NCBI GenBank assembly: GCA_965263355.1
Contig: CBDHHL010000032.1
Span: 960,001-1,024,000, forward strand
Direction of reading: 5' to 3'
Length of the DNA stretch: 64,000 bases
From: Leptolyngbyaceae cyanobacterium
GTDB taxonomy: Bacteria > Cyanobacteriota > Cyanobacteriia > Phormidesmidales > Phormidesmidaceae
The notes beneath the pieces are model-generated. The model searched no databases. It was not told where the DNA came from and saw only the letters and a program-made list of their open reading frames with translations. Positions 1 through 64,000 of the stretch are shown here, one piece after another. The position numbers were made by a program, and so were the translations under genes. The stretch's first letter is position 1; the number at the start of each line of letters is the position of its first letter.

Positions 1-18
1 GAACGCATTGGATGTCAT
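1..18 (-). CDS. 5' end of a CDS running off the window (MTSNAF...), downstream of the glutamine riboswitch
   Basis: ATG at 18 (minus) preceded by a GGAGG RBS (26-30); only 6 codons visible. Confidence 0.6.
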
Positions 19-49
19 GAGATCGCCTCCTAAAAATATGCATCGAAGA

Positions 50-124
50 GGCGCGTTCCTTCGGGGAAATATCCCTACTTCCGTCCCTTATGTCCGAAAA
101 TTTTAGAACCAAAGGATGAACGAT
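50..124 (-). ncRNA. Glutamine riboswitch (glnA RNA motif, class I)
   Basis: Minus strand reads ATCGTTCATCCTTTGG...AAGGGACGGAAGTAGGGATATTTCCCCGAAGGAACGCGCC: P1 CGTTC/GAACG, GGAAGTA...GAAG E-loop, short P3 hairpin; 5' UTR position. Confidence 0.85.
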
Positions 125-133
125 ATTTGCATC

Positions 134-149
134 TGTATTTTACGCTACA
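134..149. promoter_or_regulatory. NtcA box (TGTA-N8-TACA) overlapping a putative -10 (TAAAAT, minus strand)
   Basis: TGTATTTTACGCTACA is a perfect GTA-N8-TAC about 10 nt upstream of the riboswitch. Confidence 0.7.
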
Positions 150-324
150 AAAGCCCTAACTAGTCAAGCGGGGCAATCAAAATGTCTACAGTTCATAACA
201 GAATTAGGCTAATTGGTTACAGCAACTGAAACATATTCTTTTAGCCCAGAATAGCGACCTAACTTTTGATACATGGAGAACCCCTTCTAAGGGAAAATTT
301 TAACCTTCAATACCTGACGGCTTC

Positions 325-759
325 TTATTGGCTATCTGGATTTATGGGAGCTATATATTCATTATTAGCACGCACGTAACAAGTATATGCAACAGCCGTT
401 TCATCAATCACCCGACGATGGAGATCAAACATACTGGCACGCACTTTGAGCCATGGCTGCCCATCCACCAGCTCAATGGCATCATTTGTATTGTCAAAAA
501 CAGACTCTACAACTGCGCCATAGGCGAGGGTCACGATAACCAGGCCGTTGGCATCACGACAGTTAAGCCCTGTTGGATCGGGCTCAATAACCAACCACTG
601 CCAGTGAGGATAATAGCCTCTATTGCCCCATACTCTGGCGGAGGGGAAGTCACCATTGGTATCAAAGTTTGGCACATCTGCCATCTGCGCCTGTACCGCA
701 TTTGCAAAAGAAAAAGCACCCAGAAATGAGGCTAGCCATAAGCGAGTCACCATCGCCAT
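325..759 (-). CDS. Hypothetical exported protein
   Basis: 144-aa ORF, signal peptide-like N-terminus (..AVQA|Q), AGGAG RBS. Confidence 0.7.
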   Translation of the reverse strand: MAMVTRLWLASFLGAFSFANAVQAQMADVPNFDTNGDFPSARVWGNRGYYPHWQWLVIEPDPTGLNCRDANGLVIVTLAYGAVVESVFDNTNDAIELVDGQPWLKVRASMFDLHRRVIDETAVAYTCYVRANNEYIAPINPDSQ

Positions 760-789
760 ACTCCTAACATCAGCTAGGTCAGAATAACA

Positions 790-822
790 CTGTCCACTTG
801 CCGAAAATCAGCCAGTGGACAG
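790..822 (-). terminator. Stem-loop downstream of the pirin gene
   Basis: CTGTCCACT-N15-AGTGGACAG inverted repeat. Confidence 0.4.
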
Positions 823-856
823 AGGGCGGGAACCGTCAAAGTTTGTCAGTCTTAGC

Positions 857-1504
857 TTAGGCAAGCATATCAAACAGTAGGATTTCAGCATCATCCGACT
901 GCCCTTGAAGCAAAAGTGTCTCAGCATCTGTAACACCTGCACCATCACCTGCACTAAGAGACTGACCATTAAGCGCTATGCCGCCACGCACCACCTGCAA
1001 CCAGACAGCACGGTTAGCTGAGAGAGTATAGTCAACTTGTTCATCGCGACCATCTTGGGAAACTACCAAGCGTAATTTGCCTTGTTTCTCTTCAGGGCTA
1101 AAGTAGGTTTGTTCATACCCAGGCTCAATACCCTGTTTTTCGGGCAATACCCAAATCTGAAGAAAGTGTACAGGACTGTCTTTTGAAGCATTATACTCAC
1201 TGTGGCTAATGCCAGTACCCGCAGACATTCGCTGCACATCTCCAGGACGGATAATGGAACCATTCCCAATACTGTCCTTATGTTCTAACGATCCATCCAC
1301 AACATAGGAAATAATCTCCATGTCGCGGTGACTGTGGGTAGGAAACCCTTGCCCAGGAGCAACTTTGTCTTCATTGATGACCCGCAGGCTGGAAAAGCCC
1401 ATATGGGCTGGATCATAGTAGCTACCAAAAGAGAATGTGTGACGACTGTCGAGCCAGCCAAAGTTAGCGTTGCCTCTTTCTGATGCTGGGCGAATGGTGA
1501 GCAT
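857..1504 (-). CDS. Pirin family protein (YhhW/quercetinase-like), apparently with an internal in-frame deletion
   Basis: [41 protein letters not shown] motifs; ATG at 1504 with GGAGG RBS. Confidence 0.9.
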
Positions 1505-1674
1505 GATTTTACCTCCGCTAGTTCTATAGAGTGGAACTGATTTAAACCTTGTCCATGTCCAGAAAGATTGTTTCGACTCAGAAGAACCTACAGGTTCCAA
1601 CTTGGACGTGGTTTAGAACTGATTTAATTATGGATTGCAATCCAGAAAATGACAATAACTAATTAAATAGACGA

Positions 1675-1697
1675 ATTGTCACAAAAAAAGAGACAAT
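1675..1697. promoter_or_regulatory. Probable LysR recognition site in the divergent pirin/LysR promoter
   Basis: ATTGTC-N11-GACAAT inverted repeat; a related half-site lies near 1634-1656. Confidence 0.5.
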
Positions 1698-1734
1698 AAA
1701 GTCATTCAAACATCGTTCAAAGGTTACAGGTATC

Positions 1735-2640
1735 GTGGATAAATTTGCGGCTCTTCATGCATTTGTGCGGGTAGTAGAAGCCAGTGGCTTTGCCGCCGCT
1801 GCAAGGGATATGGGCATGTCGCGCTCAGCGGTGAATAAGTTGGTAATTGCCTTGGAAACTGAACTGGGCGTCCGGCTACTACAGCGCAGCACTCGTCAGG
1901 TAACACCCACAGCCACAGGGACTGCCTTTTATGAACGTTGTTTAGGTATTTTGGCCGACCTGGAAGAGGCAGAACTAGCCGTCTCCCAAGAACAAGCTGA
2001 ACCAGTAGGAACATTGCGGATCAACGCGCCTATGACCTTTGGCACATTACATCTAGGATCAGTAATAGCGGAATTTATGACCAAATATCCTACATTACAG
2101 ATACAGCTAACGCTTGAGGATCGGTTTATCGATCCGTTAGCAGAGGGATTTGACCTCACTCTACGCATCGCTGAACCGAACAAGTCCTCTCAGCTAGTGG
2201 TACATGAATTGGCTAAGCTGCCACGCTTGCTATGTGCTGCGCCTAGTTATCTAAAACAGTATGGTACTCCGACATTAGTACAGGACTTAAAAGAGCATAG
2301 CTGTTTAGCTTATGGTGAACTAGCCGGTCGCCATGAATGGCTATTAGATGGACCTGATGGTGAAGTCAGAGTATCTGTAAATGGGGCAATGTGCTCTAAC
2401 AATGGTGAAGTTCTCAGGGACGCTGCCTGTCAGGGGCGAGGCATTGTTCTATTACCTCAATTTATTGTGCAACAGAGTTTGGAGCAGGGAGATCTGCAAA
2501 AGATTGTCTTGGATTATCAGCCTCGGGCTTTGTCTCTATGCGTGATCTATCCAACAAACCGACATCTATCTACTAAGGTGCGGTTGTTAACAGCATTTTT
2601 GCAAGAACGATTTGGAGAACTTTCTGGCTCTCTGAGCTAA
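1735..2640 (+). CDS. LysR family transcriptional regulator (CrgA/DmlR-like)
   Basis: N-terminal HTH ([30 protein letters not shown]), substrate-binding domain, 301 aa, divergent from pirin. Confidence 0.95.
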
Positions 2641-2671
2641 TGTACCTAACGTATTTTTTTCTAGATAACTA

Positions 2672-3106
2672 TCAACCCTTTGCCAATCGCTCACAAACAA
2701 ACTCTTCCATCTCTTCGTAGAGAAATTGAAGCTTTAGACCGGATTCTACATCCCCTATCTGACCACTTAGTTCCCTCAGTTCCCCAACACGATTCGCGAT
2801 CACCTCACTGGAGTCATAAAGGGTATCTGGGGCTATGCCACCCCGGCGTCCAGCTTCCAAAAAGGTAGCTTCCAAGTCCTCCCTAAGATAAGCGGAATCG
2901 ATAATACCATTGGGAAAGCTTACGGCTAAATACGCCCGACACTCTAGTTCCATCCGGTCAACGCTATCACCCAACATGATGGAGTAACCGTCCTGATTCA
3001 CGGTAGTGGCAACTTCAGGGGTATTTTCAGCGGGAATTACCTGGGCGATCGCAGGGGCAACACACGCAGTTAAGGTACCAATGGTAAGTAGTAAAACCGA
3101 TTTCAT
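2672..3106 (-). CDS. Hypothetical exported protein or lipoprotein
   Basis: 144 aa with signal peptide (MKSVLLLTIGTLTAC..AIAQ). Confidence 0.65.
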   Translation of the reverse strand: MKSVLLLTIGTLTACVAPAIAQVIPAENTPEVATTVNQDGYSIMLGDSVDRMELECRAYLAVSFPNGIIDSAYLREDLEATFLEAGRRGGIAPDTLYDSSEVIANRVGELRELSGQIGDVESGLKLQFLYEEMEEFVCERLAKG

Positions 3107-3294
3107 AGATCAACGGGGGATTGGGGAGGCAGCCAGCATGAGAATCTATCCAGATCCTATATCGTTACACTGATGTAACCATGGGTTTTGCCTGATTTTT
3201 AGAGCCTTCTTTAGCTTCTCTTAATGTATTGCCCAGTTTAGGCAGATTACTTCACCTCAAAGCCCAGCCCCCCTATTCATCTAACTTTAATCAC

Positions 3295-3795
3295 CTACCA
3301 CCAGCGCACCGCCAACATTGAAGCTTCAGGAATATCGTCTTCAGCCGGCCAATCAACTGGTTTGTAGGTACCAAAAATGTGGTCCCACCAGTCAAGACCG
3401 AGGCCAAAATTGTGGTGCCACATACCGTACTTGTGATGAACGTAGTGGACGGGCATTTTCATCCAGAAGCATTTGCGAGGGTTTTCATGCTGCAACTGAT
3501 GGGCATAGGCAGAAAAGGCAGCATAAACGAGGGCACCGCTGGTCCAGCCGAACCCGACGATTAAGGAAAAGATAAAGGGAATAGCCATTGCGATCGCACT
3601 TCCCAATACATAGTCTCGAAACTCCCACAATACGCCCTGACCCTCGTTACGACGATGGTGGTCGCGATGGCGCTCACCCACTTTAGGAGACGCATGCATC
3701 AGCCGATGGAGCCAATACTCCACAAAGCTTGCAAACACAAAGGCTGCAACAAAACTAATCGCAAAAATGACAGACTGGGGCATTAGTAACTCCAT
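3295..3795 (-). CDS. Sterol desaturase / fatty acid hydroxylase family protein
   Basis: His boxes HRLMH, HRDHH, HQLQH, HYVHH and NFG..WDHIFGT; TM segments. Confidence 0.9.
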   Translation of the reverse strand: MELLMPQSVIFAISFVAAFVFASFVEYWLHRLMHASPKVGERHRDHHRRNEGQGVLWEFRDYVLGSAIAMAIPFIFSLIVGFGWTSGALVYAAFSAYAHQLQHENPRKCFWMKMPVHYVHHKYGMWHHNFGLGLDWWDHIFGTYKPVDWPAEDDIPEASMLAVRWW

Positions 3796-3884
3796 TAAAG
3801 GTAAGCACGAGCTAATAAGCCCGCTACTTCATTTTATTATTGTGAAATCTTTTTAAGAAGACAAGACGTATTGTAAAGTAGCCC

Positions 3885-5567
3885 ATGCCTTACTCTCCCC
3901 TGCAGTTATCCATGTTTGCCCTGGCGATGGCCAGCCAGTGGCAGCAGCGTGCCTTTACTCGCCAGCTGCCCCAAGCAAGCGCTATCCAAGCTCGGTTTTT
4001 GCAAAAATTACTTAAAGAGCAGCAGGGGACGGCCCTAGGACAAGCCTTAAAACTAGATCGCGTTAGTAGCATTGAGGAATTTCGCCAACAGGTTCCCAAA
4101 TGGAACTACGACGGCTATGCTCCATACTTTGAGCGAGCGGCAGCGGGAGAGCCAAACGTGGTATCACCATTCCCGGTACAGAGTTTTAACATGAGCAGCG
4201 GCTCCACCGGCAGCCGTAAACTCATTCCCATTACCAAACGGGTCAAGCAAACTCGAGCCTATGCCAATCAAATAGCCATGGGCTATGCCTTTGAACAATC
4301 TCGTACCCAGGGGGGTAGCATCGGTCAACTATTGCTGACAACCTCAATCGCACCTCTGGGCACAACGAAGGGCGGCATCACTTACGGCCACGTTAGTGGT
4401 AATCAGTTGCGCACCACACCATCGTTTGCATTCAAACAGCTATTTGCTCAGCCCTATGACGCCATGCTGGTGAATGATACTGCCGCCCGCAACTATGTTT
4501 GTTTGCTGTTTGGTCTACAACAGCGATGGCTGACCTACATAGGTGCTAATTTTCCGCTGATCATGCTACAGCTATGCACTTACCTGGAAAAATTTGGCCC
4601 TGACTTAGTCAACGATATTGAACGGGGTAACATTTCCCAAGATATTTTTCTAGAACCAGAGCTGCGCCAATCATTACAACAACAACTATCGCCCCACCCT
4701 CAACGGGCCAAAGAACTGCAAGCTGTACTAGCTGACCATGGTCGGCTGTTACCTCGCTATGTGTGGCCAAATTTGGCATTTTTAATTACTGCCCGAGGCG
4801 GTCCGTCAGATTTTTATTTTGAACGTTTTAATGAGTATTTTGGGAATACCCCCATTTTTGGCGGTACCTATGCTGCGTCAGAAGCTGTCTTTGGGAGCTA
4901 CTGTCAGCTCAATGCCGACGGAGCTATTTTGGCATTAAAAACAAACTTCTTTGAGTTTGTGGCCCCCGATCAGTGGGAACAGGATAATCCTAAAACCTTA
5001 CTGCCCCATCAGTTGGAAATCGGCGAATATTATCGTGTATTAATCACTAACTATTCAGGATTTTGTCGGTATGATATTGGCGATATCTTACAAGTCATAG
5101 GCAAACGCCACGGTGTTCCTATAATTGTTTTTCGCTACCGTCGGGGGGGAACTCTCTCAGCGATTTCAGAAAAAACGACTGAGTATCATGTCACTCAGGT
5201 CATGGCTGCCTTGCAAGGAAACTTACCCATTGAGGATTTTTGTGTCACTCTCTCAGAATCTCTTATCGATCCCTATTATGTGCTCAACATCGAACTTGCA
5301 GGCAACAATAAACTATCTGATCCAAAACAATTTTTAGCCGCGTTTGATCACCATATGCAACAGACCAATGAGTCCTATGGGTTCAAGCGTCAGAAAAATG
5401 ATATTACCCGTCCCCAACTCAATCTTTTAGCGCCGGGCAGCTTTAAGCAGCTGCGGCAGCAAAGGCTGAAACCAGGAATTTCGGATGATGTTCAAGTGAA
5501 ACTAGCTCATATCAGTTGCGATCGCACGCTCCTGGACAGCATCACCATCATCCAACAAATTCGTTAA
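3885..5567 (+). CDS. GH3 family acyl-acid amido synthetase (GH3 auxin-responsive promoter family)
   Basis: SSGSTGSRKLIP, YAASEA, RYDIGD motifs; 560 aa. Confidence 0.9.
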   Translation: MPYSPLQLSMFALAMASQWQQRAFTRQLPQASAIQARFLQKLLKEQQGTALGQALKLDRVSSIEEFRQQVPKWNYDGYAPYFERAAAGEPNVVSPFPVQSFNMSSGSTGSRKLIPITKRVKQTRAYANQIAMGYAFEQSRTQGGSIGQLLLTTSIAPLGTTKGGITYGHVSGNQLRTTPSFAFKQLFAQPYDAMLVNDTAARNYVCLLFGLQQRWLTYIGANFPLIMLQLCTYLEKFGPDLVNDIERGNISQDIFLEPELRQSLQQQLSPHPQRAKELQAVLADHGRLLPRYVWPNLAFLITARGGPSDFYFERFNEYFGNTPIFGGTYAASEAVFGSYCQLNADGAILALKTNFFEFVAPDQWEQDNPKTLLPHQLEIGEYYRVLITNYSGFCRYDIGDILQVIGKRHGVPIIVFRYRRGGTLSAISEKTTEYHVTQVMAALQGNLPIEDFCVTLSESLIDPYYVLNIELAGNNKLSDPKQFLAAFDHHMQQTNESYGFKRQKNDITRPQLNLLAPGSFKQLRQQRLKPGISDDVQVKLAHISCDRTLLDSITIIQQIR

Positions 5568-7318
5568 AACGGCGTGTATTGGATGGAAAAATGAATCCCA
5601 CTGTCCTGCAACCCCTCATCATCCGTATCTAAATCCACCAGGGGAATGCCCCAATCCAAACGGGCAGAAAAATTGTCACTCTGTTGCCAGAACAATCCGA
5701 ACCCTGTTCCGACCAAAGTATCTGGACCAGGGGAACTACCATCATCATTCCAAACAGTACCTACGTCTATAAACGGCGTAACCTGCAATACACCATCTAG
5801 CTCCGGAACCCTGGCAATGGGCCAACGCAACTCCGCCGATAACAACGCCCCATTATCACGCCGTAACGCATCTTGTCGATAACCACGAACACTTTGCCCC
5901 CCGCCCAGGCTAAATTCCTCTTGGGGAAGTAAATCATCGGTAGTGAGCTGCACGTCCCCCCGCAAGAGAAACAATCGATCTGGTTTACCCAATAGTTTGA
6001 TCCACTGCCCTTGACCACGCCAGGAAAAGAACCGGCTATCCGGGGCGTCATCATTGATGGTGGCACCGAGTAAATCCACCCCCACGTTGAACTGCGATCG
6101 CAATGCCAATACATGACGCTGACTGCGCTGCGTCCACTCTTGAAAAAACCGTACGGCACTTGTGCGCGTACGACCATTTTCATCGGCACCAGGGGATAGG
6201 GGAAATGGCCCTATATCGTCTAGACCTAAACGGGTTTGACTGGTTTGATGGGATAGGGTAAGACCCAGAGCCGCGTCCTGGGTAGGCGTTTCAATCAAAG
6301 GATGACGATAACCCAGCTCATAGTAAGCACTGTCAGAGGAAATATCGAGCACCGAAAACGCAGAATTAATCACCCGGCTATCGGCGTAACCAGCTGCTAG
6401 ACGCAACGTATCGTTATTAGGACTGACTGGCACAGTGTAGCTAAAGTCCACACCATCACTGCCGTCAGTATGCTTATAATCCAGCGTAACTCGATCACCT
6501 ATACCAAACAGGTTACCTTCATCCACCCCAAGACTGACCTGGGTGCCGCCAATATTAGGCGATCGATTATTGGCCAAACTTGTATTAACTGCAAACGAGT
6601 CCGCCTCAACCACATCAATGACTAGCAAACTCGTCCCTGGCTGGACTCCGGCTTGTAAATCGGCAGATACCGTTTCTATTAATGGATTTAATTGCAATCG
6701 CTGCAGACCAGCCAAAAGTGTATCTACGTTAAGAGGAGGCTGGGCCCCTAATCCCACGCGACTACGAATATAGTCTTTATCTAGACGCCGGGTACCTCTA
6801 ACAACAATATCCTCTAACCGCCCTTCTACTACCTGAATAACGACAGTATTATCAACAACAGTCTGAGGCGGGATCAATGCTCCAGAGGTTAGATAGCCAG
6901 CTTGCACGTACCGATCGGTAATGGCCGAGCGCAACGCTAAAAGCTCATTAAAACTAAGCTGTCGATTACGATATTGATCCAGTAATTCTGCTAAATCCTC
7001 TTCATCGAAAATGGTGCTACCCATAATCTCGATATTTTCCACATAAAACTTAGCCTCCCCTTCTCCCAATCCCTCATCTGGAGGGACCGGTTCACCAGGA
7101 GAAAGAAGTTCATCCGGAGAAGGTAAGGATGGAGGTAAAGGCTCATCCGGTAAGGGGATCTCTGGCAGCGTCTCAGGCGGAATCGGTGATGTTTGAGCCA
7201 CGAGGGCACTTGCAGACGTCTGCACCATGGCCGGATAAACCAGTAAACAGCCGCACTGCCCTAGACCAAATAATATTTTTGTCAACAAAAATGAATAGTA
7301 TTTGTTTCTTAATACCAT
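5564..7318 (-). CDS. ShlB/FhaC/HecB two-partner secretion outer-membrane transporter (TpsB)
   Basis: POTRA region (ITDRYVQAGYLTS..VVEG), VRGY motif, beta-barrel pattern, C-terminal Phe. Confidence 0.93.
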   Translation of the reverse strand: MVLRNKYYSFLLTKILFGLGQCGCLLVYPAMVQTSASALVAQTSPIPPETLPEIPLPDEPLPPSLPSPDELLSPGEPVPPDEGLGEGEAKFYVENIEIMGSTIFDEEDLAELLDQYRNRQLSFNELLALRSAITDRYVQAGYLTSGALIPPQTVVDNTVVIQVVEGRLEDIVVRGTRRLDKDYIRSRVGLGAQPPLNVDTLLAGLQRLQLNPLIETVSADLQAGVQPGTSLLVIDVVEADSFAVNTSLANNRSPNIGGTQVSLGVDEGNLFGIGDRVTLDYKHTDGSDGVDFSYTVPVSPNNDTLRLAAGYADSRVINSAFSVLDISSDSAYYELGYRHPLIETPTQDAALGLTLSHQTSQTRLGLDDIGPFPLSPGADENGRTRTSAVRFFQEWTQRSQRHVLALRSQFNVGVDLLGATINDDAPDSRFFSWRGQGQWIKLLGKPDRLFLLRGDVQLTTDDLLPQEEFSLGGGQSVRGYRQDALRRDNGALLSAELRWPIARVPELDGVLQVTPFIDVGTVWNDDGSSPGPDTLVGTGFGLFWQQSDNFSARLDWGIPLVDLDTDDEGLQDSGIHFSIQYTPF

Positions 7319-7512
7319 AATCCTATTAAACTGCTATGCGGCCACGGTAGAAACGACTAGCTGTCTCAGGATGCCCCGTTTATATTGAAGTATTTAAATT
7401 TTTCAGCAGTATTGATGACGCGGTCTAGGATACCAGATGACACGATACTGGTTACATTTAGTTCAAGTAACATTAATATCGCCTACAAACTCCCTCAATC
7501 TGAGCTATTCGG

Positions 7513-8913
7513 CTAAAACGTTACAGACTGAATCGGCAATGTTAGGGTGAAGCAGGTTCCCTGCCCTAAGGTGGACGCTACATCAATAGAGCCACTATGC
7601 TTATCGACTACAATCTGCCGCACAATAGCTAACCCTAATCCCGTTCCCCGACCAACCTCTTTGGTCGTAAATAAATGATCAAAAATGCGTGGTTTGACGG
7701 CCTCATCAATGCCTGCACCATTATCCTCAATCTTGATCACAATACATTTATCATCTGCTGCTAAACCAGTGCTGACAGTTATTAGGTTTGATCGAGTCTT
7801 AGGAACTTCACAATTCGCTAGTTGGCTAATATCATCTAGCGTATCAATGGCATTTGCCAACAGATTCATAAAAACCTGGTTCAGTTGACCGGCAAAGCAT
7901 TCAATCTCTGGAATATCCTGGTAGTACTTTTTAACCTCGATTTCTGGTCTATTTTCATTGGCCTTGAGGCGATGCCTTAAAATCAACAAGGTACTATTAA
8001 GACCGTCATGCACATCAAACGATACCTTGTGTTCTTCATCTGCCCGTGAAAATGTGCGAAGACTATCACTAATATTGTGAATACGTTCCATACCTGTGGC
8101 CCAGGAAGACAAAAGTTTTTCTAAGTCTTGGCTTAAAAAATCCAGCTCAATCGATTCAATCCGCTCTTGAATAGCTTGCCCTGGGTCTGGAAATGTCTTT
8201 TGGTACAGTTCGATTAACCCTAACAGCTCCTGAATATATTCTCGGAGTGGCTCTAAGTTACCCTGCAAAAAACTAATGGGGTTATTAAGCTCATGGGCTA
8301 CACCTGCCACCAAATTCCCCAATGCCGACATTTTTTCATTTTGGACTAGCTGCAACTGAGCCTGCTGCAGTTTTTTTAGAGAATCTGATAACTCAGCCGT
8401 ACGTTGCTCAACCCTATGTTCAAGGTCTTGGGCTAATTGGTGGAGCCGAGATTCTGCCACAGTTTTTTCAGCAATCTCCTGGGTTAACAGTTCATTCTTT
8501 TCTTCTAACGCTTGAGTAAGAAATTTCAGGTGCAAATGAAGTTTGACACGCGCGATGACTTCTTTTTGCTGAAAGGGTTTAGTGATGTAGTCTACGGCCC
8601 CCATCTCTAATCCTTGCACCTTGTACTTAGAATCTGAAAGGGCCGTCATAAAAATGATGGGTATCGCCTGGGTCTCAGTATTGGCTTTTAGCCGTTGACA
8701 GGTTTCGAAACCATCAATTCCAGGCATCATCACATCCAACAAAATAAGATTAGGCTGCGCATATTTAGCCTGTTCAATCGCAGATACTCCATCGGTAGCC
8801 ACCAGCATTGTCCAATCATTGCCTTTAAGGGCATCAGACAGCACCTTTAAGTTAGTGGGCTTATCGTCCACTAACAATATCCGCACTGGCTGATCAAAGG
8901 AGCTGCTGGTCAT
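7513..8913 (-). CDS. Hybrid response regulator / histidine kinase (REC-HisKA-HATPase)
   Basis: [17 protein letters not shown] receiver; VAHELNNP H-box, NLLANA, DNGAG, GTGLGL; overlaps the upstream kinase stop. Confidence 0.95.
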
Positions 8914-11711
8914 AGGGATTTTCTAAGTGATACATGAGCCTGTAACAGCTGCTTGATTTTTGCAATCTGAAAATTTGAAGCCAGTGTTTGCAATGTATTA
9001 ATCAACTGTTGTGACTGAGCATCTGTCACCACCAGTGTCTTTAGCTTAGTTTCGATGTCCTGAATATTCCCCATCATCGCCCAGTGGTAAAGCTCATCCA
9101 AGATGGTATCAGGGATTAAAACAGGTGTATCCATCTTTAAATTGATGGGTGAACTTGGTTCAATCTGAGAATTATTCAAATCACTCTCATCGTATAGCCA
9201 CTCAAGCGCAAGCAATGTTTCCAAGGTTTCTGTTAGAGTTTTTAAATCAATGGGTTTAGGCAAAAACGTATTCGCACCAGCCGCTAAACTGCGTTGGCGA
9301 TCCGTTTCAAAAACACTGGCACTAATCACAATTACGGGAATATCTTGAAGTCCTTTGATCTGCCTTAACTGTTGAAGTAAATCAACTCCATTGAGTGTAG
9401 GCATAACCAAATCCGTAATAATCAGGTCAGGATATTGCTGCTTAATTAACTCTAAACCAGTTAAGCCATTGTCAGCACTATAGACATGGAATCCGATAGA
9501 ACCCAAAAAATCCAACAGCAGTTTAGAATCTTCTGAACTATCATCAATGACTAAAATGTTTGGAGTTTTTCCTTTAATACCAATAATTGTTCTGGCTGAG
9601 TCAATAAGGTGACTGCGGTCACCATACTCCAGCACAGGAATTTCCAAATCCATCCAAAACAGACTCCCCTCCCCTGGCATGCTTTGTACCTGAAGCTGGC
9701 TCCCCATTAACGTGACAATTTGTTGACTAATGGCTAGCCCCAAACCTGTTCCCTCTGACTTACGCTGACCATTGCCAACTTGCTCAAATGGTTTGAAAAT
9801 CTGTTCCAATTGGTCTGAAGTTATACCAATTCCCGTATCCTCAACCGATATACGCAGCCGACAATATTGGATTAACTGAGATGAGCCATCAGAAGAAGCG
9901 TTATCTAACCGCTTTACACTAAATGCAACACTCCCTTGATCGGTAAATTTTATAGCGTTACTAATCAGGTTAATCAAGACTTGACGAAAGCGTTTTTCAT
10001 CAATCTTCACTATCTGAGGTAGCGGGTAATCTAGGTTTAGAGTAAAGGTAAGCTCTTTTGCACGGGCACGAATCTGACACATCTCAGCCACACCCGATAG
10101 CAATGGCTCTAGATAAACCTCTTTAGGAAACAGTTCAAGCTTACGGGCCTCAATTTTGGCAAGGTCCAAAATATCATTAATCAAGGTGAGCAGATGGTTA
10201 CCACATTGATGAATAATCGAAATTTTATTGTGCTCTTCGTCTGTTAACGTTCGTGAGTTTTGCAAAATTTGGGTATATCCCAAAATGCCATTGAGGGGTG
10301 TACGTAGCTCATGGCTCATATTGGCTAAAAACTCGCTTTTGGCTTGGTTAGCATTATCAGCAGTCTGTTTAGCTTGGGCAAGTTCTTGCGTACGCTCTTT
10401 CACCTTTGTTTCTAGGGTGAGCGCATAATCTAAAAGCCGTTGATGAGAAAACTTCAACTGCTGATTTGTGAGCTGTAACCGATGTTTTTTAAACCGACTA
10501 GTGGTTGCGATCGCACTCCCCACTAAAGCCACCATCGGTGCCACGACCGGCAACACCCACCCCATTAGAAAACTGATATAACTTCCCCCTAGAAGCAATA
10601 TAGCACTCCCCCCCGTGACGACACTCGGCATTAAAAACCACCGCCGCTGCCGATTTTCTTGATGGTTATAGGTTTCTAAAAACCAATTTCCCAATGTCCC
10701 CCCAAACGCCCACAGAGTAATCCACAGCCACTGATATTCCCATGTCCAGCCCCGCAATAGAGGCCGTTTCCCCAGAGCACTGTCCAATAGATAGCTGGTA
10801 ATGTTGGCATGAATTAGCACACCAGCCATACGCTCATCTGCAGGCCCAAAGCCACCACTGTAGGGAGTGGCAAAAAAGTCCTTAGTACTGGCAGCAATGG
10901 AACCAATGTAGACAATGCGATCGCGCATCAAGCCCTCAGGAATCTTACCTGCCAGTACATCCGTAATTGAAATTTGTTGATATTGATGACTAGGACCATG
11001 CCACCCCATCAACACTTGATAGCCACCTAACTCATGGTTAGGGTAGCCAGCCGCCCGTCGCACCATCGGTAAAAAATCAGCCTGCCCCAACCGAAACTGC
11101 TGCCGGTCAAGGTTAACAGATTCAAGGACAATGCCATCCTGTTCTAGATAATTAAGGGCTAATTGGGTGCCCAACCCAGTTTTAATGACAGATGTTCGTT
11201 TATCTTCAGCAACGACTAAAATACGCCGAATGGTTTGATCCTTATCTGATACAAAATCAGCAACGGCAACCTGGCCAGTCTCTGCCAAGATTGGTGGAGG
11301 AGCTACCTGTCTACCAAAAACCTTCTCCACACCAATCAGTTGAGGTGTTGTCTCAAAAACATCCAGCAGTTGCCGATGCCCTGGCTCTTCCGGTAAATCT
11401 CGATACAGATCTAACCCAATCACCCGAGGCTGCTGAGCCCGAATATTAATTAACACCTGAGCCAAGGTTTTATCCGTAATGGGCCAGTGTCCCAACGCCT
11501 GAATATCCGGCTCATCCACCGTGACCACTACCACCCGATTATCAACAGGTGCTAACGCTCTACGACGATAAAACTCATCGCGGATAGCCCATTCCAACAA
11601 GTTTAACAGACCGAACCCATTGACAAAAATCACAATAGCGGACACACCAGGTGCCACAGACCAAATGGGCTTAGATTGCCGAATAAATTGTCTGAGGGCA
11701 ACTAAAAACAC
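8910..11711 (-). CDS. CHASE2-domain hybrid sensor histidine kinase (CHASE2-3TM-HisKA-HATPase-REC)
   Basis: [29 protein letters not shown]2 motifs, three TMs, [15 protein letters not shown]-terminal receiver with intact Asp. Confidence 0.95.
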
Positions 11712-11863
11712 GTACTGATTAATCTATCCGTCAAAATCACACTCCATCCCAATGTTATGAAGTATTCGAGACTTTTAGTCTAAATCAGTAAATGATCAAT
11801 CTCCATGTCTGTTTCACTAAAGGACTTTAACTTTAGTTCGTAACAAATAATGCGCGTGAGTCA

Positions 11864-12883
11864 TCAAAGGAAAGAATGCTCTAACAAAGAATCTAACCCA
11901 ACTGAGTCAAGGAACTCAGTCCAATTAGCAATCGTATCAACCTGAGTTTGAGGATTAAGTTGTAGCTCAGCCAACTGTTCAGCTGCATCGTACCAGATGC
12001 CAGCTTGGGCTAACACCTTAGCTTTCGCCAAACCAGTAAGCCCATCCACTTGAACAACAGAAGCTACATCAACACGCTTAATCCAAGCAGTCACATAGGG
12101 GCTGCTTGGTGTAATGTATTGGCCCGTTTGCAACGTTACAAACCATTGATAATATTTGCCAACAGCTAATTCTGGAGCATTCTCGTGTAGAGTAATCCTC
12201 AAAATACCATCCGCTCCATCCAAAGGAACGACCTGACGATAAATGACTGATCGAGTCTCATCTTTTAGGCTAAAAATCGCAGTATGCGCTTTAGTTTCAG
12301 GCAAATAAGCCATGATTGTAGGTCGCGCTGAAACAGTCAACCCATAAAGGTTGACTGGAGTCACAGGCATCATAGCTGTTACATAATTAGGCGCAAACCC
12401 ATGAACCGCAACACTCCCCTCTTCTGAGGAGAACAGAGCACTATCTTCAACACGACTTTCTCGAGAGGCACCGCTCACTGTACTCTGAGGGGCTGCATTG
12501 TCTGGAGGCGGGGTAAACCCAATTCGAGAGGCACCACTAGTTGCACTATCAGGCGCAGAATTGTCTGGAGGTGGAATAAACCCAATTCGAGAGGCACCAC
12601 CAGTTGCATTATCAGGCGCAGAATTGCCTGGAGGCGGAATAAACCCAATTCGAGAGGCACCACCAGTTGCACTATCAGGCGCAGAATTGTCTGGAGGCGG
12701 AATAAACCTGATACTGCTGCGGGAAGCCCCGCCATCACCACGACTTGGAGCAGTGTTGTCCACCGGAGGAATAAAAGTCACTGCTAAGGTCGGCGCTAGA
12801 GTAGTCAACCAGAGCCCTAAGCTTATATATGTCAGCCTGACTAGATTACTCAACAAGCTATACTTCATCACCATACGCCTCAC
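11864..12883 (-). CDS. DUF928 domain exported protein with N-terminal 21-aa tandem repeats
   Basis: Signal peptide, GGASR motifs, GLTVSARPTIMAYLP, GKYYQW, AGIWYDA, W..FLDSVGL; start may be a few codons downstream. Confidence 0.88.
   Translation of the reverse strand: MRRMVMKYSLLSNLVRLTYISLGLWLTTLAPTLAVTFIPPVDNTAPSRGDGGASRSSIRFIPPPDNSAPDSATGGASRIGFIPPPGNSAPDNATGGASRIGFIPPPDNSAPDSATSGASRIGFTPPPDNAAPQSTVSGASRESRVEDSALFSSEEGSVAVHGFAPNYVTAMMPVTPVNLYGLTVSARPTIMAYLPETKAHTAIFSLKDETRSVIYRQVVPLDGADGILRITLHENAPELAVGKYYQWFVTLQTGQYITPSSPYVTAWIKRVDVASVVQVDGLTGLAKAKVLAQAGIWYDAAEQLAELQLNPQTQVDTIANWTEFLDSVGLDSLLEHSFL
12461..12781 (-). repeat. Coding tandem repeat: 4 x 63 bp (12461-12712) plus one degenerate unit
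   Basis: Units encode IRFIPPPDNSAPDSATGGASR / IGFIPPPGNSAPDNATGGASR / IGFIPPPDNSAPDSATSGASR / IGFTPPPDNAAPQSTVSGASR. Confidence 0.95.
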
Positions 12884-13270
12884 TTAACCCTAGGTAAGAT
12901 TGCTGAAGTAATCGATACTAAAAATGCAAACGTGCAGATAACCCTTTAACACAGACCTATGCGCCTTACTCTTCCTAGTAAACTTTGTCTCAATTCAAAC
13001 CTCATTTTTTTTTACCGACTTTCTACTAAAAACCATAGTTACGTAGAAATAAGAGAGCCTTATTTAGGATAAATCCTAGTCAATTTTAATCAAAAGCAAG
13101 GACATAATCTTTATGATTATTGAGCATTTTATAGAGCTAATTAGCCCCAAAAAATTTATCGAATACTTATTTTTTTAGTTTTGCGAAAGTTCACCCAAAG
13201 TCTTTTGTAAAAATTCATGAAACGAGTTTACGCAAATTCACGCAAAGTCTCTTTTTTTAGTTACTTCCGC

Positions 13271-15844
13271 TTAGAGCCAGTTACCAATTAACACATAGGG
13301 CGACCAGAAAAAGGGCTCAGCAAAGTCTTTGTTTTTTAACAACTTCAGCTGTGCCTGACGTAGCGCTTCTGCCTTAGTCATCCTAGACTGTCCTAGATTT
13401 TGATAAAAATCGATCATCAGCTGCTTAGCCACTTCATCCCTGACAGACCATAGAGTCGCTAGAGTAGAACGGGCACCCGAGCGAACCGCTAATCCAGCTA
13501 ACCCCAGTGTGGCCCGATCATCCCCTGCAGCTGTTTCACAGGCACTGAGGGTTAACAGCTCAATGGCCTGACTACGCTCCGTTTCCCTACGTTTCAGCAG
13601 CTCTGATAACTCATTGATATTGATAGCCCCATCCCAAGTTAGAAAAAAGGTCTGACTAAAATCAGAACTAAACTGCCCATGGCTTGCTAAGTGGAGCACA
13701 TTGACTTGACGATCGGTCAAACTTTGACGTAGAGACTGACGCGTAAACTGCTGATCTAATAACTGATGTGAAGAAAACAGTTTACTGATATTGCTTACCT
13801 CTTCTTTAACCGCAGGCAATGCACTGAAACGACCGCGGGCCTGACTAATGCCAGCCACAATAGCATTATTGTCTTGGTTCTCTAAAGCATTGGCCGGTAA
13901 TAGCTGTAACCCTGGCGATAGGGCAACAGCATATTTTTCAATCAGGTATTGCTGGCCGTCGTGAAGAGCCGACATCGGTAAATTGCGAAGCAGACCGTCT
14001 AACACAAATACTAGAGTTTGCTCTGGCTTCAACAGACCGGCCTCTTCCGCTGGACGGATTAACCAGTTGTATAGAGTCTGGGCATAGCGTAATTGATCCT
14101 GACGATCGGTGGATGGATGCAGATTAGTTAGAAATGAGCGCAGCGTAGTTTCAAGTTGAGCATATTCGATCTTAGTTTCGTAGGCTTGCAACTGACCAGG
14201 TTGCGAATAAATCACTGCTAGCCGATCATCTAGAATGATGGCGTAAACCACCATGGCGTTGGCATCAATTTGATCAACTTTGTCAGTCTCAAGGTCTATA
14301 CAAGCCTCTCGAAAGAAATTGTCTAATTCTGCTATTTGTAGATTTTCTAAAATCACACGCGCTTTCTGTAAGGAGTTCTGACTCCCCTCTCGTAAAAGCT
14401 GTGAAACCAGATCTCGGTAAACCGGTTCTACCTGCTCTCGGTAGGAAAATTGAATGTCCTGGTTGATTGCTATCAGATCTCCCCGCAGACTTTGTAGAGC
14501 ATCCACCGCCTTCGTGTAAGCATCGATAGACGACTGTAATTCTCCCTGCTGTTCAAATAGCTGTCCCAGCTGCCAGGCTGACTGGGAAATGATATCTGCT
14601 GATTGAATAGATTCGGCTAGGAAAAGGGATTGTTCAGTTAAGTTAAGGGCATCGGTTAGTTGTTTATTCTGACGATATAGCCTTCCTAACTGATAGAGAG
14701 AGTAAGCCTCGGCTCGCCAATCTTTCAGTGCTTTGGCCGCTCTCACACCATTGGCTAATAGCTGACTAATTTGAGGGGTTGACAGAGGCTGAAGATCGTG
14801 GGGAAGTCGAGACAAATTGTGGGCCAGGTTAACGGTACCGTATACGGTCGTACGGCTGGCTGACATTGTAGTGAGCTGCTTTTGAATTTGCGCAGTAAGT
14901 TGAGAAATATCTGCTGTCTCTTCAAGATCGACATAGGTGGAAAGTTTATCTAAACGAGCCTGGAGCTGATCAAGCGGGATGAGCGCAGCGTCCTCCGCAG
15001 CTTGAAAGTAATCCAGCGCCTTTTGAGGTGAATCGACCTCAGCAGCCAACTTACCAATGCTCAAGTAGATAGAACTTAGTTCGGTTTGAGCGTCTAAATT
15101 ACGGGCTAGCTCAAGGCTTTGGGCCAGTACATTGTAACTATCACGGGGAGAACCGATCAGCTGTAGCGTTTGCCCTAAACTGCGCAATGCGGCAATTTTC
15201 AGCTGGCTATCGGGCAGCGTATTTAACTGCTGTGTAATTATTTGCAGTTGATCCTTGGCCCGTCGATAAAAACCTAGGGTTTGTAATGCCTGGGTCTGGT
15301 TAATTCGCACCCCCAAAGCACCCGCTGTGTCATCGGCCTGGAGATAGTAGATCTCTGCTTCTTGCCAAAGCTCTAGGGCGGTTTGAGCCTGACCACCGTG
15401 GTTCAGTGTAAGGCTAGCCTGAGTATTAAGGGTTTGAGCCCACAAAATCGGCTCTATATGGGGGGCCGTTTCCAGTAATGTTCGACTCATTTCAACGGCT
15501 TGCTGAGCCTGATCCCAGTTGTTGAGCGCTTGCTGGGCAGAGGCGATACCATTCCAGCCCATAACCTGACGAGGCAGATCTTCTTGTTGAGACGCTTGCT
15601 GAATGGCAATTTGCCACTGTTCAATTGCAGCCGCAAACTGTCCTGCGTGGTAATGGGTGCGTCCGACTGCCAATAGATCGCTGGCTGATATGGCCTGAAC
15701 TGTTGTAGCTGGTCGCTCTGGTGTTTCAGTAATTGCTGGAACGGGTAAGGTAGGGTTAAATGCGATCGCAACCACCACTAGAAACCCTAATACCCCAAAC
15801 CCCAACCAACGTAATCTTTTTATTCGGAAAGACAAATACGCCAT
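13271..15844 (-). CDS. TPR-CHAT (caspase HetF-associated) cysteine protease, exported or membrane anchored
   Basis: N-terminal hydrophobic signal, TPR-like helices, LHLASHG and LSACET catalytic His/Cys, ATLWSV, PFFWSPYVLIGNWL. Confidence 0.95.
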   Translation of the reverse strand: MAYLSFRIKRLRWLGFGVLGFLVVVAIAFNPTLPVPAITETPERPATTVQAISASDLLAVGRTHYHAGQFAAAIEQWQIAIQQASQQEDLPRQVMGWNGIASAQQALNNWDQAQQAVEMSRTLLETAPHIEPILWAQTLNTQASLTLNHGGQAQTALELWQEAEIYYLQADDTAGALGVRINQTQALQTLGFYRRAKDQLQIITQQLNTLPDSQLKIAALRSLGQTLQLIGSPRDSYNVLAQSLELARNLDAQTELSSIYLSIGKLAAEVDSPQKALDYFQAAEDAALIPLDQLQARLDKLSTYVDLEETADISQLTAQIQKQLTTMSASRTTVYGTVNLAHNLSRLPHDLQPLSTPQISQLLANGVRAAKALKDWRAEAYSLYQLGRLYRQNKQLTDALNLTEQSLFLAESIQSADIISQSAWQLGQLFEQQGELQSSIDAYTKAVDALQSLRGDLIAINQDIQFSYREQVEPVYRDLVSQLLREGSQNSLQKARVILENLQIAELDNFFREACIDLETDKVDQIDANAMVVYAIILDDRLAVIYSQPGQLQAYETKIEYAQLETTLRSFLTNLHPSTDRQDQLRYAQTLYNWLIRPAEEAGLLKPEQTLVFVLDGLLRNLPMSALHDGQQYLIEKYAVALSPGLQLLPANALENQDNNAIVAGISQARGRFSALPAVKEEVSNISKLFSSHQLLDQQFTRQSLRQSLTDRQVNVLHLASHGQFSSDFSQTFFLTWDGAININELSELLKRRETERSQAIELLTLSACETAAGDDRATLGLAGLAVRSGARSTLATLWSVRDEVAKQLMIDFYQNLGQSRMTKAEALRQAQLKLLKNKDFAEPFFWSPYVLIGNWL

Positions 15845-16063
15845 AGTCTGACTTTTGCCCTATGCAACAACAAACGCCCTAACCATTGGTACCATCAAGC
15901 AGACTGCAATACCCTTAACATCAACATCACCCTATAAGTATGTCAACAAGGGACAGCAAACGTCATCAGGAACATGCATCAGTTTGCCCTCATCTAAAGC
16001 TGCATTAATTTTTTTGGGCAGCGTCAAGACTCAGCCTCTCTAAAACCAACTATTCTTTCCTTG

Positions 16064-18721
16064 CTAATTAAAATCCATAGAAGCATCAGCACAGGTAGTT
16101 TTGGAAACCGATGAAACAGCTGCCGCATTCGTTGCAACTAGCTCAACTTGCCCCAGGTCATTGTGATACCAGATATTAGCTTCCTCTAATGTCGCATCAG
16201 TTGACACAACAGAGAATTCAATCTGGGAATCGTTGAGAAAAGAAGTGAGGTCGCGGGTGTCAGTCCAGATGCGATCGCGATGCACCCCCTCAGTCGGGGC
16301 CGCAGGCACTCCACCACGCCCTGTGACAACAAACTGATTACGCCCGCCCGTACAGCCCTGAACAACCTGGTTGCTGGCATCTGCTAAATTTTCAGGCAGT
16401 TCTACCAGTCCTGAATCTGGCTGTACATTAAAGTCATTAATGGCAACCGTACCACTGAGACCAAACTTAGAACTTGCGGTAATGTCGTTATCGGGGGTGA
16501 GTTGTTCGCGGAACATCAATCCAAACAGCCCCTGGGTCGTAATATCAATGTTGCCACCACTGCCAAAAACCGCATTGGCAACAATGTCACTATTCTCTAA
16601 ACCTAGAATGACTGGAGCAACTAAAACAATATTACCTCCAGCAGCCATGTCTGTAGCACTCGTCACAATTTCGCTATTTTGACGCAACAATATCAGCTGA
16701 GTAGCATTGATATTGATATTGCCCTCAATACCCGCTGTTACTTGTGCCTGCAAAACACCATCGTTGAGCACAAGATTGTCTGCAGAGATTGTCAAATTGC
16801 CTGCATTGCCCTCATTCAAACTACTGACCGACACTTGCCCCCCATCGCGAATGGTAATTTGATCGCCATTGAGCCTAATGGCACCTGCATTAAAGCTAGT
16901 AGTTGAGCTAGACGTGATTGCACTATGAAATAATGCATCATCCGATTGTCCAGCAATGTCAATTTCGCTGGCACGAATGTTAATGCTGCCTGCTGCTCCA
17001 AAACCCTCAGTCGATGCCGTAATCTGTCCTCCACGGGAAATCTGCAACTGATCAGCTTCGATATCTAGCGATCCTCCATTACCGGTGGAATCTATATTCA
17101 CACTGGCAACGATACCACTCACCGTATCGGACGCGTCCACAACAGCATCAGCTACCTCAATCAGGTCAGCCTGGATAGAAAGATTGCCCCCATCACCACT
17201 GCCAACAGTATTAACGGCTATTTTGCCCCCTTGAGTAATCGTTAACCGGGGTGTTGTCAGGCTCAGGTCTCCCGCATTTCCAGTAGACTCAAATTCAGCA
17301 CTCGAAAATATACCGCTGGACAAAAGATCCCCAAAAACAACTCCAGTACCTTGAATATCAACGGCATCTGTCGCCGTAATCGTAAACGCCCCTGAGCTAC
17401 CCCCACCAAAGGTACCAGTGCCGATTTGGCTACCCTCCCGCAGTACTAAACGCTCAACATTTAGAATAAAATCCCCACCATCACCTGCATCGGGGCCTTC
17501 TCCAAAGGTCGTCGCTTGAATAAGTGTTGGCTTTTGAGCCAAAAGTTGGTTGGCAGTAATGGTCAGATCCCCTCCTTGACCAGGTCCAAACGTGTCTGCT
17601 GCAATGACAGTCGCGAACTCATTGGAGATCCCCAATAGAGAAATGTCATCCGCATTGATTGTCAGGTCTCCTCCTGCCCCCGTTCCCTCCGCTTCGGCAA
17701 CAATAAAGGCTGTATTTGTCAACGTCAACAGATCTGTCTCAATTAATAGGCTATTGCCCTGTCCTGCAGCTAGGGGACTCACATCAATAACAACCGGGGG
17801 AAAGGTATCATCTCCAATCAGCTCCAACTTGTCAGTAGCGCGAATAGTTAGAGTTTCACCATCAGAGTCTCCCAGGTTAAATGCGAATAGGGCCGCATCG
17901 TCGGTCAGGGTAATCGAGCGACCCTGCAATTGAAATCGACCCCCTCCATCACCACTAACATCAACCATCGCCCCTTGAGTCAGCAGAATATCTTGAAAAT
18001 CAGTAGCATTGTCATAGGTAATCAAAAACGTGTTGGGATCGATGGTGACTTGGCTATCTGCCGCCACACCACCCAGCACAGTATAGCCAGACTCTACGAT
18101 GATGTTACTTCCGAAAAATTGAAGATTACCACCTAACAAACCCAGAGATTCTCCAGTATTGAGAATTAACTCACTTTGATTAAGGGTAATCTCATTGGCC
18201 GTATTACCAAACTGCAAACCGACAGGGGTACTAACGCTTAACAGAGGAGCACTGTTCGAATTACGACTACTAAAACTCAGTTCATCGTTAAATAAAACAC
18301 TCTCGGCTGTACTGGCAAAGAATGATCCTGGCAACAACAAACTTGCATTAGCTCCAAAGGTAATACCGTTGGGATTGATCAGAAATAAATCCGGATTGTT
18401 CCCACCGGTTAGCTCTAATTGTCCATCGATCAAAGAGAGATTTGCCCCCGTTACTCGACCAATAACGACATCCACAGCACTCTGAGTGCCATCTAGCTGA
18501 AACAGCACATCGGCTGTACTGGGTGAAAATTCTTGAAAACTGTGGAACAATGTTGTCAACTGCTGGCTACCGCCCGTGACGGTGAAGGGGCCATCGCCTG
18601 CAATGGTGGTACCCACTGTTCCATCCGCGACTACATTCTGAGCATAGCCAGGCAAAGCCAATGCCAAAATGCCGATTACCCCCAGCCACCCTATGGGCCA
18701 AGCAAATCGTCTATTGCTCAT
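16064..18721 (-). CDS. Filamentous haemagglutinin-like TpsA exoprotein, paralogue A
   Basis: Signal peptide, TPS domain (LFHSF..RVTG..LFLINPNGI), GNAGxLxI beta-helix repeats, C-terminal FVVTGRGG domain with two Cys. Confidence 0.93.
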   Translation of the reverse strand: MSNRRFAWPIGWLGVIGILALALPGYAQNVVADGTVGTTIAGDGPFTVTGGSQQLTTLFHSFQEFSPSTADVLFQLDGTQSAVDVVIGRVTGANLSLIDGQLELTGGNNPDLFLINPNGITFGANASLLLPGSFFASTAESVLFNDELSFSSRNSNSAPLLSVSTPVGLQFGNTANEITLNQSELILNTGESLGLLGGNLQFFGSNIIVESGYTVLGGVAADSQVTIDPNTFLITYDNATDFQDILLTQGAMVDVSGDGGGRFQLQGRSITLTDDAALFAFNLGDSDGETLTIRATDKLELIGDDTFPPVVIDVSPLAAGQGNSLLIETDLLTLTNTAFIVAEAEGTGAGGDLTINADDISLLGISNEFATVIAADTFGPGQGGDLTITANQLLAQKPTLIQATTFGEGPDAGDGGDFILNVERLVLREGSQIGTGTFGGGSSGAFTITATDAVDIQGTGVVFGDLLSSGIFSSAEFESTGNAGDLSLTTPRLTITQGGKIAVNTVGSGDGGNLSIQADLIEVADAVVDASDTVSGIVASVNIDSTGNGGSLDIEADQLQISRGGQITASTEGFGAAGSINIRASEIDIAGQSDDALFHSAITSSSTTSFNAGAIRLNGDQITIRDGGQVSVSSLNEGNAGNLTISADNLVLNDGVLQAQVTAGIEGNININATQLILLRQNSEIVTSATDMAAGGNIVLVAPVILGLENSDIVANAVFGSGGNIDITTQGLFGLMFREQLTPDNDITASSKFGLSGTVAINDFNVQPDSGLVELPENLADASNQVVQGCTGGRNQFVVTGRGGVPAAPTEGVHRDRIWTDTRDLTSFLNDSQIEFSVVSTDATLEEANIWYHNDLGQVELVATNAAAVSSVSKTTCADASMDFN

Positions 18722-18856
18722 ATCTACAGGCCATTACAACACAGCATTTTATCTCAGGCCCATCTACCTCACTTAGTTAGAAAGCTCAGGGTAAGGGATG
18801 AGTTTGCACCCATATGGGTTCTAGAGTAGCAGAGATAGCGATGCGATCGCACCAAA
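18432..18856. repeat. Near-identical direct repeat copy 1 (tpsA 5' end plus upstream region), ending just past a HIP1 site
   Basis: Matches 21325-21749 (offset 2893) with 2 differences seen; HIP1 GCGATCGC at 18843-18850. Confidence 0.92.
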
Positions 18857-18923
18857 GCAATGCTGGCAATTTATCAAGTTTCTTGATATTGATATCTCCA
18901 CCTCCTGCTCAATCATGTAATCC

Positions 18924-21614
18924 TCATAAAGAAAATGCTGACTTGGAGGAAATGGCACAGGTAGCGCTGGCAAATGATGAAACAGTTGCATTGGCTGAAA
19001 TCAACTCAATTTGTCCTAGAGCATTGGTATACCAGACATTAGCTTCTTCTAAGATCGCATCAGTGGGCAAAACAGAAACTTTAGTTTGAGAATTGTTGAG
19101 AAAAGGAGTGAGGTCGCGGGTGTCAGTCCAGATGAGATCGCGACGCACCCCCTCAGTCGGGGCCACAGGCACTCCACCACGCCCTGTGACAACAAACTGA
19201 TTACGCCCGCCCGTACAGCCCTGAACAACCTGGTTACTGGCATCTGCTAAATTTTCAGGCAGTTCTACCAGTCCTGAATCTGGCTGTACATCAAAGTCAT
19301 TAATGGCAACCGTACCACTAAGACCAAACTTAGAACTTGCGGTAATGTCGTTATCGGGGGTGAGTTGTTCACGGAACACCAACCCAAACAGCCCCTGGGT
19401 CGTAATATCAATATTGCCACCACTGCCAAAAACCGCATTAGCAACAATGTCGCTGTTCTCTAAACCAACAATTACCGGAGCCGTTAAGGTAATATTCCCT
19501 CCTGTTGCCATACCAGTGGCACTGGTCACAATTTGACTATTCTGACGCAGCAATATCACTTCAGTTGCCGTAACTTCAAGATTTCCTTCACTACCGCCAG
19601 TTACCTGAGCTTGAAGAGTTCCATTGTTCAGAGAGAGTCTCTCAGTGGAAATCGATAAGTTACCAGCAGCGCCACCGTTGAGGCTATTGACTGACACAAC
19701 CCCCTGATCACGAATCGTAATCTGATTACCAATAAGATTAACCGAACCAGCATCGGCACTGGCATCGGCATTCGTTGTCGCACCAGACATAATTCCACTG
19801 CTAAACAGACCATCCGTAGATTGTCCCGAGACTTCAATTTCATCGGCACGAATCGTTACAGTCCCCGCATTACCGGCTCCATCCGTAGAGGCCGTAATTT
19901 GTCCACCATTATAAACACTTAAACGATTTGCCTCAATATCTAACGACCCACCATTGCCAGTTGAACCAGTGACAGCATTGGCCACTAAACCACTGACCGC
20001 ATCAACAAAATCTACAATTGGATCGGCCACTTCTATTTCATCGGCTCGAATAGTAATATTCCCTCCATTACCCTCTGCAAGGGTATTGACGGCAACTTTT
20101 CCTCCTGCCACAACGCTTAATCGAGGTGTGGTAATACTCAAGTTGCCAGCGTTTCCAGTCGAACCAGGTTCAGCACTGGAAAATAAACCACTGGATATAA
20201 CACCACCAATAAATGTATTAAATCCAGTAATTTCCACAAAATCTGTCGCCACCACCACTAAATCACCAGCGTTGCCGCCCGCCCCCTCAAACGGACCTGT
20301 TCCTACTTGGGCTCCATCACGTAGAACTAACGACCCAATATTAAATCGTAAATCACTACCATTTCCACTATCAAGTCCTATGCCCAAAACATCACCAGTC
20401 ACCCGCGCCGTACCCTGAGCGATTAAACGCTCAGCAGTAATTTCGATCCCGCCTCCTTGTCCGCTATCATAAGTATTTGCAGCAAGAACAGTTGCAGCTA
20501 TATTTCCATCGGGATCTCCCAACAGCAAAACATCGTTTGCACTGATAGTTATCCCCCCGCTAGCCCCTTGAGCAAGGGTATCGGTACTGACATAAGCTGA
20601 TTGACTAAGCAATAACTGATCTGCCTCAATCAGTAACTGATTACCTCGCCCCTCACCATAAACATCAACGAAGATGAAACTGGTATCGGGTGCCGGCATA
20701 TTTGTTCCAATCACCTCTAATTTTTCAGACGCTTGAATAGTCACTGTTTCACCATCGGCTGCCCCCAGATTAGAGGCTTCTAAAGCCGCATTATCAAGTA
20801 CCCTCACATTACGTCCCTGGACTTGGAATCTACCACCACCATCACCACTAACATCAGCATATGTTCCCTGGTCAAGGGTAACATCCTGAAAAGAAGTTGC
20901 ATTTGTGTAGTCCAACAAAAAAGTATCCGTCTCCAGAGCAACTTCACTTCCTGGGGCTACACTACCCAGAGATAACATTCCCGCAGGAGCGTTCAAGAAA
21001 CTGCCTGTAACCTGCAGCTCTCCCCCCAAGAACCCTAGAGACTCTCCTGGATTAACAACTAGGACTCCTTGATCAATATTAATCGGACTGGCAACAGCCC
21101 CAAACTGTAACCCTACTGGCACACTCACTGACAATAAAGGTGCACTCCCAGGATCGCGGCTGCTAAAACTCAGTCCATCATCGAATAAAACACTCTCCGC
21201 TGTACTGGCAAAAAATGATCCTGGCAACAACAAACTTGCATTAGCACCAAAAGTAATACCGTTGGGATTGATCAGAAATAAGTCTGGATTGTTTCCACCG
21301 GTTAACTCTAACTGCCCATCAATTAAAGAGAGATTTGCCCCCGTTACTCGACCAATAACGACATCCACAGCACTCTGAGTGCCATCTAGCTGAAACAGCA
21401 CATCGGCTGTACTGGGCGAAAATTCTTGAAAACTATGGAACAATGTTGTCAACTGCTGGCTACCGCCCGTGACGGTGAAGGGGCCATCGCCTGCAATGGT
21501 GGTACCCACTGTTCCATCCGCGACTACATTCTGAGCATAGCCAGGCAAAGCCAATGCCAAAATGCCGATTACCCCCAGCCACCCTATGGGCCAAGCAAAT
21601 CGTCTATTGCTCAT
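18924..21614 (-). CDS. Filamentous haemagglutinin-like TpsA exoprotein, paralogue B
   Basis: Same architecture; first ~144 aa identical to paralogue A, central repeats diverged. Confidence 0.93.
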   Translation of the reverse strand: MSNRRFAWPIGWLGVIGILALALPGYAQNVVADGTVGTTIAGDGPFTVTGGSQQLTTLFHSFQEFSPSTADVLFQLDGTQSAVDVVIGRVTGANLSLIDGQLELTGGNNPDLFLINPNGITFGANASLLLPGSFFASTAESVLFDDGLSFSSRDPGSAPLLSVSVPVGLQFGAVASPINIDQGVLVVNPGESLGFLGGELQVTGSFLNAPAGMLSLGSVAPGSEVALETDTFLLDYTNATSFQDVTLDQGTYADVSGDGGGRFQVQGRNVRVLDNAALEASNLGAADGETVTIQASEKLEVIGTNMPAPDTSFIFVDVYGEGRGNQLLIEADQLLLSQSAYVSTDTLAQGASGGITISANDVLLLGDPDGNIAATVLAANTYDSGQGGGIEITAERLIAQGTARVTGDVLGIGLDSGNGSDLRFNIGSLVLRDGAQVGTGPFEGAGGNAGDLVVVATDFVEITGFNTFIGGVISSGLFSSAEPGSTGNAGNLSITTPRLSVVAGGKVAVNTLAEGNGGNITIRADEIEVADPIVDFVDAVSGLVANAVTGSTGNGGSLDIEANRLSVYNGGQITASTDGAGNAGTVTIRADEIEVSGQSTDGLFSSGIMSGATTNADASADAGSVNLIGNQITIRDQGVVSVNSLNGGAAGNLSISTERLSLNNGTLQAQVTGGSEGNLEVTATEVILLRQNSQIVTSATGMATGGNITLTAPVIVGLENSDIVANAVFGSGGNIDITTQGLFGLVFREQLTPDNDITASSKFGLSGTVAINDFDVQPDSGLVELPENLADASNQVVQGCTGGRNQFVVTGRGGVPVAPTEGVRRDLIWTDTRDLTPFLNNSQTKVSVLPTDAILEEANVWYTNALGQIELISANATVSSFASATCAISSKSAFSL

Positions 21615-21749
21615 ATCTACAGGCCATTACAACACAGCATTTTATCTCAGGCCCATCTACCTCACTTAGTTAGAAAGCTCAGGGTAAGGGATGAGTTTGC
21701 ACCCATATGGGTTCTAGAGTAGCAGAGATAGCGATGCGATCGCACCAAA
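21325..21749. repeat. Near-identical direct repeat copy 2
   Basis: Matches 18432-18856; HIP1 at 21736-21743. Confidence 0.92.
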
Positions 21750-21775
21750 ACCGTTACCCTAGAATACGACGACTC

Positions 21776-22549
21776 ATGACAGCGCCCATGCCGGTCTCCC
21801 TGCTCACCCTCAAAGACATCGATAAGGTTTATCAAAACGGTACAGTCGCTTTACAGGGAGTCAATCTAAATATCAAACCGGGGGAGTTTATCAGCCTGGT
21901 GGGGCCATCGGGCTGCGGCAAAAGCACTATATTGCGTTTAGTGGCTGGGTTGGGCTCTCCCACTGACGGCATTATGCACTGGCAATGTCCCAGCGACCAG
22001 CGTCAGCTAGCCTATGTCTTCCAGGATCCAGCGCTGATGCCCTGGGCTAATGTTGTAGACAATATCTACTTACCCCTAAAGCTGATGGGACAGTCACGGC
22101 GATCTGTCCGGGCCAGCATTCAAGATGCCATTAACACCGTTAACCTCTGCGGCTTTGAACAAAGCTACCCCCGGCAGCTATCAGGCGGAATGAAAATGCG
22201 CGTATCCATTGCCCGAGCGCTGGTCACTAAACCTCAAATACTACTGATGGATGAACCCTTTGGTGCCTTGGATGAAATGACCCGCAGTCGTTTGAACAGT
22301 GACCTGCTACACCTATGGAAAGCAAAACACTGGACCGTCTTATTTGTTACCCACAACATTTATGAAGCCGTTTATCTCTCTACCCGAGTAATCGTTATGG
22401 CAGCCCATCCTGGCAGAACTGTGGCAGATATTCCCATTGAAGCAACCTATCCCAGAATAAATTCGTTCCGCACATCGTCACAGTTTAATCATTATTGTCG
22501 CGAAATTATGGCAGCCCTGTCAGAGGAGGAAGGTATTAGCCTGGGTTAG
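21776..22549 (+). CDS. ABC transporter ATP-binding protein, NitT/TauT family
   Basis: GPSGCGKS, LSGGMKMR, LLMDEPFGALD, VTHN; start placed at 21776 because the upstream extension lies in duplicated non-coding DNA. Confidence 0.93.
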   Translation: MTAPMPVSLLTLKDIDKVYQNGTVALQGVNLNIKPGEFISLVGPSGCGKSTILRLVAGLGSPTDGIMHWQCPSDQRQLAYVFQDPALMPWANVVDNIYLPLKLMGQSRRSVRASIQDAINTVNLCGFEQSYPRQLSGGMKMRVSIARALVTKPQILLMDEPFGALDEMTRSRLNSDLLHLWKAKHWTVLFVTHNIYEAVYLSTRVIVMAAHPGRTVADIPIEATYPRINSFRTSSQFNHYCREIMAALSEEEGISLG

Positions 22550-22563
22550 AAGCGCAGCAGCGC

Positions 22564-22594
22564 GTAGGTTGGGTTGAATTCATAAAACCCAACA
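22564..22594 (+). repeat. GTAG-type REP-like palindrome (small dispersed repeat)
   Basis: GTAG-GTTGGGTT-N10-AACCCAAC, intergenic. Confidence 0.6.
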
Positions 22595-22686
22595 TTATCC
22601 ATACAAGAAAAACGCAGATTAGACAGGTCATTAGAACCATAGGTGAGCATCCCCCATTATTCCAAAGAACAATCATAAAACAACAA

Positions 22687-23508
22687 TTGTCACAGGTATC
22701 ACAGGTGTTCAAGAACAGAAAATCAGAGGCAATTTGGAATTGGTTAGCCCCAGCCCTAGTGGGCCTAACCGCCATCATCGGTTGGGAGCTTTTCGTACGC
22801 ATCACCAATATCCCCCCCTATCTTTTGCCAGGTCCAGGGCTGGTGCTCAAAACCCTAGTAGAAGAATGGGGAGATTTATTACCATCGCTCTTAATCACCG
22901 TTCAAATTACGGTAACAGCTTTTTTAGCCGCTGTTGTATCAGGCCTGTTGATTGCAATTCTGTTTGCCCAAAGTAAGTGGATCGAGCGCAGTTTTTTCCC
23001 CTATGCAGTGATTTTACAAACAACACCGATTGTTGCGATCGCACCCCTGATCATCATTTGGTTTCAAAACAACACCTTTATGGCCCTAGTGGTATGTGCC
23101 TGGATTGTAGCCTTTTTTCCAATTGTCTCTAACACCACCCTGGGTCTTAACAGTGCCGATCACAATCTGCAAAACCTATTTGAAATCTATGGCGCATCTC
23201 GCTGGCAGACCCTAATTCATTTGCGATTGCCCAGTGCACTCCCCTACTTCCTAGGAGGACTGCGCATTAGCGGTGGTCTGGCCCTAATCGGGGCAGTTGT
23301 AGCAGAGTTTGTAGCCGGTACCGGCGGCACACGTGCCGGTATTGCTTATCAGATTCTAATTTCCAGCTTTAATCTCCAGATTCCTCGAATGTTCGCTGCA
23401 TTGCTGATGACGACAGTGTTAGGGGTAGCCATCTTTGTCGGGCTAACGGTATTGTCTGATCGGTTACTGGCCCATTGGCATGAGAGTGCCATTAGACGAG
23501 AAAATTAA
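22687..23508 (+). CDS. ABC transporter permease, NitT/TauT family
   Basis: Multiple TMs, QTTPIVAIAPL, LRLPSALPYFLGGLRI, GAVVAEF; start uncertain. Confidence 0.92.
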   Translation: MSQVSQVFKNRKSEAIWNWLAPALVGLTAIIGWELFVRITNIPPYLLPGPGLVLKTLVEEWGDLLPSLLITVQITVTAFLAAVVSGLLIAILFAQSKWIERSFFPYAVILQTTPIVAIAPLIIIWFQNNTFMALVVCAWIVAFFPIVSNTTLGLNSADHNLQNLFEIYGASRWQTLIHLRLPSALPYFLGGLRISGGLALIGAVVAEFVAGTGGTRAGIAYQILISSFNLQIPRMFAALLMTTVLGVAIFVGLTVLSDRLLAHWHESAIRREN

Positions 23509-23521
23509 CTACAAGGAAATT

Positions 23522-24859
23522 ATGTCTGGATTTGTCAATGTGCCTGATACCGCGCACTACTGGTTAACCAATGGTCGGGTACCACTATGTTTATTAGACA
23601 ATGATTTAACCCTGGAACCCATTGCCTCCTTGCAGGCGTTTCCCCATCAGGAGGCATTGGTAGCGGTGGATATAAAGATTATGAAGGGGACGATTGCCAG
23701 CATCATGCCCGCTGGCCAAACGGACCTGGGGGATTTACCCAAGGTTGATTTGGGTCAAGGACTAATCTGGCCTTGCTTTATCGATATGCACACCCATCTC
23801 GATAAAGGCCATACCTGGCCACGGTGTCCTAACCCTGACGGGACCTTTAGGGGAGCCATAGAAACCGTACGCAACGACCATCGCAACTGGCAGCACGATG
23901 AGCTGTACCATCGCATGGAATTTGGACTCAAGAGCAGCTATGCCCATGGCACCCAAGCAATTCGTACCCATTTGGATAGCTTTGGTCCCTTAGGACGCAC
24001 TAACTTTGCAGTGTTCGATCAACTTCGACGTCAATGGACCGAAAAACTTCACCTGCAGGCTGTATGTCTGGTATCACTAGACTATTTCCTAACCCCAGAA
24101 GCAGAGTCCTTAGCCCAACTCGTAGCAGAATTCGATGGGGTATTAGGGGGAGTAGCCTACCTAAATGAAGCGCTCGTTTCTCAGCTAGATCAGGTCTTTA
24201 CCCTAGCCAAACGCTATGGGCTAGATCTCGATTTCCACACCGATGAAAGCCTTAATCCAGAAGATATTACCCTACGCTACGTAGCCGAAGCAGCACTGCG
24301 CCATAATTTTCAGGGTTCAATTACCTGTGGTCACTGCTGTAGTCTGTCCGTACAATCCCCTGAGGTCATTGAACACACTCTATCGCTGGTCAAGGCAGCA
24401 AATATCGGTGTTGTCAGTCTGCCTATGTGTAATCTTTATCTGCAGGATCGTCAACCTACGTACACTCCACGCTATCGAGGGGTGACTATTCTCCATGAAT
24501 TACATCAATACGGTATCCCAGTTGCACTAGCTAGCGATAACTGCCGCGATCCGTTCTATGCCTATGGCGATCACGATGGGTTAGATGTATTCAAACAATC
24601 GGTACGGATTGGTCATTTGGATCGCCCTTTTGACCATTGGCCCAAAAGTCTAACCAGCCGTCCTGCTCAACTAATGGGCCTAGCTGCCAATACAGGCACT
24701 CTGACAATTGGAAACTCGGCTAATCTGATTTGCTTTAAAGCTCGTACCTTAAATGAACTCGTGGCCAGGGCCCAAGAAAATCGAGTAGTTCTACGTCAAG
24801 GGATACAAATAAATACGACCTTACCGGACTACAGAGAGTTAGATAGCTGGATCAGCTGA
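23522..24859 (+). CDS. codA: Cytosine deaminase-like amidohydrolase
   Basis: DMHTHLDK, AIRTH, DFHTDE, GHCCSL, ASDNCRDPFYAYG motifs. Confidence 0.88.
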   Translation: MSGFVNVPDTAHYWLTNGRVPLCLLDNDLTLEPIASLQAFPHQEALVAVDIKIMKGTIASIMPAGQTDLGDLPKVDLGQGLIWPCFIDMHTHLDKGHTWPRCPNPDGTFRGAIETVRNDHRNWQHDELYHRMEFGLKSSYAHGTQAIRTHLDSFGPLGRTNFAVFDQLRRQWTEKLHLQAVCLVSLDYFLTPEAESLAQLVAEFDGVLGGVAYLNEALVSQLDQVFTLAKRYGLDLDFHTDESLNPEDITLRYVAEAALRHNFQGSITCGHCCSLSVQSPEVIEHTLSLVKAANIGVVSLPMCNLYLQDRQPTYTPRYRGVTILHELHQYGIPVALASDNCRDPFYAYGDHDGLDVFKQSVRIGHLDRPFDHWPKSLTSRPAQLMGLAANTGTLTIGNSANLICFKARTLNELVARAQENRVVLRQGIQINTTLPDYRELDSWIS

Positions 24860-24874
24860 AATCCTAACAAAAAA

Positions 24875-25558
24875 TTACGGGCTCTCTGAAGTGACAGGGG
24901 CCACATCTAAGCGCCTTAAGGAAATTTCTGCAGCCTCTGACACTTGAGGATGGCTATCTTTAGCCAAATATCGCAGTGCCGAAACACCCTTATCACTGGG
25001 CATATTACCTAACGCCTCTGCCAGTCGCTGCCGTACTAGCCAATCTTCAGACTGCACAAAAGCCAGAATTTCAGTCAAGGCTGTCAGGTCGCCAATTTCA
25101 CCGAAGGCGGCAATGGCTGCCTGCTGCAGAATTACCTCTGGACTATGAAGTGCTTGAATTAACGCATCATGAGCACGGGAATCCTTGAGGTTACCCAAGG
25201 AAACAGCCGCACTAAAGCGCACTAACCAATCGGTATCTTCATAAAATGAACGAATCAGCGGCTCAAATGCCCGTGGATCCTCTAAATACCCCAAAGCACC
25301 CGCCGCATCAGCACGAATACCATAATCTGGGTCAGTTTCTAAAATTTTGACCAACAGAGGAAAGCTTTCTTTAGTTTGCTTCACACCCAAGGCAAAAATT
25401 GCCATGGAACGTACCTGTTGATTTTCATCATCTAGGACTAACTTAATCAGCTCTAAGGCATCAGACCCCGGCACGTCTCGCAGAGCGGCCAGTGATAATT
25501 TTTTTTCTTTGAGATCACCGGTTCTAAGTTTCTCAGCAAGGACGACCAAGTCAATCAT
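24875..25558 (-). CDS. nblB: HEAT-repeat protein, NblB-like phycobilisome degradation protein
   Basis: RSMAIFALG, DYGIRADAAGALGYLED, WLVRFSAAVSLGNL, WLVRQRLAEALG. Confidence 0.78.
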   Translation of the reverse strand: MIDLVVLAEKLRTGDLKEKKLSLAALRDVPGSDALELIKLVLDDENQQVRSMAIFALGVKQTKESFPLLVKILETDPDYGIRADAAGALGYLEDPRAFEPLIRSFYEDTDWLVRFSAAVSLGNLKDSRAHDALIQALHSPEVILQQAAIAAFGEIGDLTALTEILAFVQSEDWLVRQRLAEALGNMPSDKGVSALRYLAKDSHPQVSEAAEISLRRLDVAPVTSESP

Positions 25559-26069
25559 GGGCTCAAGAATAGGAATTATATAGAAATTATAGTTAGGACT
25601 ATCGACAGATATACAGACAAATACTGGATTCCATCATAGTTTACAGGGCAGGGGGAATGGCCCAATAAATTCCGATCCCCATTTCAGTGAAATGTGCGGA
25701 ATTCCGAACGGCGTGTTTGAAGGAATTACTCTGGGAAGGCTAAATAACATCTCAAAGCAACTGCTTACTCAGGCATTTCCCAATATCCACAACCTTAGTT
25801 AAAGGGTTCCATAGTCCAATGGCTTATTTATCTCCAAATAAACGACAAACTCGCCGCAACCGCCATCGATATACCCCCGCACCTAACGGTAAACCTAGAC
25901 GCACTCGTTCTGGCGGTAGTCGTTAAAACGTCTAGCAAAAATTTCTGTTTTTGTTAACGTTAGTTTGGTGTGAGAGTTGTTATAGCTAAAGGTATGAATA
26001 GGCCCTTAGCGTATTGACTCGTGACGGTCTTTTCACCAGATAAACTAACAACCTACCCTGAGGCTATCC

Positions 26070-26456
26070 ATGACTACCAGTAATGTTCTGCAGTTTATGC
26101 AGAAGACTGCCAACAACACCACGCTGCAGAAGCGACTTGAGCAACTGCTTGGCTGTGGCGATGGCGACATTAGTTCCAGTGTAAATCTTGATCCCGAAGA
26201 ATCCCTGGCCTTAAGCCAGCGTGCACCCAAAGTAATCGAATTGGCTGCATCCCTGGGCTATGAGTTTTCTAACGATGAACTGCTATCTGTGATTGATGCT
26301 TTTCAGCAACATCAAAATGGCACTATTTCGGATCAAACCTTTGCCGATCTCGTTGGGATCGCATCAGACGAAGGCGTACGTCCTGCCGTAAGAAATAACT
26401 TCAAACGTCTTGCCAATTATTTGTCTAAGACCTATTTAGGCGTACGTCTGTCTTAG
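26070..26456 (+). CDS. Nif11-like domain protein
   Basis: V.QFMQK..NTTLQ..L ... VIELAASLGYEFSNDEL pattern; RBS and downstream terminator. Confidence 0.7.
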   Translation: MTTSNVLQFMQKTANNTTLQKRLEQLLGCGDGDISSSVNLDPEESLALSQRAPKVIELAASLGYEFSNDELLSVIDAFQQHQNGTISDQTFADLVGIASDEGVRPAVRNNFKRLANYLSKTYLGVRLS

Positions 26457-26497
26457 AAAAAGGGCTTCTAGCAACAAAGCAAATAGTTCTTAATAAC

Positions 26498-26530
26498 CTG
26501 GGGTTTCAAATTGTTTTTTTGAAACCCCAA
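26498..26530 (+). terminator. Intrinsic terminator-like hairpin
   Basis: TGGGGTTTCAAA-loop-TTTGAAACCCCA followed by a T-rich tract. Confidence 0.7.
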
Positions 26531-26853
26531 GTTTCTTTAAAGAGATTACACAACAATGATCCCCGCATATATCTCCGAGTAATCTCTGGTCATCCCCAGG
26601 GATATTTTTTTTACGTAACGCCGCTTTGAGAAACGTAACAGCTCTGGATAAGAAAGTCTAAGTCCGTTAAAGTGTCATTGGACTATCTATGGGTCCTGGT
26701 ATAACAAAACAATAGGCAGTTACTCTAGCTGGTGCCTCTGATAAGTTTGTGTAGGCTAACGTTCTAAGTCTGACCACTGTGAATGAAGGTGAATTTCAGT
26801 GGCAGTTTATCGCCTTTCTCCTTAAATCTTTTCTATAGTGCAGGTCACATAAC

Positions 26854-29409
26854 ATGGTTAACTCCCATTTTGTGACGGCGTCAGCGTTTGACTCTCAAGA
26901 GCTGATTCCGTTGTCTGAGGTGATTGCATCTGAGGTGTCCTCGTCTGAAGTATATGTATGTGTTCATGGGCACTTTTACCAACCGCCCCGAGAGAACCCT
27001 TCCCTAGAAGCCGTGGAGCGACAACCGAGCGCAGCTCCTTTCCATGATTGGAATGAACGGATTCTACGTGAGTCTTACCGCCCTAATGCCTTTGCCAGAA
27101 TCATGGACCACCAGGGCCAGATTCTACAAATTGTCAATAACTATGAGTTTATTAGCTTTAACATTGGCCCCACGTTAATGAGCTGGCTAGCGCGCCACGA
27201 TATTGAAACATACCGACGGATTTTGGCAGCGGACAAACACAGCTGCGATCGCAATAACGGCCACGGTAACGCTATTGCCCAGGTTTATAACCACATCATC
27301 TTGCCCTTGGCCAACGAGCGCGACAAGCTTACCCAGGTACGCTGGGGCATTGCCGATTTCCGCAAGCGTTTTCATCGTGATCCCGAAGGAATGTGGCTAG
27401 CAGAAACTGCCATCGATCAAGATACGTTGCGGGTACTAATCCAGGAGGGGATTAAATTCACCATAGTTGCCCCCTCTCAAGTCCAACGCTGCCGTCAAAT
27501 GGCTGATGGTAACCATGGTGTAGGGGAATGGCATGAGGTTAGCGGTGGCCAAATTGATCCCACCCGCCCCTATCGATGTTTTGTGCCTGGATTACCAGCC
27601 GACAAAAACTATATTGATATTTTTGTGTACGACGGTCCGATTTCAGGCGACATGGGCTTCAGCAATATTCTGCAATCATCCCAGTCCTTCGCTAACCGGA
27701 TCAGCCAAGCAATCCGTGGCGATCGTAAAGAGGCCCAGCTAATTTCAGTGGCTACTGATGGTGAAACCTTTGGACACCACCGTGGTGGAGCAGAACGGGC
27801 CCTAGCCTATGCCCTGCAACATGAATTTATTGATCGGGGCTGGAACGTCGTTAGCTATGCTCACTATCTCAGCCTATTTCCCCCCACTTGGGAGCTAGCA
27901 CTCAAACCAGTCACCGCCTGGAGTTGTGCCCATGGCGTAGAACGCTGGAAAAGTGACTGTGGCTGCGGCGGTGGCGGTGAATGGCATCAGCGGTGGCGCG
28001 CGCCCCTGCGTCAAGCCCTCGACTGGCTGCGGGATGAACTGAGCGAAATTTACGAAATTACCGGGGAAGAGCTGTTTAAGGATGCTTGGGCCGCTCGGGA
28101 TAGTTATATCGACGTCGTGTGCGATCGCACACCCTTAACTATCGAACTCTTTTTAAGCCAACACCAGCATCACGAACTCACCCAGGTGGAACGCACAGAT
28201 GCTCTCTGCCTGCTAGAGATGCAGCGCCATGCCATGCTGATGTATACCAGCTGTGGTTGGTTCTTTGAAGAAATCTCCCGTCCCGAAGGTACCCAGCTCC
28301 TACGCTATGCGGCTCGGGCAATCGAACTTGCCGAAGCGATCTGTGGCGAATCCCTGGAAGCAGACTTTATTCAAAAACTAGCGCTAGCTCCGAGCAATGT
28401 CCCCCAGTTTAAAAATGGAGCCGGTGTTTACCGGGCCAAGGTACAACCTGCTCGTATTAGCCTTGAACAGGTAGTGGCCCATTACGCCATGTCATCGTTG
28501 TTTCACACCTACCATCGTGAGCAACGTCTGTACTGCCACACATTGCTTCATCAAGACTATCAAAAGCAAACCATGGGGGCACTTACCTTGGCCCTGGGGC
28601 AAGTTAATATCGTCTCAGAAATTACTCAGGCCAAGGAAGACTACACCTTTGCGGTGTGCCATTTAGGGGGCCAGGAATTTATCTGTGGCATTCGCCCCTT
28701 CAAAAATAGAACTGCCTATATTCGGGCAAAAGAGGCTGTACTCAAAATATTTGCCCAAGGCAGTATGGTGCAAACCATTGCGGCAATCCAAACTCAGTTT
28801 GGAGAACACACCTTTAATCTGCAGCAACTGTTTAGTGAAGAACGTCAGCACATCATGCAGTTGCTCAGCCAGAATACCCTGGATCAGTTAAACCAGCTAT
28901 ACACTCAAATTTATCGGGAAAATTATGGCGTTCTCATGGCCTTTCATCGTGAACATATGAACGTGCCCCGAGAACTGCAGGTAGCCGCCGAAATTACCCT
29001 TAGCCGTCGTGTGATTGATATTTTACGTCACCTGGAGCAAGACCTAAGCGACGTTGACGAACACATCTTGGCCATTAGCACCGGATATTTGGGTGAACTG
29101 GAAGGCATCGCCATTGAAGCCAACCATTTACACTGTCATCTGACGCTGCCTGATGCAGCACCACTACTAGAAGGCTTAATTCTACAAACCCTACGCCAAA
29201 CGCTTCAAATCGAGCCGGACGCTGCTAACCAAAGCTGCACAATCACCGTCAATCCTATGACTATTCAAGGAATTCAACGATTAATTAACCTGGGAATTAA
29301 TCTGGGACTCAAGCTCAATCTAGAACGTTCTCAAGAAGTCTACTATCACTACACCCAACATTGTCCCGCGATTTCTAGCCTGGGCCAGGCACTTGGGCTC
29401 AAGGAATAA
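26854..29409 (+). CDS. Glycoside hydrolase family 57 / DUF3536 protein
   Basis: HGHFYQPPRENP, GMWLAET, ATDGETFGHH, WSCAHGVERW, MYTSCGWFFEE. Confidence 0.92.
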   Translation: MVNSHFVTASAFDSQELIPLSEVIASEVSSSEVYVCVHGHFYQPPRENPSLEAVERQPSAAPFHDWNERILRESYRPNAFARIMDHQGQILQIVNNYEFISFNIGPTLMSWLARHDIETYRRILAADKHSCDRNNGHGNAIAQVYNHIILPLANERDKLTQVRWGIADFRKRFHRDPEGMWLAETAIDQDTLRVLIQEGIKFTIVAPSQVQRCRQMADGNHGVGEWHEVSGGQIDPTRPYRCFVPGLPADKNYIDIFVYDGPISGDMGFSNILQSSQSFANRISQAIRGDRKEAQLISVATDGETFGHHRGGAERALAYALQHEFIDRGWNVVSYAHYLSLFPPTWELALKPVTAWSCAHGVERWKSDCGCGGGGEWHQRWRAPLRQALDWLRDELSEIYEITGEELFKDAWAARDSYIDVVCDRTPLTIELFLSQHQHHELTQVERTDALCLLEMQRHAMLMYTSCGWFFEEISRPEGTQLLRYAARAIELAEAICGESLEADFIQKLALAPSNVPQFKNGAGVYRAKVQPARISLEQVVAHYAMSSLFHTYHREQRLYCHTLLHQDYQKQTMGALTLALGQVNIVSEITQAKEDYTFAVCHLGGQEFICGIRPFKNRTAYIRAKEAVLKIFAQGSMVQTIAAIQTQFGEHTFNLQQLFSEERQHIMQLLSQNTLDQLNQLYTQIYRENYGVLMAFHREHMNVPRELQVAAEITLSRRVIDILRHLEQDLSDVDEHILAISTGYLGELEGIAIEANHLHCHLTLPDAAPLLEGLILQTLRQTLQIEPDAANQSCTITVNPMTIQGIQRLINLGINLGLKLNLERSQEVYYHYTQHCPAISSLGQALGLKE

Positions 29410-29433
29410 TCACCTAATTCCCCCCTGAGTAAC

Positions 29434-30045
29434 TTATCGCTGGTACAGAATACGAGCATCAAACCCTAAACGGCGAGCAGCTCGCACGCGCCTCAGGGCA
29501 TCTGAACGCCGATCAAAACGGCCAATATTGATAAACTCTCCTTGACGGGCACGATCAACCATCGCATTACCGAATGAACGTCTGACATCCACCAGATCGT
29601 CGCTTGACTCAATTACAGCAGCAACATAAGGGAAATCATCCTCTAAGTCATTGGCCACATCAATGGCAACCACCCGATCCCCTGTATTCACCGCTGTATT
29701 TACATTGATTCCCAACACATCCAGGGTTTGTGGGCCAGCGATGCCTGTAACTGGCAAATCGTACCACTGCTGAAACTGCGCTACGGCTGCCTGGGTCATG
29801 GGTCCATAGGCACCATCTATGGGGCCTGGATCAAGACCATTGCGATCAAGCGCCTGTTGTAAAGCTGCCACATCACTACCGGAATCACCAAGTCCTAGGG
29901 AAGGGCGAACAACTGAACGGGGAATACTACTAGGACTCGGTGGAGGGGGGACTGACGGTGGGGATAAGCGCTCCTGAGCTTTGCTAGGTAACCCAAGCAA
30001 GAGACAAATGCCGCCGACAACGGCAGCCGTTAGCAATTTAGACAT
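29434..30045 (-). CDS. Exported peptidoglycan-binding domain protein
   Basis: Signal peptide, LGDSGSDVAALQQAL..IDGAYGPMTQAAVAQFQ..L.VTGIAGPQT; SPOR-like C-terminus. Confidence 0.88.
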   Translation of the reverse strand: MSKLLTAAVVGGICLLLGLPSKAQERLSPPSVPPPPSPSSIPRSVVRPSLGLGDSGSDVAALQQALDRNGLDPGPIDGAYGPMTQAAVAQFQQWYDLPVTGIAGPQTLDVLGINVNTAVNTGDRVVAIDVANDLEDDFPYVAAVIESSDDLVDVRRSFGNAMVDRARQGEFINIGRFDRRSDALRRVRAARRLGFDARILYQR

Positions 30046-30243
30046 GGAAATATTTCCTGAGACAACGCCGACAGATTCTAACTCAGCAAACGACGTTAGC
30101 TTAGCTAGAGCATACTCACTCAGCTAGATACCGCTCCGGCTGAGCTTGATGGCGTATATAGTAACGGATGATTGACAAAACTGTACTTGTTATTGTTGCA
30201 ATTGCTCACATTTCATCCCGAAGGCCCCTAATGTCGAATGATC

Positions 30244-31191
30244 TTAATCCCGAATGATCCGCGCTTCGTAGCCAAGCCTGTTAGCAAAATCAACCCAGTC
30301 ATCGGCATCATCAGGATCGACAAAGCGGCCAATACTAATATATTCCCCTAAATTATTTCGCTCTGGCGTAGCATCGGGAAAATCTTGGCGAACATCATTC
30401 AATTCAGAATGAGTTGTAATAATAGCAGCGACGTAGCGTCCATGAATCGACCGACTGCTCCCAGACCCTCCCCCGCCATTCCGGGAAGCCCTAGTCCGTC
30501 TGCTATCCCCTATGTCACGTCTGCTGGCATTACGACCATCGGGGGTAAAACCCATATCTATCAATGTATCCCGATCAGCAATGCCATCAACTGGAAGGCC
30601 CGCACTCCGTTCATAGGTCCTTACCGCCTGTTCTGTTTGTGCCCCGTAAATGCCATCGATATCTAGATCAAACTCAAATGTTCTCAATACCTGCTGCAAC
30701 GTCTGTACATCTTCTACACTCGAACTAGGAGTAATACGATCTTCACTGACAAATCCATAATCAGGATGGTATAAACCTACTGCTAATTGCTCTAAATCAA
30801 CGCCTAGCAAGTCTAAGGTTTCAGCATCAGCATCCCCCGTCACAGTAAGCCCTCGAATACTCTGAAACTGACGCACTGCACGAGTCGTTTGTGCACCGTA
30901 AACACCATCGATAGTCTCAGGAAACAGGCCATTGCTGTTCAACTTTTGCTGCAGCTCCCTCACTGCCGGTCCCCGATCCCCTTCTCTGAGGAAATTTTGA
31001 TTTTGAGTGATTAGAACAGCGTCGTGTAATCGACTATTTGGCATCTGGGCCATAACCGGTACACAACTCAACAACCAAACGCCCAGTAATAGTTTGACAC
31101 TGAGCTGAGCTGTAGAACGAGGGGAAGTAACGAAGCCCGAAATGCTCATGTGCTGTTGTCCTAATATGATCGTTTCTAACAAATACAACAT
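30244..31191 (-). CDS. Exported protein with two peptidoglycan-binding domains
   Basis: Two PG_binding_1 repeats (DGVYGAQT..FQ; DGIYGAQT..YE); C-terminus paralogous to the neighbouring gene; start uncertain. Confidence 0.88.
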   Translation of the reverse strand: MLYLLETIILGQQHMSISGFVTSPRSTAQLSVKLLLGVWLLSCVPVMAQMPNSRLHDAVLITQNQNFLREGDRGPAVRELQQKLNSNGLFPETIDGVYGAQTTRAVRQFQSIRGLTVTGDADAETLDLLGVDLEQLAVGLYHPDYGFVSEDRITPSSSVEDVQTLQQVLRTFEFDLDIDGIYGAQTEQAVRTYERSAGLPVDGIADRDTLIDMGFTPDGRNASRRDIGDSRRTRASRNGGGGSGSSRSIHGRYVAAIITTHSELNDVRQDFPDATPERNNLGEYISIGRFVDPDDADDWVDFANRLGYEARIIRD

Positions 31192-31629
31192 TTTGGCTAG
31201 GTGGAATTACGGCCAAATTTGCGCTGGTGTGCCCAATATACTTATTAAATCACCTGTCTAAGGAATATCGACTTTCACCAACTGCAGTCGGCATAATGAC
31301 GTAAATAAAACCGATATTCAGCATTTAATCGTTGCGATGCATACATTCCGGTAGGGTCGATCTAAACGAGCTATACCCTTACGTGCTCTGAGCAAACAGT
31401 CGATTTTAGCTACAATAATCTAAACTAAATCTAAAAGTTTGTAACATATTCCGGATTAGCCTAACCTTGTTTAATTTAAGCGCTTGAACCTAAGCTTTCA
31501 GTTCCCTTAAGCAGCTCCTTCCCATCTGTGACATGTGACTACGCTGTCCCATGACATAGGCTTCTCGTATCTGGCCATCGTTAGTCAATTATTTCCCAAA
31601 GCTGACTCCGCACTCTCCCATTAAGCCAT

Positions 31630-32577
31630 ATGTTAAGACCTAAGCTTCGTCATGCCTCAAGACGATTTCTGTTGTACCGAGAGCAGCGTTATCCCGATAT
31701 CAAACGGATTGGTATTACTCACTCCTACTGGGGAGACTTATATCATATTTTACTAACCATTGCCTGGCCTGCATTTATTATGCTGGTCAGTGGCTGTTAT
31801 CTACTGGTGAATGCTCTGTTCGCCATTGCTTATAGTTTAGATGCGGATGCGATCGCAAATAGACAGCACGGGCACTTCCTAGACCTATTTTTCTTTAGCG
31901 TCCAAACCATGGCCTCTATTGGCTATGGAGCCATGTACCCCACCAGTACTTACGCCCATACCCTAGTCGTCATTGAGGCAATTTTTGGGCTGTTCTTTGT
32001 CGCTGTGACAACGGGCTTAGTATTTGCCCGATTTTCCCTTCCCACTGCCCGTATTCTTTACAGTCGTGTCGCCGTTATTGCTCCATTTAACGGTGTGCCC
32101 ACTCTTATGTTTCGCACCGCTAACGAGCGTCGTAATTATATTTTGGAAGCCCAATTGTGGGTTACCCTGGTGCGCGATGAGGTAACCGAGGAAGGCGAGC
32201 ATATTCGTCGCTTCCACGATCTTTCCTTGGTGCGCTCCCATACCCCCGTCTTTAGCCTTTCCTGGACAGCCATGCATCGGCTCACGAGCGATAGTCCATT
32301 TTACGGGGAAACTCCGGAAACACTGCGCCAAAATCGAGCTGAGATTATTGTCACCCTAACCGGATTAGACGAAACGTTATCCCAAACAATCCATGCACGT
32401 CATTCCTTTAGTGCCTACGACATTTACTGGAACCATAAGTTTGTAGATATTATTTCGACCAATGATGACGGCCGTTCTCTGGTTGACTATAATCACTTTC
32501 ATTCCGTTGAACCGTTAGAGCAAAAAACGGCCCATCGCCATGCAAAAGAGCAACTCATCAGTTGGAGTTCCCACTAA
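31630..32577 (+). CDS. Inward-rectifier potassium channel (KirBac)
   Basis: FFFSVQTMASIGYG pore, FARFSLP, PTLMFR, SWTAMH..SP. Confidence 0.93.
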   Translation: MLRPKLRHASRRFLLYREQRYPDIKRIGITHSYWGDLYHILLTIAWPAFIMLVSGCYLLVNALFAIAYSLDADAIANRQHGHFLDLFFFSVQTMASIGYGAMYPTSTYAHTLVVIEAIFGLFFVAVTTGLVFARFSLPTARILYSRVAVIAPFNGVPTLMFRTANERRNYILEAQLWVTLVRDEVTEEGEHIRRFHDLSLVRSHTPVFSLSWTAMHRLTSDSPFYGETPETLRQNRAEIIVTLTGLDETLSQTIHARHSFSAYDIYWNHKFVDIISTNDDGRSLVDYNHFHSVEPLEQKTAHRHAKEQLISWSSH

Positions 32578-32625
32578 AGATGACTGATACTAAATTGATT
32601 AATCTCGATTAAAATGCATCAGTTC

Positions 32626-32651
32626 GTAGGGACAATCCCTTGTGGTTGCTC
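32626..32651 (+). repeat. Degenerate GTAG-type REP-like element
   Basis: GTAGGGACAATCCCTTGTGGTTGCTC, imperfect palindrome, intergenic. Confidence 0.4.
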
Positions 32652-32699
32652 TGCTGCAATATCGGACGCAGGCAGCCAGGATTTCGTATGAGATAAATA

Positions 32700-32727
32700 G
32701 AAAGGCCGCTCCTAGGAGCAGCCTTTC
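32700..32727. terminator. Hairpin between convergent genes
   Basis: GAAAGGCCGCTCCTAGGAGCAGCCTTTC. Confidence 0.65.
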
Positions 32728-32778
32728 TACAAAACCTATTTCTCGAGCAGATGTGAACCGTAAACTGAAAGAGTGAAA

Positions 32779-33859
32779 TTACACTAGCAGAGTAAATAGC
32801 TTTACCATTAGCTTAGTTCGATTAATGGGTTTACCGATATAGCAAGAAGCACCACACATTTTGGCCCGAATACGACCAAATATATTAGGTTTCTTGGTTA
32901 ACAAGATAATAGGAACATCCTTATACTGCGGATGGCGACGCAGATGAGAGCATAAGTCAAAGCCATTCAAACCATCCATAGTTGTCGTCAGCATAATTAA
33001 ATCAGGCTGGCACTTAGCCAAATCCGCCACCGCTGTAGCAACATCATCAACTGGCGTAATCGCAAAGACTGTGTCCTCTAGATACCCCCGAAGCTCTTTA
33101 AGACACTGCTCATCAGAATCAATGCATACAAGCTGATATGACGGCGAAGCGCTCGCTTTATTAGCTAACGTTGACGTAAATGTATCAGGACTTAAAACCT
33201 TTAGAGATGAATCAAGCGTGTCAGGAGCCGCCTGCTTTAGCAGTGACTGAATATCACTGCCTGGCATAGGAATCGGCTCAACAACATGACTGCTTTGAGA
33301 CAATTTTATTTCGCTGATAGGCGTAGTGTCACGCTTTGACGCTAGGGATTCAGCTTCCTGATGACATTGCTCCACCAATGTCCGGATATCTAAGGTGCAA
33401 AAAGTGGGATAGTCAACGATATTACTAAAACTATTGACCTCATAACTACCTCGGGTAACCCTTAGCAAAGATGCAATGGTAGTCACTGCCAAAGCACGGA
33501 TAAACTGACCTGCCTGGTCAAATGAGATGTGCTCCTGCTCTACAAGCCAACGAATAGCCCGATAGTCAGCAGTCAAATCGTTACCTTGATGGGTGTACTG
33601 CCGATGGTAAAGCTGCAGTTGAGCAAGCACCAGATCAGAGATTGCCTCAGGAAACAGCTGACGACCTTCAAACCTCAAAGCATCGAATCCATTTTGAGAA
33701 CTCGTTGCAAATAAAAGCTTGCCCCGCTGTAACCACAGAGACCACCGAACATCATTGGAAACTACCAAGAGTTCACCACTGACTTGACGCCCTACAAGCT
33801 GCGCCAACAACGTGAGCGGATGTAATGTTTTTTGAGTAATAGTACCTGCTAAAACCATG
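32779..33859 (-). CDS. PatA-family response regulator (PATAN/DUF4388 plus degenerate receiver)
   Basis: N-terminal SGELLV..W.LWLQRGKLLFAT, C-terminal REC fold (PDLIML..GLNGFDLC..PIILLT..GASCYIGKP); start 33859 or 33876. Confidence 0.8.
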
Positions 33860-34823
33860 GGAGAAGTTCCGGCCAAAGAACGGTATTCGAAGTGGTAAAA
33901 ATCAGATAGAGCAGTGATGGATAACAGAGTAGAAGAAACTTTATCGATATCGATACATAAACCACGTCCAAGTTGAAACCCGTAGATTCCTTACCAGGAA
34001 AACTCCAGTTCTAGACATAGTCAAGATTTATATGAAATATCGAGGTTATTTTCTCTCCCATATACAACCATCTAAGCAACTATAACGAGCTAATTACTTC
34101 GTACCATCTTGATACAAATGAAGCAATCAACAATTGAGTAGACACACCTAAATCAAAACTAAATTCAAGTTACTCAAGAAATGAAAAATGAAAACTGTGT
34201 TTCCCCAGAAACTCCTTCAACTTGAACTCAACAGCAAATGAAGAACTCAGACTTGAACCATCCAATTGCTTGGTTATATTGACTAATTTCAATCAACTAA
34301 TTTGAAAATGCAAGTATTTCCATAGAAACTGGTCGAAAATTTATATGCTTAACGTTATTGGTTTATATAGTGAAATTTAAAGATTTGATATTCTATTAAC
34401 ATTCTAATTGATTCACCGCCCGGGTACGCAACTTGCAGTGATTACAGCAATGTTAAACACAGAGCTAATCTAGTCGGCAACGGCTCAGTGAGATTGCCCA
34501 AACAGTTGAACATTTCCCAATCGTCCTGGTAAATATCATCAATTTATGTTCACATGTGCATCAGCATATGACTTATATTTACCCCAATCTCCCTCTCTTA
34601 CCCCCATCCTTTTACTGCATATTTATCAGCAAAAGTGCTGATAAATGACCTTTTTCAAATAAACATAATTCTCAACCATTAAACGATGCCTGAATGTTCT
34701 ATGAGTTTTAGCAAAAAGTATTGATATTTTTTTGACGCAACACGATTCGTTTGCTCTAACGAGGGCTCACTTCACGTAAATTCATTCCGTAATATAGGAC
34801 ATTCTGAAGACACGTTAGACAGG

Positions 34824-37046
34824 TCAACAGGTCCTTATGTCTCGAAATTGCTTCATTAAGGATTCGTGGGTACTCCTTTCAGGCTCATTGGGCTTAGGCT
34901 GACGCTGTACATAGGTACCATCTGCCTGCATTTCCCAAGCCTGACGATTATCAACAAGACAAATGTCCAAAAGATTTGTCAGCTCTCGACGTAAATGGGG
35001 AGCCAAAACTGGTGTGACCGCTTCAACTCGACGATCTAAATTACGGGGCATCCAGTCGGCACTACCAATATAAAACTGCTCATTGCCACCATTTTGAAAG
35101 TAAAAAATACGAGAATGTTCTAAAAACCGACCAATAATACTGATCACGCGAATATTGTCGCTGACACCCTCAATCCCAGGTGTCAGGCAACAAATACCCC
35201 GTACAATCAAATTAATTTCCACCCCTGCCTGGGATGCGCGATACAGCGCCTGAATAATGCCAGGATCCACTAGAGAATTCATCTTGGCAATAATGCGACC
35301 ATTAGCGCCATGGGTAGTCTCCTGATAAATTAACGCCATCATCCGCTCCCGCAGGGTAATGGGAGCAATCAGTAACTGACGATAAGCTTTTTGTCGCGAG
35401 TATCCAGTTAAATAGTTAAACAGATCGGTTAAATCTGCCCCCAGTTCTTCACTACAGCTAAGTAACCCTAAGTCAGTGTAGATACGAGCAGTTTTAGGAT
35501 TATAGTTACCAGTACCAATATGCACATAGCGACGAATGCCATCATGCTCCTTACGTACCACCAAGGAAATTTTGGTATGAGTCTTCAAACCAATCAGACC
35601 ATAGACCACATGTACCCCTGCTTTTTCAAGGGTTCGGGCCCAGTTAATGTTGTTTTCTTCATCAAACCGAGCCTTTAGTTCCACTAAGGCCACCACTTGT
35701 TTCCCATTTTCAGCAGCTGAAATCAACGCATTAATAATAGGAGAATCTCCAGATGTGCGATAAAGCGTCATCTTAATAGTTAGTACATCAGGATCAGCAG
35801 CGGCCTGGGTAATAAACTGTTGCACAGTTGCTGCAAATGAAACATAGGGATGATGGACAAGACGATCGCATCGACGAATAATTGAGAAAACATCATCCCC
35901 TTCACCTTCAGCATCATCTCGATTAATCCGATGCCATGGAGAGGGCGTAACAGCCGACCAATCAGGATCCTTATGCTCTGGTAGAGGTAAGCCAACCAGA
36001 TTCATCAAATCCCCAAGACCAATTAGCTCGGTGACGTCATAAATATCATCTTCAGTCAAATCCATCTCTGTCAGAAGAGTATTACGGACCTGATGAGAGG
36101 TATTAGCTTGTAACTCTATACGCACTAAAGAACCGCCCAAACGGCGCTTACGCAGCTCTTGCTCAAGCGCCAACATTAAATCGTCAGCATCATCTTCTTC
36201 AACAAATAAATCGGCATTTCGAGTAATGCGAAAGGTATAGTACTCTTCAACTACCATGCCAGGAAAGAGAAAGGTAAGATTCTTACCAATCACTTGCTCT
36301 AGAGGGACAGCGGTCCACAGAGCACCTTCAGGTTGTAGCGATTTGGGTAATTGAATAAACCGAGGCAATACCTTAGGAACTTTAATCCGGGCAAAGTGAG
36401 TTTCTTCAGACTCTGCTTCACGAACAACAACAGCCAGATTCAAACTGAGGTTCGAAATGTAGGGAAAGGGATGCCCAGGATCGACAGCCAGTGGTGTCAG
36501 AACAGGAAAGATCTGCTCCTCAAAATATGCTTGTAAATAGGTAACTTGCTTACTGCTTAGAGCATCGTAATCAAACAGATGGATACCACAGTCATTGAGC
36601 TGGGCTCTGATTTGCATGAAACAAGCTTGTTGGCTCGCAAATGCTGGCCTTAGCTTACGACCAATGGCTTGTAAATGTTCGATAGGAGTACGACCATCAG
36701 CAGTACGGCGATTAACTTGAGCCTCAATTTGTCGTTTAATCCCTGCCACACGCACCATGAAAAACTCATCCAAGTTATGACTAAAAATAGCTAAAAACTT
36801 TAGCCGTTCTAACATGGGTGTGCGTGGGTCTAGAGCCTCATGCAATACTCGCTCGTTAAATGACAACCAGCTTAATTCTCGACTGATGTAATATTGTGAC
36901 GAACTCAAATCAATATTAGATGACACTGCGGATTGCTGAGCTGCGACTGTATTTGAAGAGGCTTTACCAGACATTTGCTTATCTGTATCTGTAGTAAAAC
37001 CTGACGTTTTTTTGGCAGCCATGCCCTTAGCGTTTTTATCTAACAT
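34824..37046 (-). CDS. ppk1: Polyphosphate kinase 1
   Basis: RELSWLSFNERV, NLDEFFMVRVAG, HHPY.SF, KMTLYRT, ELKARFDEENN, GRFLEHSR, GSADWMPRNLDRRVE. Confidence 0.97.
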   Translation of the reverse strand: MLDKNAKGMAAKKTSGFTTDTDKQMSGKASSNTVAAQQSAVSSNIDLSSSQYYISRELSWLSFNERVLHEALDPRTPMLERLKFLAIFSHNLDEFFMVRVAGIKRQIEAQVNRRTADGRTPIEHLQAIGRKLRPAFASQQACFMQIRAQLNDCGIHLFDYDALSSKQVTYLQAYFEEQIFPVLTPLAVDPGHPFPYISNLSLNLAVVVREAESEETHFARIKVPKVLPRFIQLPKSLQPEGALWTAVPLEQVIGKNLTFLFPGMVVEEYYTFRITRNADLFVEEDDADDLMLALEQELRKRRLGGSLVRIELQANTSHQVRNTLLTEMDLTEDDIYDVTELIGLGDLMNLVGLPLPEHKDPDWSAVTPSPWHRINRDDAEGEGDDVFSIIRRCDRLVHHPYVSFAATVQQFITQAAADPDVLTIKMTLYRTSGDSPIINALISAAENGKQVVALVELKARFDEENNINWARTLEKAGVHVVYGLIGLKTHTKISLVVRKEHDGIRRYVHIGTGNYNPKTARIYTDLGLLSCSEELGADLTDLFNYLTGYSRQKAYRQLLIAPITLRERMMALIYQETTHGANGRIIAKMNSLVDPGIIQALYRASQAGVEINLIVRGICCLTPGIEGVSDNIRVISIIGRFLEHSRIFYFQNGGNEQFYIGSADWMPRNLDRRVEAVTPVLAPHLRRELTNLLDICLVDNRQAWEMQADGTYVQRQPKPNEPERSTHESLMKQFRDIRTC

Positions 37047-37076
37047 TTTTGTTGATACTCCCTGTAACTGGTCTTT

Positions 37077-37283
37077 TTAGAAAACATCGCTTTCACGACC
37101 AACCCACCACTCACCCAGCTTCATTAGATCGTCATGGATATCTGCCACCTGCTGAGCGTAATCATCCGCTGATAGCTCGTGACGACGCTCTTGAAGCTTT
37201 TTTAGCCGTAGCTGGATGAGTAGCCACGGCTTACTAATGCCGTCAGTAGCCTCAATATACTTTGCTAGCTCATTGCTGTTCAT
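37077..37283 (-). CDS. Small hypothetical protein, likely conserved in cyanobacteria
   Basis: 68 aa, AAGGTG RBS, co-oriented immediately upstream of ppk1. Confidence 0.75.
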   Translation of the reverse strand: MNSNELAKYIEATDGISKPWLLIQLRLKKLQERRHELSADDYAQQVADIHDDLMKLGEWWVGRESDVF

Positions 37284-37399
37284 TGCTCTATCACCTTCAA
37301 AAATAGTCAGGAATCACGCCCTCAAGACGTGTATTTTTTAATACCTACTTTACTTTACTCAAAAAATAAATATCGTGATGGCATGTTGTACTAATCAGT

Positions 37400-37443
37400 A
37401 AACCCGCAGAAGGGAAACTACATCAGCCTCTCTCTGCGGGTTT
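37400..37443 (-). terminator. Intrinsic terminator-like hairpin
   Basis: AAACCCGCAGA...TCTGCGGGTTT. Confidence 0.6.
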
Positions 37444-37497
37444 ATGGTTAGTAAGGACTTGAAATTCGCTAGAACCCAATGGTCCCAGAACGGCTAA

Positions 37498-39123
37498 CTA
37501 TTGTTTCAGATGATTAACCCACTCTCGTAGGTTTTCAGAAGCAACATCACGACCGCCAAGACCAAAGGCAATCGCAATTGCCACGGCAATGGCTCCCAAC
37601 AGTAGACCAAAGGCCAGATTGACAATGTTCGTAGCCACACCCATTTGCTGTAGAGCCATGGCTCCTACAAACGCAATGATGGCGATACGAGCTGCCTGGG
37701 CCAGGGTATTAGATGACGACATACCCATACCGTTAATGAGACGGAAAGCCAGGTTAGCCGCATACAGACCAATGGCAAAGACAACGACACCGCTCAACAC
37801 GCGGACTGAAACCGCCATGATGCTTCTGACAATTTGGGTCAAGGTATCAAACTGGAGTATCTCAGTGGCCGTAACTGCACCAAATAAGATAATGCCTACC
37901 AATACAATCAAACCGGCAATCTCGGAAGGTGTCTTCTGAGGAGCTTCTACCGCCGGGATGGGTTCACCTTCGGCTAAGGCAACTGGCTCAGCAGCTGCAG
38001 TACCAGACAGCTCAGATAGTCCTAGGATATCGGTGATATTGTCAAAGCCAATGCCCGATAGCAAACTGACGACTAAGTCAGATACAAATTGAGCAATGAA
38101 GTAGAAGATAACGAGAACAACACCGGCAGAAAGGATTTGAGGAATCTTTTCAAGCACGCTCTCCAGCATAACGATGGCAGGACCGGACACACCGTCAAGG
38201 TTAAGTTCAGTCAAAGCTGCGATCGCAACGGGGATCAAAATCAAGGTGTAGACCAAAATCCCTGCCAGACTGGAAACGGAGATACCATCATCTGGACGAG
38301 CTGCCAGACCAAACCGGGCACCAAAATTATCAGCACCGGTAGCCATCAACAGATTAGTCACAATGCCCTTCACAATATTGGCCACTAGCCAGCCAATACC
38401 AAAGACAATCACCGCTGTCAGAATCTGAGGAATTGCAGACAGGAACTCATCCAGTAACTCTTGAACAGGACCTAATAAACCAGGTAACTGTAAAGCACTT
38501 AGAACAAGCGGCAATGACAGTAGAAAGATAAACCAGTAAATGACATTACCCAAGGTCTCATTTACTTGATAGGAATTACCTTCAGAATCAACGCCAGTTT
38601 GCTCAGCTAAACGCTGATCTAAGTTGAAGCGGCCAAGACCGTTAACAACGGCGACCTTAGCCAGCTTGGCAATAATCCAGGTAACAAACAGAATGACAGC
38701 AGCACCTGCAATTCGAGGTACATACTCAAAAACGGTTTGAAGCAAACCGCTAATGGGCTGTGACACCGCATCCAGTTTGAGGGCGTTCAAAATGGCAATG
38801 ATAAAGAAGAGCATCACCACCCAGAACACGATACCGCCTACCGTATTTTCGATGGGTACATCATCACCAAGCCCAGCCTTGGTTGCCAGCTGATTGTCTA
38901 GATTTGTTTTACTGAGTAAAAACTTAGCAAATGCTTTGGCGATTGTGGCCACCACCAGTCCCACAATCAGCAGTAAAAAGGCACCTACTAAGCCAGGCAA
39001 GAAGTTACCTAACTGATTGCCGATGCTATTTGTAAATTGCTGAATCGGATTTGCTTGAGCAAGGTTGAACGTTGGATCCAAACTTAACCATTCAAAACCA
39101 ACCCACCCATGGAGTTGAGTCAT
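37498..39123 (-). CDS. TM-helix repeat membrane protein (CmpX / mechanosensitive channel-associated family)
   Basis: Repeated 'P.I..A.VI..' TM hairpins; C-terminal AFGLLLGAIAVAIAIAFGLGGRD. Confidence 0.85.
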   Translation of the reverse strand: MTQLHGWVGFEWLSLDPTFNLAQANPIQQFTNSIGNQLGNFLPGLVGAFLLLIVGLVVATIAKAFAKFLLSKTNLDNQLATKAGLGDDVPIENTVGGIVFWVVMLFFIIAILNALKLDAVSQPISGLLQTVFEYVPRIAGAAVILFVTWIIAKLAKVAVVNGLGRFNLDQRLAEQTGVDSEGNSYQVNETLGNVIYWFIFLLSLPLVLSALQLPGLLGPVQELLDEFLSAIPQILTAVIVFGIGWLVANIVKGIVTNLLMATGADNFGARFGLAARPDDGISVSSLAGILVYTLILIPVAIAALTELNLDGVSGPAIVMLESVLEKIPQILSAGVVLVIFYFIAQFVSDLVVSLLSGIGFDNITDILGLSELSGTAAAEPVALAEGEPIPAVEAPQKTPSEIAGLIVLVGIILFGAVTATEILQFDTLTQIVRSIMAVSVRVLSGVVVFAIGLYAANLAFRLINGMGMSSSNTLAQAARIAIIAFVGAMALQQMGVATNIVNLAFGLLLGAIAVAIAIAFGLGGRDVASENLREWVNHLKQ

Positions 39124-39522
39124 TTTTATCCCTATGCCTACTGAACATCTACATGTGCCGGGCGCGACACTCAGTGTAAGTGCAAATACGTCTGCCCTTA
39201 AGAGTACCGCTAAATATCATTTTTTCTCGCCGGAAGTCTTATAAATAGCAGACTTTGTAATCAAATCCCTGTATTTCTACGTACAACTTTGGATTTTGCA
39301 GCTATTTTTTGGGCCATTAAGCTTAGAATTGCTTAATTTCAATGTACGCAAAGACATCAGTTCCCATTCCCTGACAAGTTGCAGAAGACAGTCTTTTTAC
39401 CCAAAATTTAGTCTTGACAAACCATCAGACAGACAGTTAGCGCTGGGGGGATCAACGACCAAAAGATTGTTGACCTAGAGAATGCAAGGCAACACAACAG
39501 CGATCTTAGACTCAGCTCGGGA

Positions 39523-42216
39523 TCAACCGTCTAAGCTGATATCTTCAGGGGGATCGGTTTCAGCTGCCTCAGATGCACTGTCTGCGTCTGTTACCTCTGT
39601 GATCTCATCTGATGTGGACATGACACTATCTAAGCTTTCCTCAATTCCATCGCTAGACTCATCAAGGGTATCCTCCTCGTCAATATCTAATTCAGGAACA
39701 ACGGCAACGGCTGCGATCGCATCATCGCCATCCAAACGTTGCAGTTGTACACCAGTAGCCATCCGCGACTGAATAGAAATCGCATCAATTGCCTGACGAA
39801 TGATAATGCCACGCTGGGTGACCAACATCAGCTCATCACGAGGATTAACCACCCGTAAAGCCACAAGTTCATCGTTTTCCTTACGGAACTTTATGCCCAC
39901 AAGGCCCATACCTGCCCGATTTTGCAAACGGAACTGATCCACCGGCACCCGCTTACCCAAACCACCGGCAGCAATTACCAAAGCCCAGGGACCAATGTTC
40001 TCCTCAACAACCGTCTCTTCCTCAGCCTCTTCATCGCCCTCAGATGAACCAGATGCCGCCACCTGAGCAGTGACCGCAGCAGGCAGAATATCCATACTAA
40101 TCAGCTTGTCTCCGTCCCGTAGGGACATTGACTTTACCCCGCGAGTGGGACGACCTAACGGTCGCAGCTGATCGTTATCGGCTCTAAAGTGAATGGTCAT
40201 ACCCTGTTGCGAGCCAATAATAATGCTGTCCTCAGTCCGTGCTAACCGCACCCAACGCAGCTGATCGCCCTCCCCAAGCGAAATCGCAATCAGACCGTTA
40301 GCGCGAATGTTGCTAAACGCAGAAAGCGCTGTTTTCTTAATAAAGCCACCCTGGGTCAGCATGACCAAATACACATCTTCAGTAAATGCCTGCACCCCTA
40401 ACACAGAAGTTACCTTTTCCTCACGGGGAATCGGCAACATTTGCACAATGGGGTTACCCCGTGACACTCTGGACCCTTCCGGTATCTGATAAGCCCTGAG
40501 GGTATAGGCCACCCCTCGATCAGTAAAAAACAATACATGATCGTGGGTACAACAGGTCATGAAATGCTCAATGGCATCGTCATCCTTCATGCGTGTGCCT
40601 GACTTACCACGAGTCGCCCGGTTTTGAGCTTCAAAGGTGGACACGGGCATGCGCTTAATATAGCCCTGCTCAGTCAATAAAATGACCACCTGCTCATTGG
40701 CAATTAGAGAAATATCGGTGAGTTCATCTTCCGCCGCTTCAATCACAGTCCGTCGCTCGTCGGCATGGGCCACACGCAGCTGCTGCAGTTCCTCTTCGAT
40801 GATGGCCAAAATTCGCTCTCGGCGAGCCAGGATATCGCGCAAATCAGTGATTTTCACCTGAAGTGCTTCATGCTCTTGCTGAATCTTGTCGGCCTCTAGG
40901 GCGGTTAGACGGCGTAGCTGCATCTGCAAAATGGCATCGGCCTGGGCAGAGGACAGCTCATAGGAATCCATCAACTCCTGCTTAGCGGTGGCCACATCGG
41001 CCGCATGGCGGATCAGCGCAATGACTGCATCCAGATTGTCCAGGGCGATCAGATACCCTTGGAGAATATGGTCTCTCTCTTCAGCCTTACGTAACTCGTA
41101 GCGGGTACGACGGGTAATTGTTTCTATCCGAAAATCCAAAAAGACTTCTAGAAATCTTTTCAATGTCAACAACTGCGGCTCACCGTTGACTAAAGCCAGC
41201 ATGTTGACACCAAAGTTGTTCTGTAGAGGTGTCTGTTTATAGAGATTGTTGAGCACGACCTTAGGATAAGCGTCCCGCTTGAGTTCAATGACAACTCGCA
41301 TGCCATCGCGATCGCTCTCATCTCGGATATCGGAAATACCATCTAGACGGCGATCGTTGACCATCTCGGCAATCTTCTCAATGAGGCCAGCCTTGTTGGT
41401 CTGATACGGCAGTTCAGTGATGATAATCGCTTCACGGTCAGGCCGTCCCGAATATTCTAACGTTTCAATGGCAGCTACCCCTCGCATGGTGACAGACCCA
41501 CGCCCCGTCAGATAGGCATCTCGAATGCCGTTACTACCGACAATCAAGGCTCCAGTGGGAAAATCTGGACCATGAACATGCTGCTGCATCAGCTCTTGGC
41601 TGGTAATCTCAGGATTTTGAATCAGGGCGATCACACCATCCACCAACTCTCCTAAATTGTGAGGAGGAATATTGGTCGCCATCCCCACCGCAATCCCAGA
41701 AGACCCATTCAGCAACAGCTGAGGCAACCGTGCAGGCATTACCGTCGGTTCTTGCTGAGAACCATCAAAGTTATCGGCAAAGTCAACGGTCTCGGATTCG
41801 ATGTCTTGGAGTAAGGCCGCCCCCGTCAGCGCATGCAGCCTCGATTCTGTGTATCGCATGGCTGCTGGCGGATCGTTGTCAATGGAACCAAAGTTACCAT
41901 GGCCATCAATCAAGGGGGACCGCATGGAAAAGTCCTGCGCCATCCGTACCAGGGCGTCATAGACCGCCGTATCTCCGTGGGGATGGTATTTACCAAGAAC
42001 CTCACCCACAACACGGGCGCACTTACGAAAGGGTCTGTCCGCAGTTAATCCCAGTTCGTGCATGGCATAGAGAATGCGACGATGCACCGGTTTGAGACCG
42101 TCCCTGGCATCTGGTAAGGCTCGTCCCACAATGACGCTCATGGCGTACTCTAGGTAGGACCGGGACATCTCGTTGCGCAGATCGGTGGATACAATCCGCT
42201 CTTGGGGATTACTCAT
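39523..42216 (-). CDS. gyrA: DNA gyrase subunit A
   Basis: [41 protein letters not shown], GyrA-box-like QNRATRG, CTD repeats, acidic tail. Confidence 0.97.
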
Positions 42217-42541
42217 ACAGAAAGGAGACTCCAAACAATTGGAAAAACAAAATCCTAACTTAATCGCCTAAATGTAACAGGTCCTTAGTATCCTTTTGTA
42301 AGGGTCTTAGGAAGGGGGAGCTTGAGATCAAGTTTTCCTGGAAAATTTTCATTCAGAATAGCTAAGATTCTAGCACATTATTTATATTCTTGATGGACTC
42401 CATACCCCATTAAACAAAGGGCTTTAAGCCAGATCGTTCAGGACTATCCAACCCCACAAATTCTCAACGGAGATAAATCACCAGGGGAGAACAGTAAATG
42501 AGCAAATGTAATGTCCTCTAAAAACTCTGGAGAGAAAAACA

Positions 42542-43492
42542 ATGGTGACCGCCAATGCCCCTTTTCAGCCTCCTTTTCGGATTATTTATTCTGAGCGTTT
42601 TTTGGAGCACGACACGGGCCTTGGTCATCCGGAAAATGCAGGCCGTTTAACGGCAATCGTCACAGCCTTAAAAGCCCACCCGTTAGCCCAGCATCTGGAG
42701 TGGGTAGAGCCGAGCGATCGCAACCCTCTCCCTTGGATCAACGTAGTCCATGATCCGGCTTATGTGGTTACTCTCCAGCGTCTTGCCGAACGGGGTGGCG
42801 GTCATCTAGATGGCGATACTCCAGTTTCCACAGGGAGTTACGACATTGCCCTATTAGCCGTATCCGCCTGGTTAGACGGTGTAGACCATGTGCTGCAGAC
42901 AACGCCCAGTCAAGGATTTGCCCTAGTCCGCCCCCCCGGTCATCATGCCGAATACGCCCGCGGCATGGGGTTTTGCCTACTGAGCAATGCTGCTATTGCA
43001 GCGCACTATGCCCTAGACCAACCTGGGATTGACCGTGTTGCCATTCTCGATTGGGACGTTCACCACGGAAACGGGACCCAACAGGTAGTCAGTAATCACC
43101 CCAAAATTGCCTACTGCTCATTACACCAAATGCCCGCCTACCCAGGCACCGGACAAGCCAGCGAAACCGGCAGCCATGGCAATGTGTGCAATATCCCGAT
43201 GGCACCGGGCAGTGTATCGAAAGACTATCAAACTCAATTTGAACAGCAGGTAGTCCCCTTTCTCACTCAGTTTCAGCCAGATTTACTGCTCGTGAGTGCA
43301 GGTTATGATGCCACCGCTGCCGATCCCCTAGCAGGGATCAATTTAGGCCCTACAGACTATGGTCTGTTTACGTATATCTGTAACGACATAGCCCCCCGAG
43401 TCCTGTTTGGACTGGAGGGGGGCTATGACTATGGAGCCCTTAGTCAGTCAGTTATTGCCACCATTGAAGCAGCGATGCAGGATAAAGCCTGA
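42542..43492 (+). CDS. Histone deacetylase family protein
   Basis: HPE..RL, RPPGHHA, GMGFC, DWDVHHGNGTQ, SAGYD, LEGGY. Confidence 0.95.
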   Translation: MVTANAPFQPPFRIIYSERFLEHDTGLGHPENAGRLTAIVTALKAHPLAQHLEWVEPSDRNPLPWINVVHDPAYVVTLQRLAERGGGHLDGDTPVSTGSYDIALLAVSAWLDGVDHVLQTTPSQGFALVRPPGHHAEYARGMGFCLLSNAAIAAHYALDQPGIDRVAILDWDVHHGNGTQQVVSNHPKIAYCSLHQMPAYPGTGQASETGSHGNVCNIPMAPGSVSKDYQTQFEQQVVPFLTQFQPDLLLVSAGYDATAADPLAGINLGPTDYGLFTYICNDIAPRVLFGLEGGYDYGALSQSVIATIEAAMQDKA

Positions 43493-43493
43493 T

Positions 43494-46124
43494 CTAGGCC
43501 TTCATCTGGGCAACTTCAGGAGTTTTTTCCACATTGCCAATGACAATCTGCACCTGGTCTGGATTTGCCCAGAGAATGAGACGAGGCATGTAGGCACTGC
43601 TGAGATATTCGTGCTTAGGCAACACGCGCATCGAGAAACCTTGAAGACCACTCTGGTTGTAGGCCACATTTAAGCTATAGAGGCTACTGCCATCACCATC
43701 CTGACCGCGATGGACCATTGCCGTCGCTTGGCCGCCCTGAAGTTCACCATCAATATCGATGCCCCCTTGGTAAAATTCCACCGATACATCCGTTGGCTTG
43801 AGATGGCCTAGATAGACTCGAGCAGTTACCTGTAGAGGCTCATTTACCTGAAGATCCACATCATGGGACAGGTAAATTTCGGCGATGGAAATGTGCGGCC
43901 AATGTTGATACAGTTCTGACTGCCATTGGGCTAATACTCTAACTGGAGCATAATCATCGGTGACTAACTGACGGCCCCGGTCCGAAGCTGCAAAATAACC
44001 TTGATTGGCATAATCTTGAAGCATACGGGCCGTATTAAAGGCTGGCGTATTTAACCGAATAGCAGCCTTCATCTTTGCCACCCAACCCCTGGGAATACCA
44101 TGGCTATCCCGCTCATAGAAGAGTGGTACCACTGCGGTTTCGAGCAACTCATAAAGGTCATTAGCTTCAACCTCATCCTGATAGTCAGGATCGTCATAGT
44201 CCTCACCGGAACCAATGGGCCAACCGGTGCTGACATAGTCGGCCTCATCCCACCAACCATCGAGCACACTGAGGTTGGGTAAACCATTCATGGCCGCTTT
44301 CATCCCGCTAGTGCCGGATGCTTCACGGGGACGACGAGGATTATTGAGCCAGACATCACAGCCCGATACCATCCAACGAGCGACATGAATATCGTAATTA
44401 GGGACAAACACAATGGAGCGATCTAACCCCTCATCACGGGTGAAGTGAATAATGTTACGGATCAGCTCTTTACCAGGAATATCCTTAGGGTGAGCCTTAC
44501 CGGCAATCACAAATTGCACCCGACGCCCCAAAGAGTTTTCAACAATCTTACGCAGCCGCTCCACATCTCTGAGGAACAATGTGGCTCGCTTGTAAGTGGC
44601 AAATCGACGGGCAAACCCAATGGTCAAAATGCTCGGGTCTAGCACTTCTTGGGCTCGCTCCATTTCTAAATGGGATCCCCCGCGCTCCTTAACGGCCTTA
44701 TGCAAGCGGTCCCGAACAGATACCACCAAATGGGAACGGCAACTTTCATGGTTGCGCCAAATTTCCTCATCGGGAATAGCACTCACCTTATCCCAGAGTG
44801 GATCATCCACACCTACAATGTCCCAATTGGGGCCAAGGTAACGGTCATAGAGTTCCTGGGTGGATTTGGCCACACAGCTACGGGCATGCACACCGTTGGT
44901 AATAGATGTAATGGGAACTTCGTCCACAGGTAAGTTGGGCCATAGCCCGCCAAACATAGTTCGGGACACAGCGCCATGGAGCTTACTCACACCATTGACA
45001 AACGACGCCATTTTAATGGCTAAAACCGCCATACTAAATGGCGCATCACCATCCGCATCATCCTCACGACCAAGGCCCAGGAAATGCTCATGGGAAAGAC
45101 CAAAGCGAGCGGCATAATGGCCTAGATAGTGAAATACTTTATCCGGGGGAAAAAGGTCAATTCCTGCGGGTACCGGTGTATGGGTAGTGAACAACTGAGT
45201 TGCTTGGGCCATTTGCTGTGCTTCACCAAAGCTTAACCCCTTGTCATCCATCAGCATGCAAATGCGCTCTAGGGCCAGAAACGCAGAGTGCCCCTCATTG
45301 AGGTGATAGGCTGACGGGCTCAACCCTAGGGCCTTAAGCATACGGACACCGCCAATCCCCAACATCATTTCCTGGTGGATTCGCATATCAATATCGCCAC
45401 CGTATAAGCGATCGCAAATATATTGATCGTGGGGAGCGTTGGGCTCAATGTTCGTATCTAGCAAATAAAGCGGTACACGCCCCACGGTAACTCGCCAAAT
45501 ACGGGCATAAACCTTACGGCCCGGATAGTCTACAGTGATGCGCAGCTCGTTACCGTCACTATCCCGCTCCAGGGTAAGGGGCATATTATAGAAATCATTG
45601 ATGGGATAGCGCTCTTGCTGCCAACCATCAGCGTTCAGGTATTGAGCAAAATAGCCCTCCTGATACAGCAGGCCAACGCCCACCAGGGGTAGACCTAAAT
45701 CACTTGCTGTCTTGAGATGATCCCCAGCAAGTACCCCTAAACCACCTGAATAAACTGGCAGACAGGTAGTTAGGCCAAACTCCATCGAGAAGTAGGCATA
45801 ACATTCATGTTCAGTCGGGTTGGCCCGATTAACGTTGTACCACGATTGGGCATTCAGATAATGCTCTAAACGCTCCATAGCATGGTTCATCTGGGCAACA
45901 AACCCACCATCCTCAGCCACAGTCTGGAGACGCGCTTGACTAATGGTGCTAAGCATCAAAACAGGATTATAACGACTGGATGCCCAAAGATCGGGGTCCA
46001 ATCGCTTAAACAGGTCAATGGTGCCCACATCCCAATCCCAATGGATATTCTCAGCAAGCTGACGTAACGGAGCTAAAGAAGCGGGCAGTGTGGGTGTAAC
46101 GTTAAAGGTACGAATTGGGCGCAT
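43494..46124 (-). CDS. glgP: Alpha-glucan (glycogen) phosphorylase
   Basis: YFSMEFG, YSGGLGVLAGD, HLNEGH, GFARRFATYKR, EASGTSGMKA (PLP Lys). Confidence 0.96.
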   Translation of the reverse strand: MRPIRTFNVTPTLPASLAPLRQLAENIHWDWDVGTIDLFKRLDPDLWASSRYNPVLMLSTISQARLQTVAEDGGFVAQMNHAMERLEHYLNAQSWYNVNRANPTEHECYAYFSMEFGLTTCLPVYSGGLGVLAGDHLKTASDLGLPLVGVGLLYQEGYFAQYLNADGWQQERYPINDFYNMPLTLERDSDGNELRITVDYPGRKVYARIWRVTVGRVPLYLLDTNIEPNAPHDQYICDRLYGGDIDMRIHQEMMLGIGGVRMLKALGLSPSAYHLNEGHSAFLALERICMLMDDKGLSFGEAQQMAQATQLFTTHTPVPAGIDLFPPDKVFHYLGHYAARFGLSHEHFLGLGREDDADGDAPFSMAVLAIKMASFVNGVSKLHGAVSRTMFGGLWPNLPVDEVPITSITNGVHARSCVAKSTQELYDRYLGPNWDIVGVDDPLWDKVSAIPDEEIWRNHESCRSHLVVSVRDRLHKAVKERGGSHLEMERAQEVLDPSILTIGFARRFATYKRATLFLRDVERLRKIVENSLGRRVQFVIAGKAHPKDIPGKELIRNIIHFTRDEGLDRSIVFVPNYDIHVARWMVSGCDVWLNNPRRPREASGTSGMKAAMNGLPNLSVLDGWWDEADYVSTGWPIGSGEDYDDPDYQDEVEANDLYELLETAVVPLFYERDSHGIPRGWVAKMKAAIRLNTPAFNTARMLQDYANQGYFAASDRGRQLVTDDYAPVRVLAQWQSELYQHWPHISIAEIYLSHDVDLQVNEPLQVTARVYLGHLKPTDVSVEFYQGGIDIDGELQGGQATAMVHRGQDGDGSSLYSLNVAYNQSGLQGFSMRVLPKHEYLSSAYMPRLILWANPDQVQIVIGNVEKTPEVAQMKA

Positions 46125-46381
46125 AAATTATTTTTTTTGACAGCGAGTGCTTCAAGTCCACGAATATTCTGGCTCTGAAATTTGAATTAACGAGGGAGCT
46201 TTTACCCCTTTTTTGCCCTCAAGTGTTTTTATGTCAGTCCATAAACCAGCCGGAATCAAGGACTCTCATCAAAGCTAAAATTTTTCTTCAATTCAAAACA
46301 AGAGGCTGCTTTTTATTGCGTTCAATTGCTTTTTGTTTCATTTTGTTTTTTAGACGCAATGTAAATTGACAACCCCCACCT

Positions 46382-46703
46382 ATGACAAACGCCACAATTA
46401 AGGCTGCAATTGACATCGGTACCAATTCAATTTTGTTGCTTGTTGCTCGACACTCAGCGCAGGGTTCACCTGGGTTAGTGCCCCTGATTGATCAGGCCCA
46501 AACAGTGCGCTTGGGAGAACATCTATTGTCCACTGGACTGCTTTCACCTCAGGCTATTGAGAGAACATTACATGGGCTCTATGAGTATGTCGAGCCGATA
46601 TTATTTGCCTGCAATGGCTATCTTGATAACGTTGCTGCAGGGCTTAAACATTGACACGGTTCAAATCAGTGTTCGAGGTGCACGTTATGGGGTTTTACTC
46701 TGA
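46382..46703 (+). pseudogene. Ppx/GppA phosphatase remnant (large internal deletion plus frameshifts)
   Basis: N-terminal AAIDIGTNSILLLVA..VRLGE..AIERTL joined directly to out-of-frame C-terminal RADII/..AILITLL..ISVRGARYGVLL. Confidence 0.85.
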
Positions 46704-46736
46704 AAACAATCAGCCTAGTTTATTACTAGCGTGATA

Positions 46737-48128
46737 TTACTGACGTGCCCCTTTGAGTCGACAACCAACCCCTCCTCGTTCCTGAAGGCTCTTTTGAGCC
46801 ACTTTTTGGGGGCTAAAAAACACATTTTGAACAACCTTCCATTCTTTGATCATCAATACCTCAAACAGTTCTTCCTGTTCCTTTAAACCACCGTTAGTGA
46901 TGTAATAGATCAAGCCATCGGCTGCCTCTACAAACTCTCCGTTAAAAAAGTTATAAAACATATCCCTTTCAAGACTCTTCCGTCGGACCTCTAAGCCAGC
47001 AGCATGGAGGTCTTTCGCGGCATCTTCTTCCAAGCTACATTGCAGCTCTAGCTTTGCCGCCTTTTGTTCTGTTGTCGTACAAGGTACCAGCTCTGCCATC
47101 TCTATGGCATCTTGAAGGGCAACATGGCTGTCATTAAGAACCACAACACCATGACCGAGAAACAACATCCCCATATCCAAATGAAACTTACCCGGCTGTT
47201 CTACACAGACCACCTGCTCAATGTTGTCTAGACCAAAGTCCTCAGCGATCACGTTTCTAACTTCATCATGACTGAGTTGGTAAATATAGGCTGTGGCTGC
47301 GATCGCATCTTTACCAATCAGAAGGATCGGATTCCCTGTAGCATCCTCACCTGGAATCATATTGCCACCTTCTATATAGGCTCGGATATACCCGACCTGT
47401 CGCCCCTGCATCCGAGCTATATGCTCCCGTTCTAGGCCCGTTTTCAATTCATTTACCCTCAGCCCCAGCAAAATCCAGAGATGATCATCCCGTAAGATCT
47501 CCTCTAGTTGTTCTGGGCACATTTTCCCTTGCCATCGTTCTCTTCTGCCCATTTTCATAGCCCAGTCAAGCAGATCGTTATCAAATAATCGGAGAACTGC
47601 CATCTGACCATTTTGCAAATACTCCACACTATCCTCAGCCCATTTTGATACAGGCTTTTGGCTAGTGATCACGTTGTAGTTCAATGTTTTGTAGTCATCT
47701 TTTAAGAGTTCTTGTGCAATCTCTTCTTGGCAGCTGGGGTCAGTCAAAATTTCCAGATGCAATCCCAGTCTCTGAACTATCTTTGCAAAAAATCTTAAAT
47801 GCTCTCTTTCAGTTTCAACAGACGTCTCAGTTTGACTTCGCATGTAGTTCATATGCAAAACATTTGTGCGACCACTGGGCGTCTTCTTTTGTGGCGACAA
47901 CCCGGCTGTATCGACCGCAGGTAGTTGAGCCCTTATCCTTGCCTTGATCGCCTCTATATCCACTCCATCAGCGGCACCATCTTCAAGGTATCTTAGGCGC
48001 TTATGCAGCGTGACTAATGAAGGCTCTATGGCAGGGTCGTCTGTTGTGTGTTCACCGACTTGGTCTACCCTACCCCTTTGAACATTCATGCTGCTATTCC
48101 AATCACGCGATTTCGCATCAATCCACAC
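46737..48128 (-). CDS. Hypothetical protein with pentein (agmatine/arginine deiminase-like) motifs
   Basis: 463-aa ORF; WAED, IEGGN, FHLD, YNFFN, GGVGC in the expected order; start may be 48089. Confidence 0.7.
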   Translation of the reverse strand: MWIDAKSRDWNSSMNVQRGRVDQVGEHTTDDPAIEPSLVTLHKRLRYLEDGAADGVDIEAIKARIRAQLPAVDTAGLSPQKKTPSGRTNVLHMNYMRSQTETSVETEREHLRFFAKIVQRLGLHLEILTDPSCQEEIAQELLKDDYKTLNYNVITSQKPVSKWAEDSVEYLQNGQMAVLRLFDNDLLDWAMKMGRRERWQGKMCPEQLEEILRDDHLWILLGLRVNELKTGLEREHIARMQGRQVGYIRAYIEGGNMIPGEDATGNPILLIGKDAIAATAYIYQLSHDEVRNVIAEDFGLDNIEQVVCVEQPGKFHLDMGMLFLGHGVVVLNDSHVALQDAIEMAELVPCTTTEQKAAKLELQCSLEEDAAKDLHAAGLEVRRKSLERDMFYNFFNGEFVEAADGLIYYITNGGLKEQEELFEVLMIKEWKVVQNVFFSPQKVAQKSLQERGGVGCRLKGARQ

Positions 48129-48362
48129 AATACATGATCAGGGTGTCCCCTGAGGCCAAGACGGTCCTGGGAAAGTGAAGCACGTAGTCAATTACTGCCC
48201 TGATATTGAGTTGTAATAATTCCTCAAAGTTTACAGGCCCCAACCTTAATAAAATGGTAACAATACATACTGTTTAGAATGGGCTGGATTACTGCCTTTG
48301 TTGAGAACAACAGCTTGCAGCCCCAGTGCAACCTATACAACTATAAAAGTAGGAGACGGTAA

Positions 48363-50009
48363 ATGGTCAGCACGTTTATAAATTCTGTTGTTAATTCTGC
48401 AGTTAGGTTAAGTCCCCAATCCTTGAATGCAGCGGCTCCTGTTCAACTATGGCCCAGTGATTCTTTAGATGCTATTGAAACCGTTATCCGCACTGTTTAC
48501 AAACAGGTCTTGGGCAACGCCCATGTGATGGAAAGTGAACGAGCCGCTGTTGCCGATGCGGAGTCAAAATTGCAGAATCATACTATCACTGTGCGAGGCT
48601 TTATTCGTCAGATTGCCAAATCCGAACTATACCGCACCCGCTTTTTTGAGCCTTGTTCCCGCAATCGTTTTATCGAACTGAACTTTAAACATCTCTTAGG
48701 CCGCGCGCCCGATAGCTACAACGATATTGCTGACCACAGCAATCTGCTGGAATCGACAGGCTTTGAGGCCGAAATCGACTCCTACTTGGACAGTGACGAA
48801 TATCATCAGGCTTTTGGGGAAAACACGGTGCCTTATTACCGGGGGCACAAATCCCCCATTGGGCAGAAAGTGGCTGGTTTTGTCAATCTCTTAAAACTTC
48901 TGCGCGGCAATGTTAGCAGCGATAATAATCCCATTTATTATCAGTCCCAAGCACAACTTACCCAGGCTTTAATGGCTGATAAGGTGGGTGGCGCGATCGC
49001 ACCACTCAGTTCTCCCCCTATTCACACGTCCACATTCCTACAGCAAGAGCCAGAACCCACACCGGAACAGCTAGCCTCCCAGCAAATCTTTAAGGGCTAT
49101 GAACCTTTCCGTCAAACAGCTCCGGTCGAACTCTTACCGGGTGCGTCGGCAGAAGAAACAGATGTTGTTATTCGAGCCGTTTATCGCCAGGTTATGGGCA
49201 ATGCCCACATTATGGAAAGTGAGCGTTTAGTAGTCCCCGAGTCTCAGCTCAAACATGGTGAGCTGAGCGTTCGTGAATTTGTGCGTAAGCTCGCTAAGTC
49301 TGAGCTTTACCAGTCCCGATTTACCGACTGCTATCGCTACCGAGCCATGGAGCTTAACTTCAAACACTTACTGGGTCGTGCTCCTCAGAACTTCGCAGAA
49401 ATGAAAGCTCACAGTGCCATTCTGGATACAGAGGGCTATGAAGCTGACATCGATAGCTACATTGACAGCGATGAATATAATGATGCCTTTGGCGAAAACA
49501 TCGTCCCCTACTATCGCGGCTACAATAGCGCCCCAGGCCAAACCATGGTGGAATTTACCAACATGTTGCAGCTGCTTAAGAGTGCATCTAGCAGCGACAA
49601 GGATCTAACCGACAACCGACCACGGGTAGCTAATGGGTTATTGCCCTATCAAGACCTGAAGGTCACTAAGCCTCGTGACGCTCAAGAGATTTTGGCAGAG
49701 GTCTTTACCTTCGCTCCAAAGGCTACAACAACATCGGTTGCCCCAACGCCAGAACCTCAGGAAAGTGAACAGGATATGCTAATTGCCAAACTACAACAGC
49801 AATTAGCTGAACTACGCACCTCTGCAAGTATTGGTGCATCTATTCTTAGAAAAGGAACACAGCCTAAAACAGTTCTTAGTGGACAAGTTAGCTCTTCCCA
49901 ACAAACTGACGAAAAAGCAGCTTTGATTGAACGGTTACAAGGCGAGCTGATGGAAGCTCGATCCCTGGCAGCCATTGGAGAAGCTCGTCTGAATAGATGG
50001 CGACGTTAG
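48363..50009 (+). CDS. Phycobilisome rod linker with two tandem linker domains and a duplicated C-terminal helix
   Basis: Two copies of [55 protein letters not shown]. Confidence 0.92.
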   Translation: MVSTFINSVVNSAVRLSPQSLNAAAPVQLWPSDSLDAIETVIRTVYKQVLGNAHVMESERAAVADAESKLQNHTITVRGFIRQIAKSELYRTRFFEPCSRNRFIELNFKHLLGRAPDSYNDIADHSNLLESTGFEAEIDSYLDSDEYHQAFGENTVPYYRGHKSPIGQKVAGFVNLLKLLRGNVSSDNNPIYYQSQAQLTQALMADKVGGAIAPLSSPPIHTSTFLQQEPEPTPEQLASQQIFKGYEPFRQTAPVELLPGASAEETDVVIRAVYRQVMGNAHIMESERLVVPESQLKHGELSVREFVRKLAKSELYQSRFTDCYRYRAMELNFKHLLGRAPQNFAEMKAHSAILDTEGYEADIDSYIDSDEYNDAFGENIVPYYRGYNSAPGQTMVEFTNMLQLLKSASSSDKDLTDNRPRVANGLLPYQDLKVTKPRDAQEILAEVFTFAPKATTTSVAPTPEPQESEQDMLIAKLQQQLAELRTSASIGASILRKGTQPKTVLSGQVSSSQQTDEKAALIERLQGELMEARSLAAIGEARLNRWRR

Positions 50010-50056
50010 GTATCCCCTTATTTCCATAAGGATTATCTAAAATTGAATCAATAGCT

Positions 50057-50087
50057 AAAAGGAGCTTGAAATTCTCAAGCTCCTTTT
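50057..50087. terminator. Bidirectional intrinsic terminator
   Basis: AAAAGGAGCTTGA-AATTC-TCAAGCTCCTTTT between convergent genes. Confidence 0.85.
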
Positions 50088-50186
50088 GACTTTTTTAACA
50101 CTCAGCCATGTTATTGAAAGTGGTTACCAATGATAATTCGTGAGTTTGCAAATGTCATCTCAGCCACTATCACATTAAATTTGGCC

Positions 50187-50927
50187 TTAGATTTTTAACC
50201 AACCAAACCAGGATAAGACGACAGCCAACACTCCACTAGCAAGGACTAGAGCACCTGTTACTGTGATAACAGCACCAACTTTTCGTAGTCCTTCTGGAGG
50301 GAGACCATCGCCAAACAGAAAATCACCAGTGGCAGAGAAGTTATTGCCTAATGCAGTAAGCTGCTCTAAATGGTCGTTACCGTAGCGAGGCATGCGTTCA
50401 AATGGGATCTCACCCATAGTCTGCTGAGGTAGAATGCGTCGCCGTTGATAGGGCACCGTATCTTCCCCAAAGTTGTCCAGGTACTCATTGCTATTGAGCA
50501 ATGCATCCACAAATCCTTGGATTCCCTCGGTAGCCAACACAATTGACCAGGCCAAAGTCTCACGCTGATTGTAAACCTGACGACCCAAAACCCGCTGAAC
50601 GCACATATCAACAAAGCGATAGTTGTTGCTGCATTCATAATTAAGACGTCTAAAGGATTCAGAGAGCAGCAGGCCACGAATGAATTCTCGTACGGATATC
50701 TGGGAGCTACGCAGCTGGGATTCTAAAAAGCGAGCGCGATGACATAATAAAAGCTGCTGTTCATTAAAAATGCGGCGATAGGCAGCCAAAACTAGAGCTT
50801 CAAGCTCCTGGGCATCAGGTAGTGACTCAGTGGAAAAGATACGAGGCTGTTCATCACCAGGAATTTCAAAACCTTTTACACGCTGGTTTTGACAAGTGGT
50901 GGGATAGCTTAACAAAGGCAAGGTCAT
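50187..50927 (-). CDS. cpcL: CpcL-type (CpcG2) rod-membrane linker
   Basis: MTLPLLSY..QNQRV.GFEI..DEQPR CpcG N-terminus, VPYQRRR, and a hydrophobic C-terminal TM (VGAVITVTGALVLASGVLAVVLSWFGW). Confidence 0.88.
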   Translation of the reverse strand: MTLPLLSYPTTCQNQRVKGFEIPGDEQPRIFSTESLPDAQELEALVLAAYRRIFNEQQLLLCHRARFLESQLRSSQISVREFIRGLLLSESFRRLNYECSNNYRFVDMCVQRVLGRQVYNQRETLAWSIVLATEGIQGFVDALLNSNEYLDNFGEDTVPYQRRRILPQQTMGEIPFERMPRYGNDHLEQLTALGNNFSATGDFLFGDGLPPEGLRKVGAVITVTGALVLASGVLAVVLSWFGWLKI

Positions 50928-51418
50928 CGGGTTCAAATCCTTTTGTTAGGGCAATGCCATGGAAAAAACTGCAGGGTAGCCGTGACAACTACCCAAAATG
51001 CAGTTATATATGGAGTTCTCGTCCTCCGTCAATTCTTATCTTATGAATACGAGGGAATCTCCCAGAAAAACTCGTACAAAAACTCAATCAAACAATATAA
51101 AAGTCAACACTCTTCTAATTAACCCTAAACACCTTTTGATAGCTAACATTCAGCTTTGTCACAACACTAAAGAGCTGAGTGTTATTGGGACTGAGATAAA
51201 CACTTAATTCTTCTACGAATAAACAATATCTGCAATATCTGAGAAAGCATAGTCATTAATCTGAGAAACTTTAATACCCTGTTACCATTAGCAGCAAGAG
51301 TGCTTATTCATAGTATTTGTGAAACCAGCACAGCTGTAGGTCTTTCTGAGTGGATCATTGGCCTGGTTCTATAGCCCATTTTTAACCAGTCAAACACTCG
51401 GACATGCCCAAATAAAAC

Positions 51419-51449
51419 AAACCTGGAGACTCTTACAAATCTCCAGGTT
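51419..51449 (-). terminator. cpeBA (left copy) terminator hairpin
   Basis: AACCTGGAGA-loop-TCTCCAGGTT, with a T-tract on the minus strand. Confidence 0.8.
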
Positions 51450-51518
51450 CTGACTAACTAAATGTAGCCAAGCTCTTAATCGTAATCAGACCTGTAAGCA
51501 ACTAGTCGCAATCAGCCC

Positions 51519-52052
<534 letters not shown>

Positions 52053-52085
52053 TCAGAACAATCTCACTTAGTCGTCAAGCGGTGA

Positions 52086-52655
<570 letters not shown>

Positions 52656-52758
52656 TCAAAAACATATCTTGTAAGTTCTTGAGTTAACCGCCATAGCAGT
52701 TCGGTTAACTACGTAACAAACATAGGAAATGGAGGTTCTTTAAGTCCTTGATATTGAG

Positions 52759-52780
52759 AACAAAGCAACATTCCGTTACA
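52759..52780 (-). promoter_or_regulatory. 22-bp element conserved upstream of both cpeB copies
   Basis: TGTAACGGAATGTTGCTTTGTT (minus), identical at 58127-58148, while flanks differ. Confidence 0.75.
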
Positions 52781-52888
52781 TAAAACTTATTTAACTGACA
52801 TTGGCAAGAGCAAACTAATGACAAACGGCGAATCAGCCGTAAGAATAGATGGGTATAGAACATTTGATTTTGAAAAAAGACTACTGCT

Positions 52889-53134
52889 ATGACTAGCTCT
52901 ACTGATACGGCTGCTCCCCAGACCAGCATCGAAGAAATTACAGAACTGATTACTGAGTTTGAAAAGTATCGTGAGCGCTTGATGAGTGAGACTCTGGACG
53001 CCGCTAAAAAAGCAAAAATGCCCAAGAAAGAAACCATGGCAAGATTGGAGCCTGAGTTAACCAAAATTGATGCGGCGCTGACACAGCTACGGGCTCAGCT
53101 CGCTACTTTGCAATCTGAGGCAACTGCTGAATAG
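52889..53134 (+). CDS. Small coiled-coil protein in the phycoerythrin cluster
   Basis: 81 aa, helical (ITEFEKYRERL..AKKAKMPKKE..LEPELTKIDAAL), upstream of cpeF. Confidence 0.8.
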   Translation: MTSSTDTAAPQTSIEEITELITEFEKYRERLMSETLDAAKKAKMPKKETMARLEPELTKIDAALTQLRAQLATLQSEATAE

Positions 53135-53291
53135 GGTAGGTCGGCTCTGTACCTGAAGTTTGTCAGGAGTTGATGCCTCTCGACTCTTCACTCCTTGCCC
53201 TTAGTGTTTCTAACCTTGATATTTGACAGTCCACCAGACTGATGTTTAGTTTTATTGGATGTTTGGATAGGCGCACTCAGGAATAGCAGAT

Positions 53292-54191
53292 ATGAGTACT
53301 GGTTTAATGGACGAAGCAAAGCAGCAAGCGGCAACGGACCAGCTTGTCCAACGGGTGAATGAACAAATTGATTTGCTCTCATTTGATGAGTCAGACCAGG
53401 ACACCCTCCGGCAGTTGGTAGAAAGTTTCTCTGATAAGCGTGGCATGATGCGGCTACGCATTGCTGAAACTCTGGGTCAGATTGGGGAACCGGCTACGCC
53501 TGTGTTGGTGGATGCGCTGGCAAACCATCCCAATGAGGTTGTCCGTCGTGCCTGCGCAAAAACGTTGACATTGATTGCAGATCCCACGGCTATTCCCACT
53601 CTGGTCAATTCATTTCTCAATGATAGCGATACGGTGGTTCAGGGCTCCTCAGTGGGGGCTTTAGCCAGAACCGGACGGCCTGCTGCGCCGAAATTACTAG
53701 AGATTTTAGAAGCGCCTAGTCATCCTGAAACAATTAAAGGTCATGCAGCTTGGGCACTGGCTTTTATGGGGTCTGAGGCTAAAGATTTGCTGTTGCAGGC
53801 ACTGAATTCTGAGTCAGAAGCAGTACGAGCTGCCGTGGTGGGTGCGATCGCAAAAGTTGCTCAAGAAGAAGCTAACCCTGAAAATTTTGACATTTTGATC
53901 AATGCCCTGGACGACGATGCCGAAATTGTTCGCTGTGAAGCGGCGGCTGTGCTGGGTAATCTAGCCCACCAACCGGCTATCCCTACGTTGTTACCGCTAT
54001 TGAACCACGCCAGCGCAGAAACCCGTAAATCAGCAGTTTTAGCAATCATGAAAATCGGCCAGGTGAATACCATCGAAGCCTTGAAAACAGCTATGGCCAA
54101 GGAAACCGATGACGGCCTGAAACCCATCTTTAATCTAGCCATTAGCCAAATCCAGAAAAAGTCTACCGCTAACGATGATGACTGGGATTGA
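53292..54191 (+). CDS. cpeF: E/F-clan HEAT-repeat bilin lyase, CpeF/MpeV family
   Basis: RGMMRLRIAETLGQIGEPATP..HPNEVVRRACAKTLTLIADP..GHAAWALAF; PE cluster context. Confidence 0.8.
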   Translation: MSTGLMDEAKQQAATDQLVQRVNEQIDLLSFDESDQDTLRQLVESFSDKRGMMRLRIAETLGQIGEPATPVLVDALANHPNEVVRRACAKTLTLIADPTAIPTLVNSFLNDSDTVVQGSSVGALARTGRPAAPKLLEILEAPSHPETIKGHAAWALAFMGSEAKDLLLQALNSESEAVRAAVVGAIAKVAQEEANPENFDILINALDDDAEIVRCEAAAVLGNLAHQPAIPTLLPLLNHASAETRKSAVLAIMKIGQVNTIEALKTAMAKETDDGLKPIFNLAISQIQKKSTANDDDWD

Positions 54192-54486
54192 CGATCAAAA
54201 TCCATTACGCACGCAGCTAGCAAATGACCTTAATAACTCAGAGTGGCTCCAAAAATTTAAGGCCATTAATCAACTGTTGCACAGCCTTAAGGCTGAGATT
54301 ACAGAGATTCAAAGCTGTGACCTTAAATGGGATACCAGTAGCAACGGCTTGGTAATTCATTGCCCATCTGCTGATACTGCCCAAAAATTACAGTTGCAAC
54401 AGCATCAGATCATTGCTATTGCAGAATATGCAAACTGCATCACATTAGTTCCCCCTGGTAGCTCAGCTATAATCCTTAAGGCATAA
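54175..54486 (+). CDS. Hypothetical protein
   Basis: 103-aa ORF overlapping the cpeF stop, same strand. Confidence 0.55.
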   Translation: MMTGIDDQNPLRTQLANDLNNSEWLQKFKAINQLLHSLKAEITEIQSCDLKWDTSSNGLVIHCPSADTAQKLQLQQHQIIAIAEYANCITLVPPGSSAIILKA

Positions 54487-54530
54487 ATGCTTTATGCTGT
54501 CGTCAAACTTAGGATGCTACATTATTCAAC

Positions 54531-54731
54531 ATGAAAAATTATCGTCAGGCTCTCGATGAGGTTTTTCAACTAGAAAAAACCGGTGGCTTTCACTATACCC
54601 ATCAAGTCAAAACTTTAATTGAGAATGCTAAACAAGCGCGCCAATGGAAATCCCTTCTGAGGACACCGCCCTATCAATGGCGCACTGTTCTTAGGGACAC
54701 AAAATATGTACTCGATCAGCTTGAGTCCTAA
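54531..54731 (+). CDS. Hypothetical small protein
   Basis: 66-aa ATG ORF filling the gap to cpeZ. Confidence 0.45.
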   Translation: MKNYRQALDEVFQLEKTGGFHYTHQVKTLIENAKQARQWKSLLRTPPYQWRTVLRDTKYVLDQLES

Positions 54732-55339
54732 CTCTCTGAACGACGGGAGAAGTTCCGTACCATTTCCATACGGGATAACGCGCTGGTGGCTGTTTCTTTC
54801 ACATAGCCATCCACTGATTCATCCTCAGACAGCTTTTGGAGCACCCCAGCAGCCTTTTCTCCTCCCACGGAAGCCAGGGCATTCACAATAGACACTGAGA
54901 GAGCCAAATTCTCAGTCGTTTGCAATGTCTCCAGCAAAATATCCAGCGCAGCGTCCCCAATTTCACCTAGGGCCATAGCTGAGGCAATATGCACAACCGG
55001 ATTAGGATCGTTAAGAGACTGTTTGAGCCCCTGCAATCCTAACTCTGGAAACGGTTCATTAGGAAAATTGAGGGCAACCTGTGCTAAAGCCTTAGCACAA
55101 CTGCCACGCACAGTCACATTCTCACTGTTGCCCAAAGCTTCTACAATCGCAGGAACAGCGTCTGCACCCACCGCCCCCAGGGTTTTAACCGCTGCACGGC
55201 GATAAACAGTGTCTTCAGCATCCAGAGCTGCCATCAGTCGAGGAATCGTTGTATCGTCACGGTTGTCAATGATATCCACCATGGCCCGCTCACGGATGTG
55301 GGGGTTGGGATGCTTCAGCTGATCAAAAAAGGAGTCCAT
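54728..55339 (-). CDS. cpeZ: Phycoerythrin lyase chaperone CpeZ
   Basis: LKHPNPHIRERAM..YRRAAVKTLG..VRGSCAKALAQV..DPNPVVHIAS; downstream of cpeY. Confidence 0.9.
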   Translation of the reverse strand: MDSFFDQLKHPNPHIRERAMVDIIDNRDDTTIPRLMAALDAEDTVYRRAAVKTLGAVGADAVPAIVEALGNSENVTVRGSCAKALAQVALNFPNEPFPELGLQGLKQSLNDPNPVVHIASAMALGEIGDAALDILLETLQTTENLALSVSIVNALASVGGEKAAGVLQKLSEDESVDGYVKETATSALSRMEMVRNFSRRSES

Positions 55340-55464
55340 GGATTTCTTAAGATACGAATTATCAATGAATCAATTCTCTTCTTAAAAGAGAATTTTAGGG
55401 GGGAGCGTACTCACCGTCCACCATAGGGTGAGCAATGCCAATCTTGCAAAGACATGGAAATTAA

Positions 55465-56742
55465 TCAAACCTTAGCCATTGAAAGATTCGCCTTTGCCCG
55501 TACCGCCCAATCATTGGCATCCAATAGCAATTTATGTTGACTGTAATCCCCTAATTTTTCCAGGGCCATCAACGATGCATACTGCAACATCCAAATTTTA
55601 CTGTGGGCACTGGCCTGCAACGCCTCAATGGCTCGCGAATCTTCTAACTCTCCCAAGGATAACGCTGCTGCCGCCCGTGATTTCATAAATTGAGGCGAGG
55701 TATTATTAAGGGCCTCTAATAACAAATTATAGGCAGGCTGATGTTTGAGCCACCCCATGAGCTTCATCACATGGTAATGAGCACCATAGTCGTTATGGGC
55801 TTCGGCTTCATAGGTAGCAAACAGAGCAGCCGGTGCGGTATCCGCCTGCTGTTCAATAAAGGTTTGAATAGCGAGGTAAGTACGACCAAAATCAGTTTGG
55901 TACAGTTCTTGCACCAAAAACTCCAGGGATGGAGGCTGATCATATTCGTGAACCAGGTCTAAATCCTGGGGATGATCCCATAGAATTTGCTCAATCACCG
56001 GCAAAACGTCTTCTAGCGTTACCTCACTAGCGGCCATACCACTTTCTGCCAAGGCGCGCACTGCTCGTAGCCGGAACATTAGCGAAATGGGACAGCGGGC
56101 AATGGCCGGAATGGCCGGATAATACTGGGAATTAATTAAATCTTCGAGACAGGCTCGGCGGGCATTTACACTATCGCTCTGGAGAAACGCCACTACCCGA
56201 TCAATCTGGCTAAAGTCTCGATTAAACCGACATACGGTTGCGATCGCAGCACTGGCCGTCGGCTCATCTTCAGCATCCATAAAGGGGCTTACCCGCTCCA
56301 CCGCTGCACCATAATCCAATTTCACCAGCGTATGGATAATGACTCTATACGTTTGGTTTGGCTTTCCTAGCAACTGAGCAATGTCTTCTAAAATCTCTTT
56401 ATGCTCAGTGCCAATCTCACCAATGGCCCACACAGCAGACTCTACGGTGTAGCGATCTTCATCAGACAAGCAGGCCCGAATCGTATCCAGACTACGCGAA
56501 GCTTTTAATTTACCCAACGTCTCGACTGATTTACGTCGGGTAATACGATTGTCCAACGAGTCGTAAGTAGTATTGACCGCTCGAATCAGAGCATCAATAG
56601 AAGCCTCCGATGGATAATTCGCCAATTGAGAAGCTGCAATATAGCGCTCACTCTCATCCTCAGCTTGCTCGGGTGGGGTATCTAGCAGCGCAATACACTG
56701 CTCTTCTGTTAAACCAAAAATATTGGCAAAACGCTTATCCAT
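55465..56742 (-). CDS. cpeY: Phycoerythrobilin lyase CpeY
   Basis: MDKRF.NIFGLTEE..RYIAASQL..DLVHEYDQ..NDYGAHYHV; directly downstream of cpeA. Confidence 0.92.
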   Translation of the reverse strand: MDKRFANIFGLTEEQCIALLDTPPEQAEDESERYIAASQLANYPSEASIDALIRAVNTTYDSLDNRITRRKSVETLGKLKASRSLDTIRACLSDEDRYTVESAVWAIGEIGTEHKEILEDIAQLLGKPNQTYRVIIHTLVKLDYGAAVERVSPFMDAEDEPTASAAIATVCRFNRDFSQIDRVVAFLQSDSVNARRACLEDLINSQYYPAIPAIARCPISLMFRLRAVRALAESGMAASEVTLEDVLPVIEQILWDHPQDLDLVHEYDQPPSLEFLVQELYQTDFGRTYLAIQTFIEQQADTAPAALFATYEAEAHNDYGAHYHVMKLMGWLKHQPAYNLLLEALNNTSPQFMKSRAAAALSLGELEDSRAIEALQASAHSKIWMLQYASLMALEKLGDYSQHKLLLDANDWAVRAKANLSMAKV

Positions 56743-56811
56743 GGAATTGTTGCAATTATCTTATGGGTGTCGTTGGCTAACGCCAAAAGGAGACGTTGCC
56801 ACACATTACAA

Positions 56812-56844
56812 CAAACCTGGAGACTCCGAAGAATCTCCAGGTTT
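56812..56844 (-). terminator. cpeBA (right copy) terminator or stabilising hairpin before cpeY
   Basis: AAACCTGGAGA-loop-TCTCCAGGTTT. Confidence 0.8.
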
Positions 56845-56888
56845 AGACTAACTAAACGTAGTCAAGCAATGAATCGAGTAATCAGCCC

Positions 56889-57422
<534 letters not shown>

Positions 57423-57455
57423 TCAGAACAATCTCACTTAGTCGTCAAGCGGTGA

Positions 57456-58028
<573 letters not shown>

Positions 58029-58126
58029 TTAAAAACTTTTCGGTGGTGACAACAAACTCGTTTTGTTTGCGTTTATCACCATAAAGACAATAGAGAATCG
58101 TGGTTACCTCTGTCCCAATTAGCGAA

Positions 58127-58148
58127 AACAAAGCAACATTCCGTTACA
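58127..58148 (-). promoter_or_regulatory. 22-bp element conserved upstream of both cpeB copies
   Basis: Identical to 52759-52780; 117 versus 119 nt from the ATG. Confidence 0.75.
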
Positions 58149-58284
58149 AGAGGCACAGTTTTCTAATTTTCAGATTCTCACTCTCAATATCTTCCTTCTG
58201 CTAAGTATGATGCCTTAACCTGGAAAGCATTGACAGTAATAGCCTATAAAACTTTTTATCGGTGCTCAGACACAAGAGTCGCCC

Positions 58285-58590
58285 CTAGGCTCGCTCATCA
58301 AATCGTGTATGAAAACTACCGTACTTGATCCAATATTGCTGCAAGTCATGGTGGGGAGTATGTAGGCTGGCCTTAGCGCGATATAAAACTACCCGTCGGT
58401 GATTACCAATCCAAATCTTCTTGATGGGTTCTACGCAAATTAATGTCCCCCCTAAGGCTTTCAAGCAATCCTGAAACTTTTCCACTGTTGAATACTCAAC
58501 GGTTTCAAAAATAAAAAAATTACCCGAACGAATCAGGTGGCGACTACGGATCCACGATTTCATCTTTTTTTGCGCTTGGGGAGGAAGCAT
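58285..58590 (-). CDS. cpeR: Phycoerythrin operon regulator CpeR
   Basis: MLPPQAQKKMKSWIRSRHLI.SGNFFIFET..YWIKYGSF.TRFD; follows cpeT. Confidence 0.9.
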   Translation of the reverse strand: MLPPQAQKKMKSWIRSRHLIRSGNFFIFETVEYSTVEKFQDCLKALGGTLICVEPIKKIWIGNHRRVVLYRAKASLHTPHHDLQQYWIKYGSFHTRFDERA

Positions 58591-58654
58591 GGAAATCCGA
58601 ATCGTGTTGAGGTCTTTTAGCTCTAAATCTGGGTCCGTATCGGTTTCAAAGTCT

Positions 58655-59269
58655 TCAGAAAGGTAGTTCATTATCAAAACTGGCACGCTTACGGAACTTT
58701 AAAATCCCCTCAGTCGAGCCCCACACATATTCATCTGTTTCAATATCCATGCCCTGATCGATACTCAGCCATGTGCTTTCAGTAATCTCCACATGGCTGG
58801 TGAGATAGGTCATCTTGCCTTCTTTGGGAATAATGCAAGCCTTACCCGGTTCCACGTTACCGATAAACGTATCGCCCTCACGCTTGAACACCATCGAACA
58901 GCCTTCTCGACGTTCGATACAGTCGGGGGTAATGGTTTTTAGCACATCTAAATTATGGCCAGCGCCGGCATAAAGTAACCGATCCTTGAGGCCATAATTC
59001 TCAATATAAACATGGTCTCCCCTATCAACAAGACGATGTACACCTTGCCGGTATGGACTCCATAGGTCATAATCTTGAGTCTGTTCAGAATATAGCCCCA
59101 CACCGGAGAAAAAATCATAGGGAAGCGGACGAAAAAAAATTCGAATGTGGGCGAACTTTTTAGGATCCTCAAATGCTTGATGTTGATTACTAAAGTCCCC
59201 GGACATCCAACGAGCGAGGCTGATAAAATCCTGTGAGTAAAAAACATCAGCATTGCCAGAAAGCACCAT
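58655..59269 (-). CDS. cpeT: T-type bilin lyase CpeT
   Basis: LARWMSGDFSNQHQA..FAHIRIFFRPLP..YSEQ..PYRQ..VWGS. Confidence 0.92.
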   Translation of the reverse strand: MVLSGNADVFYSQDFISLARWMSGDFSNQHQAFEDPKKFAHIRIFFRPLPYDFFSGVGLYSEQTQDYDLWSPYRQGVHRLVDRGDHVYIENYGLKDRLLYAGAGHNLDVLKTITPDCIERREGCSMVFKREGDTFIGNVEPGKACIIPKEGKMTYLTSHVEITESTWLSIDQGMDIETDEYVWGSTEGILKFRKRASFDNELPF

Positions 59270-59479
59270 TTCTTAAAATTCTTAATTTACTTGAATTTAT
59301 TCTTTTTCAATCAGACGAGAATTGTACGCAGTGGACTGTTGAAAGCTTACCAGCGCGAACATATTAGGTTCCAGCAATCCTGTTACCACCCTATGGTCTC
59401 TAGTGTACGCAAGCAGCAAGGATAGATGCCAGGATTATGGGCGATCGCACCACAGATTATCAACATTCGATGACGGAAT

Positions 59480-60010
59480 TTAGCTGGTTGTGACCCCACG
59501 CCTGACTTCAGACGAAAAGCTGGCCGTGGTTACGCCTTTACCGCTACTGGTTTTAATCAATGACACCCGAAAGCGCAGGTTGGGAGTCGCAAACCAAATC
59601 TTTTCTTCTGCCGCTGCCCGGTCATAGGCCGTAGTCAAAATAAAGGTACCGTCATCGGTGAGACGGTAGGACCCCATGGACTCCATAGTCTCTGCATATC
59701 CCTGTTCTCGCAGTAACTTTCCTGTCGTTGCACTCTCAGGTACAGGAATCAAAATCGTTGAACCTGCCAGGACCTCATCTTCGTCCCAATCAGACTCCCC
59801 TTCCCAACTCATTTTGAATGGACTGACTATGCTCTTAAGAGAAACCTCATACTGTTGACATAGATCCAACACCCCTGGCGCATCCATTGTCAGGGCTTCG
59901 ATATTAATGTTGGAGCGGACTTCCTCAAAATGACCAAAGGCTAAGTGATGGGCGCTACGTTGGGATCTCCATTCTCCAATTGAGCGTTCAACAAAGGTTT
60001 CAATATCCAT
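59480..60010 (-). CDS. cpeS: S-type bilin lyase CpeS
   Basis: MDIETFVERSIGEWRSQRSAHHLAF..LLREQGYAE..AAEEKIWFATPNLRFRVS. Confidence 0.92.
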   Translation of the reverse strand: MDIETFVERSIGEWRSQRSAHHLAFGHFEEVRSNINIEALTMDAPGVLDLCQQYEVSLKSIVSPFKMSWEGESDWDEDEVLAGSTILIPVPESATTGKLLREQGYAETMESMGSYRLTDDGTFILTTAYDRAAAEEKIWFATPNLRFRVSLIKTSSGKGVTTASFSSEVRRGVTTS

Positions 60011-60242
60011 TGAGGTAAATTTTTTTGAATCAGCTTCTGATTTTATAGCGTCGCCCCCACAGGTCACAACACCATTGCTCGCTGAAAGCCTTATCCAAGT
60101 AGTATCAATCCGAACAAAGCACCTTCCACGATTAAGCGCCTAAACTCCTGAACTATAACCGTGGAAGAGACTTATATCTAGTTAGTCGTCCGCCCTAGCC
60201 TAAATGTTTGAGTTTGACAGACTACTAGTCAAGAACATTTGC

Positions 60243-60995
60243 TTATGCTTCAGTGATGCTAACGATCTTGGCACCAGAACGTTGCATGTTCTGAATCCGG
60301 TTAGAAAGCTGGTTAAACCCAACTTCTACACTATAGTTACTCTTGGTAACCCGGCTGCCAAAGTTAGCTTTAGTTGCCACAATACGGAAACGCTTGCCAG
60401 TATTGTTGTAGGCACCAGAACCGGTAGCCGGTGACTTGATTTTAGTCCCTAAGTTACCGGCTACATCTCCAATCAATTTGGCAGATTTTCCAGTGTCATT
60501 AGCCGCATACCCCCGATCTAACGCAAACAAGCGGTTAAAGGCAACATTCTTAACACCAGTTTGGCTAACACCACAGGCATAGGGAACTACGTTCTCACCA
60601 AATGTAGACAGATACTCATCACTGCTCAGGTAAGAATCAATGTCCGCATCGTAGCCAGAGGCGTTGTAGGTCTGAACATGCTCAGAAATTTCTGATTGAT
60701 CCTGGGGAGCACGGCCTAACAAATGCTTAAAGTTCAGCTCAACAAAACGGTAGGGAGAGGAATTTTCAAAGAAGCGCGCCTTATAAAGGCCTGAGGTAGC
60801 CACGGCCCGCACAAAACCACGTACGGTAATTTCACCATTCTTGAGCTTGGATTCTGCACTCGCTAAACGCTGACTCTCTAGCAGATGAGCATTCCCCAAA
60901 ACCTGCTTATAAACTGCACGAATAACCACCTGAATATCTTCCTCAGTGGCGTTGGGACGCAGCTCAACCGCTTCATTATTAACCCACAGTGACAT
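60243..60995 (-). CDS. cpeE: Phycoerythrin-associated rod linker, CpeE-like (second paralogue)
   Basis: MSLWV..VELRPNATEED; linker domain plus CpcD-like C-terminus (GAKIVSIT); AGGAG RBS. Confidence 0.8.
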   Translation of the reverse strand: MSLWVNNEAVELRPNATEEDIQVVIRAVYKQVLGNAHLLESQRLASAESKLKNGEITVRGFVRAVATSGLYKARFFENSSPYRFVELNFKHLLGRAPQDQSEISEHVQTYNASGYDADIDSYLSSDEYLSTFGENVVPYACGVSQTGVKNVAFNRLFALDRGYAANDTGKSAKLIGDVAGNLGTKIKSPATGSGAYNNTGKRFRIVATKANFGSRVTKSNYSVEVGFNQLSNRIQNMQRSGAKIVSITEA

Positions 60996-61116
60996 AACCG
61001 TTTCTCCTAAAAAATAGTGATGATTAAACAACCCGTAACCTGAATAGCTACAGCATTTTGCAAAACACACCGCCAGCAGAGAACCGTTTCTTTGCCGGTG
61101 GTGACAGTCTTTAAAC

Positions 61117-61878
61117 CTAGTTGGTTTCAGTGACGCTCAGAATTTTGCCACCTGTCTTCAGAATGTTCTGAAGACGCTGGGACATCTGACTGTAGGAAAC
61201 AACATATTCTTGCTGACTAACACGTCCCAACGCAGCGGCAGCTGTAGATGTGCTAACTTTAATGCGAAATCGCTTATTGGTACTACTACGCCCTGTACCG
61301 GCTTGAGGAGCCGAAATTTTAGTCGCCAAGTTGCCACCGATATCACTAATTAGCTTAGCTTGGTTACTGCTGTCGCTAGTGGCATCTCCCCTTACAAGGG
61401 CAAAGGTACGGTTAAAGCCAACATTCTTAATGCCGGTCTGAGTCTGGTTACCACGGACAGAGGGAACAGAATTCTCGCCAAAGTTAGCGATGTACTCATC
61501 ACTGTCGATGTAAGAGTTAATCTCAGCTGTATAGCCGTGCTCATTGTAGAGAGCCACATGCTCAGCAATTTCTGCCTGATCTTGGGGCGCACGACCTAAC
61601 AGGTGCTTAAAATTTAGCTCGATAAAGCGGTAAGCCGAAGAATTCTCAAAAAAGAGGGAGCGATACAGCTCTGACTGGGCTACTGCCCGGACGAATCCTC
61701 TAACTGTGATATCGCCATCACGCAGTAAGGACTCAGCACTCGTTAAACGCTGACTCTCCATTACATGCTGGTTACCTAAAACTTGCTTATATACAGCACG
61801 AATAACCGTTTGCAGGTCATCCTCGGTTGCATTAGGGCAAAGTTCAACGGGCACAGCATTGGTCACCCAAAGTGCCAT
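61117..61878 (-). CDS. cpeE: Phycoerythrin-associated rod linker, CpeE-like
   Basis: [18 protein letters not shown]; linker domain plus GGKILSVT. Confidence 0.8.
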
Positions 61879-62358
61879 GGAACAATCCTCCGAAAAATTA
61901 ATTTGAGTTTGCTAAAGGGCATACCGCCATGGCTAATGTAGCGGGCAAGGCTCATCAGATAGCGGATAGCGGGTCAACTATAATTTGCGAATTATCAGGA
62001 TTAGAGCCTTAGACCAATTGTCATCTTTGGGAAATACTCAATCCAAATTCAACGGTTTAAACAGCCTTAAAGCCACTAAAATCGACATTCGGCAATAGGA
62101 CCTTATTTAAGACAGATATCGGATTTTGAGGACCAAATGAGAACAACTTTTTTTTTCTTAATGTTTTTAGAAACATTTCTTCATCAGATAGTAATAAGCA
62201 TAACAAATCGCAAGTAGATATGACGCTATGAGATCGCACCACACAACAGCCTTTAATCAAAAATCTCGCAAAAACAACAAATATACATAGACACCAAGAT
62301 AGGATCGCAAAACAATATTTTTGCGATTTAATATCCATACTTCATAACTTTAAAGTCA

Positions 62359-62403
62359 AATAGGAAACCTCCCCTAGCTCTCACCTAGAGGAGGTTTCCT
62401 ATT
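62359..62403 (-). terminator. Strong hairpin immediately after cpeD
   Basis: AATAGGAAACCTCC..CTAG-loop-CTAG..GGAGGTTTCCTATT. Confidence 0.8.
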
Positions 62404-62415
62404 CACCTAGGAGCA

Positions 62416-63156
62416 TTAAACAATCTCGGTAATGCTCACAATCTTAGCGCCAGTGCGGTGAATACGCTGAATTTGAGGCGTCATCTTATCAGCAGAAACA
62501 ATGTACTCATTCATGCTGACACGGCGGGGAGCATCAAACTTAGCGGCTGTTGTCTTAATCTTAAACCGCTTAGTTGTTCCAGAGTTTAAGTTAGTTGCCG
62601 CAGCCTTAATCTTGTTGCCCTTCTCATTACCAGCCACCTGAGCCACCAGCTGAGCAGACTTAACAGCACTACTTACCTGAGCAGGACCGCGATCAATCGC
62701 AAAGATACGGTTGTAGCTCACCTGGGACTGGCCCACCTGAGTCAGATTCGCATTGTAGAACGGAACCACGTTCTCACCAAACAGAGCCTGATACTCATCA
62801 CTATCGATGTAGGAATCGATTTCAGCATCGTAGCCTTCTTCAACACAACGGCGGATATGCTCAGAAAGCTCAGCCTGACTCTCAGGAGCACGCCCCAAAA
62901 AGTGCATAAAATTCAGCTCCACAAAGCGATAGGGAGCACACTTCTCAAAATAACGGCTACGGTAAAAATCAGACTTACCCACAGCACGAACAAAGTCACG
63001 CACAGAAATAGACCCATCACATAACTGAGATTCAGCCGTGACTAGGCGCTCACTGTCCATTACGTGAGGATTACCTAAAACGTGGCGATAAACAGCATTA
63101 ATTATAGATTGCTTTTCTTCGCTACTGCTGTTGGACCATAACTCAAACGTTGTCAT
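62416..63156 (-). CDS. cpeD: Phycoerythrin-associated rod linker CpeD
   Basis: LGNPHVMDSERL..YFEKCAPYRFVELNF..KMTPQIQRIHRTGAKIVSITE. Confidence 0.88.
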   Translation of the reverse strand: MTTFELWSNSSSEEKQSIINAVYRHVLGNPHVMDSERLVTAESQLCDGSISVRDFVRAVGKSDFYRSRYFEKCAPYRFVELNFMHFLGRAPESQAELSEHIRRCVEEGYDAEIDSYIDSDEYQALFGENVVPFYNANLTQVGQSQVSYNRIFAIDRGPAQVSSAVKSAQLVAQVAGNEKGNKIKAAATNLNSGTTKRFKIKTTAAKFDAPRRVSMNEYIVSADKMTPQIQRIHRTGAKIVSITEIV

Positions 63157-63255
63157 TAGAGTTCTCCTACTGGTGATTATTAAAAAAGTCTCAACAATAC
63201 CTACTAGAAAATAGCTAGAGCTATAAATGCTCTAGCCATTCTTGTAAGACATACC

Positions 63256-64000
63256 TTAGGAAACACGAGTGATGCTAGCAATCACACCGCCCTGCTTGTG
63301 AATACGCTTGTATTCATCAGACAATTTGTCAAAGGGAACCATATATACCTTGTTGGCGCGACGGAATTTAGACACGCGATTAAAGGCATTGGAGCGATAG
63401 CTAGTAACCTCGACCCGATAAACCTTCCCGTTAGCACTAGCACCCACACCATGGCGAGTACGAGACGAATCAGCAGGCGTCTGAAATGTTCCGCCAGCAG
63501 ACATGGGAGACAAAACAGGCCCTGGTATCGCGTTGATTACCATCGAGTTCAAACGAGGCTTCTTGCCGTTAACACTGCCCTTCAGAGAACTACTGGAAGC
63601 ACCGCGCACTAATTCGAAGGTATGGGTAAAGCCAACCATATTGCTAGCTTCGGTCTTATAGCCACGAATGTAGGGGACAAAATCCTGCCCAAAGACATCC
63701 TGATACTCATCGCTATCAATGTAGGAATCGATATCTGCCTCAAAGCCTTCTGTATCCAGAATGGCGCTATGGGCTTTCATCTCCTCAAAACTATTGGGAG
63801 CCCTGCCCAACAGGTGGCGAAAATTAAGCTCGATATTGCGATAACGAGGGCAGCTCTCAAAAAAGCGTGCACGGTACATATCAGACTTCGCTACGGCACG
63901 GACAAAATCCCGTACGGTGAGTTCACCAAGTTTAAACTGGGACTCGGGGACAGCGAGGCGCTCGCTCTCCATCACATATGCGTTACCCAAAACCTGTCTG
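63256..64000 (-). CDS. cpeC: Phycoerythrin-associated rod linker CpeC (5' truncated by the window edge)
   Basis: QVLGNAYVMESERL..VPYIRGYKTE..GKVYRVEVT..RVSKFRRAN..RIHKQGGVIASIT. Confidence 0.9.
   Translation of the reverse strand, partial: RQVLGNAYVMESERLAVPESQFKLGELTVRDFVRAVAKSDMYRARFFESCPRYRNIELNFRHLLGRAPNSFEEMKAHSAILDTEGFEADIDSYIDSDEYQDVFGQDFVPYIRGYKTEASNMVGFTHTFELVRGASSSSLKGSVNGKKPRLNSMVINAIPGPVLSPMSAGGTFQTPADSSRTRHGVGASANGKVYRVEVTSYRSNAFNRVSKFRRANKVYMVPFDKLSDEYKRIHKQGGVIASITRVS

Follow-up and report, generated by a model that had tools for sequence, protein, structure and literature searches.

The window, a 64,000-nucleotide stretch of a Leptolyngbyaceae cyanobacterium genome, contains seven consecutive intact open reading frames that fill positions 5564–21614, all on the minus strand. 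Reading-frame calls and Pfam domains confirmed the seven-gene arrangement proposed in the initial annotation, and a 4-nt overlap of reading frames in ATGA fits its suggestion that the two kinases are translationally coupled. The remaining intergenic gaps measure 152–387 nt. A scan of the locus for promoters and terminators gave no signal above chance level, and Pfam found no sigma gene in it. Two public runs, which belong to one study and may be the window's own source, yielded contigs that match the locus at high identity; one such contig spans 5300–12568 with 1 difference from the window. Export of the encoded proteins was judged from hydropathy and inspection by eye, with hydrophobic N-terminal segments in both TpsA proteins, CHAT, DUF928, and TpsB.

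The cluster begins with tpsA1 (18924–21614, 896 aa) and tpsA2 (16064–18721, 885 aa), both of which match the TPS domain (PF05860 at 30–264, with TIGR01901 above cut-off). TpsA1 has a predicted signal peptide and a repetitive Gly/Asn/Thr-rich body that is probably a beta-helix. Its only two cysteines (800 and 886) lie in the C-terminal tail, with TGRGG at 810; the only two of TpsA2 are at 790 and 877. This two-cysteine tail was absent from the initial annotation. The two proteins are 68% identical overall and fully identical over their first 144 aa, and their genes share identical DNA from −135 to +179 around the ATG. The last gene, tpsB (5564–7318, 584 aa), encodes a Pro-rich N-terminus, POTRA_2 (PF08479, 91–166), and a ShlB/Omp85 barrel (PF03865, 228–542, with VRGY at 477); Pfam did not separately detect a second POTRA. 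In TPS pairs TpsB exports TpsA, and both TpsA proteins would be exported through TpsB here.

Between them lies a predicted TPR-CHAT protease (13271–15844, 857 aa; TPR and CHAT by Pfam) whose CHAT domain (PF12770, 586–855) carries ASHG at 720–723 (His722, 13679–13681) and SACET at 767–771 (Cys769, 13538–13540). This His-Cys dyad, already reported as intact, is kept in 62/62 orthologues and 29/29 paralogues. The protein also has a second conserved cysteine, Cys515 (14300–14302), and Asp803 (13436–13438). A hydrophobic segment at residues 10–39, with no N-terminal domain, forms a predicted Sec signal peptide, and the proposed export signal gains support from signal-peptide-like N-termini predicted among orthologues. 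A sequence search found no solved structure related to CHAT.

The DUF928 gene (11864–12883; 334 aa from the ATG at 12868; PF06051) encodes a predicted signal peptide, a disordered repeat region, and an Ig/Fn3-like sandwich followed by a helical domain. The best fold match is the MtxA C-terminal domain. Sequence did not place DUF928 in the MtxA families: the sole Pfam match was PF06051, a profile of 150 DUF928 proteins did not match 4Z29, and there was only an Atlas lead at 0.76. Within the disordered N-terminus, F.PP...AP....GASR is repeated in five tandem minus-strand copies (12719–12775, 12650–12706, 12587–12643, 12524–12580, and 12461–12517, together 12461–12775), seen at the DNA level as a 63-bp repeat present 3.9 times. 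The initial annotation did not mention these repeats.

The receptor gene (8910–11711, 933 aa) encodes a CHASE2-HisKA-HATPase-REC hybrid histidine kinase by Pfam, with CHASE2 (PF05226) at 26–339, membrane helices, His467 in HisKA, and Asp105 encoded at 11397–11399. Its earlier description as a CHASE2-3TM kinase holds for the family, whose hydropathy fits one helix before CHASE2 and three after it; in this protein alone, the first helix of the trio falls below threshold. No solved structure matching the CHASE2 model was found. The coupled REC-HisKA-HATPase kinase (7513–8913, 466 aa) carries His207.

Conservation of the gene set

Among around 80 related DUF928 genes, TPR-CHAT lies directly upstream in 66/70, and a CHASE2 receptor lies directly downstream in 63/74. 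In a sample of 201 genomes of the phylum, where counts are not phylogenetically independent, 62 carry DUF928; CHASE2 is present in all 62, TpsA in 61, and a CHAT of the exported type or fused to TpsA in 60, while 133 genomes contain none of the four. In one DUF928 genome (G141), CHASE2 is present but neither TPS nor exported-type CHAT gave a match. The cassette order is stable and well conserved across distant cyanobacteria. The neighborhood analysis and the genome sample thus show one conserved unit, as expected from the earlier remark that these families recur together in cyanobacteria. The seven genes very probably form one functional system; a literature search found no published description of the complete set.

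The initial annotation also stressed that the system is complete in one locus. That holds for this locus without being the general pattern. CHASE2 is near in 50/58 DUF928 genes, and a separate CHAT gene lies within 500 bp in 19/46 of the DUF928 genes near CHASE2 and is absent in 27/46. Only 17/41 long loci have tpsB nearby. When a break in the cassette follows DUF928, the kinase is located elsewhere (5/5 genomes checked), and CHAT remains beside DUF928. By genomic association, DUF928 is the closest partner of CHASE2 and is linked more closely to CHASE2 than to CHAT. Paralogous DUF928 genes adjoin caspase-CHASE2 fusions; caspase fused N-terminally to CHASE2 occurs only in paralogous loci, not in this one. 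CHASE2 receptors reach up to 30 copies per genome, and a domain scan of other module copies found cyclases, c-di-GMP enzymes, or Ser/Thr kinases as outputs.

The TpsA tail is conserved in its own right. Both cysteines are present in 95/98 related tails, with TGRGG between them in 82/98. In the wider family the tail Arg was counted by eye in 12/19, being otherwise Q, N, S, L, T, or E; since it is not kept, TGRGG looks structural. The two-cysteine tail and a fused CHAT are mutually exclusive (0/117 with both). These fusion patterns support a tie between the TpsA tail and CHAT, and whether the tail also controls CHAT we judge to be an even bet.

Related systems

One close parallel is the mtx cluster of magnetotactic bacteria, in which MtxA (PDB 4Z29), an exported Ig-like plus helical protein, is encoded just before a CHASE2 receptor, as DUF928 is here (PMC4439547, PMC5088516). 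MtxA shares its fold (Ig-like plus TPR-like) with the DUF928 partner, with no detected sequence similarity. Its N-terminal part is folded by SAXS (PMC4439547), whereas DUF928 has the disordered repeated peptide there, and the mtx receptor is an adenylate cyclase rather than a hybrid histidine kinase, although cyclase versions occur among the paralogues. The mtx excerpts contain no mention of a TPS pair or CHAT; deleting mtxA produced no phenotype (PMC4439547). In the LysM-FecR operons of Betaproteobacteria (BiofilmReg), the gene of a periplasmic partner again directly precedes that of a CHASE2 kinase (PMC5192318). That partner belongs to the FecR and LysM families, and no CHAT, TpsA, or TpsB is annotated in two such loci. 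Two betaproteobacterial partners, the only sequences compared, carry AGVRGT, which resembles GGxRG. Escherichia coli FecR cleaves itself at G181–T182 (PMC12036975).

Other systems resemble the protease and filament. LapG and LapD belong to families other than CHAT and CHASE2, and they signal inside-out from c-di-GMP. The CdrA-CdrB/LapG/LapD system of Pseudomonas nevertheless combines, as here, a TPS adhesin that bears cysteines near its C-terminus with a protease in the periplasm and a receptor in the inner membrane (PMC11898600). The two-cysteine tail, known here from sequence, matches the CdrA pair; by Pfam, CHAT and a CHASE2 kinase stand in place of LapG and LapD, and DUF928 is an additional component. 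DdvA of Myxococcus xanthus has a periplasmic TPR-CHAT with a His-Cys dyad and is likewise proposed to signal across the envelope by proteolysis (PMC11506125). As an anti-sigma factor of the membrane, DdvA is proposed to undergo self-cleavage, whereas this locus has a separate CHAT, predicted to be soluble and exported, with a neighboring candidate substrate and a kinase output; the DdvA layout of anti-sigma domain, membrane helix, periplasmic TPR-CHAT, and neighboring ECF sigma gene does not occur here. The EACC2-caspase-CHASE2 systems of Kaur et al. (2021) also link CHASE2 to a caspase-like domain (PMC8195603), but at the N-terminus of the receptor and presumably on the cytoplasmic side. Here the CHAT is separate and predicted to be exported, and CHASE2 begins at residue 26. 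Excerpts of that paper contain no mention of TpsA, and a literature search on DUF928 did not return it. Finally, the cyanobacterial CHAT protease HetF of the Anabaena HetF-PatU3 pair cleaves after Arg with a small residue next; unlike the CHAT here it is bound to the membrane, its TPR domain is described as periplasmic, and its roles are in cell division and the formation of heterocysts (PMC9457339).

The DUF928 motif, CHAT, and CHASE2

The motif Arg is kept in 96/100 DUF928 homologues. By analogy with HetF and separase, CHAT may prefer Arg at P1, and the conserved Arg motif fits a candidate CHAT cut site. However, craspases cleave after Met or Leu, so CHAT specificity varies (PMC11506125). 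The motif is Gly-rich and low in information, and it persists also where no CHAT gene is nearby. Asp803 is kept in 29/29 CHATs, including one beside a Leu-motif DUF928 (L116); this could mean that Asp803 has a structural role or that the L116 CHAT leaves the motif uncut. We put cleavage of the motif by CHAT at slightly below even odds.

The sole clade with Leu in place of the motif Arg also replaces CHASE2 Asp105, and this co-change is seen in CHASE2, not in CHAT. Its three loci form one clade in both trees and therefore represent a single event, spotted among about 75 conserved columns. A fourth Leu locus (L207) has Ala at CHASE2 105, as does one Arg-motif locus, and another locus (L149) lacks the motif Arg but keeps Asp105. 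Paired covariation, at an effective depth of 50 that is too shallow, ranked Asp105 only ninth for the Arg column. DUF928 probably binds CHASE2; that the motif itself is the contact is a balanced proposition. Excerpts of PMC10581220 and PMC5192318 state that the CHASE2 ligand is unknown. DUF928 is likely a periplasmic ligand or co-receptor of the kinase, and its peptide is a likely CHASE2 ligand that the protease would unmask.

Proposed mechanism and alternatives

The initial annotation proposed a trans-envelope chain. The conserved unit, the intact CHAT dyad, the DUF928-CHASE2 link, and the tie of the TpsA tail to CHAT support it in part; the loci with CHAT, tpsB, or the kinase placed elsewhere speak against a strict one-locus chain. 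We favor, at roughly 40%, a reading in which TpsA gates CHAT, CHAT cuts the peptides, and the peptides set CHASE2 kinase activity. TpsA1 and TpsA2 would pass through TpsB and then, as suggested by CdrA, be held by a disulfide-closed periplasmic C-terminal tail. TPR-CHAT would dock on this tail, and pulling, release, or binding of the filament would switch it. Active CHAT would cleave DUF928 after the motif Arg, and with five copies each protein could yield several peptides or raise the local dose. The MtxA-like domain would present the peptide, free or trimmed, to CHASE2 near Asp105, a site suggested by the one co-change. From domains and gene overlap, the hybrid kinase would then hand its phosphate on to the coupled REC-kinase. 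Contact or damage is a doubtful input.

The tail similarity to CdrA also admits a different use of the protease. CHAT would cut the periplasmic TpsA tail and shed the filament, the DUF928 repeats would serve as decoys or as inhibitory sites of the securin type, and by holding DUF928 the CHASE2 receptor would control or report the protease, with the signal running inside-out or both ways. A cysteine hook is believed to anchor CdrA in CdrB until periplasmic LapG frees it (PMC11898600), and the two-cysteine tails with TGRGG, their exclusion of fused CHAT, and the retention of CHAT beside DUF928 when the kinase moves away all agree with such release. The variable tail Arg, the closer tie of DUF928 to CHASE2, and TpsA-CHAT fusions with no tail to cut argue against it, and we consider it unlikely. 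Alternatively, intact DUF928 could be a co-receptor in the manner of MtxA or the LysM-FecR proteins, bind CHASE2 through its motif, and relay a small-molecule or envelope cue, with CHAT merely maturing TpsA or acting on the receptor or itself. The frequency of DUF928 near CHASE2 without a nearby CHAT gene, the co-change in CHASE2 rather than CHAT, and the FecR-domain partners of betaproteobacterial CHASE2 kinases are consistent with this. Yet DUF928 genomes nearly always keep an exported-type or TpsA-fused CHAT, CHAT adjoins most repeat-type DUF928 genes, and a substrate is what one would expect of a repeated, disordered motif that ends in Arg and lies next to a protease family some of whose members cut after Arg; a purely nonproteolytic role is thus rather unlikely.

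A defense function is more improbable. As has been proposed for DdvA, TPR-CHAT would sense a foreign periplasmic protein, whether from a phage, a predator, or a competitor; the variable TpsA arrays would act as baits, and DUF928 and CHASE2 would relay the response. DdvA, whose TPR-CHAT is periplasmic, controls a defense island (PMC11506125), and caspase-like, TIR, and AAA domains are found fused to paralogous CHASE2 receptors (PMC8195603). TpsA ends are conserved (column identity 0.68–0.80) around a variable middle (0.13–0.46), and arrays of many copies occur. However, the orthologous cassette is conserved in stable order across distant cyanobacteria, its outputs are ordinary kinases, and Pfam found no defense genes flanking it within the window. 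Most defense islands lack such conservation and stable order.

The favored reading of filament-gated cleavage has a broader, speculative extension that we hold to be unlikely as a whole: CHASE2 domains may be peptide receptors for proteolytic Gly-Gly-x-x-Arg(-Gly) ends. In cyanobacteria, the TpsA filament would be an outer-membrane antenna gating a periplasmic caspase-like protease, which would process DUF928, much like a polyprotein, into a series of repeated peptide signals. The equivalent end in proteobacteria would come from self-cleaving partners of the FecR or MtxA type. If true, this extension would represent a new class of outside-in signaling and a first signaling role of such kind for a TPS filament.

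CHASE2 receptors govern motility and biofilm in Leptolyngbya and Burkholderia. The locus offers a candidate CHASE2 ligand of about 20 residues, a candidate receptor residue in Asp105, and a candidate protease with its cut site, and the natural Leu/aromatic variant is available for a swap test. It also assigns DUF928 a fold and a partner and suggests what the many TpsA and exported CHAT genes of cyanobacteria may do.

The locus and its recurrence

The seven consecutive minus-strand genes proposed in the initial annotation (5564–21614: two tpsA genes, TPR-CHAT, DUF928, a CHASE2 hybrid kinase, a REC-kinase, and tpsB) were all recovered intact and with the annotation claimed for them by ORF and domain analysis of the window. 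TpsA, CHAT, and DUF928 are predicted to be exported, judging from hydropathy and the appearance of their N termini. Among named relatives, those closest to the DUF928 protein come from Leptolyngbya, Leptothoe, and Adonisia. On the opposite strand, a GH3-family gene flanks the locus on one side and an ABC transporter on the other. The stop-codon end of the GH3-family (acyl-acid amido synthetase-like) gene (3885–5567, +) overlaps that of tpsB by 4 nt, and loci L001 and L003 of other genomes carry a same-size gene in the same place. Elsewhere, the window contains phycobilisome genes, which together with the DUF928 relatives point to a filamentous cyanobacterial host. Phycobiliprotein genes encoding 184 and 164 aa form a pair that occurs twice (51519–52640 and 56889–58010, minus strand), with identical Pfam scores, within a large phycobilisome cluster that also includes lyases and linkers, possibly through recent duplication. 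Also present are a Nif11-domain small protein (26070–26456, +) and a DUF4388-REC regulator (32779–33876, −), which we take to be PatA-like.

The expected co-occurrence around DUF928 was borne out across genomes. Of 305 DUF928 relatives confirmed in a species-genome scan, the best 80 entered the neighborhood counts; all 80 belong to the repeat-bearing subfamily and therefore are not a random sample. Among the loci with sufficient flank from these best 80 of 305, TPR-CHAT lies directly upstream of DUF928 in 66/70, and CHASE2 directly downstream in 63/74. A REC-kinase lies within 5 kb in 49/62, TpsA upstream in 48/60, and TpsB in 17/41, with TpsA, TpsB, CHAT, and CHASE2 all together in 15/41. A whole-family count in five genomes used 58 of 60 DUF928 matches, two weak partial ones being left out. 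It placed CHASE2 within 5 kb of 50/58 genes versus 1.4 expected, CHAT within 5 kb of at least 26/58 versus 2.3 expected (best 150 of 239 CHAT matches), and a TPS domain within 5 kb of 14/58 versus 2.1 expected and within 10 kb of 30/58. No separate CHAT gene lies within 500 bp for 27 of the 46 DUF928 genes near CHASE2. In a clade whose cassette is broken after DUF928, all five genomes examined retain CHAT beside DUF928 and keep elsewhere a kinase 47–54% identical to that of the window, with no DUF928 within 1.5 kb. Nostoc-like loci and 6–7 DUF928 copies occur in records titled Actinomycetota (L033) and Acetobacteraceae (L061); these titles look wrong because the phylum draw for the genome of L061 is identical to the cyanobacterial one.

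We also searched 201 genomes drawn from the phylum for DUF928, CHASE2, TPS, and exported-type CHAT. Because the sampled genomes share ancestry and include incomplete ones, the counts represent a strong pattern, not independent events: DUF928 occurs in 62 genomes, all 62 of which have CHASE2 (66 overall), 61 TPS (63 overall), and 52 an exported-type CHAT at E 1e-90 (53 overall), while 133 of the 201 have none of the four. Eight of the ten DUF928 genomes without exported-type CHAT (G144, G150, G093, G099, G033, G135, G156, and G194) have a single open frame that matches both TPS and CHAT. In G123 the two matches are adjacent, and G141 gave no TPS match. About 15 TpsA-CHAT fusions were seen in G099.

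The protease and the filament tail

The CHAT residues His722 and Cys769 are invariant in 62/62 orthologues and 29/29 paralogues, and 58/62 mature orthologues have exactly two cysteines, the second being the conserved Cys515. This residue (14300–14302) sits in an ELxNFF..AC motif of stand-alone exported CHATs and is absent from four TpsA-CHAT fusions seen. TpsA is conserved at both ends and variable in the middle. Its C-terminal tail holds two cysteines in 95/98 orthologous-locus proteins and 19/19 paralogues, and its body is cysteine-free in 96/98 of the former. The tail recalls the cysteine hook of CdrA (PMC11898600). Cys515 could pair with the catalytic cysteine or with a tail cysteine.

Our fusion survey covered 117 TPS frames of at least 750 aa in five genomes (133 of 134 TPS matches entered) and, for CHAT, 53 of 150 matches, top-scoring and long-frame, which makes the fusion count a lower bound. 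The tail ends 87 frames, a CHAT domain at least 17, and neither 13; tail and CHAT shared a frame in 0/117, given those 53 of 150 CHAT matches. Most simply read, the pattern points to a tail that recruits a stand-alone TPR-CHAT and is no longer needed once CHAT is fused. A 5′-truncated frame at locus L230 has the order filament, tail, TPR, CHAT, an arrangement that two neighboring genes may have produced by chance.

The 5′ block common to tpsA1 and tpsA2 (18432–18856 and the matching tpsA1 start) collapses to one contig with loose ends, at a depth of 59 versus about 20 in the public sequencing run X3, which also yields a divergent contig over 19932–20013; a third copy or allele of the block may exist. 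In another genome, about nine tpsA genes form an array (G003:C1:4629828-4659106).

Candidate cut site and CHASE2 contact

The candidate cut site is the Arg that ends the repeated GASR-ending peptide of the DUF928 N terminus. According to PMC9457339, the cyanobacterial CHAT HetF cuts after Arg, and a small residue behind the Arg matters; no other cyanobacterial CHAT with a mapped cut site was found in the literature searched. Separase cuts after Arg, and craspases after Met or Leu (PMC11506125). By position, Asp803 of the window CHAT may correspond to the Arg-binding Asp of separase; it is kept even beside a Leu-type DUF928 and therefore does not discriminate. The TGRGG Arg of the TpsA tail is present in 82/98 close relatives versus only 12/19 distant ones, which argues against it as the cut site.

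Leu replaces the motif Arg in three DUF928 genes (loci L113, L116, and L151), whose CHASE2 partners read D-M-H-R-(F/Y); at position 105, the 96 Arg-type partners have D (87), N, H, E, or A, and never F/Y. An acidic residue co-changing with the motif Arg had been set as the target before the variant was noticed. Several points limit this co-change: the three loci form one clade in both trees, about 75 conserved columns were inspected, a fourth Leu-type locus has Ala at position 105, L149 lacks the motif Arg and keeps Asp105, and a global covariation score did not single out the Arg–Asp105 pair. In a CHASE2 model (pTM 0.92), to which no solved structure matched, Asp105 lies just past the end of a core strand, a common location of binding sites.

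Variants of these proteins were also seen. Two DUF928 proteins, P0116 and P0132, contain two complete domains that each bear a motif of their own, and those at L125 and L132 have an additional N-terminal TPR-like segment. FecR-domain partners of betaproteobacterial CHASE2 proteins (L223:5226-6902 and L224:4499-5893) carry AGVRGT, which resembles the DUF928 motif in its GGVRG form. A Gemmatirosa locus (L222:1556-14324), in which DUF928 was not recognized, has a CHASE2 protein flanked by a peptidase-like HExxH gene and by two TPR proteins with signal peptides.

A candidate signaling chain

Starting from the observed parts, their conservation, the MtxA fold link, the repeats, and the fusion pattern, we favor, at a probability of roughly 0.4, a chain running from TpsA through CHAT and a DUF928 peptide to the CHASE2 kinase. 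TpsA, CHAT, and DUF928 would be exported, with TpsA anchored by its tail; CHAT would be gated and then cleave after the DUF928 Arg; the peptide would bind near Asp105; and phosphotransfer would occur between the hybrid kinase and the REC-kinase. This remains the order put forward in the initial annotation, now with a named cut site and contact; the contact or damage envisaged there as input is unsupported. A LapG-like release switch is an unlikely alternative, a non-proteolytic co-receptor a slightly less probable one, and an intrusion alarm improbable.

Among 31 of 46 receptors scanned, the outputs of the DUF928–CHASE2 front end include histidine kinases, nucleotide cyclases, GGDEF/EAL, Ser/Thr kinase, TIR, and caspase-like domains. 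Near DUF928 genes, one CHASE2 receptor is fused to three TIR domains (L118:11062-14310) and another to an AAA_35 domain (L144:3504-6275).

The sole DUF928 paper found in the literature searched notes DUF928 as the neighbor of a CHASE2 gene in a single Nostoc cluster (PMC5587647), and no paper that links CHAT to CHASE2 or to haemagglutinin in cyanobacteria was found there. MtxA-CHASE2, FecR-CHASE2, CdrA-LapG, DdvA, EACC2-caspase-CHASE2, and HetF are already known pieces. Their combination, undescribed as far as our literature searches reach, builds on the theme of a partner plus CHASE2.

Follow-up and report, generated by a model that had tools for sequence, protein, structure and literature searches.

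Introduction

CHASE2 is an extracellular module whose ligands are unknown according to the accessible text of PMC10581220. One of the closest described systems is that of Magnetospirillum, where the gene of a CHASE2 adenylate cyclase follows mtxA; the accessible part of PMC4439547 reports that deletion of mtxA had no phenotype under the conditions tested. MtxA (structure 4Z29) resembles the DUF928 protein presented here in its body, its signal peptide and the position of its gene before CHASE2. The two proteins share 12% identity, and MtxA has an extra internal N-terminal domain (residues 25-141, by SAXS), while DUF928 carries a linear motif. In Sinorhizobium, CyaD1/D2/K and NsrA form a system in which CHASE2 output is driven by a protein signal via an outer-membrane barrel, and the accessible text of PMC13001267 names no protease, DUF928 protein or direct CHASE2 ligand for it. 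A caspase-like domain and CHASE2 are found in one cyanobacterial-type system in the EACC2-caspase-CHASE2 fusions with ECF sigma and DUF1822 (PMC8195603, accessible part), and cytoplasmic caspase-CHASE2 fusions also appear in the available text of PMC3501461. In the EACC2 fusions the caspase is cytoplasmic and part of the same protein, whereas the protease of our locus is separate and likely exported.

Caspase-like proteases of the CHAT type share their fold and His-Cys dyad with the TPR-CHAT protein of our locus, as seen in Craspase Csx29, separase and DdvA. Separases cleave after Arg and Craspases after Met or Leu (PMC11506125, accessible text), and for Csx29 cleavage follows Met427 (bioRxiv 10.1101/2022.08.17.504292, accessible part); the available portion of the SAVED-CHAT preprint does not give a cleavage site. 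DdvA carries a TPR-CHAT that works in the periplasm in trans-membrane signalling, but it is a membrane anti-sigma factor with proposed self-cleavage, unlike the CHAT protein described here (PMC11506125, accessible text). None of Csx29, separase and DdvA is tied to CHASE2 or to a repeat substrate.

Precursors that hold several copies of one peptide are known from fungal alpha-factor/Kex2 repeat proteins and from multi-core RiPP precursors, in which a leader or signal is followed by tandem near-identical peptides. In bacteria, the Bacillus Rap-Phr system combines an exported precursor, proteolytic maturation and an active peptide multiplied within the gene (PMC5199041, accessible text), as we propose here. 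The Phr peptides differ in being 5-6 residues long, re-imported and read by the cytoplasmic Rap, and the system lacks the folded body, the dedicated adjacent caspase-like protease and the membrane kinase of our cluster.

CHASE2 was noted as a neighbour of DUF928 in Nostoc punctiforme, and an acid-stress response was described for sll1891, with no mention of the N-terminal motif in the accessible text (PMC5587647). In the literature covered, which excludes most subscription journals, we found no description of the motif, of an array or of DUF928 function, and no paper joining CHASE2 and the CHAT domain. Single-motif members such as Synechocystis Sll1891 have the same domain and the same N-terminal motif as the protein analyzed here, which carries five copies of the motif and has lost both conserved Cys residues.

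Results

A DUF928 gene within a cluster of seven

The stretch analyzed, hereafter the window, comprises 64,000 nucleotides of a Leptolyngbyaceae cyanobacterium. Its DUF928 gene (11864..12883, minus strand) encodes 339 aa from a GTG start, or 334 aa from the ATG at 12868, and is the fourth of seven co-oriented genes, all on the minus strand. Before it in reading order stand two genes for TpsA exoproteins with a TPS domain, exoprotein 2 (896 aa, 18924..21614) and its paralogue exoprotein 1 (885 aa, with a C-terminal TGRGG motif, 16064..18721), and the gene for a TPR-CHAT protease of 857 aa (13271..15844) with a hydrophobic N-terminus, His722/Cys769 and Asp803 in LWxVxD. It is followed by a CHASE2-HisKA-HATPase-REC hybrid sensor kinase (933 aa, 8910..11711), a REC-HisKA-HATPase kinase whose gene overlaps that of the sensor by 4 nt (466 aa, 7513..8913), and a TpsB/ShlB-type POTRA-barrel outer-membrane protein (584 aa, 5564..7318). 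The intergenic gaps in this order are 202, 219, 387, 152, -4 and 194 nt, and the same gene order is kept in nine related loci as far as their contigs extend. Among the seven cluster genes there are no RiPP-type modifying enzymes, and a scan for promoters and terminators around the DUF928 gene stayed at chance level.

Between the two TpsA genes, stretches of 179 and 92 nt at the beginning and one of 70 nt close to the end are identical, and their middles diverge, a pattern that marks the pair as a tandem duplication with a variable passenger part. Both proteins have a Cys followed by F-x-x-T-G-R-G-G-x-P about 100 residues from the C-terminus. A TGRGG motif near the C-terminus was seen in 14 of 35 stand-alone TPS proteins, many of the others being cut by locus edges, and in none of seven TPS-CHAT fusions. 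The motif is a candidate activator or second substrate of TPR-CHAT.

Several further features of the window lie outside the cluster. A gene of the GH3 family (acyl-amido synthetase type; 3885-5567, plus strand) converges on the TpsB gene with an overlap of 4 nt. A pair of genes for phycobiliproteins of 184 and 164 aa occurs twice, at 51510-52640 and 56880-58010; the copies, identical over at least 300 nt and 5,370 nt apart, flank bilin lyase-type HEAT genes and are likely an ordinary duplicated phycoerythrin-type operon. At 60583-63751, four related 78-nt stretches are spread over four neighbouring genes of about 250 aa, with an inverted relative near 49328; these are probably paralogous phycobilisome linker genes.

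Five units follow the signal peptide

The DUF928 protein consists of a likely signal peptide, a five-unit array, a linker and an Ig-like plus helical domain, and it contains no Cys. The PF06051 profile matches the C-terminal half of the ORF with E 1.6e-39 (136 bits against a cut-off of 26), and the folded part, predicted as a beta-sandwich plus helical bundle that is MtxA-like, covers about residues 169-334 (11882..12379). Residues 1-34 (12782..12883) form a likely Sec signal peptide, called by eye from a basic start, a hydrophobic core and T-L-A then V-T-F, with the predicted cut right before unit 1. The units occupy residues 35-55 (unit 1, 12719..12781), 56-78 (unit 2, of 23 aa, 12650..12718), 79-99 (unit 3, 12587..12649), 100-120 (unit 4, 12524..12586) and 121-141 (unit 5, 12461..12523).

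The preliminary description of the window had claimed tandem units that end in GASR and stand straight after the signal peptide, and both points hold: the units span residues 35-141 and end at residues 55, 78, 99, 120 and 141, with a spacing of 23, 21, 21 and 21, behind the signal peptide called by eye. Two further claims need revision. GASR was taken as the only invariant part; it is invariant, but so is more of the unit, as 10 of 19 columns are invariant (F.PP..N.AP.....GASR). One unit was called degenerate, which is true of its DNA and not of its protein: unit 1 agrees with the others at 31-36 of 57 nt, yet keeps all ten invariant residues, nine of them through a synonymous codon that differs from that of unit 2. 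Units 2-4 are mutually identical at 53-55 of 57 nt. The diverged synonymous codons of unit 1, an older copy, together with its retained invariant residues indicate that selection acts at the protein level in the minus frame, which leaves the plus-strand ORF of 129 aa (12498-12887) as a shadow. The array is real and, judged by its codons, under selection.

Tandem Repeats Finder reports a period of 63 bp with 3.9 copies, 89% matches and a score of 382 at 12461-12708; this array comprises the four younger units, and the fifth, older one lies outside it at 12719-12781. When residues 35-167 were shuffled, a 4-mer occurring five times was seen in none of 20,000 shuffles. Logan contigs of three runs (two samples of one study, possibly the source of the window itself) end at the array, an effect expected of a true repeat, and a 33-nt piece has about double depth in two of these runs, both of one sample. 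A macroalgal metagenome contig with 659 letters for 725 across the gene was dismissed as a copy-number allele, being too distant and too thinly covered. The DNA pattern coding for GASR has three more matches in the window, one of them at 23191; the two inside the TpsA genes were rejected, since they are out of frame and the motif is absent from the TpsA proteins.

The array multiplies a motif of the DUF928 family

Relatives were collected from 8,000 scored candidates (92 relatives), from 150 listed of 2,765 cluster representatives and from fetched loci, where two Lactococcus matches were dropped as noise. This gave 385 distinct full-length DUF928 domains, a set biased to close relatives of the query. 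By pattern, 37 of these proteins have no unit, 209 have one, 24 have two and 115 have three to eight; some variants escape this pattern, and in a few cases it counts too many. A comparison of repeat number among relatives, which had been suggested at the outset, thus shows variation, from 2 to 8 or 9 in the multi-copy proteins. The Pro-rich N-terminal motif that had been named for DUF928 proteins is indeed present in the family consensus, where it ends in GxxR, and the protein of the window has it in five copies. Independently of the pattern, 224 of 233 zero- or one-copy proteins show an Arg no more than 11 residues ahead of the linker Cys, and in 214 of them the distance is no more than six. 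Judged from these sequences, the array is the family's own single motif multiplied and no peculiarity of this genome.

In a FastTree phylogeny of the folded part, the expansions fall into two large clades (122 rows including the window, and 26 rows) plus scattered small duplications; nearly all proteins with three or more units belong to these two clades. Three or more copies are retained in 98 of the 122 members of the window's clade. A Cys after the motif together with a Cys in the Ig domain is found in 164 of 209 single-copy but in 2 of 115 multi-copy proteins; 113 of the latter have neither Cys, and the protein of the window likewise departs from the typical single-copy form. On independent pairs, copy number and Cys loss are not significantly associated (sign test, median p 1), and with so few expansion events the loss of Cys alongside expansion gives no independent evidence.

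Some DUF928 paralogues end in G-G-x-L instead of Arg (L017:6781-7536, L019:6517-7269, L153:5262-6101 and L069:5097-5819), and those at L019 and L153 adjoin intact TPR-CHATs. They are possibly uncleavable versions, or versions of different specificity. Four genomes (G001, G002, G005 and G043) have 16-19 DUF928 and 19-27 CHASE2 matches each, and the first three have 36-59 CHAT matches. The motifs of such paralogues differ in their middle residues, which could serve as address codes.

Geometry of the unit

The unit consensus is F-x-P-P-x2-N-x-A-P-x5-G-A-S-R. Its geometry was measured in 113 multi-copy, Cys-less relatives with 513 units, in which the span from F to R measures 19 residues for 408 units and 18-20 for 488. 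Duplication has affected the complete F..R unit, without the R-x-Cys stretch behind it. In 88 of the 113 proteins the first F comes three residues behind an A-x-A-type site, and at the internal joints F is residue 3-5 past the preceding Arg in 386 of 403 cases. From these spacings, signal peptidase plus cuts after each Arg would yield near-equal peptides of 21-23 residues with no spacer; this register would equally result from duplication of the N-terminal segment of the mature protein.

The GASR end had been put forward as the cleavage or docking site for the neighbouring CHAT. Its small P5-P2 residues fit cleavage, while the conserved 19-residue span is left unexplained by a cut site alone. 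In single- and multi-copy sets alike, the P5-P2 positions are filled by Gly, Ala, Ser or Thr, and Gly or Ser predominates at P1'; in columns that are partly fixed by the search pattern, the P2 Ser is kept in 86% and the P4 Gly in 96% of 526 units. An internal Arg, mostly following Pro, occurs in 274 of these units, so that a protease would need the small-residue context for its choice. The array has a low-confidence pLDDT of 54-69 in the model and is probably disordered. The invariance of GASR extends to F, PP, N and AP, and the span is fixed, so the unit is more than a cut site, and its two conserved ends suggest that something reads the whole unit and not merely five residues at the scissile bond. 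Units are more similar within one protein (0.76) than between proteins (0.51).

The TPR-CHAT protease

The adjoining CHAT protease that had been reported is intact in its His722/Cys769 dyad, and its N-terminus is hydrophobic. Among solved structures, the model of this protein matches the Craspase TPR-CHAT best (Z 30.4, 7y83), followed by separase (23.9) and DdvA (22.1), while a sequence search of solved structures with the single CHAT protein returned nothing useful. The loci contain 81 CHAT domains, of which 78 are complete; His and Cys are present in all 78, the Asp of LWxVxD in 77, and a hydrophobic start in 52 of 63 long CHAT proteins. In weak profile alignments (Csx29 E 0.005-0.02), the column of this Asp holds Ser in Csx29 and Asp in SAVED-CHAT and DdvA. 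This column is putatively the one that in separase forms the pocket binding the P1 Arg.

It had been argued that several CHAT relatives cut after Arg. This is borne out for separase, but the choice is selective: the nearest solved relatives, Craspase TPR-CHAT/Csx29, cut after Met or Leu. Two of the DUF928 genes that lack the Arg (the GGxL forms at L019 and L153) adjoin CHATs with an unchanged Asp, which means that P1 changes independently of the presumed S1 residue; across cognate pairs no covariation of the two positions was detected, the Asp being invariant.

CHASE2 is the more constant neighbour

Neighbourhoods were compared for 160 full-length DUF928 genes not picked for closeness, which make up most of the matches obtained, with flanks of about 5 kb, some at contig ends. 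Within 3 kb, CHASE2 was found beside 120 and an intact CHAT beside 59; DUF928 has a steadier neighbour in CHASE2 than in CHAT. The same is seen within Leptolyngbya PCC 7375, where a CHASE2 gene lies in the fetched 14 kb at 14 of 15 DUF928 genes and an intact-looking CHAT at 9. For about 100 of the 160, an intact CHAT is absent from the 3 kb around the gene although the Arg is mostly kept, so a reading by cleavage needs action in trans. Such action would fit one genome (G028) that has a single DUF928 gene with neither partner within 5 kb, and at a distance one CHASE2 and a TPR-CHAT.

At the fetched loci with three or more units, a CHAT gene is present in 16 of 16, including all seven not picked for closeness. 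His, Cys and Asp were seen in 15 of these CHATs, the remaining one being cut by the locus edge, and CHASE2 is next door at 15 of the 16 loci, the contig of the last one ending first. With a looser pattern, multi-copy proteins of the set not picked for closeness had CHAT within 1.5 kb in 6 of 9 cases versus 38 of 117 (p 0.06; two of the arrays were false and one CHAT was missed). Two-copy duplications at two loci (L110 and L196) have no CHAT in the fetched stretch. The CHAT link of the expanded arrays rests on about two clades, and single-copy kin are CHAT-linked as well.

Among 60 sampled genomes of the cyanobacterial phylum, 18 have DUF928 and all 18 also have this type of CHAT (best E 1e-112 or better), whereas three of the other 42 have one weak CHAT match near 1e-43. 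Some CHASE2 is present in 58 of the 60. This phyletic match is weakened by common lineage history and by a CHAT profile built largely from these same genomes. Across the 18 genomes, DUF928 copy number correlates with CHASE2 (rho 0.89) and with CHAT (0.82, the counts in several genomes coming from the best 33 scored candidates), compared with 0.28 for genome size.

Structural likeness to MtxA and the predicted complex

The DUF928 model has a pLDDT above 90 in the folded part and low values in the array. In a structure comparison over 48,161 chains, the C-terminal domain of MtxA (4z29) was the top solved match (Z 10.3, rmsd 4.1, 147 aligned) and the only row at Z 8 or more, the next standing at 7.7; Foldseek also matched MtxA (E 7.8e-4 over 180 columns). 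The two-part fold of MtxA, Ig-like plus TPR-like, is present in DUF928. The MtxA family profiles PF22433 and PF22121 did not match DUF928 at E 0.01, and an Atlas row at 0.78 counts as no more than a lead. When solved structures were searched by sequence with DUF928 or CHASE2, nothing useful came up.

A complex of the CHASE2 ectodomain with DUF928 residues 120-338 (unit 5 plus body) was predicted with a score of 0.54, against 0.34 for the best of three controls; contact agreement was at least 59% and partner pLDDT at least 67. In the benchmark, 116 of 157 solved pairs attained the complex mark, as did 2 of 215 mismatched ones, with only 18 of the 157 and both mismatches at 0.60 or under, counts that hold only roughly with custom alignments. 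The prediction lends weak support to a CHASE2-DUF928 complex. A memory of a like complex is unlikely, given that a profile found no solved CHASE2. As the runs gave no interface output, the signal may come wholly from the folded body, and it does not tell motif and body apart. Covariation between DUF928 and CHASE2 (MI-APC, 100 paired rows) was at noise level, with a top z of 6.0 against 4.8-5.9 in ten row shuffles. CHASE2 carries many conserved acidic residues.

Discussion

The DUF928 protein of the window shares with known polyprotein precursors an export signal, here called by eye, followed by tandem complete units. In contrast to alpha-factor/Kex2 and RiPP precursors, it has no dibasic spacers and a large folded C-terminal domain, and it comes without modifying enzymes. 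Starting from the array, its conservation, the gene neighbourhood and the intact catalytic dyad, we consider cleavage of this protein in some form fairly likely. In the specific reading that we favour tentatively, and to which we would give somewhat less than an even chance, CHAT cuts after each Arg and frees peptides of about 21 residues that act on the neighbouring CHASE2 kinase. DUF928 and TPR-CHAT would both be exported to the periplasm, where an envelope cue, perhaps via the TpsA C-terminus, would switch on TPR-CHAT. The active protease, if specific for Arg, would cleave DUF928 after each GASR, the MtxA-like body may hold the precursor on CHASE2, and CHASE2 would be the reader of the freed unit peptides. 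More copies would then mean a higher peptide yield per cut precursor.

In favour of this cut-and-release reading we count the duplication of whole units, their register, and the small P5-P2 and P1' residues in a likely disordered region. On the side of the protease, the CHAT gene at each of the 16 loci that have at least three units, the phyletic match and the Asp of LWxVxD in place of the Ser of Csx29 point the same way, and on the side of the receptor so do CHASE2 proximity, the copy-number correlation, the parallel to MtxA, the weak complex score and the precedent of Bacillus Phr. Against it we count that the nearest relatives of the protease cut after Met or Leu, and that TGRGG of TpsA may be a competing Arg-Gly candidate for CHAT.

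Several of these observations could be read without a released peptide. The fixed 19-residue span with conservation at both ends would be expected if the unit were an uncut, tethered docking motif for a groove, either of CHASE2 or of the TPR portion of CHAT, with copies adding avidity or bridging receptors. CHASE2 is the commoner neighbour and bears the many conserved acidic residues, numerous DUF928 genes have no CHAT in cis, the duplications at L110 and L196 arose where no CHAT was seen in the fetched stretch, and the predicted complex, though weak (0.54 versus 0.34), fits as well. The units are however packed without spacers, no sampled genome has DUF928 without this type of CHAT, and a CHAT gene is near all 16 arrays of three or more units; we regard docking as a doubtful explanation. 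The protease-side evidence serves equally well a reading in which the cut only flips a switch: DUF928 would be a bound inhibitor or activator of CHASE2, the peptides would be by-products, and the copies would set a threshold or act as a decoy that delays CHAT. CpxA-CpxP-DegP offers an analogy, the folded body is well conserved and resembles another CHASE2 neighbour, and in single-copy proteins the Cys pair (164 of 209) could tie the cut stub to the body. But a single cut at the last Arg would already strip the whole tail, and the switch gives no reason for every copy to retain F-x-P-P, N and A-P, which lie 10-18 residues ahead of the bond. We hold this explanation to be unlikely.

Neutral slippage in a disordered linker, with only one of the copies mattering, would account for the near identity of units 2-4 (53-55 of 57 nt), for the greater likeness of units within a protein than between proteins, and for a copy number that drifts from 2 to 8 or 9 among relatives. 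It is hard to reconcile with unit 1, which drifted synonymously and retained all ten invariant residues, with the three or more copies in 98 of 122 members of the clade, or with the P2 Ser and P4 Gly kept in most of the 526 units even if these columns are partly fixed by the pattern, and we consider it very improbable.

Should the peptides turn out to be no signals, what is left is the repeat expansion of a family motif in a common, undescribed gene module. If they are real signals, a clan CD protease dedicated to the task would here be producing a polyprotein signal in a bacterium. Filamentous cyanobacteria have up to about 25 CHASE2 modules per genome, and one may imagine, though we would not count on it, a widespread periplasmic relay in them, in which a TPS-switched TPR-CHAT produces Arg-ended DUF928 peptides as the CHASE2 ligand and copy number sets the gain. 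For the working part of DUF928, the regular partner of CHASE2, the array points to a single bond and a short sequence that can be synthesized. A peptide and two purified domains would thus be enough to put both the orphan sensor and the orphan, likely exported caspase-like protease to the test.
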